This document shows, piece after piece, positions 1 through 64,000 of a stretch of DNA of 64,000 bases. This DNA is from Octopus sinensis. Taxonomy: Eukaryota. How positions within the stretch are numbered: the stretch's first letter is position 1; every line of letters begins with the position of its first letter. The stretch lies in contig NC_043010.1 in NCBI RefSeq assembly GCF_006345805.1, positions 20,212,001-20,276,000 on the forward strand, in the 5' to 3' direction. The notes beneath the pieces are model-generated. The model saw nothing but the letters and a program-made list of their open reading frames with translations. It did no database searches and had not been told where the DNA came from. The translations under genes were made by a program, and so were the position numbers.

Positions 1-27
1 CACACACACACACACACACACACATAT

Positions 28-377
28 ACTCTTTTACTTGTTTCAGTCATTTGACTGGCCATTCTGGAGCACCACCTTTAGTCAAGCAAATCGACCCCAG
101 GACTTATTCTTTGGGAGCCTAATACTTATTTTATTGGTCTCTTTTGCCAAACCGCTGTCAAGCGATGTTGGGGGGGGGGGACAAACACAGATACACAAAC
201 ATATACACACACACATACACATATATATATACATATATACGACAGGCTTCACAAGGCTTTGGTCAGCCCGAGGCTATAGTAGAAGACACTTGCCTAAGGT
301 GCCACACAATGGGACTGAACCTGGAACCATGTGGTTGGTAAGCAAGCTACTTACCACACAGTCACTCCTGTGCCTAT
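28..377 (-). mobile_element. tRNA-derived CORE-type SINE (family S1)
   Basis: The reverse complement has A-box-like (gtggctgtgtggtaag) and B-box-like (ggttcagtccc) elements, a CORE-like caccttaggcaagtgtcttctactatagcc, and a 3' gactgaaacaagtaaaag tail. Confidence 0.8.
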
Positions 378-460
378 AAAAAAATGATGAACAACCTTAA
401 TTGATTTTTGAACCTTATTGGGTTCTTGTCAGAGGAGTCTGCATCATTCTGACAGTCTCC

Positions 461-512
<52 letters not shown>

Positions 513-2304
513 TCTTTTCTTTTATTCTTTTATTTGTTTCAGTCATTTGACTGCAGCCATGCTGGAGCACCGCCTTTAGTTGAGCAAATCGACCCCAGGA
601 CTTATTCTTTGTAAGCCTAGTACTTATTCTATCAGACTCTCTTGCCGAACCGCTAAGTGACGGGGACATAAACACAACAGCATCGGTTGTCAAGCAATGT
701 TGGGGGGACAAACACAGGCACACAAAAATATACATACATATATACATATATACATAAAATGAAATGAAAACACAACACGGGGTGCCTTATTCTTCAGTCA
801 AACAATGAGAGACAAAGTGATTTTATATATATACATATATATATATATATACACATACATACATACATATATATTGCATAATCATAGTTTATGATGTGCA
901 TAGGTAGGACTCCATAAATAATAATATAGATAAAATAATTCCTGTCTGCCATATGAAGTATAAAATAGGTTTGTTTGCTTGTCTTTTTTCTTTCTTTTCT
1001 TATTATTAGTAGCTCGTGTCTTAATGCTCTGTACATTAAACAATATTTCTCACATGATGGAGTACTTGTTTTGTTGATCTTATCTTTACATTTTACTTGT
1101 TTCAGTCATTTGACTGTGGCCATGCTGTATAATTTATTTTTGAAAAACATAGCGTAGAAGTGCTCAAGTCGAACCCGAGGCGCTAGACAAGTATAATAGA
1201 TACAATAGAAAAGGCTCAAATCCGGCAGACTATGATTAACACATAGATATACGGGTTGCATTAGGATAAAATAAGAATTGTCCAATGTGAAACATATATT
1301 GATATATTAGAAGTATAAAAATATATGAATACTAAGAATATACGTGGACATCTAGTTATATAGATATGTAAGCATAGTAATAACAGAAAATAGATAAAAA
1401 TAATAATGGAATATAGAAAACTCAAATAATAATAATGGAATATAGAAAAAGACGTTTTTAAAAATTCAAAATATGATATAGAGACAGCAATAGGCATGAA
1501 AAAAGTTTTGGGTAACAGGTTGGAGGAAAATAAGGTGTTCTGAAGATCATTTCAGGGGTACATTTGTCCAGATTACATATGAATCTTAAGAACCATTTCC
1601 ACAGAATGCCCCCATCATCATATGCACACAAACACACAGATACACATATAAACATATATATATACAGGCACATATATACATATCTATGTCCCTGTGACCT
1701 AGGGGTTCAGCAAAAGAGATCGATAGAATAAGTACCAGGCTTAAATAAAAAAAGGAAGTAAGTACTGGGTAACGGGGTCGAGTTGTTCAACTAAAACACT
1801 CCTCAAAGCAGTGCCCCAGCATGGCCGCAGTCCAATGACTGAAACAAGTCAGGTATGAAAGTTAAAAGACATGCCCATATATACCTGTCACTTCACCTTA
1901 ACATATATACACCTATATAGATGTTCTTATCAAGGGTGAAATTATTTAAAGGTGAATGAGCTAGTTGTGTTGTTGCATATATTTATCTATATCTGTCTGT
2001 CTGTCTCTCTCTCTCTCTCTGTATATATATACATTAAGAAAACTGTAAATGGAGAAGTAAAATTTAAAGAAACAAAATTTTCATAAATTTTGATTCTTGA
2101 TAAACTCATGTTTATCTTTGTCTTTAGCTATAATTTTATGAGCATAATATGTTTGCATATGTATGCCCATGGTTAAACATAGGTAATATATCAGCAGTGT
2201 AATGGATACTTCTATTTTAACCTCTAACTTAACTAAGCTATATATATATATAGGTTAGTTGTTGCGTTTTCTCTTTGTTCATGTTGGGATTAACCATATA
2301 TGCA

Positions 2305-2620
2305 TATCATCATCATCATCGTTTAACGTCCGCTTTCCATTCTAGCATGGGTTGGGCGATTTTGACTGAGAGCTGGTGCCAGTAAGGCGACACTGGTAAT
2401 GATCATGCTTGAATGGTGCCTTTTACGTGCCACCAGCACGGAAGCTAGTTAGCCGCTCTGGCAACAATCATGCTCGGATGGTGCTCTTAGCACTCTACTA
2501 GCATGGGCACAGGTGCCAGAAAGGCGACGCTGGTAACAATCGCACTCGAATGATGCCTTGTATGTGGCACTGGCACGGAAGCCGGTTAGCCGCTGTCAAT
2601 GATCACACTCGTATGGTGTA
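2305..2620 (-). mobile_element. RTE-tail-sharing short element (family S2)
   Basis: (CAT)n plus gtttaacgtccgctttccat...gcatgggttgg. Other copies lie near 8720, 20910, 22690, 31640, 33160, 34480, 36500, 40160, 46105, 55250-55560 and 63790. Confidence 0.7.
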
Positions 2621-3026
2621 CAAATATGTAGGTATATATGCTCTTTGTTCATCTTTGGTGCACATTGCTAGTGAAGCAACCATACTTACACTGTAAAGCC
2701 AGAAAGGAAAATTACACGATCAGGCTCAAACTTTGATCACAATAGTACCAATTGTAAGCATGTGTGAACAGAAGGCAGTGTGTCAATAATAAAGATATGT
2801 TATGGTGAAAGTACTGATAATTTTTGACTTCCCGTTGTAGATGTAACATTCAACAATGAACAGCAGAAAGCAGATAATGATGTGTTGAAACAATTGTAAT
2901 GATATGTTATAAAGCTTGTTCAATCTATCTTCTCATATCAATAACTTTTATATACATACATATACATATACATGGTTGCCAAGCAAGTTTCTTAACCAGG
3001 GAGCATGCCATTGCATATATGCATAT

Positions 3027-5017
3027 CATCATCATCGTCGTTTAACGTCCGTTCTCCATGCTAGCATGGGTTGGACGGTTCGACCGGGGTTCTGGGAAGC
3101 CAGAAGGCTGCACCAGGCTCCAGTCTAATTTGGCAATGTTTCTACAGCTGGATGCCCTTCCTAACGCCAACCACTCCGTGAGTGTAGTGGGTGCTTTTTA
3201 CGTGCCACCTGCACAGGTGCCAGGCGGGGCTGGCAACGGCCACGGTCAGATTGGTGTATTTTATGTGCCACCGGCACGGAAGCCAGTCGAGGCGGTGCTG
3301 GCATCGGCCACGAGTCGGATAGTGCTTTTTACGTACCACCAGACCAGGGATCCTGGCTGGTTCAATTCGATTTCGATTTCGCTTGCCCCAACATGTCTTC
3401 ACAAGCAAAGGGGGTTGGCAAGGGTGCCTGTCGTACGGTCGCATTGGAGTATTTTACGTGCCACGGCCACGAGTCGGATAGTGCTTTTTACGTACCACCA
3501 GACCAGGGATCCTGGCTGGTTCAATTCGATTTCGATTTCGCTTGCCCCAACATGTCTTCACAAGCAAAGGGGGTTGGCATGGGTGCCTGTCGTACGGTCG
3601 CATTGGAGTATTTTACGTGCCACGGCCCCGAGTCGGATAGTGCTTTTTACGTACCACCAGGCCAGGGATCCTGGCTGGTTCAATTCGGTTTCGATTTCGA
3701 TTTCGATTTCGCTTGCCCCAACATGTCTTCGCAAGCATGGGGGGTTGGGATGGGTGTCTGTCGTCGGATGAGGTTCTATATCGACTTCGCTTGCCTCAAC
3801 CGGTCTTTGTGTCCAAGGGAGGAAAGGCATTCATAAGTGGGCTGGGCTCACTTGTCCTGCCTGGTCTTCTCACGTACAGAATATTTCCAAAGGTCTCGGT
3901 CTCTGGTCATTTCCTCAGTGAGGCCTAAAGTTCGAAGGTCGTGCTTCACCACCTCGTCCCAGGTTTTCCTGGGTCTACCTCTTCCACGGGTTCCCTCAAC
4001 TGCTAGGGATTGGCACTTTCTCACACACCTATCTTCATCCATTCTCGCCACATGACCATACCAGCGCAATCGTCTCTCTTGCACACCACAACTGATGCTT
4101 CTTAGGTACAACATTTCTCTCAAGGTGCTAACGCTCTGTCGAGTATGTACACTGACATTACACATCCATCGGAGCATACTGGCTTCATTCCTCACGAGCT
4201 TACGCATGTCCTCAGCAGTCACAGCCCATGTTTCGCTGCCATGTAGCATGGCTGTTCGTACACACGCATCATACAGTCTGCCTTTTACTCTGAGCGAGAG
4301 GCCTTTAGTCACCAGCAGAGGTAAGAGCTCCCTAAACTTTGCCCAGGCTATTCTTATTCTAGCAGTTACACTTTCAGCGCACCCACCCCCACTACTGACT
4401 TGGTCACCTAGATAACGGAAGCTATCAACTACTTCTAGTTTTTCCCCCTGGAAAGTGACGGAAGTTGTTTTCTGCAGATTTTCGGAGGTTAATGCTCCCG
4501 AGCATCTGCCACATACAAAAACTATCTTCCCAGTTAGCCTACCTTTGACATTGCTGCACCTCTTATGTGTCCATAGCTTACACTGGGTACATCTTATAGA
4601 GTTTCTACCTACACCTTTTCTACAGATCGAGCAGGGCCATCTTCCTGAAGATATTTGTGGATTGTCTACCTTTCTACTTATTAGTACTTTGGTTTTAGCT
4701 AGGTTGACTCTAAGGCCCCTTGATTCTAAACCCTCCTTCCACACCTGGAACTTCTCCTCCAGTTCTGATAGTGACTCAGCAATAAGAGCAAGGTCGTCAG
4801 CGTAGAGGAGCTCCCAGGGACAGCCTGTCTTGAATTCCTCCGTAATTGCCTGGAGTACTATGATAAATAGGAGGGGGCTGAGTACTGAACCCTGGTGGAC
4901 CCCAACCTCTACTTTGAATTCTTCTGTGTACATGTTGCCAACCCTAACCTTACTTACGGCATCTCTGTACATGGCTTGCACAGTCCTCACCAGCCATTCA
5001 TCTATCCCTAGTTTCCT
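3027..5017 (-). mobile_element. 5'-truncated RTE-clade LINE, young (intact RT C-terminal half, 3' UTR, (ATG)n tail)
   Basis: ORF 5020-3848 has GVHQGSVLSPLLF, LLYADD, FRYLG, MLHGSETW, RLRWYGHV and RGRGRPRKTW. (CAT)n tail at 3027. 13-bp TSD catatatg(c/t)atat at 3014-3026 and 5018-5030. Confidence 0.95.
3306..3750. repeat. 159-bp tandem repeat (about 2.7 copies) inside the RTE 3' UTR
   Basis: ggccacgagtcggatag anchors at 3306, 3465 and 3624. Confidence 0.9.
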
Positions 5018-5734
5018 CATATATGTATATTAATTAGAAGGATGCTAAACAGTAATGAGTGAAATAATGCTGTGTACCTTTATATTTAACATATTCATGT
5101 ATACGTACATCTGGAGAGACCTTCCTACACATTGTCTATAAGGAGAGAAATTCTCATTATAGGGAATGTGTATGAAAATACACTGCTCTGGGCTATGAAT
5201 GATGTCACTTGACAGTAGGAGATGTATCTCTGCATAGCTATGTATCTCTGCATAGCTATGTTTTATCAGCTACAGACAAGAAATCATTATCCATAGCCCA
5301 TTCCTATATTGAAATAACAAAAAATAAACTTGCTGGAGTGTGCAAATCTTTGTCAAGCTGGAATTAATTAAGAGAGGCAACAAGCATCAATATTAAAATC
5401 AAGTCAAAGTGGGGAGCTGACGGAATTATTAGCACGTCAGGCAAAATGTTTAGCGGCATTTCATCCATCTTTACATTCTGAGTTCAAATTCTGTTGAGGT
5501 CGACTTTGCCTTTCAAGGTCAGTAAAAAAGTACCAGTTGAGTACAGGGGTTGATGTAATCAACTTAGCCTATCCTTGAAACTGTTGGCCTCATGCCAAAC
5601 TTGGAAACCAATATTAAAATCAAATGGTGTCCCGTTGTATTTAACATGTTTGTGTATGCTCAGAAACTCAGAAAGTATATATATGACAAGCTTCTTTCAG
5701 TTTCCATCAACAAAATTCATTTACAAGACTTTGG

Positions 5735-5902
5735 TTAGTGCAGGGTTATAATTGTAAACATTTCCCAGGGGGTGTTATCTAGGATTTTATTTGGGTGTTG
5801 CCCAAAAGATTGAAAAAAATTATTCCAGTAAGAGTCAACTCCCTTTTCCTTGACTATTGCCCAAAAATCCTTGGTCTCCTTGGCTGTGCAGTGGAAGTAA
5901 AC
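5735..5902 (-). CDS. Possible exon of unknown product (VYFHCTAKETKDFWAIVKEKGVDSYWNNFFQSFGQHPNKILDN...)
   Basis: Acceptor-like ttttcag|GTT followed by a non-repetitive open frame whose last codons run into a SINE. No recognisable motif. Confidence 0.25.
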   Translation of the reverse strand, partial: VYFHCTAKETKDFWAIVKEKGVDSYWNNFFQSFGQHPNKILDNTPWEMFTIITLH

Positions 5903-6834
5903 CTGAAAACTGCATGACAAGGAAGCAAATTTATTAACCACACAACCATATCCATGTCTTAGCTGTCAGAAACTAAAGCTTTATCCCAACATATCTAGAA
6001 ATAAAATTCCATTTCTTTGATCATTACAGACTTAATTCTAAACTGACTTTGGTGTACATTTTATGAAAGTCGACTCCTGCCTCTTTTTAGCTGTTAATAA
6101 TTCATCCATTGTTCTGTTACACAACTAAAAATAGTTGTAATGTGATAGCTTACACTATAAAAAAAAACAATGATGTATATTGGATAACAAGCAATGAACT
6201 GACGGACAGATGTCTGGGTGGTGTCTGGTGACACAGAGTAAAATACCATTGTTGGAAAAATTTCTGAAATGTGAGAATTTTGGGTGAAAAGAATTAAGGT
6301 GAGAAAAGATGAGAGAATGCCGGAATTTTCAGTACAATGCCAGAAGTATGTGTGTGAATATCCATACATCCATCCACTCATCTCTGTCTAGCTAGCTAGC
6401 TATGCATTTATCTATCTGATATAAATATTGGTTACTTATTTACAATATTTACATTTGACGGATTTTTGTTCTCTCTTGTATAGTTCTGCAAATTATATTT
6501 TCTATGACGGTTGCACTGAAGATTTGCAGACATTTACGTTTGTAAATGGTAACAATGAAACTAAGGTATGTGACTAATCATTATATTTTGTATCTTTTCA
6601 TTTGTCTTGCTCGCTTTACGTTCTGGCATTTGCCAAATTTTCTTGAGAGCAATTTTCCTTACTGGTCAGACCATATGGGGTCTACCTTTAGCATATTAGG
6701 AATCCCCCTAGTGGTCAGTCCTCTTAAATCTATGTAATATAATTTTCTGAATCTTCAGATTTTTACAATAGGCTAGGCCACTGGTTTAAATTGATATTAA
6801 TCTAATAGCAATTTTTACCCTTATTATTTAAATT

Positions 6835-6870
<36 letters not shown>

Positions 6871-7152
6871 TATAAATCAGAAAAAAACCACCTTCTATCA
6901 ATTCAATAATGAAAAATTAAATTATACCATCTAGAAAATTACATATAGAAAGATTAAATATAAGATAAAACATATAACGATGATTAAGTAATGTGCAAAA
7001 TAATAAATAATAAATTGATAGAAGGTGGGTTTTTTTTCTAATTATATATATATATTATATTTTGTGAAATTTGATTTAGTATTTCTAAATTGAATTTTTC
7101 TCTGTAAGTTTGGAATAATATTCCCTCATATTATTATATATGTATATATATA

Positions 7153-8080
7153 TCATCATCATCATCATCATCATCATTTAACGTCCGCTTTCCATGCTAG
7201 CATGGGTTGGACGGTTCAACTGGGGTCTGGGGAGCCCGAAAGCTGCACCAGTCCAGTCAGATCTGGCAGTGTTTCTACAGCTGGATGCCCTTCCTAACGC
7301 CAACCACTCCGAGAGTGTAGTGGGTGATTTTATGTGCCACCGACACAGGTGCCAGACGAGGCTGACAAACGGCCACGCTCGGATGGTGTTTTTTATGTGC
7401 CACCGACACAGGTGCCAGACGAGGCTGGCAGACGGCCACGCTCGGATGGTGTTTTTTATGTGCCACCGACACAGGTGCCAGACGAGGCTGGCAGACGGCC
7501 ACGCTCGGATGGTGTTTTTATGTGCCGCCGACACAGGTGCCAGACGAGGCTGGCAGACGGCCACGCTCGGATGGTGTTTTTTATGTGCCACCGACACAGG
7601 TGCCAGATGAGGCTGGCAAACGGCCATGATCGGATGGTGCTTGTTACGTGCCCACAGCACGGAGGCCAGTCGATGCGGTACTGGCTACGGCCACGTTCGG
7701 ATGGTTTTCTTATGTGCCACGTGCCACCGGCACTGGTACCACAAGATACAAATTCCATTGATGTTCATCTATTTTGATTTGTTTTGATTTGATTTGATTT
7801 TCACTTGCCTCAACAGGTCTTCACAAGTGTCACAAGAAGGAAGGTATGCACAGGTGGACTGACTACGTCCCAGGTAGGGGCCATGGGTTATGGCCTGACT
7901 AGTCTTGCCGGGTCTTCGGATGGTGTTTTTATGTGCCACCGACACAGGTGCTAGATGAGGCTGGCGAACGGCCACGATCGGATGGTGTTTGTCATGTGCC
8001 CACCGCACTGACTACGGCACTGATGGATTTCTTGTGTGCCACAGGCACTGGTACCACAAGATACACATTCCATTGATGTT
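7153..8080 (-). mobile_element. Non-autonomous RTE-tail element with five 62-63-bp internal tandem repeats
   Basis: The (CAT)n tail plus tttaacgtccgctttccatgctagcatgggttggacgg is shared with the RTE 3' end. Sub-repeat anchors at 7331, 7394, 7457, 7519 and 7582. Confidence 0.8.
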
Positions 8081-9373
8081 CACAATGGGCTTCTTTCAGT
8101 TTTCGTCTACCAAATCCACTCACAAGGTTATAGAAGACACTTGCCCAAGGTGCCATGCAGTGGGGCAGAACCCAGAACCATGTGGTTGGGAAACAAACTT
8201 CTTACCATACAGCCATGATTTTCATGTAAGCTGTTTGTCTGTAGATTAGGTTTCTGTTGTTTTTGCATTACTCACTAATTAATGACATTTGCTAATTTAA
8301 GAATTGATAACGAGAGTTTTCAAAGGCAAATATGACTACAATTGTTATCATGTTCATGGTTTTTTCCCACCATAGGGCAAATTCAGAAAATAGACTGTAT
8401 GCATACAATAGTCAAGCCTTTTTAGGAAAAGAAATAAACTAGTTAACATTCATATTGTTTTGTCTTTTTTTTTTACTTGTTTCAGCCATTTGATTGGGGC
8501 CATGCTGGAGCACCACTTGATTGGATGTTAGTCGAAGAAATCAATCTCCCATGACTTATTCTTTGTAAGCCTAGTACTTATTCTATTGATCTCTTTCACC
8601 GAACTGCTAAGTCAGAGGGGCATAAGCGCACCACCATCGGTTGTCAAGTGATGGTGGTGCTGGTGGTGGTGGTGGGGGACAAACACAAATACATGCATAC
8701 ACAAATATATACATATATCATCATCATGATGATCATCATCATATCATCTTCGCCTTCAATGCTGGCATGGGTGGGATGGTTTGACAGGAGCTGGCCAGAC
8801 AGGAGCCTGCACCAGACTTTTGTGACTGTTTTGGCAGGATTTTTACAGTTGAATGCCCTTCCTAACACCAACCACTCAGTAGAGTGGACTTAGTGCTTTT
8901 TATATGGCACAAACACAGGTGAGGTCTGTTTTGGCCTGGTTTTTACAGCTTGATGCCCTTCCAAATGCCAACCACTCAACAGAGTGGACTTTGGGCTTTT
9001 TACGTGGCACAAGCACAGGGGGAGGTCAGTTTTGGCAAGGTTTTTACAGCTGGATGCCCTTCCAAATGCCAACCACATTGCAGTGTGGACTGGATGCTTT
9101 TAAGTGGCACCTGCACTAACAGGGTCACCAAGTACTTGCAAAACAACAAAAAAAAACCTCTTCTGAGAGGGCAGGGGGTATTGGAGGAGGTGATCGTGGT
9201 TGAGTGATGAAAGGTTATAGCGAGACAGAGAAACAGAAATGGGTGTCTTGCGGTAGAAGAGGTACAAGTTTACCAGGCCGGGGAGAGAGGGGGGGATCAG
9301 GAATGAAGACAGAAACAGGTGTGTTGCCACAAAGGATATACATGGTTACCTAGCCTGAGGGAAGTGCAAGAGA

Positions 9374-9431
<58 letters not shown>

Positions 9432-10679
9432 CAGTAGAATAGAGATGGTAGCAAAGTGCTGGGCATATGCCACGATATAATGAGACAGGGCATGGGTGTA
9501 ACACGCAGGTCAGAAGCTAGCGGATAGCAATGATACAGGGCCAAGAGTACAGAATTGGGGAGTGGGATGGAAGCCTGGTGCATGGAGGGGAAATGGAGGA
9601 AGAGAAGTGATGTGGTTTGGTTTGTTGTGGAAGAGGGTGAGAGAAATTTTCCTGTTAATTGTGGGTGGGACACACAGTGCTTCTAGAGCTCAGTTTCGCT
9701 CACATGGACAGGCTTCTTTCAGTTTCCATTTACCAAATCCACTCATAAGGCTTTGGTCAGTCTGAGGCTATAGGTAGAAGATACTTGCCCAAGGTATCAT
9801 GCAGTGGGATGGAACCCAGAACCATGTGGTTGGGAAGTAAACTTCTTTATTTTATTAAATTTGCCATAAAGGCAGTACATAGAGTAAGGTAGCTTGCGGG
9901 CTGGACATGGACATTAATGAGGTGAATGATAATTTAAATTTTAAATTTTATATTTTATATATATATTATATATTATATTAATTATATTTATATTTTTTGT
10001 TATTTATGTATTGGTTTATGTATATCACTGTTTGAGTTGCCTAATAGTGGTTTTATCTCTAATTTGATTTATATATGATGGGCTTCTTTCAGTTTCTGTC
10101 TGCCTAATCCACTCACAAGGCTTTGATCAGCCTGAGGCTATAGTAGAAGACAGTTGCCCAAGGTGTCACGTGGTGGGACTGAACCCGGAACTTCATGGTT
10201 GGGAAGTAAGCTTCTTACCACGCAGCCACCTGCGCCTACTGTGAATACAATCGGTACGAAGAGTACTAAAAATAGGCAAGATTTTTCTCAGCTTCAACAG
10301 GTTGTGTTATGTTTGTTATTTATATTCCAAAAATAGAGCATTGTATCTTTGTTAGAAATCAACTTCTTCCGAGAGGAAGAAATCAAATAATTAAAAATAG
10401 GTAAGAATATGTATCCATTATTGTTTAATGTTTGCTTTCCATGCCGACACGTAAGTACATCTGTATACCCATCCATCCATCCAGCCATACATACATAAAT
10501 ACAAACACGTGTTTGTGTGTGTGTATCAAAAGTTGCTGATCTTCATTGCATTTTGCCCTTAATTGAGGGTAAATCAGAGTTGACTATCGACTCTCAGTAG
10601 AGTAAACATAGTCATTCCCTCAATCCTGTGTATTCAATTTACATCAAAACCACATAAAATATGTTGCTACACTTTTATA

Positions 10680-11423
10680 TTCAAGAGATGAGGAATCATG
10701 TACATTATTCACATTATATGTTTGACGGATATTTGTCCTCATCATATTTGTTGTTAACACGTTTCGGCTCATATACCCTCCAGCCTTCATCAGGTGTCTT
10801 GGGGAAATTTCGAACCTAGGTTCTCGTTCCTAAGGTATTTTCCGATATTATTATTATTACCATTATCATTATTATTATTATTATTATTGAGTGAGAGAGC
10901 AGTGCATGCCATCAAAGTGACACTGGGGTAAAATATACGAAGCCCAATATACCCATCATGACTACCCGTCTGATAAAGGTACACCAGGCACATGCATCAC
11001 AACCATATGTGCGCGACATGGTGATCTCATATCAAGATAAACAGCACATGACCTTGCAGGTGGGGCCCAGTTAGAATTTTCTTCAGATTGAGTAGCCCAT
11101 CCCACTCAAACGGTCCCTGAATAAGGGTTGTTTAAGGATGTTGAAAGAACCACCCATGTTTCCAGAGGTGAACTATTCAAACCCCAAAGAATCCCTCTCA
11201 ACACATGGCTATGATGCTCCCCCACTACTTCTGCTCGTGATCAGAGATGCACATATTGTCAGCCACGAAGGGACATGCTCAACTGGTTAAGGTCAAACAA
11301 CTGACAAGCAAATCTGTGGTATTGAGCAGAATATTTGCTGTAGCCCATCTTTTATACCAAGACAAAACAATGTACATGATAACACTTCCAATCAGTTAAG
11401 ATCAGAAGCCATGAGAGCCACTG

Positions 11424-11472
<49 letters not shown>

Positions 11473-11542
11473 TCACTGCTTGGAATCGAACTCGGAATCT
11501 TGGGGTTAGTAGCCTGCGCTCTTAACCACTACGCCATATGCC
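10680..11542 (-). mobile_element. Same SINE family, split by a 535-bp insertion in its (AAT)n linker (duplicate at about 14090-14950)
   Basis: Head ggcatatggcgtagtggttaagagcg...gagttcgattcc at 11542-11468 and tail at 10850-10680. Confidence 0.7.
10889..11423 (-). mobile_element. Non-coding 535-bp element flanked by (TAA)n on both sides (family S3). Copies at 14302-14834, 54735-55075 (partial) and 61527-61780 (partial)
   Basis: Interspersed repeat starting gagtgagagagcagtgcatgccatcaaagtgac, always next to (TTA)n or a related microsatellite. Confidence 0.7.
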
Positions 11543-11627
11543 CAAGACACCTGATGAAGGCTGGAGGGTGTATCAGCCGCAATATTGTGTTAACAACAAA
11601 CAAGATGAGGACAAATATCCGTTGAAC

Positions 11628-11705
11628 CCTGCACAGTACCTGCAGGCGCTCATAGACAGCATGCCGGCTGTCATTACTGCCAAAGGAGGAGCAACAAGAT
11701 ATTAA
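11628..11705 (+). mobile_element. Tc1-type transposase C-terminal remnant (second copy at 15036-15113)
   Basis: PAQYLQALIDSMPAVITAKGGATRY* matches the Tc1 C-terminal SMP.R..AVI.AKGG.TKY motif. Confidence 0.7.
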
Positions 11706-12215
11706 CTAAATTTCACGATTAATAACAATTATGTGGTATGCTGGGATATGTTTTAATAAATTTTTGATTAAAAACGAGTTCGTTTCTGATAATAAGTTAA
11801 TTAAATTAAGAAAATGTAAGAAAATGTAGAAATTTGAGAAGTGCTACTTAATTTCCAACGCAAGTGTATGTGACGACAATGATATACAGACATGCGTTCA
11901 CACAGGTATATTCAGAGAAAGAAGGAAGGTGAGAAATTGATACTGAATGACTGCATAATGAATAGAGGACAGCAACAAGACAAGTCTTGTTTTCTAAATT
12001 TCTTTTCTTCGTGATATGGTCACTGAATACACTGAATAAAAGCAAATTTCCAAGTTTTAGGAGGGGAAAATGCACTGGTATATCTATTCTCTTCTTCACA
12101 AATACATTGACACAAATACAGACAAGCACTGATACATTCACACCTACATCATCATCATCATCATCGTTTTATAAAGCAGTTCTGCTTGTCACTGTGTTAC
12201 TTGGTCAATGTGATT

Positions 12216-12868
12216 GGAGAAAAAGTGAGAGAGTGAAAAGAAGGAAAGAGAAAAAGAGGGAGGGGAAAAAGTGGGAGGGGGAAAAGAAGGAAAGAGAAAA
12301 AGAGGGAGGGGAAAAAGTGGGAGGGTGAAAAGAAGGAAAGAGAAAAAGAGGGAGGGAGAAAAGAAGGAAAGAGAAAAAGAGGGAGGGAGAGAAAGTGGGA
12401 GAGGGAAAAGAAATAAAGATAAAAGAGGGAGGGAGAAAAAGTGGGAGAATGAAAAGAAGGAAAGAGAAAAGGAGGGAGGGAGAAAAAGTGGGAGAATGAA
12501 AAGAAGGAAAGAGAAAAAGAGGGAGGGAGAAAAAGTGGGAGAGTGAAAAGAAGGAAAGAGAAAAAGAGGGAGGGGGAAAAAGTGGGAGAGTGAAAAGAAA
12601 GAAAGAGAAAAAGAGGGAGGGAGAAAAGAAGGAAAGAGAAAAAGAGGGAGGGAGAAAAGGTGAGAGAGTGAAAAGAAGGAAAGAGAAAAAGAGGGAGAGG
12701 GAAAAGAAGGAAAGAGAAAAAGAGGGAGGGAGAAAAAGTGGGAGAGGGAAAAGAAGGAAAGAGAAAAAGAGGGAGGGAGAAAAAGTGGGAGAGAAAAGGA
12801 AAGAGAAAAAGTGGGAGAATGAAAAGAAGGAGAGAGAAAAAGAGGGGGAGAGAAAAAGTGGGAGAGTG
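12216..12868 (+). repeat. Polypurine satellite, about 47-bp monomer (gggagggagaaaaagtgggagagtgaaaagaaggaaagagaaaaaga)
   Basis: Direct inspection. The + strand is almost only A/G. Confidence 0.9.
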
Positions 12869-14834
12869 ACTTGAGGTAGGGGGAACGTAATTGTAATGCT
12901 TTCACATGATTAGTTGAAGGGAAAGAGAGGAGAAAGGAAAGAGAGAGAGAGAGAGACAAAGGGCATAAGGCGAAGAGTAAGACAGAAAGAGGGTGAGAGA
13001 AAAAGAGGGAGAGAAAGGCGTCCATGACGTGAGGTAGGGGGAATGTAATTGTAATGCCTTTACATGTTTAGTTGTAGGGAAAGAGAGCAGAAAGGAAAAG
13101 TTGAGAGAAAAAGAGGATAAGGTAAAGAGTGAGACGGAAAGAGGGAGAGAGAAGTGTCCATGAAGTGAAGTAAGAGGAACATAATATGGTTAAAAATGTT
13201 AGTTGAAGGTAGAGGAAGAAAATTAAAAATATAATTTTAGCAGAGGGGTAATGTTCTGATGGTGCGGTTAAAGAAAGGTAGAGGGAGAGAGAGGATGGGG
13301 AGAGAAAGAGATAATGATGATGATGGTGGTGGTAGGGATAAAGGCGATGGTGAATGGATGGCGAAAAGTGTATTTTTTCTTTTAACTGAACTAAGTTTTT
13401 TACATCACTTGTCACTTAACGCATATGCATAAGTGCAATTCTGTGAAATATTCACGCTTATTTACGCAGCAGATATATGCTATTTAACTAAAAGTTGTAT
13501 CATATGTACGACGCCTAATCCACTCACAAGGCTTTGATCAGCCTGAGGCTATAGTAGAAGACAGTTGCCCAAGGTGTCACGTGGTGGGACTGAACCCGGA
13601 ACTTCATGGTTGGGAAGTAAGCTTCTTACCACGCAGCCACCTGCGCCTACTGTGAATACAATCGGTACGAAGAGTACTAAAAATAGGCAAGATTTTTCTC
13701 AGCTTCAACAGGTTGTGTTATGTTTGTTATTTATATTCCAAAAATAGAGCATTGTATCTTTGTTAGAAATCAACTTCTTCCGAGAGGAAGAAATCAAATA
13801 ATTAAAAATAGGTAAGAATATGTATCCATTATTGTTTAATGTTTGCTTTCCATGCCGACACGTAAGTACATCTGTATACCCATCCATCCATCCAGCCATA
13901 CATACATAAATACAAACACGTGTTTGTGTGTGTGTATCAAAAGTTGCTGATCTTCGTTGCATTTTGCCCTTAATTGAGGGTAAATCAGAGTTGACTATCG
14001 ACTCTCAATAGAGTAAACATAGTCATTCCCTCAATCCTGTGTATTCAATTTACATCAAAACCACATAAAATATGTTGCTACACTTTTATATTCAAGAGAT
14101 GAGGAATCATGTACATTATTCACATTATTTATGTTTGACGGATATTTGTCCTCATCATATTTGTTGTTAACACGTTTCGGCTCATATACCCTCCAGCCTT
14201 CATCAGGTGTCTTGGGGAAATTTCGAACCTAGGTTCTCGTTCCTAAGGTATTTTCCGATATTATTATTATTACCATTATCATTATTATTATTATTATTAT
14301 TGAGTGAGAGAGCAGTGCATGCCATCAAAGTGACACTGGGGTAAAATATACGAAGCCCAATATACCCATCATGACTACCGTCTGATAAAGGTACACCAGG
14401 CACATGCATCACAACCATATGTGCGCGACATGGTGATCTCATATCAAGATAAACAGCACATGACCTTGCAGGTGGGGCCCAGTTAGAATTTTCTTCAGAT
14501 TGAGTAGCCCATCCCGCTCAAACGGTCCCTGAATAAGGGTTGTTTAAGGATGTTGAAAGAACCACCCATGTTTCCAGAGGTGAACTATTCAAACCCCAAA
14601 GAATCCCTCTCAACACATGGCTATGATGCTCCCCCCTACTTCTGCTCGTGATCAGAGATGCACATATTGTCAGCCACGAAGGGACATGCTCAACTGGTTA
14701 AGGTCAAACAACTGACAAGCAAATCTGTGGTATTGAGCAGAATATTTGCTGTAGCCCATCTTTTATACCAAGACAAAACAATGTACATGATAACACTTCC
14801 AATCAGTTAAGATCAGAAGCCATGAGAGCCACTG

Positions 14835-14880
<46 letters not shown>

Positions 14881-15622
14881 TCACTGCTTGGAATCGAACT
14901 CGGAATCTTGGGGTTAGTAGCCTGCGCTCTTAACCACTACGCCATATGCCCAAGACACCTGATGAAGGCTGGAGGGTGTATCAGCCGCAATATTGTGTTA
15001 ACAACAAACAAGATGAGGACAAATATCCGTTGAACCCTGCACAGTACCTGCAGGCGCTCATAGACAGCATGCCGGCTGTCATTACTGCCAAAGGAGGAGC
15101 AACAAGATATTAACTAAATTTCACGATTAATAACAATTATGTGGTATGCTGGGATATGTTTTAATAAATTTTTGATTAAAAACGAGTTCGTTTCTGATAA
15201 TAGTTAATTAAATTAAGAAAATGTAAGAAAATGTAGAAATTTGAGAAGTGCTACTTAATTTCCAACGCAAGTGTATGTGACGACAATGATATACAGACAT
15301 GCGTTCACACAGGTATATTCAGAGAAAGAAGGAAGGTGAGAAATTGATACTGAATGACTGCATAATGAATAGAGGACAGCAACAAGACATGTCTTGTTTT
15401 CTAAATTTCTTTTCTTCGTGATATGGTCACTGAATACACTGAATAAAAGCAAATTTCCAAGTTTTAGGAGGGGAAAATGCACTGGTATATCTATTCTCTT
15501 CTTCACAAATACATTGACACAAATACAGACAAGCACTGATACATTCACACCTACATCATCATCATCATCATCGTTTTATAAAGCAGTTCTGCTTGTCACT
15601 GTGTTACTTGGTCAATGTGATT

Positions 15623-17491
15623 GGAGAAAAAGTGAGAGAGTGAAAAGAAGGAAAGAGAAAAAGAGGGAGGGGGAAAAAGTGGGAGGGGGAAAAGAAGGAA
15701 AAAGAAAAAGAGGGAGGGGAAAAAGTGGGAGGGTGAAAAGAAGGAAAGAGAAAAAGAGGGAGGGAGAAAAGAAGGAAAGAGAAAAAGAGGGAGGGAGAGA
15801 AAGTGGGAGAGGGAAAAGAAATAAAGATAAAAGAGGGAGGGAGAAAAGTGGGAGAATGAAAAGAAGGAAAGAGAAAAGGAGGGAGGGAGAAAAAGTGGGA
15901 GAATGAAAAGAAGGAAAGAGAAAAAGAGGGAGGGAGAAAAAGTGGGGAGTGAAAAGAAGGAAAGAAAAAAAGAGGAGGGAAAAAGTGGGAGAGTGAAAAG
16001 AAAGAAAGAGAAAAAGAGGGGGAGAAAAGAAGAAAAGAAAAAGAGGGAGGGAGAAAAGGTGAGAGAGTGAAAAGAAGGAAAGAGAAAAAGAGGGAGGGGG
16101 AAAAAGGGGGGGTGAAAAAAGAAAGAGAAAAAGAGGGAGGGGGAGAAAGAAGGAAGAGAAAAAGAGGGAGGAGAAAAAGTGAGAGAGTGAAAAGAAGGAA
16201 AGAAAAAGAGGGAGGGGAAAAAGTGGAGGGAAAAGAAGGAAGAGAAAAAGAGGGAGGGAGGAAAAGAAGGAAGAGAAAAGAGGGAGGGAGAGAAAGTGGG
16301 GAGAGGGAAGAAAAAGATAAAGAGGGAGGAGAAAAAGTGGGAGAATGAAAGAGGTAAGAAGAAAGAGGGACGGAGAAAAAGTGGGAGAATGAAAAGAAGG
16401 AAAGAGAAAAAGAGGGAGGGAGAAAAAGTGGGAGAGTGAAAAGAAAGAAAGAGAAAAAGAGGGAGGGAGAAAAAGTGGGAGAATGAAAAGAAGGAAAGAG
16501 AAAAAGAGGGAGGGAGAAAAGAAGGAAAGAGAAAAAGAGGGAGGGAGAAAAAAGGAAAGAGAAAAAGAGGGTGGGAGAGAAAGCGGGAGAGGGAAAAGAA
16601 ATAAAAATAAAAGAGTGAGGGAGAAAAGTGGGAGAATGAAAAGAAGGAAAGAGAGGGAAGGAGAAAAAGTGGGAGAATGAAAAGCAGGAAAGAGAAAAAG
16701 AGGGAGGGAGAAAAAGTGGGAGTGGGAAAAGAAGGAAAAAGAAAAAGAGGGGGGAGAAAAAGTGGGAGAATGAAAAAAAGGAAAGAGAACAAGAGGGAGG
16801 GAGAAAAGTGGGAGAGTGAAAAGAAGGAAAAAGAGGGAAGGAGAAAAAGTGGGAGAATGAAAAGCAGGAAAGAGAAAAAGAGGGAGGGAGAAAAGGTGGG
16901 AGAGGGAAAAGAAGGAAAGAGAAAAAGAGGGAGGGAGAAAAAGTAGGAGAGGGAAAAGAAGGAAAGAGAAAAAGAGGGAGGGAGAAAAAGTGGAAGAATG
17001 AAAAGAAGGAAAGAGAAAAAGAGGGAGGGAGAAAAAAGTGGGGAAAAAAAAGGGAAAAGAGAAGAAAAGAGGAGAGGGAAAAGAAGGAAAAAGAAAAAGA
17101 GGGAGGGAGAAAAAGTGGGAGAGGGAAAACAAGGAAAGAGAAAAAGAGGGAGGGAGAAAAAGTGGGAGAGTGAAAAGAAGGAAAGAGAAAAAGAGGGAGG
17201 GAGAAAAAGTGGGAGAGTGAAAAGAAGGAAAGAGAAAAAGAGGGAGGGAGAAAAAAGTAGGAAGGAAAAGAGAAAGAGGGAGAGAGAAAGTGGAGAATGA
17301 AAGGGGGAAGAGAAAAAGAGGGGAGGGAGAAAAAGTGGGAGAGTGAAAAGAGGGAGGGAGAAAAGTTGGAGAGTGAAAAGTGGGAGAGTGAAAAGCGGAA
17401 GGGAGAAAAAGTGGAGAGGGAAAGAAAAAAAGAAAAGAAAAAAAAAAAGAAAAGAAAAAACAAAAAAAAAGGAAAAAAAAAAAGAAAAAAG

Positions 17492-17540
<49 letters not shown>

Positions 17541-19980
17541 GGAAAAAGGAAAAAAAAGGGAAAAAAAGGGAGAAAAAAAAAAGGGGAAAGAAAGGAAGGA
17601 AAAAGAAAAAAGTGAAAAAAAGAAAAAAAAAAAAGAAAGGAGGAGAAAAAGAGGGAGGAAAAAGTGGGAGAGTGAAAAGAAGGAAAAAAAAAAAGAGGGA
17701 GGGAGAAAAGTGGGAGAGGGAAAAGAAAGGGAAAAAGAAAAGAGGGAGGGAGAAAAAGTGGGAGAATGAAAAGAAGGAAAGAGAAAAAGAGGGAGGGAGA
17801 AAAATGGGAGTGGAAAAGAAGGAAAGAGAAAAAGGGAGAGAAAAAGTGGAAGAAATGAAAAAAGGAAAGAGAAAAGAGGGAGGGAGAAAAAAGTGGGGAG
17901 AATGAAAGAAGGAAAGAGAAAAAGAGGGAGGGGAGAAAAGTGGCAGAGGGAAAAGAAGGAAGAGAAAAAGAGGGAGAGAAAAAATGGGGAGATGAAAAGA
18001 GGAAAGATAAAAAGGCAGGGAGAAAAAGTGGGAGAGGGAAAAGAAGGAAAGAGAAAAAAAGGGAGGAGAAAAAGTGGGAGAGTGAAAAGAAGGAAAGAGA
18101 AAAAGCGGGAGGGAGAAAAAGTTTTTCTCTTTCCTTCTTTACACTCTCCCACTTTTCTCCCTCCCTCTTTTTCTCTTTTCACTCTCCCACTTTTCTCCCT
18201 CTCTCTTTTTCTCTCTCCCTCTCTTCATTTTCCTACTTTTTCTCCCTCCCTCTTTTTCTTTTTTCCTTCTCTTCACTCTCCCTCTTTTTCCTTCTTTTCA
18301 CTCTCCCACTTTTCTCCCTCGAGGAAGAGAATTTCTCTTGGTTCTTTTCACTCTCCCACTTTTTCCTTCTTTTCACTCTCCCACTTTTCTCCCTCTTTAT
18401 ACAGAAAGAGAAAAAGAGGGAGGGAGAAAAAGTGGGAGAGTGAAAAGAAGGAAAGAGAAAAAGCGGGAGGGAGAAAAAGTGTGAGAGGGAAAAGAAGGAA
18501 AGAGAAAAAGAGGGAGGGAGAAAAGTGGGAGAGTGAAAAGAAGGAAAAAGAGGGAGGGAGAAAAAGTGGCAGAGGGAAAAGAAGGAAAAAGAAAAAGAGG
18601 GAGGGAGAAAAATTGGGAGAATGAAAAGAAGGAAAGAGAAAAAGAGGGAGGGAGAAAAAGTGGGTGTGTGAAAAGCAGGAAAGAGAAAAAGAGGGAGGGA
18701 GAAAAAGTGGGAGTGGGAAAAGAAGGAAAAAGAAAAAGAGGGGGGAGAAAAAGTGGGAGAATGAAAAAAAGGAAAGAGAACAAGAGGGAGGGAGAAAAGT
18801 GGAGAGTGAAAAGAAGGAAAAAGAGGGAAGAGAAAAAGTGGAGAATGAAAAGCAGGAAGTGAAAAAGAAAAGGGGAGGGAGAAAAAGTGGGAGAGGGAAA
18901 CGAAAGGAAAGAGAAAAAAAGGGAGGAGAAAATGTAGGAGAAGGGAAAAGAAGGAAAGAGAAAAGAGTGAGGGAGAAAAAGTGGAAGAATGAAAAGAAGG
19001 AAAAAGAAAAGTGGGGGGGGGAGAAAAAAGTGGGAAATGAAAGAAGGAAAGAGAAAAAAGAGGGAAGGAGAAAAGTGGGAGAGTAAAAGAGGAAGAGAAA
19101 AGAGGGAGAGGAAAAGAAGGAAAAAGAAAAAGGGGAGGGAGAAAAAGTGGAGAGGGAAAACAAGGAAAAGAAAAAAAGGGAGGGAGAAAAGTGGTGAGAG
19201 TGAAAAGAAGGAAAGAGAAAAAAGAGGGAGAAAAAGTGGGAGAGAAAAGAGGGAGGAGAAAAAGAGGAGAAGAAAAGGGGGAGAATGAAAGAGGGAGAGA
19301 GAAAAGAGGGAGAGAGAAAAAGGGGGAAGAAGGAAAGAAGGAAAGAGAGAAAAAGAGGAGGGAGAAAAAAGGAAAGAGAAAAAAGAGGGAGGGAGAAAGT
19401 GGCTGAAAAGAAGGAAAAGAAAAAGAGGGAGGGAGAAAAAGTGGAGAATGAAAAGAAGGAAAGAGAAAAAAAAGGGGAGGCGAAAAAGTGGCAGAGGGAA
19501 AAGAAGGAAAGAGAAAAAGAGGAGAGGGAAAAAGAAGGAAAAAGAAAAAGAAGGAGGAAAAAAGGAAAGAGAAAAAGAGGAGGGAAGAAAAAGTGGGAGA
19601 ATGAAAAGAAGGAAAAAGAAAAAGAGGGGGGAGGAGAAAAAGTGGGAGAATGAAAAGAAGGAAAGAGAAAAAGAGGGAGGAGAAAAAGTGCAGAGTGAAA
19701 AGAAGGAAAGAGAAAAAGAGTGAGGGAGAAAAAGTGGAGAGTGAAAAGAAGGAAAGAGAAAAAGAGGGAGGAGAAAAAGTGGGAGCGTGAAAAGAAGAAA
19801 AAAAAAGAGGGAGAGGGAAAAGAAGGAAAGAGAAAAAGAGGAGGGAGAAAAAGTGGGAGAGGGAAAAGAAGGAAAGAGAAAAGAGGGAGGAGAAAAAGTG
19901 GGAGAGAAAGGAAAGAGAAAAAGTGGGAGAATGAAAAGAAGGAGAGAGAAAAAGAGGGGAGAGAAAAAGTGGGAGAGTGA
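15623..19980 (+). repeat. Expanded copy of the polypurine satellite with an A-rich degenerate core (about 17420-17630) and an inverted block (18122-18398)
   Basis: Direct inspection. This is the source of the K/R/E-rich and F/S/L/P-rich pseudo-ORFs. Confidence 0.9.
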
Positions 19981-21759
19981 CTTGAGGTAGGGGGACGTAA
20001 TTGAATGCTTTCACATGATTAGTTGAAGGGAAAGAGAGGAGAAGGAAAGAGAGAGAGAGAGAGACAAAGGGCATAAGGCGAAGAGTAAGACAGAAAAGGT
20101 GAGAGAAAAAGAGGGAGAAAGGCCGTCCATGACTTGAGGTAGGGGGAATGTAATTGTAATGCCTTTACATGTTTAGTTGTAGGGAAGAGAGCAAAAGGAA
20201 AAGTTGAGAGAAAAAGAGGATAAGGTAAAGAATGAGACGAAGAGGAGAGAGGAAGAAGTCCATGAAGTGAGTAAGAGGAACATAATATGGTTAAAAATGT
20301 TAGTTGAAGGTAGAGGAAGAAAATTAAAAATATAATTTTTAGCAGGGGTAAGTTTCTGATGGTGCGGTTAAAGAAAGGTAGAGGGAGAGAGAGGATGGGA
20401 GAGAAAGAGATAATGATGATGATGGTGGTGGTAGGGATAAAGGCATGGTGAATGGATGGCGATAGTTGTATTTTTTCTTTTTAACTGAACTAAGTTTTTT
20501 TACATCACTTGTTCTCTTAACGCATATGCATAAGTGCAATTCTGGTGAAATATTCACGCTTATTTACGCAGCAGATATATGCTATTTAACTAAAAGTTGT
20601 ATCATATGTACGGGGCATTTTTTCTGTTTATGGAAAAAATGGAAAAATAAATGTGAATATTCATTTAATGAGTGGTGTGTATTTAGTCTATAAAATTCTG
20701 CATAAAGTATATATAAAGTGTATATATAAAGTCCATTAAACAATCATCGTATTCCAATTTGCTTCACTTTTCAATGCCTAGCAGACGAGTGACTATCTTT
20801 CCATACAGACACAACACAGGTTACGCTTTCAGGTTTTTGGGGTAAAGTTTTCAGAAATAACCCAATAGGTTTACCATTAATTCTGTGAAATATTCATGGG
20901 TCCAACTAGTCATCTTCATTTAATGTCTGTCATTGTTGCTGGCATGGGTTGGACAGTTTGACAGGAGCTGGCAAGCCAGAGGATGGCGCCAAGCCACACT
21001 GTCGGCTTTGAATTTTTTCTATAGCTGGATGTCCTCCCTAACGCCACCTACTTTACAGAGTTGGGTGGGGTGCTTTGTTTTGTAGCACCAGCACTGGTGG
21101 GGGTTGCCAAATAGTTTGTAAGACAAAGGCCCCCTGGACTGGGAGAGGAAGTAACATTGGGGGAGGTGGTTTTTGTACCTGGTGATGTGGAGTTAGGAAG
21201 AATTATCGAGGGATGGAGATAGTGTCTTTCTGTAGGAGAGACAGAAGGATATCCCAGTTGGAGAAGAAGAAAGGAGAGAAAGATAGAAAGGGAGAGAGGG
21301 AGAAAGAGATGGTGGTGGAGATGTGTTGGAATGCACCCTTGAGGCAGAGTGGAGGGTGGAAATAAGTGAAGTGACACAGAGGATTGGAGAGGGTGAGTGA
21401 GCAGGAGCGGAGAATAGAGGTGTGAGCAGAGATGGTTGGAGAAGGAGTAGAGGTGGTCGTAATGAGTGATGGTGAGAGATATATATTCCTGTGGGAAACA
21501 TGTCATCAGAAAAAGTGCTACCTTCTCCAAAGTAACACATAAGTGCTACCTTTATTGAAGTAATACCTGACAATGTTTATTTTTTTTTTTGAAATTTAAA
21601 ACCAATATATTTTTTTTAACTAAAAAACTCTTAGCTTTAATTATTTCAAACTAACTCCAGATGTTTTTATTATTTGTATTCTTTTGTACATAAATCAATA
21701 ACATTATTATATAGTTACATATCATCAGCGTTATTGCCACCAACACCACCACCACTGTC

Positions 21760-22060
21760 AATGACTATGATGATGATGACAATGACATTGATGACGATGA
21801 TGATGACAACAATGACAATGATGATGATGACGACGATGACAGCAATGATGACAACAGCGACGACAATGATGATGACAACAGCGACGACAATGATGATGAC
21901 AACAGCGATGACAATGATGATGACAACAGCGACGACGATGACGATGACAATGATGATGATGGTGACGATGATGACAATGATGACGATGACAATGACGACA
22001 GTGATAATGACAGTGACAATGATGACGGCAATGATGACGACGACGACGATGATGATGACA
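21760..22060. repeat. Degenerate (ATG/ACG/ACA)n trinucleotide tract
   Basis: Direct inspection. Confidence 0.9.
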
Positions 22061-22907
22061 ATCCTTTCTACTATAGGCAGAAAGCCTGAAAGTTTGGGGC
22101 AGGGTTCAAGTGGGGACTGCACTAAGGAGTTTTTACAGCTGGTGTCCAAGTCACTCTCAAGACAAGACCCTTGAATGGAGGGGAGGAGTAGAATGTGATG
22201 GAAATGGAGGAAAGAATGGCAGTTCTAAGGAGCTGGGTGTGTGTGTGGTGATGTTGGACTTGTTTGGATATCTGAGGATGCAGATGCCAGGATGGGCTGA
22301 ATAGTTCTTTGGTTTCATCTCAGTCACAGCAGGTGTCTTCTCAATGAATTCAGGACTTCAAATGTTGGAGTTCATTGTCTGAGTTAACCAATAATATTTT
22401 CTTAAATGTCCTTTTCATCATTTTAATGGTATAATGGCATCTGAAAATCTTGGTTGTTATTTTGTTCCATAGTTTATGTTCTTCTGCTGCAAATATTTTG
22501 AATTAGAAAAAAAAAAAACACTGACCACCTCCAGCATGTAATAGACTAAGGGAAGAACGTTTAAGCAATTGAACAAAATGACCACTATCTTCACATGCTG
22601 TATATTGGTACATCTTCATATGACCCCCGCCCCAAAACGTGGTATTGCCAGTCGATATCACCAGAATGTAGCTGGCATAATAAAATAGGTGCTTAGGAAG
22701 GGCATCCAGCTGTAAAAACTATGCCAAAACAGACATAGAAGTCTGGTGCAGGCTCCTGCCTGACCAGCTCTAGTGAAACCATCCAACCCATGCTAGCATG
22801 GAAGGAGGACGTTAAATGATGATGATGATGATGATGATTCAAAATGTTTCCTGTATACAAACTTATAGAATATATATGGATATATATATATATATATATA
22901 TACATAT

Positions 22908-23293
22908 ACTCTTTTACTTGTTTCAGTCATTTGACTGTGGCCATGCTGGAGCAATGCCTTTAGTCGAGCAAATCAACCCCAGGATATATTCTTTGTAAGC
23001 CTAGTACTTATTCTAGCGACTATTTTGCCGAACCGCTAAGTTACAGGGACGTAAACACACCAGCATCGGTTGTCAAGCAATGTTAGGGGGACAAACACAC
23101 ACACACATATATATATATACATATATACGACGGGCTTCTTTCAGTTTCCGTCTACCAAATCCACTCACAAGGCTTTGGTTGGCCCGAGGCTATAGTAGAA
23201 GACACTTGCCCAAGGTGCCACGCAGTGGGACTGAACCCAGTACCATGTAGTTGGTAAGCAAGCTACTTACTACACAGCCACTCCTACGCCTAT
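22908..23293 (-). mobile_element. Full-length S1 CORE-type SINE
   Basis: Same sequence family as 28-377. Confidence 0.85.
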
Positions 23294-23810
23294 ATATATG
23301 TATGTATATATATCAAATTAAATATGCAACCAAAAGAGCTACGAATAGTTTCATGCTATCAGGATACTTGAACAGACACATCTATAAAATGTGCCATGTA
23401 TCTTAAAGTAACTTTTCAGGCTCTGCTTATGCGATGTACGTAAATTTTTTAAAAAATCAAGGATGCTGGTCAGTAAGAAAATACGAAAAAACATGAAGAA
23501 AATTGGTGCAAAAAATGGTATGAGAAAAAAGAAATGAAATCAAGAATTATGATCCTTGCCCCTCCCTCTCGCCCACTGATTGTAGAAAGCTCAAAAATAC
23601 ATCAGGTTTAGAACACAAAACAGAAAGTATGCCTAAGTCTCAAGACTCAATCCAGAATGGGTGTGCCTTCCAATTCAATAAAAGAAACTTCATGTGTCTA
23701 CACCTGCTAAAAATTTCAGACCTTGAATTAAGCAGTGTTGGAATTACTGAATCAAAGAAGATTATGAGATTTTTCTGCTATGCTTAAGTTGCATTTCTTA
23801 GATCCATTAA

Positions 23811-24309
23811 CCTCTTGATGCTGGTATTACCCGAAGCAAGTGAGACACTGCTCTGTTTTTTTTTTATCTAATGAGGTGACACAAACACACAAGTGCCAAC
23901 GAGCTTGCGTCTATTTACGTTCACCGTTACAATAACATAGCGTCGTACATTTACATCTACAGGCTATTTATCATATTATGATATGTACGAGTTATTCTGC
24001 TCAAGTCCAAAAAATAGCTTGTGTGTGGTGCAACTCAAAACACGGTATTATACATATAAAATATCCGCATGTCATTGGTCTACTGCTAGTCTCGTGACTT
24101 GAACGTAACCTAAAATAGCTATGATAATGCACAGGAGGGCGAGCGTGCGCACCTCAAGTGATAAAGTACATGATAGCAAATGTAAACATACGTCAGCCGC
24201 TGAAAAGTCCATGATAGATGTAGGGCAGCTCTACATTGTATATTTACATTGACCGCAGGTAGGCAAGCAAAAGTGTGATTGCATTTTTGCGTCAACTGTT
24301 GTCAAGGGG
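23811..24309. mobile_element. piggyBac-type non-autonomous element, CpG-rich interior
   Basis: TTAA|CCTCTTGA ... TCAAGGGG|TTAA. Confidence 0.6.
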
Positions 24310-24389
24310 TTAACATATAACTTGGCTTTCTCCACTATTCCCTACTTAATTGTATTTTCAAATTCCTCTTCGAATTCCATATATGGCTT

Positions 24390-24670
24390 GCCAACTAAGT
24401 TGCATTACTTTTAAGGTTCCTTTCATCAGCCAATCCCACCTATTTTTCCTGCAACTTCTATCATGACTGTATGGAATTGATTGTGTAGCCCCTTCTTGTG
24501 TAATTTTTCTTCATGTCCATTTTTTGTACTTCTTCTTTTGTTTTCCCTTTTTTCTCTGCTCTCAATAATCCCTTGCTCCTAACTCTCACTAGCAAGGTTT
24601 CCTTACTTTGGGCTAGGGATCTCATTAAGCTCTCAAGTTCAATGCAGTCTTCCTCCATTTGCTATCTTCC
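24390..24670 (-). mobile_element. Degenerate R4/Dong-like fragment (post-RT region)
   Basis: After two frameshifts it reads EDCIELE...KETLL...KGLHNQF...WDWLMKGTLK, paralleling KPLHGKY...QWLRSSGLK in the 56.5-60.5 kb element. Confidence 0.5.
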
Positions 24671-24978
24671 TGTTATTATTATTAGATGTGCTGTAAAAAA
24701 GATAAGTGGTTTGCATAACATCTCTTGAATTCACCCTCATGTAACCCAATGTAATTCTTCTTTCCAATTGATTTGTCAAAGAGTGTAGCTGTAACTTTGG
24801 CCTCATATATAATGGAATTTATCATACATGCCTGGTCAAGTGGGTAAGTTTCAGGGTCTCAGTAGTTACAACTGAAAGTGGTTGCATGGTGATTTTTGGG
24901 AGTTTTTCATATTGGTACAATAGTTATATGATATACTTACTGAGTGGCAATTAAAAATTTTCCTGTATTTATGATTTA

Positions 24979-25044
<66 letters not shown>

Positions 25045-25068
25045 CCTACCTATCTATCTGTCTATCAG

Positions 25069-25100
<32 letters not shown>

Positions 25101-25199
25101 CTATCTATCTATCTATCTTCTATCTATCTATCTATCTATCTACCTACCTACCTACCTACCTACATACCTACCTACCTACATACCTACCTACCTACCTAC

Positions 25200-25234
<35 letters not shown>

Positions 25235-25517
25235 CCTACCTAACTACCTACCTACCTACCTACCTATCTATCTATCTATATATCTATCTATCTATCTATC
25301 TAATCTATCTATCTATCTATCTTCTATCTATCTATCATCTATCTATCTATCTATCTATCTATTCTATCTATCTATCTATCTATCTACCTACCTACCTACC
25401 TACCTACCTACTACCTACCTACCTACCTACCTACCTACCTATCTATCTATCTATATATCTATCTATCTATCTACCTACCTACCTACCTACCTACCTACCT
25501 ACTACCTACCTACCTAC

Positions 25518-25571
<54 letters not shown>

Positions 25572-25585
25572 ATCTATCTATCCAT
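24979..25585. repeat. Compound (CTAT)n/(CTAC)n microsatellite
   Basis: Direct inspection. Confidence 0.95.
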
Positions 25586-26729
25586 CCCTACACATTTCAA
25601 TGTGTGTGTGTGTATGTGTGTGTGTGCATACATGCGCATTTGTGTGCACTTGTGAGCTTTTTCTAAATTTATAACTTTAGAAAATGAATAAACGTGGTGT
25701 CGTTTGATCTGCTACAAAGTGAAAAACACTGCATTGAGAGCAGCTGGCTTTGACCTTTTGAAAGCAGTCGTTAGGAAAACAAACAATGACAGCTGTTTAA
25801 GCAGAGATTATACTGAAAGACTGGATAGAGGAGGAGGAGGAAGGACGAAAACAAGAAATGACTACTTGGCATATAAGAGTGTGTGTGTGTAAGTATGTGA
25901 GCCTGTTCATGCATAAGGTCAAAACCACAGGTGCTGCTCATAACTATTATTATTATAGACATTGCACAGTAAACAATATCGTGAGGTCATTGATTAAAGA
26001 TATTGTTTCTCCTGGGGTGGGTGGGGGGGTGTACTGTTTGTCAAGTCACAACAAGGACCTTAGACAGGCAGTACTTTACGCAATATGCCTGCAGTTCCAA
26101 GTAATACCGACTTTTGCAATAGGTTTGTTCCTTCTCAAGCTATGCCTGGCTCATAAGGGCCAGTTTCCCGGTTTCCTTGCCATATAGGTTCCCCACCTGC
26201 ACGGGATGCCAGTCCGTCGTAGGTGAGCTGCAAGATGCAGGAGGAAAGAGTGAGAGAAAGTTGTGGCGAAAGAGTCAGCAGAAGTTCGCTATTACCTTCT
26301 GTGGAGAGTACACGGCATAAAATGTGTGCAGAACCTAGCAACACTATTTTCTGAAGTTCTCCCATGTTAACACTGCAAGGGGATTTGTTGAGCTGCTTAT
26401 AAAGGCCCTTTTTAATTAGCCCTAATGCTCCAATCACCACTGGTGCTGTGCTGCTTTTCATTCCCCACATCTTGGTCACTTCTATTTCTAGGTCTTTGTA
26501 CTTAAATAACTTCTCTGTAGTGGGTGCTTTTTACATGCCACTTGCACAGGGGCTAGAGGAGCTGGCATCAACCACAATTGGATGGTGCTTTTTATGTGCC
26601 ACCAGCACTGGCTTCGGCCACGTTCGAATGGTCCTTTTTACGTGCTACAGGCATGGGTTCACAACTACAATTTCCATTTGATTTGACTTTGATATTGATG
26701 TTGATGTTGACGATTACAAGAAATATTAA

Positions 26730-28560
26730 ATGAAAAATAAAATTAATCAAATATATACATAACAATAATAACTGTTACTCCTTTCACTAATGGAAAAGCA
26801 AACTATGAATTTGTGAGGCAAGACAATACTCTCCCTTATCACAGAGAAGGACCAATCATCTGAGAAGTCACATTTGAATTTTTATAAATCTAGTTTAAAC
26901 AGAAAAAAAATGCTCCTTTTTTTTTGTAAGTTAGTTAGTTAGTTAATTTTTTGGCTCAAAAAGCAAAAAGCAAGGCCATGTAAGGGGACATGGAGTTATG
27001 TACAGGGTGGTGTTCATGTAAAGAGTTCAGGCCACTTGTGGTCAAGGGAGACTTTGAACCGAGCGGTTGTCGGCATCTTCATCATCTCGTTCGGCAGCTT
27101 ATTCCACGGATCCGCAACCCAGATGGAGAAAGCCCCTCTCCTTCGATTGAGATGAAATCGTCGCAGATAGAGCTTTTTGGAATTACCCCGCAGCCGACGC
27201 TCTGGAGCAGGAGTGAAGAACAGCTCTTTCGAGAGGTTACAATTTCCGCTTATGATGTTGTGAGCAAGAATGAGATCACCACGGCATCGTCGTTTTTCTA
27301 GAGAATAAAGGTCAAACGTCTTCAGCCTTTCTTCATAAGACAAATTCTTGAGACCAAGAACCATGCGAGTAGCCAGCTTCTGGACTCTTTCGAGATGCTG
27401 TATGTCTTTGAGGAGATAAGGAGAAGAGGCTTGAATCGCGTACTCCAATATGGGTCTCACCAGCGTGACATAGAGCGGTAGGAATATGGCTGCTGTGAGC
27501 ATCCCAAATGACCGTCGAATCAAGAACAGAACTCCGCGTGCTTTGTTGGCAGCTTGGACGCACTGGGCCGAAGGCGAAAAGGAGGAATCCACCAAGATAC
27601 CCAGGTCCTTTACCTGATCAGTCCTCTCCAGCAGCAGACGACCCGGCTCGAAATCAAATTGAGTTGCAGGAGGAGAGCCAACAGGCAGATGACAGCACTT
27701 TGACACATTCAGACACAGGTCCCATTCGTTAGACCATCTCCAAATTTGGTGGAGGCATTGACGAAGATCTTCTATATCACCGCGAGGAGTGACCAGTTTG
27801 ACATTGTCGGATAAACTCTAATCTAAGACATGTGGCTGATGCTGTTCTATTTGCCAAGAGCGAAAATAGATTACAAGAAGCAATAAATGGAGTTGATGAG
27901 GTATCAAATGAGCATGATCTTTATCTCGACTCTAAGGAAACAGAAGTCATGGCAGTCAGAAAAGAAAAAGTAAATGTTAACATCCAACGGGGAAGTGAGA
28001 GGCTCAAACAGGTTGAGTTGTACAAGTATCTTTGAGTCCAAATCTCTGATGAAATTGTAAGAAAGAGATTAGAAAATGGTTAGCCATGGCAAGAATGTCC
28101 ACGGAAATGACTAATAACATCTGGAGCAACAAAAGAATCCCCAACGAAGTTAAAAAAAACAAGGTTGATGCAAGCATTCATTTGGCCAAGTAGCTTTTAT
28201 AGTTGTGAAGCATGGACTCTGAACAAATTTGAAGACAATATGATCACAGTGCATCTGAAATGTGGGTGTATATGAGAATGTTACGAATCTCTTACAAGGA
28301 CCATTGGATAAATGAATTTGTGTTCCAACTAACAGGTGAATGACAACAACACCTGAACATTGTGAAAAATGAAAGCTCATCTGTTTTGGCCATATTTGAA
28401 GAAGCAAGGGTTTGGAAAACATTATCATGGAAAGAAGAGAAGAGGGCGGTGGATCAAACGGTAGACAAAGAACGCAATGAAAGGACAAGATTGGCAAGGC
28501 AGTTTGAGGACCGAGATTAATCAGAAAGACTCTCATTGTTGTGTCATCAGTGGGATGCAG
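26730..28560 (+). mobile_element. Old degenerate RTE (BovB-like) LINE relic interrupted by the CR1 fragment
   Basis: Decayed VRQ...LPY (about 26815), then ADAVLFAKSE.RLQ...VELYKYL (27832-28035), and downstream RTE-like motifs with many stops and frameshifts. Confidence 0.6.
26930..27812 (-). mobile_element. CR1-clade LINE 3' fragment
   Basis: SDNVKLV...WSNEW...KDLGILVDSS...RPILEY...LERVQKLATRMV.GLKNLSYEERL...LEKRR.RGDLI is a CR1-type RT C-terminus, followed by a short (AACT)n tail at about 26930-26945. Confidence 0.85.
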
Positions 28561-28654
28561 GTATTCAATACATGATGATGACAATCAACTTAGGTACAGA
28601 GATGGTGGCAGTGTTTAATGTTTTGAATTTGAATTTTCAAGTTAGAAATAAATT

Positions 28655-29063
28655 ATAAGCACAGGTGTGGATGTGTGGTAAGAAATTTGTTTCCCAGCCA
28701 CATGGTTCTGGGTTCAGTCCTGCTGCATGGCACCTTGAACAAGTGTCTTCTATATAGCCTCAGGCTAATCAAAGCCGTGTGAGTGGATTTGATACAAGGA
28801 AACTGAAAGAAGCTTGCTATGTATATATATTTATGTGTGTGTGTATCTTTGTGTTTGTTCCCACCACTGCTTGATATATGGTGTTGGTGTGTTTACGTCC
28901 TTGTAACTCAGTGGTTCAGCAAAAGGGACTAATAGAATAAGTACCAAGCTTAAAAAAAAAAAATTATCAACACTGGGATCAATTCATTCCCTAAAAAAAT
29001 TCTTCAAGGCAGTGCCCCAGCATGGCCACAGTGTAGTGAGTGAAACAAGTAAAAAGATAAAAG
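28655..29063 (+). mobile_element. S1 CORE-type SINE
   Basis: Head acaggtgtggatgtgtggtaag...ggttcagtcc, core caccttgaacaagtgtcttc, tail tgaaacaagtaaaaag. Further partial copies lie near 512, 1690, 8085, 8475, 9710, 10080, 37074, 41420 and 42255. Confidence 0.8.
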
Positions 29064-30282
29064 CTAAACTGGGGGAGAGAAATTTCTCTCCCTAGACCTG
29101 ACCCTATAATTATAGACTGAAAGATCTCTGCCATTCATTGTTCAAAGTGGCTTACTTCCTTTCTTCCTTGTAATTACAGATTTTTATGTTTTTCTAAAAT
29201 GTTATCTAGAACGACAGGATTTCTCAGAAGTTACCCGACACTGGTGCTAATTGTTCTTCTCCCTGTCGGCATTAACATAGTTGTTGTTGTTGTTGTTGCT
29301 GTCATTGTCATCACAGCAGCAGCCATTGTTGTCAGTTTTGTTGCCACCACCACAAGATTCCTATCTTTGACAACTCCACTAGGTTGGTCAACACAATATA
29401 CCTTGACATCTAATACTGATTCTAAGCCCCACCCCGCCCCCTGGAATTTTCTTTATTTACTGTTTAGCATTACTCCAGTATGGCCAGAGCCAACTTGGCA
29501 CAGCCAGCTAATCAGATTAAAATTTCACATCCTGTTGTCGGGGTTTTATTGTGTCACTAGCAACTACATTTAACTTTCAACAGCCCAGTCCACCTAGCTG
29601 TAATAGGTACCACAGTTTGCAATGGCTCTGTGGGAAAGACATTTAAGATAATATGGTACTAGATACATCATGCCTGGAAGCAAAAAGTCTAGATGGTCAC
29701 CATTGGAATACCCTTGATTATCAATCTGCTTGATCAGGGCTGACTGGGTGCTAAACATCAACAAAAAGCAGGAAACATTAGTCTTTGATTAAACGATGGG
29801 ATGGTCACTATTGGAATGTTGTTGATCATAGGATCAGTTGGATTTGCACTGACATGAGATTATTAAACAACAACCACAGCAGTAGCAACGGCCGTCCAAG
29901 AATTTGGACCTGGAGATCTCCATTTCCAGCGACTTTGAGGGCCACCTCCCAGTGGTGTCAGGCATCATTGAAGAGCCCTCGACTACAACAAGACGACCAA
30001 AGTTTTTTTTTCCAAGGTCTGGGGTCTCCCGCCCCTAAGCCCTAGACCATCACCTAATCACCCTTACCTGTCTTGTTGCTTAACAACAACAACAACAGCA
30101 GCAGCAGTAACACAGCTTCCTCAAATCATACTTGCCATCTTTTAAATAGGAAGGACACATTGAAGTGCCCCCCCCCCCTCACCAGAACGATCCTTAGTGA
30201 AATGTTTTTGATCATAGATTAAGATTGATCAGGGCTGATCTGTGCTTAAATGGCAACAGCAATAACAGAAACAACAACATCA

Positions 30283-30842
30283 GTGGAGGCGTAATGGCCC
30301 AGTGGTTAGGGCAGCGGACTCGTGGTCAGAGGATTGTGGTTTCCATTCCCAGACCGGGCGTTGTGTGTGTTTATTGAGCGAAAACACCTAAAACTCCATG
30401 AGGCTCCGGCAGGGGGTGGTTGTGACCCCTGTTGTACTCTTTTGCCCCAACTTCCTCTCACTCTTTCTTCCTGTTTCTTGTCCCTGACTTCCTATGCAAC
30501 TGCTGAGCCTGGATGCGCATTCATCCATCCGTTGATGCTCTTGATGTCGGGGGTTGACCTGCTTTCTCTTCTGCGGGTCTTACGAATAGCAAAGGACCAC
30601 GTTTCGGACTTCTCCCAAACACTCAACAAACAAACAAACAGCAACAACATCAGTGGAGGCACAATGGCTCAGTGGTTAGGGCAGTGGACTCGCAGTCGTA
30701 AGAACGCGGTTTCGATTCCCAGACCGGGCATTGTGAGTGTTTATTGAGCAAAAACACCTAACCTCCACAAGGCTCCGGCGGGGATGGTGGTGAATACCGT
30801 TGTACTCTTTCACCACAATTTTCCCCTACTCTTTCTTCCTAC
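30283..30842 (+). mobile_element. Two adjacent copies of another tRNA-headed SINE (30283-30500 and 30652-30842). Related heads at 36804 and 63035
   Basis: gtggaggc...tggc(c/t)cagtggttagggcag...gtttc(c/g)attcccagaccgggc is duplicated. Confidence 0.65.
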
Positions 30843-31929
30843 TTCTGCCACAATGCAGGGGAACCATGGTGTAACCCACTATGGTGTGGTAAACTTTCAG
30901 ACCCTAGTCTAGATTGCGAATCCCCTGTACCCCAGGATGGTTCAGCTCTCCACCCGTTAAAAGCCACCGTTTACGGAATGAGGATAACAACCGCCAGTCT
31001 ATCACGTGTGGTGGGTGGATCTTCAAGTTGCCGCACGCATTCTTAGCAGCTTTGTGTAGGCTGGAATTAGAGATTATTCTTTGTGGCTAATGGTGTGAGT
31101 CTTGATTGGAAGAAGAAGAAGAAGACAACATCACGAGCAATAAATGGTCATTACTTTTCACAAGTTTCACACCAGCCTGTATTGTTTATCCCTTGAAGGA
31201 CGTGTGTGTGTGTGTGTGTGTGTGTGTATGATGAACTTCTTTCAGTTTCTGCTTAACAATCCATTCACAAGCTTCAAATGCTTTTGTTGGAGTTATCTCC
31301 CTTATTGCTTTTAGATTTTTTTAAATACTCAAAGGGGGAGATTTCATCTGCTGATTTGTTTTGGTATGAAGAGTAGGGGCTGAAACCTGACGTGGTTCCT
31401 CCTGATGATGTCTTGAGCTAACTGGATCCTATAAAGGAGCTGTTGTGGTAGCAGACCACGAAACACGCTTGAAATTCCTCCATGGCTTGAAGATTTTCAA
31501 CTTATTTTTTACGTGTTTGAGAGAGCATACTGCATTCGTAATAAGTATACAAAGAGCTACTTTGTGGTGCTTTCTGCATTCTGTATCAAGAAATAAAAAC
31601 TGCTTTCTTTTTAGCCAAATGAACTAATGACTAGTGGTTGGCAGTAGGAAGGGCATCCAGTCAAAGAAACCATGCCAGGCATCAGAGCTTGGTGCAGTTC
31701 TACCATCTGTCAGATCCTGTTGAACAGTTTAACCCAAGCCAGTATGGAAGATGGATGTTAAACAATGATGATAATGATAATACGGTTGTACACTGTCAAC
31801 CTAACATGACAGTCCCATAAAGGGAATCACACCACCGCTATTTAGCCCTAGGAAGCATCGATGCTTCCTGTCGGCTTTGACACATTTCCTGTGTCCTTAT
31901 ATTTTTGAAGGGGAGACAAGGACTCCCAA

Positions 31930-32010
31930 CAGCTAGGCCAGCATCTAGAGACATGCATGTTTCTGAGTCTTTGCTCATCATCAGTCTGGAGTAGCTTGGC
32001 CTGCTAGCTG
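31930..32010 (-). ncRNA. Type I hammerhead ribozyme candidate
   Basis: CUCCAGA-CUGAUGA-UGAG(CAAAGA)CUCA-GAAA-CAUGCAU-GUC-UCUAGA contains the full core, a 4-bp stem II, a palindromic stem III, and a bulged stem I extended by AGGCCA/UGGCCU and CAGCU/AGCUG. Confidence 0.6.
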
Positions 32011-32342
32011 AAGATGCCTGTAAAGCCTTTGCAAATATATATATTTTCAGTGAAGTTTATTCACTGATCACCAAAATTTTGATAATGATAACGATGATGA
32101 GGAATTAGTAGAATGGTAAATATCACACTATCACCCCTCTGTAAATCAGTTTATTTTTGTATTTCGCCTCAAAACTGGTAAATTTTAGCCATTTGAATAA
32201 ACTTGCCTAGTTATGGGAAGATGAGAGCTTAACACGTCAAATAGTAAAACTTTCTCCTGTGAAACTGTTTTAAATTTCTCTTTTTAAAAAGGGAAAAAAT
32301 TTCAAAATGTCTATATTCTTGTCTCAACTATGGTATACCCTT

Positions 32343-32526
32343 TTAACCTTTCAGCATTAAAACTACTCTGTCAAATCTAATGCTTATTTATTTGCATTGT
32401 TTTGAAATTAACATGCATTGTCTTGTAGCTTCAAGATTTCAATGACATGACTGTTTAGTTTTAGAATGACATTGTAGGGTAAGTGTGAGAGGCTGGATCT
32501 GGACAGTTTAAATGTTACAGGGTTAA
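32343..32526. mobile_element. TTAA-flanked MITE family (related copies at about 45720-45942 and 32920-33070)
   Basis: TTAACCTTTCAGCATT ... AATGTTACAGGGTTAA, with internal sequence shared among copies. Confidence 0.55.
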
Positions 32527-33095
32527 TCATACAAATAACTTTATTGAATAATTTTCATTGCCACAGATTTTGGCTTTTTTAACTTGCCGTGAGTGGAAAT
32601 TCATAGAAAGCTAATATCTTACTGACAAAGCAATTAACTGTCTGCCTAGCTCCACTCATTTGCATAACAATTAACTTAATTGTTTTGACAAGAGAAAACA
32701 TGCTAAGTTTACTGAAAGAAAAACAAACGAACCCAAAACAAAATATAATCAATTCAGATTGCTTCCCCAAAACAAATTAACTGAGTTGTCAGACGATCAA
32801 GTATATGATGCTTTGCAGTATCTGTTACGGTGGTCTACAACCTCAGTTCAAATCCAGCTGAGGCTAGCTCTGCATTTGGTTATTTTTTGGTATGGATAAA
32901 TAAAGCTTGAACCATTGAGCATTCAAACCGGTCACTGGCCTAAATATTCTCCCTGGTTTTTTAAATTCAAACTGACTGTATCTGACCTCTCACACCTAAC
33001 CTGTAATGTCATTCTGGAAATAAACAGACACATCATCGAAATCTAAAAGCAACGAGAAAATGCACAATGAGAATGACCGAGAATTATATTTGAGA

Positions 33096-33151
<56 letters not shown>

Positions 33152-35206
33152 GTCGTCGTCGTCGTCGTTTAACGTCCGTTTTCTATGCTGGTATGAGTTG
33201 GATGGTTCGACCGGGGTCTGGGAAACCAGAAGGCTGCACCAGGCTCCAGTCTTGATCTGGCAGTGTTTCTACAGCTGGATGCCCTTCCTAATGCCAACCT
33301 CTCCGTGAGTGTAGTGGGTGCTTTTTACATGCCACTGACACAGGAGCCAGTTACAGGGCACTGGCATCGACCCCGTTCAGATACTTTTTACATGCTACCG
33401 GCACAAGAGCCAGTTGGGGTGGGGTGTGTGTGTGTGTGTATGGGGATGTGTGTGTGTGGGGGGTGGTGCTGGCATCGACCATGTTCGGATCAGCCACAAC
33501 TACAATTCCATTTGATTGTAGTTTGATTTGATTTTGATTTTACATGACTCAAAGGAAGTGGGGTCCCCTCAAGCATGGAAAGTCGCCCAAGAATGCTAAA
33601 GGCTTAATCAGGTTGGAGGTTTGATTCTGATCTCTCCCTCTCTCTTTCTCTCAGAGTCCGTAATGCTGCTCTATGGGATGGTCATGTAGTCTATCTCAAC
33701 TATCTTGTTGACACCAGAAGTACACATTCTTAATGAATTTCAAACCACTGACAGCTGACAATCCAGATATGCCAGCCCAGACCTAGCTGCTCCCCCTCCA
33801 TTCCACTTCATAAAAGTTGGGTATTTAATCCTTGCTGCACACTATGACTCACCCATGTTGATCACCCAACATCAATTGTATCCCAATGCCATCAGATCTG
33901 CTTGCTCCATGTAAGCACTGCTACCCCTAATCTGTTAATACTCTGTTGACTGCCAACCAAACAACTGATTCACACGAATACCTCATCCTACCATTGCAGA
34001 GCCCAATATAAAAACCCGATGTTGCTGGATACAGTAGACTGCAGTCAACATCTTGTCTCAGCATATGGGCCTAAGAATAAAGAAAAACAGATGGTGTTGC
34101 TTTCACCACATTACTGCTATGTAACCTGAGTTGACCAACAGAGGCTTAATACCTGGAAGCCATCTCGGATTTGTCTTAACTCAGTTTTCACCTAACATCT
34201 GATGAGGTGGGTGTGTCCTACACACCCACACAACTTTAAGTCATGTGGAGCTGAGTCAGGGTGTCATTTACAGGGTGTCCTTTTGAGCATTGGGCCTCAT
34301 GGAAGCAAAATGGCTGAGCTCCTTTCGAGTGTTGGGCCTCATGGAGGCAATGACCAAGATCTTTGGCATTATGTCATGCTTGAGAAGAAGACCCATCAAG
34401 CTGAGAAAAATCACATTCATGGTAGATACTGGTGTCATGCAAATGGCACCCATGCAGGTGGCATGTAAAAGCACCCATTACACTCTCAGAGTGGTTGACA
34501 TTACGAAGTGCATTCAGCCATAGAAAACCATGCCAAATCAGACTGGAGTCTGGTGCAGCCTTCCAGCTGGCCAGCCCTGGTCAAACTGTCCAACCCATGC
34601 CAGCATGGACAACACATGTTAAATGATGATGATGATGATGATACATACATACATACATATGAGAAAGCTAATTTGAAGACTACAGATCCAATCCATCACT
34701 GGAACTGTAAAAATCTGTAAAACTTTCCAGAAGTTTATCATTTAAATATATATGAGCATGTCTAGATATGCAACTATATGCATAAGAATACATACATAAA
34801 ACAAAACATACAAATCTGCACATATACACACATACATACATACAAACAAAACTATCTCGTTGTTGATATTGAAATTCCAATGAAGGAGCCTTGAATCTAG
34901 GTAAGAAACCGGTTCTTTCTCTATTGGCAAGAAAACTTGAAATAAAACGAAACAATGACATACATACACACATTTATACACACACACACACACATCAAAA
35001 CAGGAGATCGAAAAATACTTTTGGTATTTTTTCCACCATTACATGTGTTTCATTTGCTAATAGGAGTTACAATATTGTACATGTAGGAGAATCATGCAAG
35101 ATATCTTTCATTAGAAGTTCTCCAGACAGAGACTCCAATAATCATATAGTATATATATCTATACAGTGGTAAGGGACTCTCTAAGGAGCTGAACAGCAGA
35201 AGGTCT

Positions 35207-35380
35207 TCAGAGAAGAAACCCCTCCTCAGGCAAGTGTCTTGGCTCATAACTTTTGATTTTAAAAATTCCGTATTTACCAACTATCTCCTTTTGTATTACT
35301 TTATCAGGTTCAACTCTTTCGATGTCAAACCAACCTGAGACGGATCCTAATTTTATGATACAGTCTTGTGTTAAAGGGAT
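35207..35380 (-). CDS. Candidate downstream exon of the ARM/TIR gene (IPLTQDCIIKLGSVSGWFDIERVEPDKVIQKEIVG...)
   Basis: Strong T-rich acceptor ttttcattcag|ATC, open only in phase 0, which is compatible with exon D. Possible donor G|gtaaat at 35278, or read-through to the stop at 35207. Resemblance to TIR is weak. Confidence 0.35.
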   Translation of the reverse strand: MPLTQDCIIKLGSVSGWFDIERVEPDKVIQKEIVGKYGIFKIKSYEPRHLPEEGFLL

Positions 35381-35728
35381 CTGAATGAAAAAAAAACAAA
35401 ACAAAAGAAACAAAAAAAAATTCCATCAAAATTTGGATTCCAAACACCAGATTAGATATCTTGCAAACAACTTGCACATGCAAGTGCTACCGGTTAAAAG
35501 CTCCGTATATCGGAAGCTAGCAAGTGTATGGAGTCATCAGGAGAGAATGCGCGCCGTTTCGGGGCCTACCTCTCGACGGCATCAATGCGCACCGGCCCCC
35601 CTCACTGATATGAGGCCCCGCTTGCTAGATCAGCTGGTTATGAAGAACTCAATATACTTCTAGCCATCGCTCATCGTCTCTTTTTAACCAAATCCAGTGG
35701 CTAGCCTATTTTTTACATTATTGCCTGT

Positions 35729-35995
35729 GGACTTATGGTGTGGTGGTTAAGAGCGTGGGCTACTAACCCCAAGATTCCGAGTTCAATTACAAGCAATGAC
35801 CTGAATAATAATAATATTAATAATAATAATAACATCAAAAAATACCTTAGGAATGAGAACCCAGGTTCAAAATTTCCCCAAGACACCTGATGAAGGCTGA
35901 AGGGTATACCAGCTGAAATGAAACGTGTTAACAACAACCAAGATGAGAACAAATATCCATCAAATGTAAATAATTCCTCATCTCTTAAATATAGA
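35729..35995 (+). mobile_element. tRNA-headed SINE with (AAT)n linker and hammerhead-like tail (uninterrupted copy)
   Basis: Head tggtgtggtggttaagagcg...gagttcaattac, then (AAT)n, then gacacCTGATGAaggctg...cagctGAAA. Confidence 0.7.
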
Positions 35996-37577
35996 GCTAA
36001 AAGTCACTATTGTTGTCATCATCATCATCATCACCATCGTCATCGTCACCATTATCGACATTGTTGTCATCATTGTCACGTGGGTCACATGAAATTATGC
36101 CAGAACAGAGAACACAATTGCTATGTACATTTCCTGTTACCAATTCACCCCCAGGCACCCCACCCCACTTGTTTTCAAATGAGCTAATTATTATGTGCAG
36201 GAATGAAAGCAGATGATTGACACTGCGTGAATGAGCCATTTGTTTAGAAAGACAGCATGACATGCTGAGACGTGTCGAGAAACTGGGACGTACTTTCATG
36301 CTGGATGGTGAACAAGTAATACTATCGACAAGGCTACAGTTTACAAACGGTTGAAGGTATGTATAAACAGGGAAAATGGAAATTCCCTTACACACGCACA
36401 TGCACATACACAGACACACACACACACACATAGCATGTTACTAAAGTAATAGTGATTATCATCAATGTGATGTGGGTTTGGTTGTAACATGGTGTGTCAT
36501 CCTCATCATCATCATCGTTCAACACCCGCTTTCCATGCTGGTATGGGTTGGACGGTTTGACTGTGGGCTGGCATGCCAGGATGCCTCACCAGGCTCCAAT
36601 CTGACCTGGCAAGGTTTTTCTACAGTTGGATGCCCTTCCTAATGCCAACTATTCTGAGAGTGTGGTGGGTGCTTTCTACATACCACTGGCACAGAAGCCA
36701 GTCTGGTGGTTCTGGCATTGGCCATGTTCAGATGGTGCTTTTTTACGTGCTACAGGCACAGGAGCCAGTTGGGGCAGGTGGGGAGGGAGTGTTCTGTGAT
36801 TCGTGGAGGCATGTGGCTCAGTGGTTAGGGTGTTGGACTCATGATCGTAAGATTGCAGTTTCAATTCCTGGACTGGGTGATGCATTGTGCTGTTGAACAA
36901 AAGACTCCATTTCATGTTGCTCCGGTCCACTCTTGCTGACAAAAATGAGTGACCCTGTGAAAGACCAATGTCCAGTCCAGGTTGGGGACTTTATACACCA
37001 CTGAAACTGGGAAACTGGCCCTTATGAGCCTGGAATGGCTCAAGAAGGAAACATTTCTTCTTCCTGTTTTCTAGGTTCAATCCCACTGCATGCTAACTCG
37101 AGGAAGTGTCTTCTACTATGGCGTTGGGTTGACTAAAGCATTGTGAATGAATCTGGTAGACAGAAACTTAAAGAAGCCTGTCATGTGTGCCTGTGTTCCT
37201 TTGTGTCTATGTTTGTTCCCCCACTACTGCATTACAACCGGCATTGGTGTGTTTACATCCCTGTAGCTTAGCAGTTCAGCAAAAGAAACTGATAGAATAA
37301 GTACCAAGCTTAAAAAAATATAAAAGTACTGGCATTGATTTATTTGACAAAAATTCCTCAAGGCAGTGCCCCAGCATAGCCACAGTCTAATGACTGAAAC
37401 CAGTAGAAGAGAGGGATAAAAGATATATATATATATATATATATACTCTTTATCTTTTATTAAACTTTTAATACTTTTGATATTTATATAAAAAAAAAAT
37501 TAATAAATAAATAAATTAATAAATAAATAAAATAATATATAAATATAAAAATATACATACATATATATATATATATA

Positions 37578-39312
37578 TCATCATCATCATCATCATCATC
37601 ATCATTTAACGTCCACTTTCCATGCTAGCATGGGTTGGACGGTTCAACTGGGGTCTGGGGAGCCCGAAAGCTGCACCAGTCCAGTCAGATCTGGCAGTGT
37701 TTCTACAGCTGGATACCCTTCCTAACGCCAACCACTCCGAGAGTGTAGTGGGTGATTTTATGTGCCACCGACACAGGTGCCAGACGAGGCTGGCAAACGG
37801 CCACGCTCGGATGGTGTTTTTTTTTATGTGCCACCGACACAGGTGCCAGACGAGGCTGGCAGACGGCCACGCTCGGATGGTGTTTTTATGTGCCACCGAC
37901 ACAGGTGCCAGATGAGGCTGGCAAACGGCCACGATCGGATGGTGTTTGTTACGTGCCCACAGCACGGAGGCCAGTCGATGCGGTACTGGCTACGGCCACG
38001 TTCGGATGGTTTTCTTGTGTGCCACGTGCCACCGGCACTGGTACCACAAAGATACAAATTCCATTGATGTTCATCTATTTTGATTTGTTTTGATTTTCAC
38101 TTGCCTCACAGGTCTTCACAAGTGTCACAAGAAGGAAGGTATGCACAGGTGGACTGACTACGTCCCAGGTAGGGGCCACAGGTTATGGCCTGACTAGTCT
38201 TGCCGGGTCTTCGGATGGTGTTTTTATGTGCCACCGACACAGGTGCCAGATGAGGCTGGCGAACGGCCACGATCGGATGGTGTTTGTTACGTGCCCACAG
38301 CACGGAGGCCAGTCAGTGCGGTACTGGCTACGGCCACGTTCGGATGGTTTTCTTGTGTGCCACCGGCACTGGTACCACAAAGATACAATTCCATTAATGT
38401 TCATCTATTTTGATTTATTTGATTTGATTTGATTTGATTTGTTTTGATTTCATTTTGATTTTGATTTTCACTTGCCTCAACAGGCCTTCACAAGTATCAC
38501 AAGGAGGAAGGTATGCACAGGTGGACTGACTACGTCCCAGGTAGGGGCCATGGATATGGCCTGACTAGTCTTGCCGGGTCTTCGGATGGTGTTTTTATGT
38601 GCCACCGACACAGGTGCTAGATGAGGCTGGCGAACGGCCACGATCGGATGGTGTTTGTTATGTGCCCACAGCACGATGGCCAGTCGATGCGGTACTGACT
38701 ACGGCCACGTTCGGATGGATTTCTTGTGTGCCACAGGCACTGCTACCACAAAGATACAATTCCATTGATGTCATCTATTTTGATTTGATTTTGATTTTCA
38801 CTTGCCTCAACAGGTCTTCACAAGTGTCACAAGAAGGAAGGTATGCACAGGTGGACTGACTAGTCTTGCCGAGTCTTCGGAAGGTGTTTTTATGTGCCAC
38901 CGACACAGGTGCCAGATGAGGCTGGCGAACGGCCATGATCGGATGGTGTTTGTTACGTGCCCACAGCACGGAGGCCGGTCGATGCGGAACTGGCTACGGC
39001 CACGTTCGGATGGTTCTCTTGTGTGCCACCGGCACTGGTACCACAAAGATACAGATTCCATTGATGTTCATCTATTTTGATTTGTTTTGATTTTGATTTT
39101 GATTTTCACTTGCCTCAACAGGTCTTCACAAGTGTCACATGAAGGAAGGTATGCACAGGTGGACTGACTACGTCCCAGGTAGGGGCCATGGGTTATGGCC
39201 TGACTAGTCTTGCCGGGTCTTCGGATGGTGTTTTTATGTGCCACCGACACAGGTGCTAGATGAGGCTGGCGAACGGCCACGATCGGATGGTGTTTGTCAT
39301 GCGCCCACAGCA
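37578..39312 (-). mobile_element. Same non-autonomous family with a tandem array of 295-371-bp units
   Basis: Near-identical to 7153-8080. Unit anchors (tgccg(g/a)gtcttcgga) at 38201, 38572, 38867 and 39211. Confidence 0.85.
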
Positions 39313-40097
39313 CATATATATATATATATATATATTTGTATATATATATTTAAAATTTATAAGTTTAAATTATTTAAATAATTTTTAAATTTTTAACTTT
39401 TAGGTTTTTAAATTAATTTTATGTATTGGCTTATGTTTTTCACTGTTTGATTTGCCCAATAGTGGTTTTATCTCTAATTTAATATAATATATATATCGTC
39501 GTTCACCCGCGACATCACTTCCGCTGCTGTCTCTCTGGCCTGGCTCTTTCAAGGTAATCGACGACATTCTTTTTGCTCCGCTCGTCGTTCGTAAAAATTT
39601 CTGCGTTCGCTATACTTTTTTTCGTTCGGCGTTAACAGCCCTTCTTATCTTGTTTTTCCTTGTCCTGTTTTTTACTGTTTATAATTTGTACTGTCGTTAC
39701 TGTCCTGTTTTTGTTACCATTTTTTACCCCTCTGCGAAAAGATCTCAGAATTTTAATTGATTTGCTTTTCGCAGGAAGGAAAGTTTCTTGTCGAAGATAC
39801 GTCTCGCTTTTATCCTTCAAAACGTAGAGTAGATGAAACCTTTAGCGACTGAAGAAGGGGTTTTTTCTTTGTGTTAATTGTCCTGTACTCTATTTTTTTG
39901 CTGTTTTTAAAAAAATGTCCAGTTCCTTTGGTTTGTGTCTATGTTTTCGTTTCTCATTGTGTTCGACGTCCTTTTGGTGTCCTGTACTCATATATGCGTG
40001 TATATGTACATGTAGAGGTAAGTACCTACATATATGTTTATATATATGCATATGTTTTATTTTATTTATTAATATATATATATTATATAATATATAT

Positions 40098-40130
<33 letters not shown>

Positions 40131-40518
40131 ATATATATATACACACACATACATACATACATATCATCATCATCATCATCATCATCATCGTTTAACGTCC
40201 GTTTTCCGCGCTAGCACGGGTTGGACGGTTTCGACCGGGGTCTGGGGAGCTCGGGACTGCCCCAGGCTCCAGTCTAGTCTGGCAGTGTTTCTACAGCTGG
40301 ATGCCCTTCCTAACGCCAACCACTCCGCGAGTGTAGTGGGTGCTTTTTACGTGCCACCTGCACAGGTGCCAGAGGGGTCTGGCATCGGCCACGTTCGGAT
40401 GGTGCTTTTTATGTGTGTGTGGGGGGGTGCAGAAATATAGGGGAGCACCAGTGGGGAGGGGTGGTTCAGAGAAATGATGACAGGTTCTACATACATACAT
40501 ATATATATATATATATAA

Positions 40519-40564
<46 letters not shown>

Positions 40565-41691
40565 CTTATAAATACATATATATTATATATATATATATAT
40601 ATATAGATAGATAGATAGATATACATATACACATACATACATATTAATGGTCTTGATATTAATACAGCAGTATTAATTTATTGAAGAATTTTACCAAAGA
40701 GAAATGATTTGGAGAATGTGTAGTGAAACTGTGATTACCATATTAGGAAATAAAGTGGTTGTCTTTGGTCTTAATTAAATGTAAATAGAAGCTCACCCAC
40801 TAAAAGCATCCAGCCTCAATAATTAATATAATTATGGTGAGAAGATAATAGTAATAGGTTCCTGGTTTTGCTATATCTGTTTTAGAAAATTAAAGATTGG
40901 AATTGTTGCTATCAGATTTATCAAAATGGAAGCAGAGATTTATTTCCCTTTAACCAAATTCTTCATCAGCTTTTGCATTTTTACTGCTGCCTGCAAAATT
41001 CGGCAGACACACAAGTGAGTTCATGAGTATATAGTGATCTGGGCTTAGTAGATATTGATTTCCTTTGCAATCTGACTGATTAGTAAGCCTTCCTTTACTA
41101 ACATCCTATAAATTCCTACAGGCAATGCAGTGCAGTTAGTTACCCACCAACACACTGCTACCATTTCCTCACACACACACACACACACATTACAGCACTT
41201 CCCTACCACCAAACTTACCAATCTAAGGACTGCCGCCAATCAGTCGGCACTGCTTCTCTTCTCTACTCTGTGTAATAAAAAGGGAGAGATAACATTACAG
41301 TGTGTCTTACATTCTCTAAATCCATCCTTTGCCCTCCACTCCATTCCAAATTCCTCCAGCTAAAAGCAATTACCGAAATGAGTTGATCCAAGGAATTTCT
41401 GATTTGATCTTTTATGTATTCCTGTCATTGGATTGTGGCCATGCTGGGGCACTGCCTTGACAGGTTTAGTCAAAAATATCAATCCCAGCACTTATTATTA
41501 TTTTGAGTCTGGTACTTGTTCTATTATTCTCTTTTGTGAAACTGCTAAGTTACAGGGACATAACCAAACCAACATCAGTTGTTAAACAGCGATTGTGTGT
41601 GTGTATGTGTGATGGTGCAAGCACAAACACACATAAATACGATGAGCTTCTTTCAGTTTCCATTTACCAAATCCACTGACAAAGCTTAGGT

Positions 41692-42725
41692 TGTTTGATC
41701 AGGTTTGACTTGAGACTGACTCAGGGTTGACTCAAGGTTGACTCAAGGCTGACTCAGGGTAGATCAAGAAAAGTAACAGTAGCAACTGAAGTGGAAACCA
41801 ACCTGAGGTTGTAGAAAAAGACGCCCTGGGCACCACTTTGAGAAAATGTCTTCATCCTTAGTCCCAGGCCAACCATAGCCACACATATATGACTCCTTGC
41901 TCTTCCTCAAAGTTTAAACCCTAATTCTGAACCTGGCATCACATTTTTATCTCTGCAAGACCATCTGATCATTGTTTAATTAAGGCAGATCTTCACACCT
42001 TTTTAAAATCTAGAGGTGAGGAGTAGTGCTATGACCACATTCAGGACATCTGAGATGAGTAAAAAAGAAAGGAGGAATTCATTTTCAAACTAGACCAGGA
42101 GTGTACCCCACTAAAGGTACCCAAGGATCCGGTAAGGGCTAAAACTAGGGGATAGATGAGTGAATAAATGTTTCTTCTTGAAATTAATCAGGCAGGGCAA
42201 AATCTCTGCTAATTCTTACCTCTAGCTGTTGGTGTGCTTCTGGGGTCAGTGCTGCAGCATGGCACCTTGGGCAAGTGTCTTCTGTCAATAACCTTGGGCC
42301 AACCAAAGCCTTGTAAGTGGATTTGGTAAAGGGGAAACTGAAAAAAACCTGTTGTGTGTGGGTGTGTGTGTTTGTCCCCTGCCATACTTGATAGCTGGTG
42401 TTGGAGTGTTTACATCCCTGTAACTTTGCAGTTCGGCAAAAGTGACTGACAGAATAAGTACCAAACTTTAAAAAAAAAATATGTACTGGGGTTGATTCAT
42501 TCAATGAGAAATTCTTCAAGGCACTGCTCCAGCATGGCCACAGTCTAATGGATTGAACAAGCAAAAAATATAAGATAAAGCCATTGATAAAGCCTTTGCC
42601 AAACCATTGAGCTGTTTGATCAGGTTTGACTTGAGACTGACTCAGGGTTGACTCAAGGTTGACTCAAGGCTGACTCAGGGTAGATCAACAAAAGTAACAG
42701 TAGCAGTTGAAGTGGAAACCAACCT
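41692..42725. repeat. 113-bp direct repeat pair (41692-41804 and 42613-42725), each with four TGACTCA at 11-bp period
   Basis: Offset 921 with three mismatches. TGACTCA at 41717, 41728, 41739, 41750 and 42638, 42649, 42660, 42671. Confidence 0.9.
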
Positions 42726-42818
42726 TTAACCTGTCTCGGATTCTCCATACACTTTCTTTGTCTACCACTGAGTAACTAATAAAAACATGTGTCTTTGCTC
42801 TTGCACGGACCGTCTCCT
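42724..42818 (-). CDS. Internal exon D of ARM/TIR gene, start of TIR domain (KETVRARAKTHVFISYSVVDKESVWRIRDRLK)
   Basis: Long polypyrimidine tract plus ttacag|AG acceptor, donor AAG|gttggt. 95 nt, phase 1 to 0. HVFISYS is the TIR box-1 motif and it joins exon C in frame (A|AG). Confidence 0.85.
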
Positions 42819-43686
42819 CTGTAAAGAAGAAAGAAAAAAAACAGGAATTTCATTTTGGGATTGAATTTTCACTTTTTTAAAAATTTTGGAAATAATTTTT
42901 GTTTACAAAATAAAATGTCAGCAAATGGATTTCAAGGAGAATAATTTGAATAAAGGTCCTCCTTTTCAAGTCAGACAGACTCAGAAGTCTGTTAGTTTTT
43001 TTTTTTTTGGCGCATATATTTCCCTGCTTAGATGTGACACTGGTCTGTCACAGAATCACCCATTTTTCCTGAGGAGACTGGAGCTGGGTGAAATGAAGTG
43101 TTTTGCTCAAGAACACAATTCAGGAATCAAAACCACAACCTCACAATCATGGTTCCAACACCCAAACCACCAAGCCATGTATCTCCATGAGAATATGTAA
43201 AATATATTTAAAATAGATTTTTAAATAGAATTGGGAATTTTAAAAAGATTTATAAATATTTAGCAATAATTATTACTTTGAAACAGAATGTTAATCCTTT
43301 TGATATCAAGCCCCCAGAAATGGCCCCTAATTATCTGTTACGAACTGCCTGTTTAAGAATAATCTAAATCAATGGTTCTCAACTGGGGTCCATATGTCCC
43401 TTAGAATTTTGAAATTTAAACAGAGTTTTTAATTAATTTTCTGTAGAATTATAAATTTAGACAAAATTATGAATATCAAACAGAATTATAAACTTGAAAC
43501 AGAATTTTTAGTTTTAGACAGGCTTCTGAATTTTAAATAGAATTTTGAATTTTCTATAGAATTATAAATAACAAGATTTTAACCGTCCAAATAAAATTCA
43601 ATACTTTGAATATTGTTATCTATTTTGTTTTTTTGAAAAAAAGCATTAAACAGAAACAAAAGTGAGAAAGAAATGAAACATCTTAC

Positions 43687-43942
43687 TGTCAACCTCCGTT
43701 ACTTGTGTTGCTCCATTTAACAACCACAGCACCCCTTTAACATTTGCACTGACTAGTTTGTCTTTGTTGTCTTTGAGAGATTCCAGTAGTGTCACCAACG
43801 CTTGTTCATCATTTATTAACCTTTCGCGTACATTTTCGTCAAACATTAACGTCCACAGAATCCTTGCAGCTGAGCATTGTTCGCGGACGTCATCAAATTG
43901 TAACATACGACTTAGCATTGATAATATTCCACCATCCACAAT
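43687..43942 (-). CDS. Internal exon C of ARM/TIR gene, armadillo-like repeats (IVDGGILSMLSRMLQ...SAARILWTLMFDENV...NVKGVLWLL...EVD)
   Basis: Acceptor ttcttag|ATT and donor A|gtaaga. 256 nt, phase 0 to 1. AA..LW.L and KG.LW.L motifs are ARM helix-3-like. Confidence 0.9.
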
Positions 43943-44027
43943 CTAAGAATTAAAAAAAAAAAACAATATATACAACTGTAAAAAAAAGTGGTAAAGAAGA
44001 AAGAACACCAGTGACATCTAGGATTTT

Positions 44028-44735
44028 ATCTTTCATTATTAATTGCTTCAGTCTGTGGTCATTCTGGGGCAGTGCCTTGAAAATTTTGGTCAAATGAATC
44101 AACCCCAGTAGTTTTATTTGCTAAAGCTTGGCACTTATTCTATCAGTCTCTTTTGCCAAACTGCTAAGTTACTACTGTTTATGTAAACACACCAGCACTG
44201 GTTGTCAAGCAGTGGTGGGGGACAAACATTGGCAAACAGAAACACACACACACATGTATATATACATACATACACACAAATGCACATATATGCATACACA
44301 CACACACACACATATATTTACATACATACACACAAATACACATATATGCATACACACACACTCATACATATATATATATATATACACACACACTCATACA
44401 TATATATATACATACACACAAATACACATACATATTAGGAAGGGCATACATCGGTAAAAACCTTGCCAAAACAGACATAGAAGCCTGGTGCAGGCTCCTG
44501 CCTGGTGAGATCTTGTCAAACCGTCCAACCCATGCCAGCATGGAAAGCAGGCGTTAAAGGATGATGATGATGATGATGTGTTTCTTTCAGTTTCCGTCTA
44601 CCAAATCCACTCACAAGGCTTTGGTCGGCTTGAGGCTATAACAGAAGACACTTGCCCAAAGTGCCACGCAGTGGGACTGAACCTGAAACCATTTGATTTA
44701 GAAGCTTCTTAAATGCACAGCCAGGCCTATGCCCA
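44028..44735 (-). mobile_element. S1 SINE with a nested RTE-tail element at about 44447-44579
   Basis: The 3' half (44028-44230) and 5' half (44580-44735) of S1 are separated by (CA/TA)n and an oppositely oriented ttaggaagggc...gatgatgatg element. Confidence 0.7.
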
Positions 44736-45082
44736 GATGTTTCATATATTCTACAGAATTTCAAGATATTCTGTAAAAGTTTTTTTTTTTTCTAAGTAAC
44801 AGAGTTGCAGAAAGAAACAAACAAATTATGGTATTTAGCTGTGAACCTTCATATTCAGATTTCAAACCCTGCAGGGATCCTCTTTGTATTTATCTCTCCA
44901 GGGATCAATAGAATAAGTACTATTTGAGTACTATTTGGGGATAAGGGTCAACCTATTTGTTTCTGTTCTCCACAAAGATTATGTGCTATTTGAGGGCAGG
45001 AAAGGTGGGTCACTGCAACTGAGTAGGCCCCCAGCAAAAAAACATGGGACCTAATGCTTCTGTTAGAAGTAATGATTTATGA

Positions 45083-45345
45083 TAGAGGTTCCCAAACTTT
45101 ATCAGGCTGCCACCCCCTTGACACTCAGGCCACATTCCTCAAGCCCCCACCCCAACAAACCATCCCAAACATAAACCTCTTTCTGAAGCAAATTCAAAGC
45201 ATTTCACAAACATAATCTAACGAACCCATTATTTTATTGTTTTTACATGAATTGTTACTCCATTATTACCCCCACTTTTCCTCAATGCCCCCCTTGGAAC
45301 TTTTCACCCCCAGGGGAGCAATACTGCTCACTTTGGGAACCACTG
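45083..45345. mobile_element. hAT-type MITE
   Basis: TIRs TAGAGGTTCCCAAA / TTTGGGAACCACTG and a perfect 8-bp TSD ATTTATGA (45075-45082 and 45346-45353). Confidence 0.85.
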
Positions 45346-46604
45346 ATTTATGACTTCAAAGTACGCTGGACGAAATGCTCAGTGGTATTTCACCTGCAGC
45401 TATGTTCTGAGTTCAAATTCCGCTGAGGTCAAATTTGTCTTTTATCCTTTTGGGGTTGATAAATTAAGTTCCAGTCGAACGAATAAAGCATTAGACAAAA
45501 TACCTTATGGTAACTAAGCTGCATATCTTTAGGTTTTCAGTTCAAATCACATTAGGTCCAACATCCTTTACAGGGGTTCGTCAAGCTGAGTTCTAGTTCA
45601 GTTTCTGGGATTATCTAATCAACACTAATATTCATGTCCCAAATAGGAAGCGTCCTTGGGCTTGTATTAAAGATATCAATATTTACATCATGTTTGATAT
45701 GGAAAATATTTAATCTCTTTAACAGTTTAGCATTCAGATTCTTCTGTCAAATAGAATAATCCTTGTTCATTCCCATTGTCTTGAATTAATCCTGAATTAC
45801 CTTGTGGCTTTGAGATTTCAATGATGAGATTGTCTATTTTTAGAATGATACTGCAGGGTAGGTGTAAGAGGCCAGGCATAAAACATGAAACATGAAGAAT
45901 ATTTTGGGCTGGATACAGATGGTTTAAATGCTGAAGGGTTAAAGATCATCATCATCATCATCATCATCATCATTGCCCCCCACCCTCCTCTTCATCATCA
46001 TCAATGTTATCATCATTGCTATCATCATCATTACCATTGCCGTCATCATTGTCATCACCATCATCATCATCATCGTCATCATCATCACCACCACCATCAT
46101 CATCATCGTTTAACATCCGTTTTCTATCCTGGCATGGTTTGGATGGCTTGACTGGAGTTTGCAAGCTAGAGAACTGCATCAGTCCCTAGTTGTCTGTTTT
46201 GGCAAGGTTTCCATGGCTGGATGCCCTTCCGAATACCCACCACTTTACAGAGTGGACTGGGTGCTTTTTATGTGGCACCATCACCAGTGCTTCATATGTG
46301 ACACAGGTGTTTTAATGTGACTCCAGCATGGATGCTTTTCACGTGGCACCTGCCCTCTGAGTTAGCAAGACAGAGACCTCTCAACTGAGAGAGGGAATGA
46401 AACTAAAAGATGAGAGTCTGCTAGGGGAACAGAGGTAGCCCTCTTTCTGTTGAGGAGATACATGGTGACTCCTATAGGACAAACAAAGAGAGGAAGGTAG
46501 AAGAGAGTTAGAGAGAGAGATGGAGAGACTGAGAAAGAGAAGTCTTAATCTCAAAGAAGCATAAGTTTAATTCCTTCAGAATAAAGAACAGAATATGATC
46601 TTAA

Positions 46605-46771
46605 CCCTTTCGTTACCAACCCGGCTGAAACCGACTCTGGCTCTGAGTACAAATGTCTTGTTTCCATAAGTTTTGAAATAAAATTTTCCACCAAATCTTA
46701 GTCACAATTTATGTTCCTGATACTAACTGAATGATAACTAAGTTATTTTACTAAATTCAGTAATGAAAGGG
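46605..46771. mobile_element. piggyBac-type MITE
   Basis: TIRs CCCTTTCGTTAC / GTAATGAAAGGG with TTAA on both sides (46601-46604 and 46772-46775). Confidence 0.8.
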
Positions 46772-46786
46772 TTAAAGTAAGTTCAC

Positions 46787-46920
46787 CTTTAATTTGTTGG
46801 AATCTGTGACAGCCAACTTTTCCAGGCCTTGCACAATCTCGTATGGTGTGAAACCTTTGTATCGTCTTTTATTGCAGTCGAGAGCTTTATCAAGCCATTG
46901 GAGCATACACAAAATGCTCC
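46787..46920 (-). CDS. Internal exon B of ARM/TIR gene (GSILCMLQWLDKALDCNKRRYKGFTPYEIVQGLEKLAVTDSNKLK)
   Basis: Polypyrimidine tract plus ttcctcag|GG acceptor, donor AAG|gtgaac. 134 nt, phase 1 to 0. The GF..E...GL.KLAV.D.NK motif resembles invertebrate ARM-TIR proteins. Confidence 0.88.
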
Positions 46921-47152
46921 CTGAGGAAGAAATAAAAGTCGCGACAATCTTTATAAAACAAGCAAACATAAAAAAAAAGAAACAACAAAATCAAGTACAA
47001 AATTAACATGAAATGTTTAAATGTAGGGGCAGACGTGGCATTCATCATAGGCATAAGGTCAGGAATTTGTGTGGTAGGAGAAGGGTTGAGTAAATATACC
47101 TCAGCATATGACTGGTACTTACTTATGGACCCTCATACTCAGAAAAATGAAG

Positions 47153-48013
47153 GGGAACATGCTCTAGCTGGATTTGAACTCAGAATGTAAAGAAACATTA
47201 ATAAAATATTGCAAAGTATTTTGTCAGGTGCTCCACCAACTCTACTATTCATTATCTTAGTAGTAGTAGTGACAGTAGTAGTAGTAGTAATAGTAGTGGT
47301 GATGGTGGTGGTTGTAGTAGTAGTAGTAGTACTGGTGTTGGTGGTAGTAGTAGAAGTAGTATAGTAGTGGTGGTTGTGGTGGTAGAAGAAGTAGTAGTGG
47401 TGGTGATCGTTGTAGTAGAGTGGTGGTGGTGGTAGTATAGTAGTAGTAGTGTTGGTGGTAGTAGTAGTAGTGGTAGTAGTAGTAGAAGTAGTAGTGGTAG
47501 TAGTAGTGGTTGTTGTAGTAGTAGTGGTGGTGGTGGTAGTAGCAGTGGTAGTAATAGTAGTAGTGGTGGTGGTGGTAGTAGTAGTAGAAGTAGTAGTGGT
47601 GGTGGTGGTAGTAGTTAAGCAAGTGTGATACAAAGTGAATCAATAAGCTTACAAGTGAAGGATGTTCAACAGATAAGAAGTTATATTTTGGTTATTTATG
47701 AGGAAGACAGGGGGGGAGGGAGAGAGAGAGAGAAGGAGGGTGAAAGCATAAGAAGGTGTGTGTGTGTGTGTATATATATATGTATGTACATATGGCCCAG
47801 TGGTTAGGCTGTTGCATTCATGATCGCTAGATCGTGGTTTGATTTTCTGACTGGGTGGTGCATTGTATTCTTGAGCAAAACACTTCATTTCATCTTGCTC
47901 CAGTGCCCCTTTCAATCAGGGGGGAATGTTAGCCTGCTTGCCTTGCCAGCAGCATGATGTCATTTAAGGCTAAAACAATGTACAATGTAACCAGTGATGT
48001 ATCATGTGATCAT

Positions 48014-48074
<61 letters not shown>

Positions 48075-49202
48075 AGAATTAAAAAAAAAAAAGACGAAGA
48101 CAGGTGGTGTAGACATTATATATATATATATATTATATATATATATTATATATATAATGTTTACGGAAACATGAAACTCAGAGTAACAGGTTTTGTTGAT
48201 TTTCTGCTGCTTTAAATAAAGCATATTACTCTACCACTGATATTTGAGTACTCTTTTTTCCACCTTGTTTCACATTTATGTGTTTACTCCGGTATATATA
48301 ATATATATATATATTATATATATATATGCTAGATCATGGGAACATGCTCTAGCTGGATTTGAACTCAGAATGTAAAGAAACATTAATAAAATATTGCAAA
48401 GTATTTTGTCAGGTGCTCCACCAACTCTACTATTCATTATCTTAGTAGTAGTAGTGACAGTAGTAGTAGTAGTAATAGTAGTGGTGATGGTGGTGGTTGT
48501 AGTAGTAGTAGTAGTACTGGTGTTGGTGGTAGTAGTAGAAGTAGTATTAGTAGTGGTGGTTGTGGTGGTAGAAGAAGTAGTAGTGGTGGTGATCGTTGTA
48601 GTAGTAGTGGTGGTGGTGGTAGTAATAGTAGTAGTAGTGTTGGTGGTAGTAGTAGTAGTGGTAGTAGTAGTAGAAGTAGTAGTGGTAGTAGTAGTGGTTG
48701 TTGTAGTAGTAGTGGTGGTGGTAGTAGTAGAAGTAGTATAAGTTGTGGTGGTGGTGGTAGTAGCAGTGGTAGTAATAGTAGTAGTGGTGGTGGTGGTAGT
48801 AGTTAAGCAAGTGTGATACAAAGTGAATCAATAAGCTTACAAGTGAAGGATGTTCAACAGATAAGAAGTTATATTTTGGTTATTTATGAGGAAGACAGGG
48901 GGGGAGGGAGAGAGAGAGAAGGAGGGTGAAAGCATAAGGAAGGTGTGTGTGTGTGTGTATATATATATATGTATGTACATATGGCCCAGTGGTTAGGCTG
49001 TTGCATTCATGATCGCTAGATCGTGGTTTGATTTTCTGACTGGGTGGTGCATTGTATTCTTGAGCAAAACACTTCATTTCATCTTGCTCCAGTGCCCCTT
49101 TCAATCAGGGGGGAATGTTAGCCTGCTTGCCTTGCCAGCAGCATGATGTCATTTAAGGCTAAAACAATGTACAATGTAACCAGTGATGTATCATGTGATC
49201 AT

Positions 49203-49245
<43 letters not shown>

Positions 49246-49287
49246 AGAATTAAAAAAAAAAAAAAGACGAAGACAGGTGGTGTAGAC

Positions 49288-49329
<42 letters not shown>

Positions 49330-50475
49330 GTTTACGGAAACATGAAACTCAGAGTAACAGGTTTTGTTGAATTTTCTGCTGCTTTAAATAAAGCATATTA
49401 CTCTACCACTGATATTTGAGTACTCTTTTTTCCACCTTGTTTCACATTTATGTGTTTACTCCGGTATATATATATATATATTATATATATATATGCTAGA
49501 TCATGGGAACATGCTCTAGCTGGATTTGAACTCAGAATGTAAAGAAACATTAATAAAATATTGCAAAGTATTTTGTCAGGTGCTCCACCAACTCTACTAT
49601 TCATTATCTTAGTAGTAGTAGTGACAGTAGTAGTAGTAGTAATAGTAGTGGTGATGGTGGTGGTTGTAGTAGTAGTAGTAGTACTGGTGTTGGTGGTAGT
49701 AGTAGAAGTAGTATTAGTAGTGGTGGTTGTGGTGGTAGAAGAAGTAGTAGTGGTGGTGATCGTTGTAGTAGTAGTGGTGGTGGTGGTAGTAATAGTAGTA
49801 GTAGTGTTGGTGGTAGTAGTAGTAGTGGTGTTGGTGGTAGTAGTAGTGGTGGTAGTAGTAGTAGAAGTAGTAGTGGTAGTAGTAGTGGTTGTTGTAGTAG
49901 TAGTGGTGGTGGTAGTAGTAGAAGTAGTATAAGTTGTGGTGGTGGTGGTAGTAGCAGTGGTAGTAATAGTAGTAGTGGTGGTGGTGGTAGTAGTTAAGCA
50001 AGTGTGATACAAAGTGAATCAATAAGCTTACAAGTGAAGGATGTTCAACAGATAAGAAGTTATATTTTGGTTATTTATGAGGAAGACAGGGGGGGAGGGA
50101 GAGAGAGAGAGAAGGAGGGTGAAAGCATAAGGAAGGTGTGTGTGTGTGTGTATATATATATATGTATGTACATATGGCCCAGTGGTTAGGCTGTTGCATT
50201 CATGATCGCTAGATCGTGGGTTCGATTCTCTGACTGGGTGGTGCATTGTATTCTTGAGCAAAACACTTCATTTCATCTTGCTCCAGTGCCCCTTTCAATC
50301 AGGGGGGAATGTTAGCCTGCTTGCCTTGCCAGCAGCATGATGTCATTTAAAGGCTAAAACAATGTACAATGTAACCAGTGATGTATCATGTGATCATGTG
50401 ATATATAATATATATATATATATATATATAGGGAGAATTAAAAAAAAAAAAAAGACGAAGACAGGTGGTGTAGAC

Positions 50476-50521
<46 letters not shown>

Positions 50522-50654
50522 GTTTACGGAAACATGAAACTCAGAGTAACAGGTTTTGTTGAATTTTCTGCTGCTTTAAATAAAGCATATTACTCTACCA
50601 CTGATATTTGAGTACTCTTTTTTCCACCTTGTTTCACATTTATGTGTTTACTCC

Positions 50655-50693
<39 letters not shown>

Positions 50694-50700
50694 TAGATCA
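47153..50700. repeat. Tandem triplication of an approximately 1.17-1.2-kb unit containing (GTA/GTG)n, a SINE fragment and (TA)n
   Basis: gggaacatgctctagctggatttg anchors at 47153, 48338 and 49505, with the third copy ending tgctagatca at 50700. Confidence 0.92.
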
Positions 50701-50861
50701 GTAGCCACTACACACATTTTTTTCTCTCCTTGTTTTTTCTGTGTAGAAGAGCGTAGGCTTGAAACGTAAAAGACTTTTTCAATTCCTGAGCATTATACTA
50801 ATACATCTGTTTATTTTGTACACACCCTGTCTTCGTCTTTTGCTTTTTTCGTGAATTTGCC

Positions 50862-50902
<41 letters not shown>

Positions 50903-51316
50903 CAATATGGAGCAAATAATTCATGAGAAAATAATTTGCAAAGATATCACTGACTCTATTATTATCTAGTGTAACAATTTTAAAATTATGATAACAGAAT
51001 CAATAATATAGACGATTGCAGGCCCCCAAAATAAATATATATATAAGAAGTTGGACAAGGGAATAAGAAATTATATCATGAATTTCATAGCTTATAGCTG
51101 TTTCTGTTACAAGGTTCAATGCACTCATCTCCCTATAGCTTCATTAGAGCTTCAAATACAAAATGCTGAAACAGCTGTAAGCTAAATAAAGTCCATAAGT
51201 GTTTCTTCCTTTGTCATTCTAATTTCTTATTACTGCTCTGTCCGTGATTAACACTTCTTTCTGACACGTTTGTATACTGAGTTCTGGTACCAGGTGATTA
51301 GTATCACTATGTTTAA

Positions 51317-51318
<2 letters not shown>

Positions 51319-51363
<45 letters not shown>

Positions 51364-51469
51364 AATGATAATGATAATGATAATAGTAATAATGATAATA
51401 ATAATGATAATAATAATGATAATAGTAATAATAACAATAATGATGATGATAATGATAATAATAATGATG

Positions 51470-51506
<37 letters not shown>

Positions 51507-51623
51507 TGATGATAATAATGATGATAATAATAATACTAATAATAATAATGATAATAATAATACTAATAATAATAATGATAATGAAAATAATGATAAAAAT
51601 AACAACAACAACAACAACAACAA
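51319..51623. repeat. (AAT/GAT/AAC)n trinucleotide tract
   Basis: Direct inspection. Confidence 0.9.
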
Positions 51624-51645
51624 TATATATATATATATTGTATTT

Positions 51646-51988
51646 CAGGATGGTCATTGTTCTTTTTTTTTTTTGCCAAATAAACACATGCACTGTGTAT
51701 TTGTTCTTCACTCATTTATTATTGTTCTTATTCTAACTCTTGTCCATTGTCCGGAAATCTTTTGTCACACACCAGTGACCTCTCCAGCGACACTTTCCAT
51801 CTTTGTGTGTGCTCTTGCTCCGCTTAGTCCATTCTCAGATAATGGAAGAGGTCACAGACATGTGATGAAAGACTTCTGGACAATGGACATGAGTTAGAAT
51901 AAGAACAGTAATAAATGAGTGAAGAACGAATAAATCGTGCATGTGTTTATTTGGAAAAGAACAAAAAAAAAAAAAGAAGACTATCCCT
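51646..51988. mobile_element. Foldback/MITE with about 135-bp imperfect inverted arms
   Basis: aaataaacacatgcac...ttcttcactcattta...ttgtccattgtcc is mirrored by ggacaatggaca...taaatgagtgaagaa...gtgcatgtgtttattt. Confidence 0.75.
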
Positions 51989-52358
51989 AAGTACAAAATC
52001 TGTTTCAACACACAGTTTCACATTATGAATCTTACAACACTAATTCATAAATGGGTATATATATAATAAATGTGGCTAGATACAATATAACATCAAAAAG
52101 GAAGACTTCAGTTCTCACTAATAGTGACTGAGGGTCCATTGTAGCACCTACATTGCTAGAAATAAGTGTCAAGACCCTTGTAGCCACAAACATAGCACAG
52201 GTCTATGTACTGATAGGAGAGTTAACTGCCCCATAGTAAGCGAATGTGGTAAATTGGCATGTCAGTTTCGCTTGAAATCAAAGCTCATCAGTATTACTAC
52301 TACATTGCTTGTAGTTAAGTCAAATCCTCTTGTCAGTAGATAGATTATTACCATAAGA

Positions 52359-52411
<53 letters not shown>

Positions 52412-52469
52412 ACACACACACACACACAAAGAGAGAGATAGAGAAGAAATAATGAAAATGCAGCCTCAC

Positions 52470-52581
52470 CAGTTTCCTCAATTAATGTCTGGTTGTCTTC
52501 CTCTTCAACGATGTATGCCATAGTCATCATAGATAGGACCTTAAACATTTCATCTTTTGAAGAAATAAATGTCTGAATCAC
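52470..52581 (-). CDS. Internal exon A of ARM-repeat/TIR-domain gene (VIQTFISSKDEMFKVLSMMTMAYIVEEEDNQTLIEETG)
   Basis: Acceptor tttcag|GTG at 52581 and donor G|gtgagg at 52470. 112 nt, phase 0 to 1, joining exon B in frame (G|GG AGC). Confidence 0.85.
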
Positions 52582-53057
52582 CTGAAAGTTGATAATGAGC
52601 AGCAAATGTTTATGGGGGACATAATGATAATGATGATCATGATGATGATAATGATGAAGATGATGATAACAATAGTAATAATTATTATAATAATACCCTC
52701 CAAACTGCTGACCAATTACATGTCTAACAGCTATATCTAAAATACTAACATCCATCATTACTGACAATATGTACCACTTTCCTGACGGATAACAAGATAT
52801 TCCCCCGTGAACAAAAAGGTTGTTAACATGGCTCCTATGGTTGTGGAGACCAACTTTTAATCAATAAAATGGTTCTTGAGGACTGACATGAACAATGCTA
52901 GAATCTTTTTATTGCATGGATTGATTACAAAAAATATACAAAAAACTGTTCAACAACCATTCCCCCATAGCTGGATTGAGAAATTCTTGGATATGAATAA
53001 AATTTCTCCATTTACTGGTATTTTTATGTTGAATAGCATAAAGCAATGGGTAAGAAC

Positions 53058-53620
53058 TCTTATCATCATCATTGTTCGACTGTGGTCGAGACAATGGAAT
53101 TTACTATGTTATGCCAGACTTCATGGTCCATCATGGCATTATGGAGGTCCTGTTGCTGGATGCCTGTATCCCTGGAGATTACACCAGGGTAGGAGAGTGT
53201 GTGCCCTCTGGTATTGTGAGTAGATGGCTTCCAGAGGAGAAGAGTAGAAATTACCTCGTTTTCAGCTCTACAACAATGTCCAGCAAACTGGACTCTTCTC
53301 CCTTTCACAAGATGATACAGGTAGTAGTTTCCTATATATTTGTACTTTGGTTGGATGACGCTTCCACAAGAGATTTTGAGCTCTCATAAGGAGGCGAGTG
53401 TAAGTTCCATCCAACCGCCTCTCAAGCTTCTTTGATAACGTCCAGGTTTCTGAGCCATATAGTAGAATTGGTTTGACTGTGGCTTTGAAGATTTTAAGTT
53501 TGAAATCTCTACTTAGATTTGATGACCAGATCTTATGTATATCATTACAGGCTGACCAGGCCATACCCTTTCTAGTTAGAAAATATTTTTCAGATGATGA
53601 TATGTATGACAAGTTCTATG
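53058..53620 (-). mobile_element. RTE-type LINE 3' fragment with frameshift
   Basis: AWSAC...IW.S...K.KIFKATV.PILLYGSETWTL...RLDGTYTRLL then RRVQFAGHC, ending in a (GAT)n tail at about 53060. Confidence 0.8.
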
Positions 53621-53769
53621 AACACTGGTGATGCAGATGTAAACTGCAGCATCTCTCAAAGTGATTCTCTGTTACCATTACTCTTTTGAATGAGTTCTTT
53701 CTCTCCTAAGTAATCTGCTGATTAACCAATCATTGACAGGTCACATTTGTATCAAGAATCACTGGGGCC

Positions 53770-53885
53770 TTACTGATTTTAAATCCTTGATGTCGGTAGA
53801 CTTGTCTATCTCTATATTGTTTGTTTTTAGGAGTTTTTCACTTGAAGAATGTGGCTTTAGCACATTTATCAAAGTTTAGGGGTAT
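53770..53885 (-). mobile_element. Short degenerate R4/Dong RT fragment
   Basis: LNFDKCAKATF.../KTNNIEIDKSTDIKDL parallels FGLEKCAKVTLKRGKLVKSSNITLDKTNEIKEL. Confidence 0.5.
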
Positions 53886-54077
53886 GTGAAAGGGATGGGC
53901 ATCCAGCAAAAAAAAAAAAACCCAAAAAGACCGGAAAGAATATTATTGTAGGACTAGAGCTACCCAAAAGAATAAACAGGATTGATACAATCAATATCTT
54001 AGCTGTTGTGACCTTCAGCATAAAATGCAGCATAAAAGGGGCCATCTGTGGGATCAATAAAATTGATAATTACACAT

Positions 54078-54648
54078 GGTCCTCACAGTGCATCACTTAT
54101 ATAACTGAAAAGCAAATGTAGAAAGACTATACATCCTAGAAAAGGGTGGAGGACATGGACTGATGCAGCTGCAACTGTCTCTAAAGCTAGCAACCAAAGA
54201 GGGAGAGACCTGTTTAAAGAACGCCAGTGGCTGGATACTTAAACTTGTCTGCAAATTATGAAAGTTCATAAAGAGAGTTCTCAGTATGAGAAGAAACAAA
54301 GAAGTATGCAAAGAAATTAAAAATGAACGAGACTGAGGAGAGACTTAATGAAAGAGATTAATGAAAGAGAAGAAGCAACTGTGATAAAGGAAACTGATAA
54401 AAACACAAACCAAACCAAATGGATTCTCAGAGCTGCAAAATAGATGAAGTAAGGCATTGCTTGACAAATATCCTACAAGGACCAGTGATCCTTGATACAA
54501 ATATGACCCACTCAGGATCTGTGTCTGCCCACCACAAACTGCCAAGAAAGGATCATAAAAATGGTGCTGATCCTGCCTGCCAGACTATCATCCACCCCGA
54601 AAATTTCAGGCCTTGTGCCTATAGCAGAAAGGATTATCATTACTATTT

Positions 54649-54743
<95 letters not shown>

Positions 54744-55047
54744 CAGTACGTTATCAAAGTGATGCTGGGGTACAAATATATGAAGCCCAATATCTTGACT
54801 ACCCATCTGATAAGGGTACACCAAGCACATGCATCACAACCATATGTACACGACATGGTGATCCAATATCATGATAAATAGTTTAAGTATCCAGCCACTG
54901 GCGTTCTTTAGACAGGTCTCTCCCTCTTTGGTTGCTAGCTTTAGAGACAGTTGCAGCTGCATCAGTCCATGTCCTCCACCCTTTTCTAGGATGTACACTC
55001 TATCTACATTTGCCTTTCAGTTATATAAGTGATGCACTGTGAGGACC
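54078..55047. repeat. 167-bp inverted repeat pair (54078-54244 and 54881-55047)
   Basis: ggtcctcacagtgcatcac...ggatacttaaac versus gtttaagtatcc...gtgatgcactgtgaggacc, with about five mismatches. Confidence 0.9.
54105..54520 (+). mobile_element. Degenerate R4/Dong fragment
   Basis: KANVERLYILEKGGGHGLMQLQL...WILKLV parallels KSDIERLYIQPIEGGRGLIQLE. Confidence 0.55.
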
Positions 55048-56560
55048 TTGCAAGTAGGACCTAGTTAGAATTTTCTAACTCAAGCTGAACTCTGCTCCAC
55101 AGCAGAAGTGTTAAGGCTGCTCTCCCCGATGAAGAGGGGTGGCCTGCAAGGGTCCTGTGCTGGTGTTATGTAAACAGCACTTATGCTGGTCCTGTGTAAA
55201 AGCAACTGTGCAGTGCCACATTACGAGAACCCAACACACACTGTAAAGTGGTTGGCATTAGGAAAGGCCCTTAGCTGTTGAAAAACCAAGCCAAATCAGA
55301 CAAGAACCTGGTGTAGCCCCTCCAGCTTGCCAGCTCTGGTCAATCTGTCCAACCCATGCCAGCATGGAAAACAGATGTTAAATGATTATCATTATCATTA
55401 TTATAATTATTCATTGTTTAACATCCGCTTTTCCTGCTGGCATGGGTTGGATGGTTTGACTGAGGGCTGGTGAGCCAGAGGCTGCACCAGGCTCAATCTC
55501 ATCTGACAAAGTTTCTGCAGCTGGATGCCCTTCCTAATGCCAACCACTCCGAGAGTGTAATAATAAGGTGGTGAGCTGGCAGAATCATTAGCACGCTGAT
55601 GACATTTTGTCCATTTTTATGTTCTGAGTTCAAATTGTGCTGAGGTCAACGTTGCTTTTTATCTTTTCAGGGTCGATAAAATAAGTACCAGCCGAGCATC
55701 AGGGTTGATGTAATCAACTTATCCTGCCCGCCTGAAATTGCTGGCCTTGTGCCAAACTTTGCAATCATCATCATCATCATCATCATCATCATTATTATTA
55801 TTATTATTTTTGGTATCGATATTATTTGTATTTTCAGTCTTTATCTAATTTGTCTGAGTGGTGTCCCTCTTACCCATCACCCTTGAGGCAAATAAATGAA
55901 TTCTTATCCTCCTCCTCCTACGACTAAATATTAATATTTTTGTTTTTTATTTGCCCAGAAGGCAATGGATGGATTCCGAATGCAATTTACATTATCATAA
56001 AGTAAAAATAAACAAACCAAAAAAAGAAAAAAAACAATAGCAAAACCAACAACAAAAAAAAACCCTGCATCAGTCTTTAATAGAAGCAGTTTTATTTATA
56101 TTTTTTTTATTTTTATAGAATTATTTTTTTTGTTATTTCATTATTTTATTTTTATTCTTATTTCTTTATTCGTGCCAAGTTAATAGAATAATGTGAGATT
56201 AAAGCACATTAAGGCAGACAATAGAAAATATGGTCATGTAGAAAAACAGGAATTGTAATATAGGTTTGTTGCATGTTTTAACAGAGTTTCCAGCTTCACT
56301 TCCACAGTTTAACAGTAGCAGCAGCAGCAGTAGTAGTACTAGTAGTAGTAGTAATACTAGCAGTAGTATTTGTATTAAATAGTTGTAGCAGCAATTCTAA
56401 TAACAGTAGTAGTGGTAATTGTTGCAGTTATGATATTATTATTATTATTATTACTATTATTATTATCATCATCATCATTATTATCATTATTAGCATTATT
56501 ATTATTATTATTGAGTGAGAGAGCAGTGCATGCCATTTTATTATTATTATTATTATTATT

Positions 56561-59500
56561 CAGTAGTTTTATTTTTATAGCGTGCTTTCACTTCACTACC
56601 GAGCGCAGCTCTGTGTGCCTTGGGTATGTGCTGTGATTTGTTGTGATGCTCTGATGGTTATTGTATGGAAAGCGTTCTGCGTAGGATGTGTGCAGTGCCT
56701 AGTAGTGCAATTTTCTGTATGTTTTTGTTATGTATTTGTCTGAATATTTTTTATCATGCCTAATGCACCTACTATGATAGGAATTGTTTCTGTTTTTAGA
56801 TTCCACATTCTGGTTACCTCTATTTCCAGGTCTTTGTATTTTGAGAGTTTCTCCATTTCTTTTAGAGACACGTTGTCATCAGCCGGTATTGATACATCAA
56901 TTAGAAAGCATTTTTTTTCTTCATGATCTTTGACAACTATATCTGGTCTGTTGGCCTTAATTTCTCTATCTGTGTGTATCGGCATATCCCAGAGTATGGT
57001 TGCTTTCTCGTTTTCTGTGACCTTTTCTGGTGTGTGCCTATACCATCTTTTTTCTGTTGTTATTCCATAATGTTGGCATAGCTTCCAATGTATGTAGATT
57101 CCAACTCTGTCATGTCTGTGAATATATTCCTTCTTAGCCAGGACTGGGCAGCTAGAGATAATATGATTTATTGTTTCTTGTCCATCTCCACATATTCTGC
57201 AGTTACTTGTTATATTTCTTTTCATTACATGTTTTTGGTAATTTCTGGTGGGGAGGCTTTGGTCTTGTGCTGCAATTAAAAATCCCTCTGTTTCTGCTTT
57301 GAGTCCTGAGCTTCTCAACCATTGCTGCGATTTTTCTTTGTCTATTTCTTTTGCGTTTAGTTTAGTGCAGTATTTACCATGAAGGGGCTTTTCTTGCCAT
57401 CGTTTTATCATGGTTCGTTGCTGTTCGATTTTTAGTTTGGATTTCATTTGTTTTATAGATTTTCTTCTTCTTCTTCTTCTTCTTCTTCTTCTTCTTCTTC
57501 ATATTTATTAGGTGGTATGATTTCTTGTTTGTATTTGTCAGCTTCCTTAAATACTGAGAACAGTTTTTTGTTTTGCTCGTGTTTTGCCGCTATTTGTATC
57601 AGTTTTCCTTCCTTCTGAAGTAGATATTTTTGCAGTCCTATGGTGGTCATTTTATAGTAGTTTTCCAGTTGTATAAGGCCTCTACCACCTTCTATAGGTT
57701 GTATATATAGTCTTTCTATGTCAGATTTTGGGTGATGCATCCTAGATCCTGTCATTATTTTTCTTGTTTTCCTATCTATTTTGGTCAGTTCATTTAGTGT
57801 CCAGTTAAGGATATTGTAGCTGTAACTTATAACTGGGACAGCTAAAGTGTTAATACCTATTATCTTGTTTTTAGCATTGAGCTCTGTTTTTAGTATTGAT
57901 CTAACTCGTCTATAATATTCTTTTTTTATTTTCTCTTTCATTTGTGTGTGTTGTGTCTTATCTAGTTCATGGATTCCTAAGTATTTGTAAGTTTGGCTTT
58001 GGTCTAATTCTTTTATTTCATTGGTTTTATCTAGTGTGATGTTGCTACTCTTAACTAGTTTTCCTCTTTTCAGGGTTACTTTGGCGCATTTTTCTAATCC
58101 AAATTTCATATCTATTTTTTTGGTAAATCCATGAACTGTCTTTAATAGTGTTTCCAGCTGTTTGTCATTTGCAGCGTATGGTTTTAGGTCATCTATATAT
58201 AAAAGGTGGCTGATTGTTTTGCCGTAACATTTATATCTGCATCCAGTTCTATTTAGCATATCAGATAGGGGTGACAGTGCCAAGCAGAAATGGAGTGGAG
58301 AGAGCGTGTCTCCCTGGAATATTCCTCTTCTAATGGGGATGTCTTTGGTTTTCATGAGTCCCTCTTTTGTTTGGAGCTGTAGCACTGTTTGCCATTTATT
58401 CATAGAGTGCCCTATGAATTTTATGATTGTTGGTGCTACTTTGTTAATGGCTAGTGTTTCGAGGATCCATGTGTGGGGGATGCTATCAAACGCCTTTTTG
58501 TAGTCGATCCAGGCCATACTGAGGCCTTTCTTCTTTCTGTGGCTATCTTCAGTTATAGCTTTATTAATCATTAGTTGATCTTTACAGCCATATGAGCCTT
58601 TGCGGCATCCTTTCTGCTCTTCTGGGAACAGTTTGTTTTCGTCCAGGTGCTTGTTCAACCTTTGCGATATTACTGCAGTAAATGCCTTGAACATTGTAGG
58701 GAGACAGGTTATTGGTCTGTAGTTTTCTGGTTTTGCTGTCTCATTTGATTTGGGAATTAAGATGGTTTTCCCCTTTGTGAGCCATTCAGGCATTGTCTCT
58801 GGCTCTGCTAGTATGTTGTTAAAGTTTTCAGCCAGCTTTTTGTGCATTCCTGTTAGATATTTCAACCAGAAGTTGGGGATCTTGTCATGCCCAGGTGCCT
58901 TCCAGTTGCTTAGTCTTTGCAGTGCCTGGGTGACCTCTTCAGTTGTTATGGGGGTCCAAAGTTGCTCAGATGCTGAGTTTGTTGTTTTAATACTCCTTTT
59001 TTTTGGTTGTTCGTTCGCCGACCATATTTTTCTCCAGAATTCTTCCACTTCTTCTGCCGTTGGTGCTGCAGTGATTTCTATTTTATTTTTGCCAAGTTCT
59101 TGGTAGAACTTTTTGGGGTTGGAGTTGAACTTTTTGTTCTGTTCGAAGAAGCGATGGCGTTTCTCGTACCGGCGGATCCTTTGTGCTTTGGCAAGGTTAT
59201 CTTGCTTTAGCTTTTCTTTTATCTCAGGTAAATCTTTTTCTGTGGTATTATATTTACGGAGTATTTTTGTTTTCTTTTTGTTGCTCAGTAGCGTTGATTG
59301 TCTACTGATTTCATTAAGAATCGACAAATCTTTTCTCATTTTTTGTATTTTGTTTCGGATGTTATTTATCCACAGGGTTTGTTTGGGTGGTGGTACTCCT
59401 GTTTGAATGAGTTTGAGTGATTATCCAGCTTCTTTTGTGGCTGCAGCGTATACTAAGTTATTTAGCTCAGTGATATTGCTTTTTGTTTCAGTGGCTATTA

Positions 59501-60514
59501 GTTCCATGACGGCTAGGTTTATGCTGTTTATAATTGGTGTTGTTGTTTCGTCTATTTTGATTTTTGGGAGATATGGTCGGTGGTCCATTTTGAGCTCTGT
59601 GGTTTTCAGTTCTTTGATTATTTTACTTTTTATATTATCATAATCATTAGGCTCCCCTTCGTTGTTTACATCGTGTTTGTTGGGAATGTTTCGTTTGTCT
59701 TCATGTTTTACTATTTCAGTGTTTATATTATTGGGCATTGTTGTGTGGCTTCTATCTACATTTTCCTGGTGTATTTTTTCTTTTAGATGTTCTATTTCTA
59801 TTTCTGATATTTTTTTTGCGTTGAGAATGTATCTTCGTACGTTAGCTAATTTATTAGGGTTCATTGCTGTATCCAAGTCTATATTTATGTTGTTTTCCTT
59901 CCATATTTTATATGTATGTGTTGTTGTGTTTTCATTTTTTGGGTAGAGCACTGCTGTGAAGTAAGCGTGTAAGATAGAAATGTATTCCTCACGTGTCCAT
60001 TTATGTCTTTTGGGTTTTATTTGCGGGACATGAGGAACAACGTCCGGCCCATTATTTTGATGGTCGTCATTTTCGTAGGGTACCGGTCCGTTTATTTCTG
60101 TTGTCACATTATTTCGCATGTGTAGTTTTTCGTACATTTTTCATTGTAAGTTTAAAGTACGTACCGCTCGATTGTTATTCTTGGGTTGAATAATATCGGT
60201 GGCATTTAATTTCTTCGTAGTTCCTTTGTACATGGTGTTTTGGGTCGGGGATGATCTGGTGTTGATGGATCATAATTTTTCCACGCATGTTTACATGTGT
60301 TGTGTTAGAGGTGGAGACGATATCGAGTCAAAATACATCATTTCGTTTCAAAAATAGTAATAAATTTCAGTTAGTATTACTTACTCGGATACAGTCCAAT
60401 CCTTTGTTAGTAAATCTTTGGCTCCATACGATGTCCTTGTTTACGATGTGTGTGGATAGATTTCGGAGCTCTGTTTTTTCCTTCTTACATCTTAAACGTC
60501 CCCCGGTGTTCTCC
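56561..60514 (-). mobile_element. Near full-length R4/Dong-clade non-LTR retrotransposon (RT, CCHC finger, restriction-like endonuclease), inactivated
   Basis: N-terminal RHKWTREE. RT motifs WKAPGHD, YRPITCLPT, EEQKGC, DYKKAFDS, GIFQGDTLSP, HLLYIDD. CRICG...HIISSC finger and RPDIV...LIDVSIP...EKLSKY endonuclease. In-frame TAA at 59421, frameshift beside a (GAA)n tract at about 57450. (TAA)n on both flanks. Confidence 0.93.
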
Positions 60515-60586
<72 letters not shown>

Positions 60587-60602
60587 TCATTAGCAGTAGT
60601 TT

Positions 60603-61510
60603 AAGGTGGTGAGCTGGCTGAAACGTTAGCATGCCAGGTGAAATGCTTAGCGGTATTTCGTCTGCTGTTACGTTCTGAGTTCAAATTCCGCCAAGGTCGA
60701 CTTTGTCTTTCATCCTTTCGGGGTCAATAAATTAAGTACCAGTTGTATACTGGGGTTGATCTAATCAACTGGCTCCTTCCCACAAAATTTCGGGCCTTGT
60801 TCCTAGAGTAGAAAAGAATCGTTTGCACACTGGGTGGAATGCTTAGCGGTATTTCGTCTGTCTTTACGTTCTGAGTTCAAATTCCATCGAGGTCAACTTT
60901 GCCTTTCATCCTTTCGGGGTCAATTAAATAAGTACCAGTTATGCACTAGGGTCAATCTAATCAACTTAATCCCTTTGTCTGTCCTTGTTTGTCTCCTCTA
61001 TGTTTAGCTCCCTGGGGGCAATAAAGAAATAAATTATTATTATTAAGGCAGTGAGCTGGCAGAATTGTTAGCACGCTGGATGAAATGCTCAGCGGTATTT
61101 CACCTGCAGCTATGTTCTGAGTTCAAATTCCGCTGAGGTCGAATTTGTCTTTTATCCTTTTGGGTTTGATAAATTAAGTTCTAGTTGAACATTGGGGGTC
61201 GATGTAATCGACTCATCCCCTCCCCAAACCTGCTGCCCTTGTGGCAAAATTTGAAACCATTATTATTATTATTATTGTTATCATTATTATTATTATTAAG
61301 GTGGCGAGTTGGCAGAATCGTTAGCACGCTGGACGAAATGCTTAGCAGTATTTCGCCTAGCTCTACATTCTGAGTTCAAATTCCCCCGAGGTTGACTTTG
61401 CCTTTCATTCCTTTGGGGTCGATAAATTAAGTACCAGTTATGCACTGGGGTCGATATAATCAAGTTAACCCTTCTCCCAAAATTACTGCCCTTGTGGCAA
61501 AATTTGAAAC
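60603..61510 (+). mobile_element. Cluster of four tandem-like copies of a tRNA-derived SINE (family S4). Other copies at about 5404, 45360 and 55566
   Basis: ggtgagctggcagaatcgttagcacg...ttctgagttcaaattcc (A/B-box-like) and gaggtcgactttgcctttcatcctttcggggtcgataaattaagtacc, recurring at about 60603, 60835, 61045 and 61298. Confidence 0.75.
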
Positions 61511-61784
61511 CATTGTTATTATTATTGAGTGAGAGAGCAGTGCATGCCATCAAAGTGACACAGGGAAAGAATTATACAAAGCCCAGTATACCCATCATGA
61601 CTACCTGTCTGATAAGCGTACACCAGGCACATGCATCACAACCATATGTGCATGACATAGTGATCTCATTTAAAGATAAACAGTGCATGACCTTACAGGT
61701 AGGGGCCCAGTTAGAATTTTCTTCAGGTTGTGTAGCCCATCCTGCTCAAAAGGTCCCTGAATAAGGTTTATTTAGGAATGATGA

Positions 61785-62240
61785 ATGGTTGTTGTTGTTG
61801 TTGTTGTTCTGCTACTTCTTATTAGCAGCAGTAGTTGTAGCATTAGTAGTTGTATTAGTAATAGTAGTAGTAGTAGTAGAAGTAGTAGTAGTAGTAGTAG
61901 CAGTAGTAGTAGTAGTAATAGTAGCAGTAGTAGTAGAAGTAGTAGTAGCAGTAGTAGTAGAAGTAGTAGTAGTAGTAATAGTAGTAGAAGCAGCAGTTGT
62001 AGTAGAAGTAGTAGTAGTAATAGTAGTAGTAGTAGTAGAAGCAGCAGCAGCAGCAGCTGTAGCAGTAGTAGTAGTAATAGTAGTAGTAGCAGTAGTTGTA
62101 GAAGTAGTAGTAGTAATAGTAGTAGTAGTAGTAGTAATAGCAGTAGTAGTTATAGTTCTGACTGTTGTAGAAGGGTGGTGACAGTGGTAGTGTTAGTTGT
62201 GGTGGTGGTTGAGACGATGGTTTGGTGGTAGTGGTGGTGG
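61785..62240. repeat. (GTA/GCA/GTT)n trinucleotide tract
   Basis: Direct inspection. Confidence 0.9.
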
Positions 62241-62453
62241 TGTTGTCGCAGTAACAATACTTAAACAGTATGGTGGAAATGTTAGTCGTGATGGTGGTTG
62301 TGGTTGCTATAGTAATGGTATAAAGATTCTGGCTGTAGTTTGATGGAAATAGTTACAGTAGCCATAAAGTGGTAGTTTAGACTAAAGTAGAGTGGTGGTT
62401 ATCGTTATTGTAGTATAGGTTCTAGTCTCATCTGTTGTACAGTAATGTCTTTA

Positions 62454-62931
62454 CGAGGGGGTGGGGCTGGAAAGTTCCTGGCTTTGGGCAAAAGAAAATA
62501 GGGGAGGGTCAGTTATGATCTTGGAGTAAAGGTTGTTTACCAACATAACATGGCAGTCATGGTTTAGGACGAATGTTGCTGTAATTTAGCCCCAGGAGAC
62601 ATCGTCTCCAGCTGGCTATACGACACGATCTGTGTCCTTATATTTTTGAACAAGGGAATCTAGCACCCCCACTCAGCTATTGTTTTGAGCTGAGTTGGGG
62701 CTGGCAAACAATCTTTCCTCCAAAGTACTGTTGCTGAATGTCCCTCGTTGTGAGGTTTAAAAATAGTAATTTTCTAATTATGATTTATCAAACATTTCCC
62801 CTTCTCAGATTCACACAGTTATTGTTGTGGTCCTTTGGTTTTTCTAAGCCCTGTAAAAGAACTTGGAAGGTTGGGTCTCCAGCCAGGCCTTTCGGGATTC
62901 CCTTAAAGCCAGGAACTTTTCAACATCCTCA
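62454..62931. mobile_element. mariner-type MITE
   Basis: TA|CGAGGGG...GAAAGTTCCTGGCTTT and AAAGCCAGGAACTTTTCAACATCCTCA|TA form inverted ends. Confidence 0.7.
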
Positions 62932-63483
62932 TAGATTACACAAAACTGCAGTAGTGGTTGCTGTGGTGGAAGAGAAGCTGATCAAGCACAGGTATTGAAC
63001 CTGGAACAGAGGATCTACAGCACATACTCCTGTGAAGGCTCGTGGTTTAGTGGTTAGGGTGTTGGACTCATGATTATAAGATTGTGGCTTCAATTCCTGA
63101 TTGTAAGATTGTGGTTTCAATTTATGCATTGTGTTCTTGAGCAAGACACTTCATTTCACATTGCTCCAGTCCACTCAGCTGGTCAAAATGAGTGACCCTG
63201 CAAGGGACTGGTGTCCCATCCAGGTGGGGAAGATACATGCCATGAAATTGGCTCATATGACTCCGGTATAACTTGAGAAGGTAAGCTTTACAGTTAGGCA
63301 CTTTTAAGATCCTCTCCCATCTGCACTGTCTTCATTTTGAAAAAAAGGAAATCTCACTTGGTTGACCCTCCTCCTGATGACGATGACGACGATGATGATG
63401 ATTGTCATCGTCATCATCATCATCATCATCATCATTGTTGTCACCATCACCTAACATGTTTCCCATGCTGGTATGAGTTAGAT

Positions 63484-63762
63484 CAGTGGTTCTCAACAAG
63501 GGTCCATAGCGACCCTTGGTGGGTGGGGTGGGGCAGCCCATGTCAAATTTTGTTGCTAAAATTTTGGAGCCGTAAAATTATTTTTACTTCTACAATACAC
63601 AAAACATTTCAACAATTCTGTTTTTTATAAAATTCCTAAGAATATTTTTAATTATAAAAACATAACAAGAAGATTCCTTAAACATTGAATGGCTTTAGCG
63701 GTCTAGTTGAGCAAAACAGGAATCAAAGGGGTCCATAGACAAAAAGGAGTCAAGGACTACTG
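63484..63762. mobile_element. hAT-type MITE inserted in an S2 element
   Basis: 5' TIR CAGTGGTTCTCAAC and a decayed 3' TIR GTCAAGGACTACTG, interrupting the S2 consensus at gggttgg. Confidence 0.55.
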
Positions 63763-64000
63763 GGTTGGCAAGACCTGGAAACCCACAGGGTTGCCTTGAG
63801 TTCCACTGTCTGATTTGGGATGGTTTCTACAGCTGGGTGTGTCCTTCCTGATGCTAATCACTCTACAGACTGCACTTGGTGCTTTTATGTGGCACCTGCA
63901 CTAGTGAGGTTGCCAAGTACATGGAAGAACTAGAAAAAGGTAAAAAAAAAGGGGGGGGGGCAAAGGAAAGTGGTGGGGAAAGGGAAAAGACCCTTGACTG

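What the first reader, a model, noticed from the sequence alone, without database searches (positions are those of the whole stretch)
42724..52581. Hidden spliced ARM-repeat plus TIR-domain gene on the minus strand
Four short exons buried in repeats join at GT-AG sites with matching phases (0-1, 1-0, 0-1, 1-0) into about 199 contiguous aa: VIQTFISSKDE...LAVTDSNKLKIVDGGILSML...KGVLWLL...KTHVFISYSVVDKESVWRIRDRLK. The TIR box-1 exon (42818-42724) is absent from the ORF track. The splicing is seen in the sequence. From established knowledge, ARM-TIR proteins (SARM1-like but lacking the SAM domains between ARM and TIR) occur in several invertebrate lineages, and SARM1's TIR is an NADase. That this is a cephalopod innate-immune or NADase-type gene is inference.
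Basis: partly seen in the sequence, partly recalled or inferred. Interest (0 to 1): 0.72.

Follow-up and report, generated by a model that had tools for sequence, protein, structure and literature searches.

The report
Four exons of octopus ARM-TIR-SAM gene
The four spliced exons are real, but they are the middle of an already annotated and still uncharacterised octopus gene (LOC106868605 / LOC115218870) for a SARM1-like protein with its domains in a different order; this is a correct call, not a new gene.

Summary
Four minus-strand exons (52581-52470, 46920-46787, 43942-43687, 42818-42724) have AG/GT borders and phases 0-1, 1-0, 0-1, 1-0. They join into 199 codons with no stop.

The peptide equals residues 234-432 of RefSeq XP_014769431.1, "uncharacterized protein LOC106868605 isoform X1" of Octopus bimaculoides (664 aa). 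The O. sinensis/vulgaris orthologue LOC115218870 contains the same 199 residues.

All four exon borders fall at the same position and phase in a bivalve and a gastropod orthologue. An mRNA contig from another cephalopod covers the 199 aa without a gap.

The annotated gene spans about 100-117 kb, and the evidence points to the window lying inside it. No other part of the protein is in the window: not the first 233 residues, not the catalytic part of the TIR (Glu480), not the C-terminal SAM-like domain. The intron after the TIR box-1 exon is therefore longer than 42.7 kb.

The full protein reads ARM repeats, one TIR_2 domain, then one SAM-like domain. That is SARM1's domain set in another order, and it is not a SARM1 orthologue. 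Relatives occur in molluscs, an annelid and a crinoid. The function is untested. NAD+-cleaving activity is plausible because the Glu is conserved, but it is inferred.

Already known; low interest.

The parts
52470..52581 (-). Coding exon A (112 nt, phase 0 to 1). It encodes residues 234-271 of the 664-aa protein, an ARM-repeat helix (VIQTFISSKDE...LIEETG).
   Evidence: AG/GT borders. Family profile E 4.8e-10. Same exon borders and phase in Potamilus and Batillaria. Exact match to P0087.
46787..46920 (-). Coding exon B (134 nt, phase 1 to 0), residues 271-315, ARM region (SILCMLQWL...TDSNKLK).
   Evidence: Profile E 5.3e-15. Conserved intron positions. Exact match to P0087.
43687..43942 (-). 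Coding exon C (256 nt, phase 0 to 1), residues 316-401: two ARM repeats and the start of the linker (IVDGGILSML...TQVTEVD).
   Evidence: Profile E 1.2e-24. The same exon with identical borders sits on genomic contig L001 of another cephalopod, with pN 0.17 against pS 0.75. That exon is present exactly in mRNA contig L005.
42724..42818 (-). Coding exon D (95 nt, phase 1 to 0), residues 401-432: the ARM-TIR linker plus TIR strand A (HVFISYS, box 1) and helix A. It ends at RDRLK|gt.
   Evidence: Profile E 2.5e-6. An intron at the same position and phase follows RLK/RLR in Potamilus and Batillaria. Pfam TIR_2 starts at residue 412 of P0087. The AF2 model has strand 411-415 and helix 418-433.
46921..52469 (-). 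Intron between exons A and B (5.5 kb). It is filled with three tandem units of about 1.17-1.19 kb and with (TAG/TGG)n and (TAA)n microsatellites.
43943..46786 (-). Intron between exons B and C (2.8 kb), holding SINE-like and microsatellite repeats.
42819..43686 (-). Intron between exons C and D (0.87 kb).
1..42723 (-). First 42.7 kb of the intron that follows exon D. It holds no further exon of this gene, only SINEs, reverse-transcriptase fragments and a GA-rich satellite. The next TIR exon (EEGYQLWIDVD...) lies beyond the window.
   Evidence: tblastn with ten homologues and with P0087 finds nothing. The C-terminal family profile has no hit better than E about 1 on either strand. There are no N runs. 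The annotated gene range is 100.7 kb.
52582..64000 (-). Last 11.4 kb of the intron that precedes exon A. It contains a non-LTR retrotransposon (60137-56731, minus strand) and no exon for residues 1-233.
   Evidence: The N-terminal profile has no hit. RVT_1 6.7e-30 and zf-RVT.

Best explanation
The four pieces are consecutive internal coding exons of an annotated Octopus gene: LOC106868605 in O. bimaculoides, LOC115218870 in O. sinensis/vulgaris. They encode residues 234-432 of a 664-aa cytosolic protein. The protein is built as a disordered N-terminus, about 320 residues of armadillo repeats, one TIR_2-type TIR domain, a disordered linker, and one C-terminal SAM-like domain.

Shown: the exons, their splice sites, their identity to the annotated protein, the conservation of their borders across molluscs, and the domain content of the full protein. 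The window most likely lies inside the gene's 100-117 kb span. It carries the C-terminal half of the ARM solenoid and only the first strand and helix of the TIR.

Inferred, by analogy with SARM1 and other enzymatic TIRs, is how it works. The SAM-like domain would oligomerise the protein. The ARM domain would hold the TIR inactive or sense a ligand. Clustered TIR domains, which keep the invariant Glu480 at the catalytic position, would then cleave NAD+ (NADase or cyclic-ADPR-type signal production) in an innate-immune or cell-injury response. A purely scaffolding, adaptor role for the TIR is the main alternative.
For: - Splice sites, phases and an open 199-codon frame.
- ARM identity: Vac8 6e-12. 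With the family profile, Vac8 1.8e-22 and beta-catenin 1e-14.
- Exon C alone retrieves ARM-TIR proteins of gastropods, bivalves, an annelid and a crinoid from 1.84 billion representatives. All have Pfam TIR_2 at E 1e-22 to 1e-25.
- The family profile hits exactly the four exons.
- The exon borders and phases are identical in Potamilus (L003) and Batillaria (L004), including the intron after RLK.
- The peptide is 100% identical, at 100% coverage, to XP_014769431.1. It is an exact substring at 234-432, and is also contained in the O. sinensis/vulgaris proteins.
- The gene range is 100.7 kb in O. bimaculoides and 117 kb in O. vulgaris.
- mRNA contigs L005/L006 encode the whole 652-aa orthologue of another cephalopod in one open frame. 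The 199 aa align to it ungapped at 80%.
- Purifying selection on exon C: pN 0.17, pS 0.75.
- Full protein: TIR_2 412-530 at 3.9e-22, and SAM_3/SAM_1/SAM_2 below threshold at 595-630.
- A profile of the TIR-SAM half hits the SARM1 SAM1 region at about 1e-6 and the NADase Cat1 TIR at 2.5e-8. Glu480 aligns to the Glu of Cat1's CWDE and of SARM1's HKE motif. The Glu is invariant in 9 of 9 aligned relatives.
- The AF2 model (pLDDT 71) shows an ARM solenoid, an alpha/beta TIR and a helical C-terminal bundle. Full-length SARM1/TIR-1 chains are among the top Foldseek hits.
- Non-TLR animal TIRs, some on ARM-containing proteins, made cADPR in a Glu-dependent way when expressed in E. coli (bioRxiv 10.64898/2026.04.20.719644).
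Against: - None of the catalytic part of the TIR, nor the SAM-like domain, is in the window. Everything about them comes from the annotated protein and its relatives.
- I could not fetch the genomic DNA of the full locus because the gene range is too long. That the downstream exons lie just beyond the window is therefore deduced, not seen.
- No Octopus RNA-seq reads were examined. The transcript evidence is from another cephalopod plus the RefSeq model.
- The SAM-like domain is below Pfam thresholds in Octopus (E 0.014).
- The TIR part of the model has only moderate confidence (pLDDT 53-84).
- No member of this family has been assayed, as far as the searched literature shows.
- One relative (Patella, P0046) has T in place of the Glu.
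Confidence: 0.93

Rival explanations
1. The four exons are a truncated relic, a pseudogene fragment. On this view the TIR was cut off after box 1 by repeat insertions, and the GT donor of exon D was supplied by the repeat that begins there.
For: No further TIR or SAM exon exists in the 42.7 kb downstream, nor any N-terminal exon in the 11.4 kb upstream. A 113-115-bp element begins exactly at the AG|GT of exon D. It recurs 97% identical about 920 bp downstream, next to SINE copies.
Against: The intron after RLK sits at the same position and phase in a bivalve and a gastropod, so the donor is ancestral. The 199 codons have no stop or frameshift and match the family profile strongly. The annotated Octopus proteins carry exactly these residues followed by a complete TIR and a SAM-like domain, in genes of 100-117 kb. 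That leaves room for an intron longer than 42.7 kb.
Confidence: 0.03
2. The protein is a non-enzymatic TIR adaptor. Its TIR only docks onto other TIR proteins (Toll-like receptors, MyD88-like adaptors), and ARM and SAM serve as scaffolds. This is what was hypothesised for the conserved invertebrate TIR-domain families.
For: Invertebrate-wide conserved TIR-domain families have been proposed to act as adaptors or regulators of immune signalling (PMC6321704 and PMC6836662, both citing Gerdol et al. 2017). A conserved Glu alone does not prove catalysis.
Against: The Glu at the catalytic position is invariant in nine of nine aligned relatives, with only Patella differing. The closest solved TIR by sequence is a bacterial NADase, Cat1, not a TLR or MyD88 TIR. 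No death domain, LRR or transmembrane segment is found.
Confidence: 0.35
3. It is the octopus orthologue of SARM1 / dSarm / TIR-1.
For: It has the same three domain types. Its SAM-like domain's best match is SARM1's SAM1. Full-length SARM1 chains are among the top structural hits.
Against: The domain order is ARM-TIR-SAM with one SAM, not ARM-SAM-SAM-TIR. The family profile matches the SARM1 TIR only at E about 0.06, against 2.5e-8 for Cat1. The Foldseek TM-score to SARM1 is about 0.2.
Confidence: 0.03

Closest known systems
Octopus bimaculoides LOC106868605 (XP_014769431.1, isoform X1, 664 aa; UniProt A0A0L8HV44 for isoform X3) and Octopus sinensis/vulgaris LOC115218870
   Same: The 199-aa spliced peptide is identical to residues 234-432. 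This is the gene itself.
   Different: Nothing differs in the part present. The window holds only four internal exons. The three isoforms differ only at the N-terminus, outside the window. The 199 residues cannot tell which Octopus species the window comes from.
Uncharacterised ARM-TIR-SAM 'TIR domain-containing proteins' of other spiralians and a crinoid, for example Batillaria KAK7481464.1, Potamilus KAK3578382.1, Biomphalaria LOC106059582, Mytilus LOC143052497, Owenia CAH1783289.1 and Anneissia LOC117104068
   Same: Collinear at 33-47% identity over the 199 aa. The exon borders and phases match in the two genomes examined. The architecture is the same, and the C-R-x-E motif is invariant in nine of nine aligned relatives.
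   Different: The N-terminal tails and the TIR-SAM linker diverge. The Patella protein lacks the Glu. The genes are shorter: 17.7 kb in Batillaria and 72.5 kb in Potamilus, against 100-117 kb in Octopus.
SARM1 / C. elegans TIR-1 / Drosophila dSarm (NAD+ hydrolase)
   Same: ARM repeats, SAM and TIR in one cytosolic protein. The Glu at the catalytic TIR position is conserved. The SAM-like domain is most similar to SARM1's SAM1.
   Different: The domain order is permuted (ARM-TIR-SAM) and there is one SAM instead of two. The TIR sequence is not SARM1-like (E 0.06). This is not an orthologue. The octamer ring and NMN/NAD+ allostery are unknown here.
Cat1, the CRISPR-associated TIR NADase (PDB 9mud), and other TIR_2-type enzymatic TIRs (plant RPS4 TIR, bacterial TIRs)
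   Same: Cat1 is the closest solved TIR by sequence: 2.5e-8 over strand A to helix C, including the C-x-x-E Glu.
   Different: Cat1 is a bacterial protein with a different partner domain. The similarity is confined to the TIR core.

Membership tests
Octopus LOC106868605 / spiralian ARM-TIR-SAM family | Collinear sequence match of the ARM half and TIR box 1 to family members | tested here: met
   The family profile hits the four exons at E 4.8e-10, 5.3e-15, 1.2e-24 and 2.5e-6, at abutting, slightly overlapping profile positions. The peptide is an exact substring of XP_014769431.1, residues 234-432.
Octopus LOC106868605 / spiralian ARM-TIR-SAM family | Shared intron positions and phases | tested here: met
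   Both borders of exons A to D (eight junctions, five intron positions) coincide in position and phase with Potamilus L003 and Batillaria L004.
Octopus LOC106868605 / spiralian ARM-TIR-SAM family | Complete TIR_2 domain after the ARM repeats | tested here: met
   Met on the annotated protein: TIR_2 412-530, 3.9e-22. In the window itself only residues 412-432 (strand A, helix A) are encoded. The rest is absent from the window.
Octopus LOC106868605 / spiralian ARM-TIR-SAM family | C-terminal SAM-like domain | tested here: inconclusive
   Pfam SAM_3 is below threshold in Octopus (E 0.014) and just above it in Mytilus (22.9 against a cut-off of 22.6). The family profile hits SARM1's SAM1 at about 1e-6. 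The AF2 model has a helical bundle at 590-660 with pLDDT 75-86. This region is encoded outside the window.
SARM1 / TIR-1 / dSarm orthologues | Domain order ARM, SAM, SAM, TIR | tested here: not met
   The order is ARM, TIR, then a single SAM-like domain.
SARM1 / TIR-1 / dSarm orthologues | TIR domain most similar to the SARM1 TIR | tested here: not met
   The family profile against SARM1 TIR chains gives E about 0.06, against 2.5e-8 for Cat1 and 1e-3 for RPS4.
SARM1 / TIR-1 / dSarm orthologues | NMN/NAD+-regulated NAD+ hydrolase activity and an octameric SAM ring | not testable with these tools
   This needs biochemistry and structure determination.
Enzymatic (NAD+-cleaving) TIR domains | Glutamate at the catalytic position (C/W-x-x-E of helix C) | tested here: met
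   Glu480 of P0087 aligns with the Glu of Cat1's CWDE and of SARM1's HKE. It is invariant in nine of nine aligned relatives. It is encoded outside the window.
Enzymatic (NAD+-cleaving) TIR domains | Measured NAD+ consumption or cADPR-isomer production | not testable with these tools
   No assay of this family was found in the searched literature.
TLR / MyD88-type TIR receptors and adaptors | LRR ectodomain with a transmembrane segment, or a death domain, next to the TIR | tested here: not met
   Pfam finds only ARM-type, TIR and weak SAM matches on the Octopus and related proteins.

The most novel reading that the evidence does not exclude
The ARM-TIR-SAM family would be a second, domain-permuted, SARM1-like NAD+-cleaving sensor. 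It would have been kept across spiralians and some echinoderms and lost from vertebrates and the standard invertebrate models. Octopus Glu480-dependent catalysis would be switched on by SAM-driven oligomerisation, in immunity or neuronal injury. Nothing here excludes this, and nothing here tests it. The catalytic exons lie outside the window.
Probability: 0.3. Interest if true: 0.5.

Novelty: already known. Interest (0 to 1): 0.15.

Why it matters
For the scan, this is a clean positive control. A reader working from raw sequence recovered four short exons, with their splice phases, of a real gene scattered over 10 kb of repeats, and named both domains correctly. The gene itself is not new: it has RefSeq and UniProt entries and clear orthologues.

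The open question is biological. No member of this ARM-TIR-SAM family has a known function, yet it keeps the catalytic-type glutamate of NAD+-cleaving TIRs and a SARM1-like SAM domain. That question belongs to the whole family and is not made more testable by this window, which lacks the catalytic exons.

Tried and rejected
- **Word-indexed homologue search with the 199-aa peptide.** It found nothing at E <= 1e-3. This was a sensitivity limit of the index, not absence. The same database returned the 100% identical Octopus protein when queried with a family alignment.
- **Pfam on the 199 aa alone.** It gave no TIR hit, because 21 residues of TIR are too few.
- **Searches for the rest of the TIR downstream.** Motif searches, reading of open frames, tblastn with ten homologues and with the Octopus protein, and N- and C-terminal family profiles with HMMER filters off all came back negative on both strands.
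- **Truncated pseudogene.** Considered and rejected.
- **Donor created by the repeat that starts at it.** Rejected, because the intron is ancestral.
- **Look-up of a window ORF in public assemblies.** Not on record.
- **Fetching the full locus DNA from O. bimaculoides and O. vulgaris.** The gene range was too long, so no DNA was returned.
- **Species assignment.** The 199 aa are identical in O. bimaculoides and O. sinensis/vulgaris, so the species is left open.
- **Assignment to a numbered ecTIR-DC family of Gerdol et al. 2017.** That paper is not in the library, and the papers citing it describe other architectures.


Full report
**Observation**

Reading the minus strand at the given coordinates shows four open segments, each bordered by a polypyrimidine tract with AG upstream and by GT downstream.

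- Exon A is 52581-52470 (112 nt).
- Exon B is 46920-46787 (134 nt).
- Exon C is 43942-43687 (256 nt).
- Exon D is 42818-42724 (95 nt).

Exon C must end at GACA|gtaaga to keep the frame. With that donor the phases are 0-1, 1-0, 0-1, 1-0. The window is AT-rich eukaryotic DNA, full of microsatellites, SINE-like repeats and reverse-transcriptase ORFs.

**Is it more than chance, and what is it?**

The 199 aa match solved armadillo-repeat proteins (Vac8, 6e-12). Pfam gives only sub-threshold ARM models and no TIR hit, because only about 21 TIR residues are present.

A first word-indexed homologue search found nothing. An exhaustive HMMER search with exon C alone, against 1.84 billion representative proteins, gave 71 hits. 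The long hits are 374-664-aa proteins of gastropods (Batillaria, Biomphalaria, Patella, Candidula, Plakobranchus), bivalves (Potamilus, Mytilus), an annelid (Owenia) and a crinoid (Anneissia). All are unnamed or labelled "TIR domain-containing". The six that were scanned each carry a Pfam TIR_2 domain at 1e-22 to 1e-25 directly after the ARM region. The 199 aa align to them collinearly at 33-47% identity, ending in the family's H-V-F-I-S-Y-S TIR box.

A profile built from these relatives hits exactly the four exons in a six-frame translation of the window. The E-values are 4.8e-10, 5.3e-15, 1.2e-24 and 2.5e-6, at profile positions 1-38, 31-83, 83-167 and 168-199.

**Splice model**

I mapped two relatives onto their own genomic loci. 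In Potamilus streckersoni (L003) and Batillaria attramentaria (L004), the exons homologous to A, B, C and D have the same borders and the same phases. This includes the phase-0 intron right after ...RDRLK / ...RERLR, which splits the TIR after helix A.

That settles one worry. A 113-115-bp element begins exactly at the AG|GT of exon D. It recurs about 920 bp downstream at 97% identity, and both copies abut SINE-like repeats. So the donor might have come from a repeat. The conserved intron shows that it is ancestral.

A genomic contig of another cephalopod (L001) carries exon C with identical borders. Comparison with the window gives pN 0.17 against pS 0.75, which indicates purifying selection. 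mRNA-derived contigs (L005, L006; a 1959-nt open frame on contigs of 3.2-3.3 kb) encode the whole 652-aa orthologue of that lineage. Its 90%-identity cluster includes a Sepia (Acanthosepion) pharaonis protein. The window's 199 aa align to it in one ungapped stretch at 80% identity. L001's exon C is present in it exactly, and the identity ends within a base or two of the exon borders.

**Identity**

Searching the large protein collection with the family alignment returned P0087, [quoted passage not shown] (XP_014769431.1, 664 aa). It is 100% identical over 100% of the peptide, and the 199 aa are its residues 234-432 exactly.

The same 199 residues occur in isoforms X2 and X3, which differ only at the N-terminus, and in the O. 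sinensis/vulgaris orthologue LOC115218870. The species within Octopus therefore cannot be fixed from this peptide. Orthologues exist in Argonauta hians (85%) and in decapodiforms (76%).

So the gene is annotated. It is hidden only from an ORF track.

**Where is the rest?**

tblastn with ten relatives and with the Octopus protein, and profiles of the N-terminal 212 and C-terminal 221 family positions run with HMMER filters off, find no other piece of the gene on either strand of the window. The window has no gaps.

The annotated gene spans 100.7 kb in O. bimaculoides and 117 kb in O. vulgaris. Exons A-D take up 9.9 kb of the window, with 11.4 kb of intron upstream and 42.7 kb downstream. The window therefore fits inside the gene, and the intron after exon D exceeds 42.7 kb.

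I could not fetch the locus DNA because the range is too long. The position of the next exon is thus deduced, not seen. The truncated-pseudogene reading is rejected for three reasons: the annotated full-length proteins, the ancestral donor, and four exons with no stop or frameshift that strongly match the family profile.

**The protein and how it probably works**

Pfam on the full Octopus protein gives TIR_2 at 412-530 (3.9e-22), ARM models over 203-384, and SAM_3/SAM_1/SAM_2 below threshold at 595-630. The Mytilus relative passes the SAM_3 threshold.

A profile of the TIR-to-C-terminus half of nine family members gave these hits among solved structures (single-sequence version):

| Target | E-value |
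|---|---|
| Cat1, a CRISPR-associated TIR NADase | 2.5e-8 |
| SAM1 region of SARM1 and C. elegans TIR-1 | about 1e-6 |
| SEFIR | 3e-4 |
| Plant RPS4 TIR | 1e-3 |
| SARM1 TIR | about 0.06 |

In these alignments the family's invariant C-R-x-E glutamate lines up with the Glu of Cat1's CWDE and with the Glu of SARM1's HKE motif. In Octopus this is Glu480; it is E in nine of nine aligned relatives, and T in Patella. From established knowledge, that position is the catalytic glutamate of NAD+-cleaving TIRs.

An AlphaFold2 model has mean pLDDT 71:

- residues 1-64 are disordered;
- residues about 70-390 form an ARM solenoid at pLDDT 80-94;
- residues 411-538 form an alpha/beta TIR;
- residues 539-590 are a disordered linker;
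- residues 590-660 form a helical bundle.

Foldseek against the PDB returns armadillo proteins and full-length SARM1/TIR-1 chains at about 2e-6. The TM-score is only about 0.2, as expected if the domains are the same but arranged differently.

The most likely working model is inferred from this: a SARM1-like logic of SAM-mediated oligomerisation, an ARM domain that restrains or senses, and Glu480-dependent NAD+ cleavage or cyclic-ADPR-type signalling. A recent preprint reports that diverse non-TLR animal TIRs, including ones on ARM-containing proteins and one from a mollusc, make cADPR in a Glu-dependent way in E. coli (10.64898/2026.04.20.719644). It does not identify this family.

The main rival model is a non-catalytic adaptor, as hypothesised for the conserved invertebrate TIR families (PMC6321704, PMC6836662). 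I rate enzymatic against adaptor as roughly even, slightly favouring enzymatic.

**Comparison with the known**

This is the gene LOC106868605 / LOC115218870. It belongs to an uncharacterised ARM-TIR-SAM family of spiralians and at least one echinoderm. It works like SARM1 in domain content, but it is not a SARM1 orthologue: the order is ARM-TIR-SAM with one SAM, and the TIR is not SARM1-type. It lacks the LRR, transmembrane and death-domain features of TLRs and MyD88.

**Verdict**

Novelty: already known. Interest: low. It is chiefly a demonstration that the first-stage reading can recover real split genes.

Noticed in passing
window about 42725-42612 and about 41804-41691 (minus strand): A 113-115-bp element with internal ~11-bp GAGTCA-containing repeats (CCTGAGTCAGC / CTTGAGTCAAC) starts exactly at exon D's AG|GT donor. 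It is repeated 97% identical about 920 bp downstream. Each copy is followed by a SINE-like repeat, in opposite orientations. The second copy is preceded by a good polypyrimidine/AG acceptor. Its origin, local duplication or part of a mobile element, was not resolved.
   Followed up: partly
window 47116-50700: Three tandem units of about 1.17-1.19 kb lie inside the intron between exons A and B. Copies 2 and 3 are identical over the 300-nt reference segment compared, and copy 1 is 76% identical to it. Each unit contains a 360-385-bp (TAG/TGG)n microsatellite and SINE-like sequence.
   Followed up: partly
window 15636-19977 (also about 12200-13000): A GA-rich satellite with periods of 15 and 47 bp explains the extreme GC and AT skew at 12-20 kb. 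It produces very long spurious ORFs on both strands.
   Followed up: partly
window 56731-60137 (minus strand): A largely intact non-LTR retrotransposon sits in the intron upstream of exon A. It has a 238-aa first ORF with no Pfam hit, a 628-aa ORF with RVT_1 (6.7e-30) and a 239-aa ORF with zf-RVT. It lies in the same orientation as the host gene.
   Followed up: partly
window 3851-5020 (minus strand) and 27017-27706 (minus strand): Further retroelement remnants. One is a 390-aa ORF with the C-terminal half of RVT_1 plus a PHD finger. The other is a 230-aa ORF that looks like the C-terminal part of a reverse-transcriptase ORF but has no Pfam hit.
   Followed up: partly
outside the window (O. 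bimaculoides record): The annotated gene range of LOC106868605 contains a nested 329-aa, apparently intronless gene with a Frizzled (Fz) cysteine-rich domain, on the same strand, about 29 kb from the gene start. No such ORF is in this window.
   Followed up: no
L001 3829-4014 (another cephalopod's genomic contig): An Integrase_H2C2 fragment, a retroelement remnant, lies about 3 kb downstream of the orthologous exon C. No exon D orthologue lies within 4 kb, so that intron is longer there than the 0.87 kb in Octopus.
   Followed up: no
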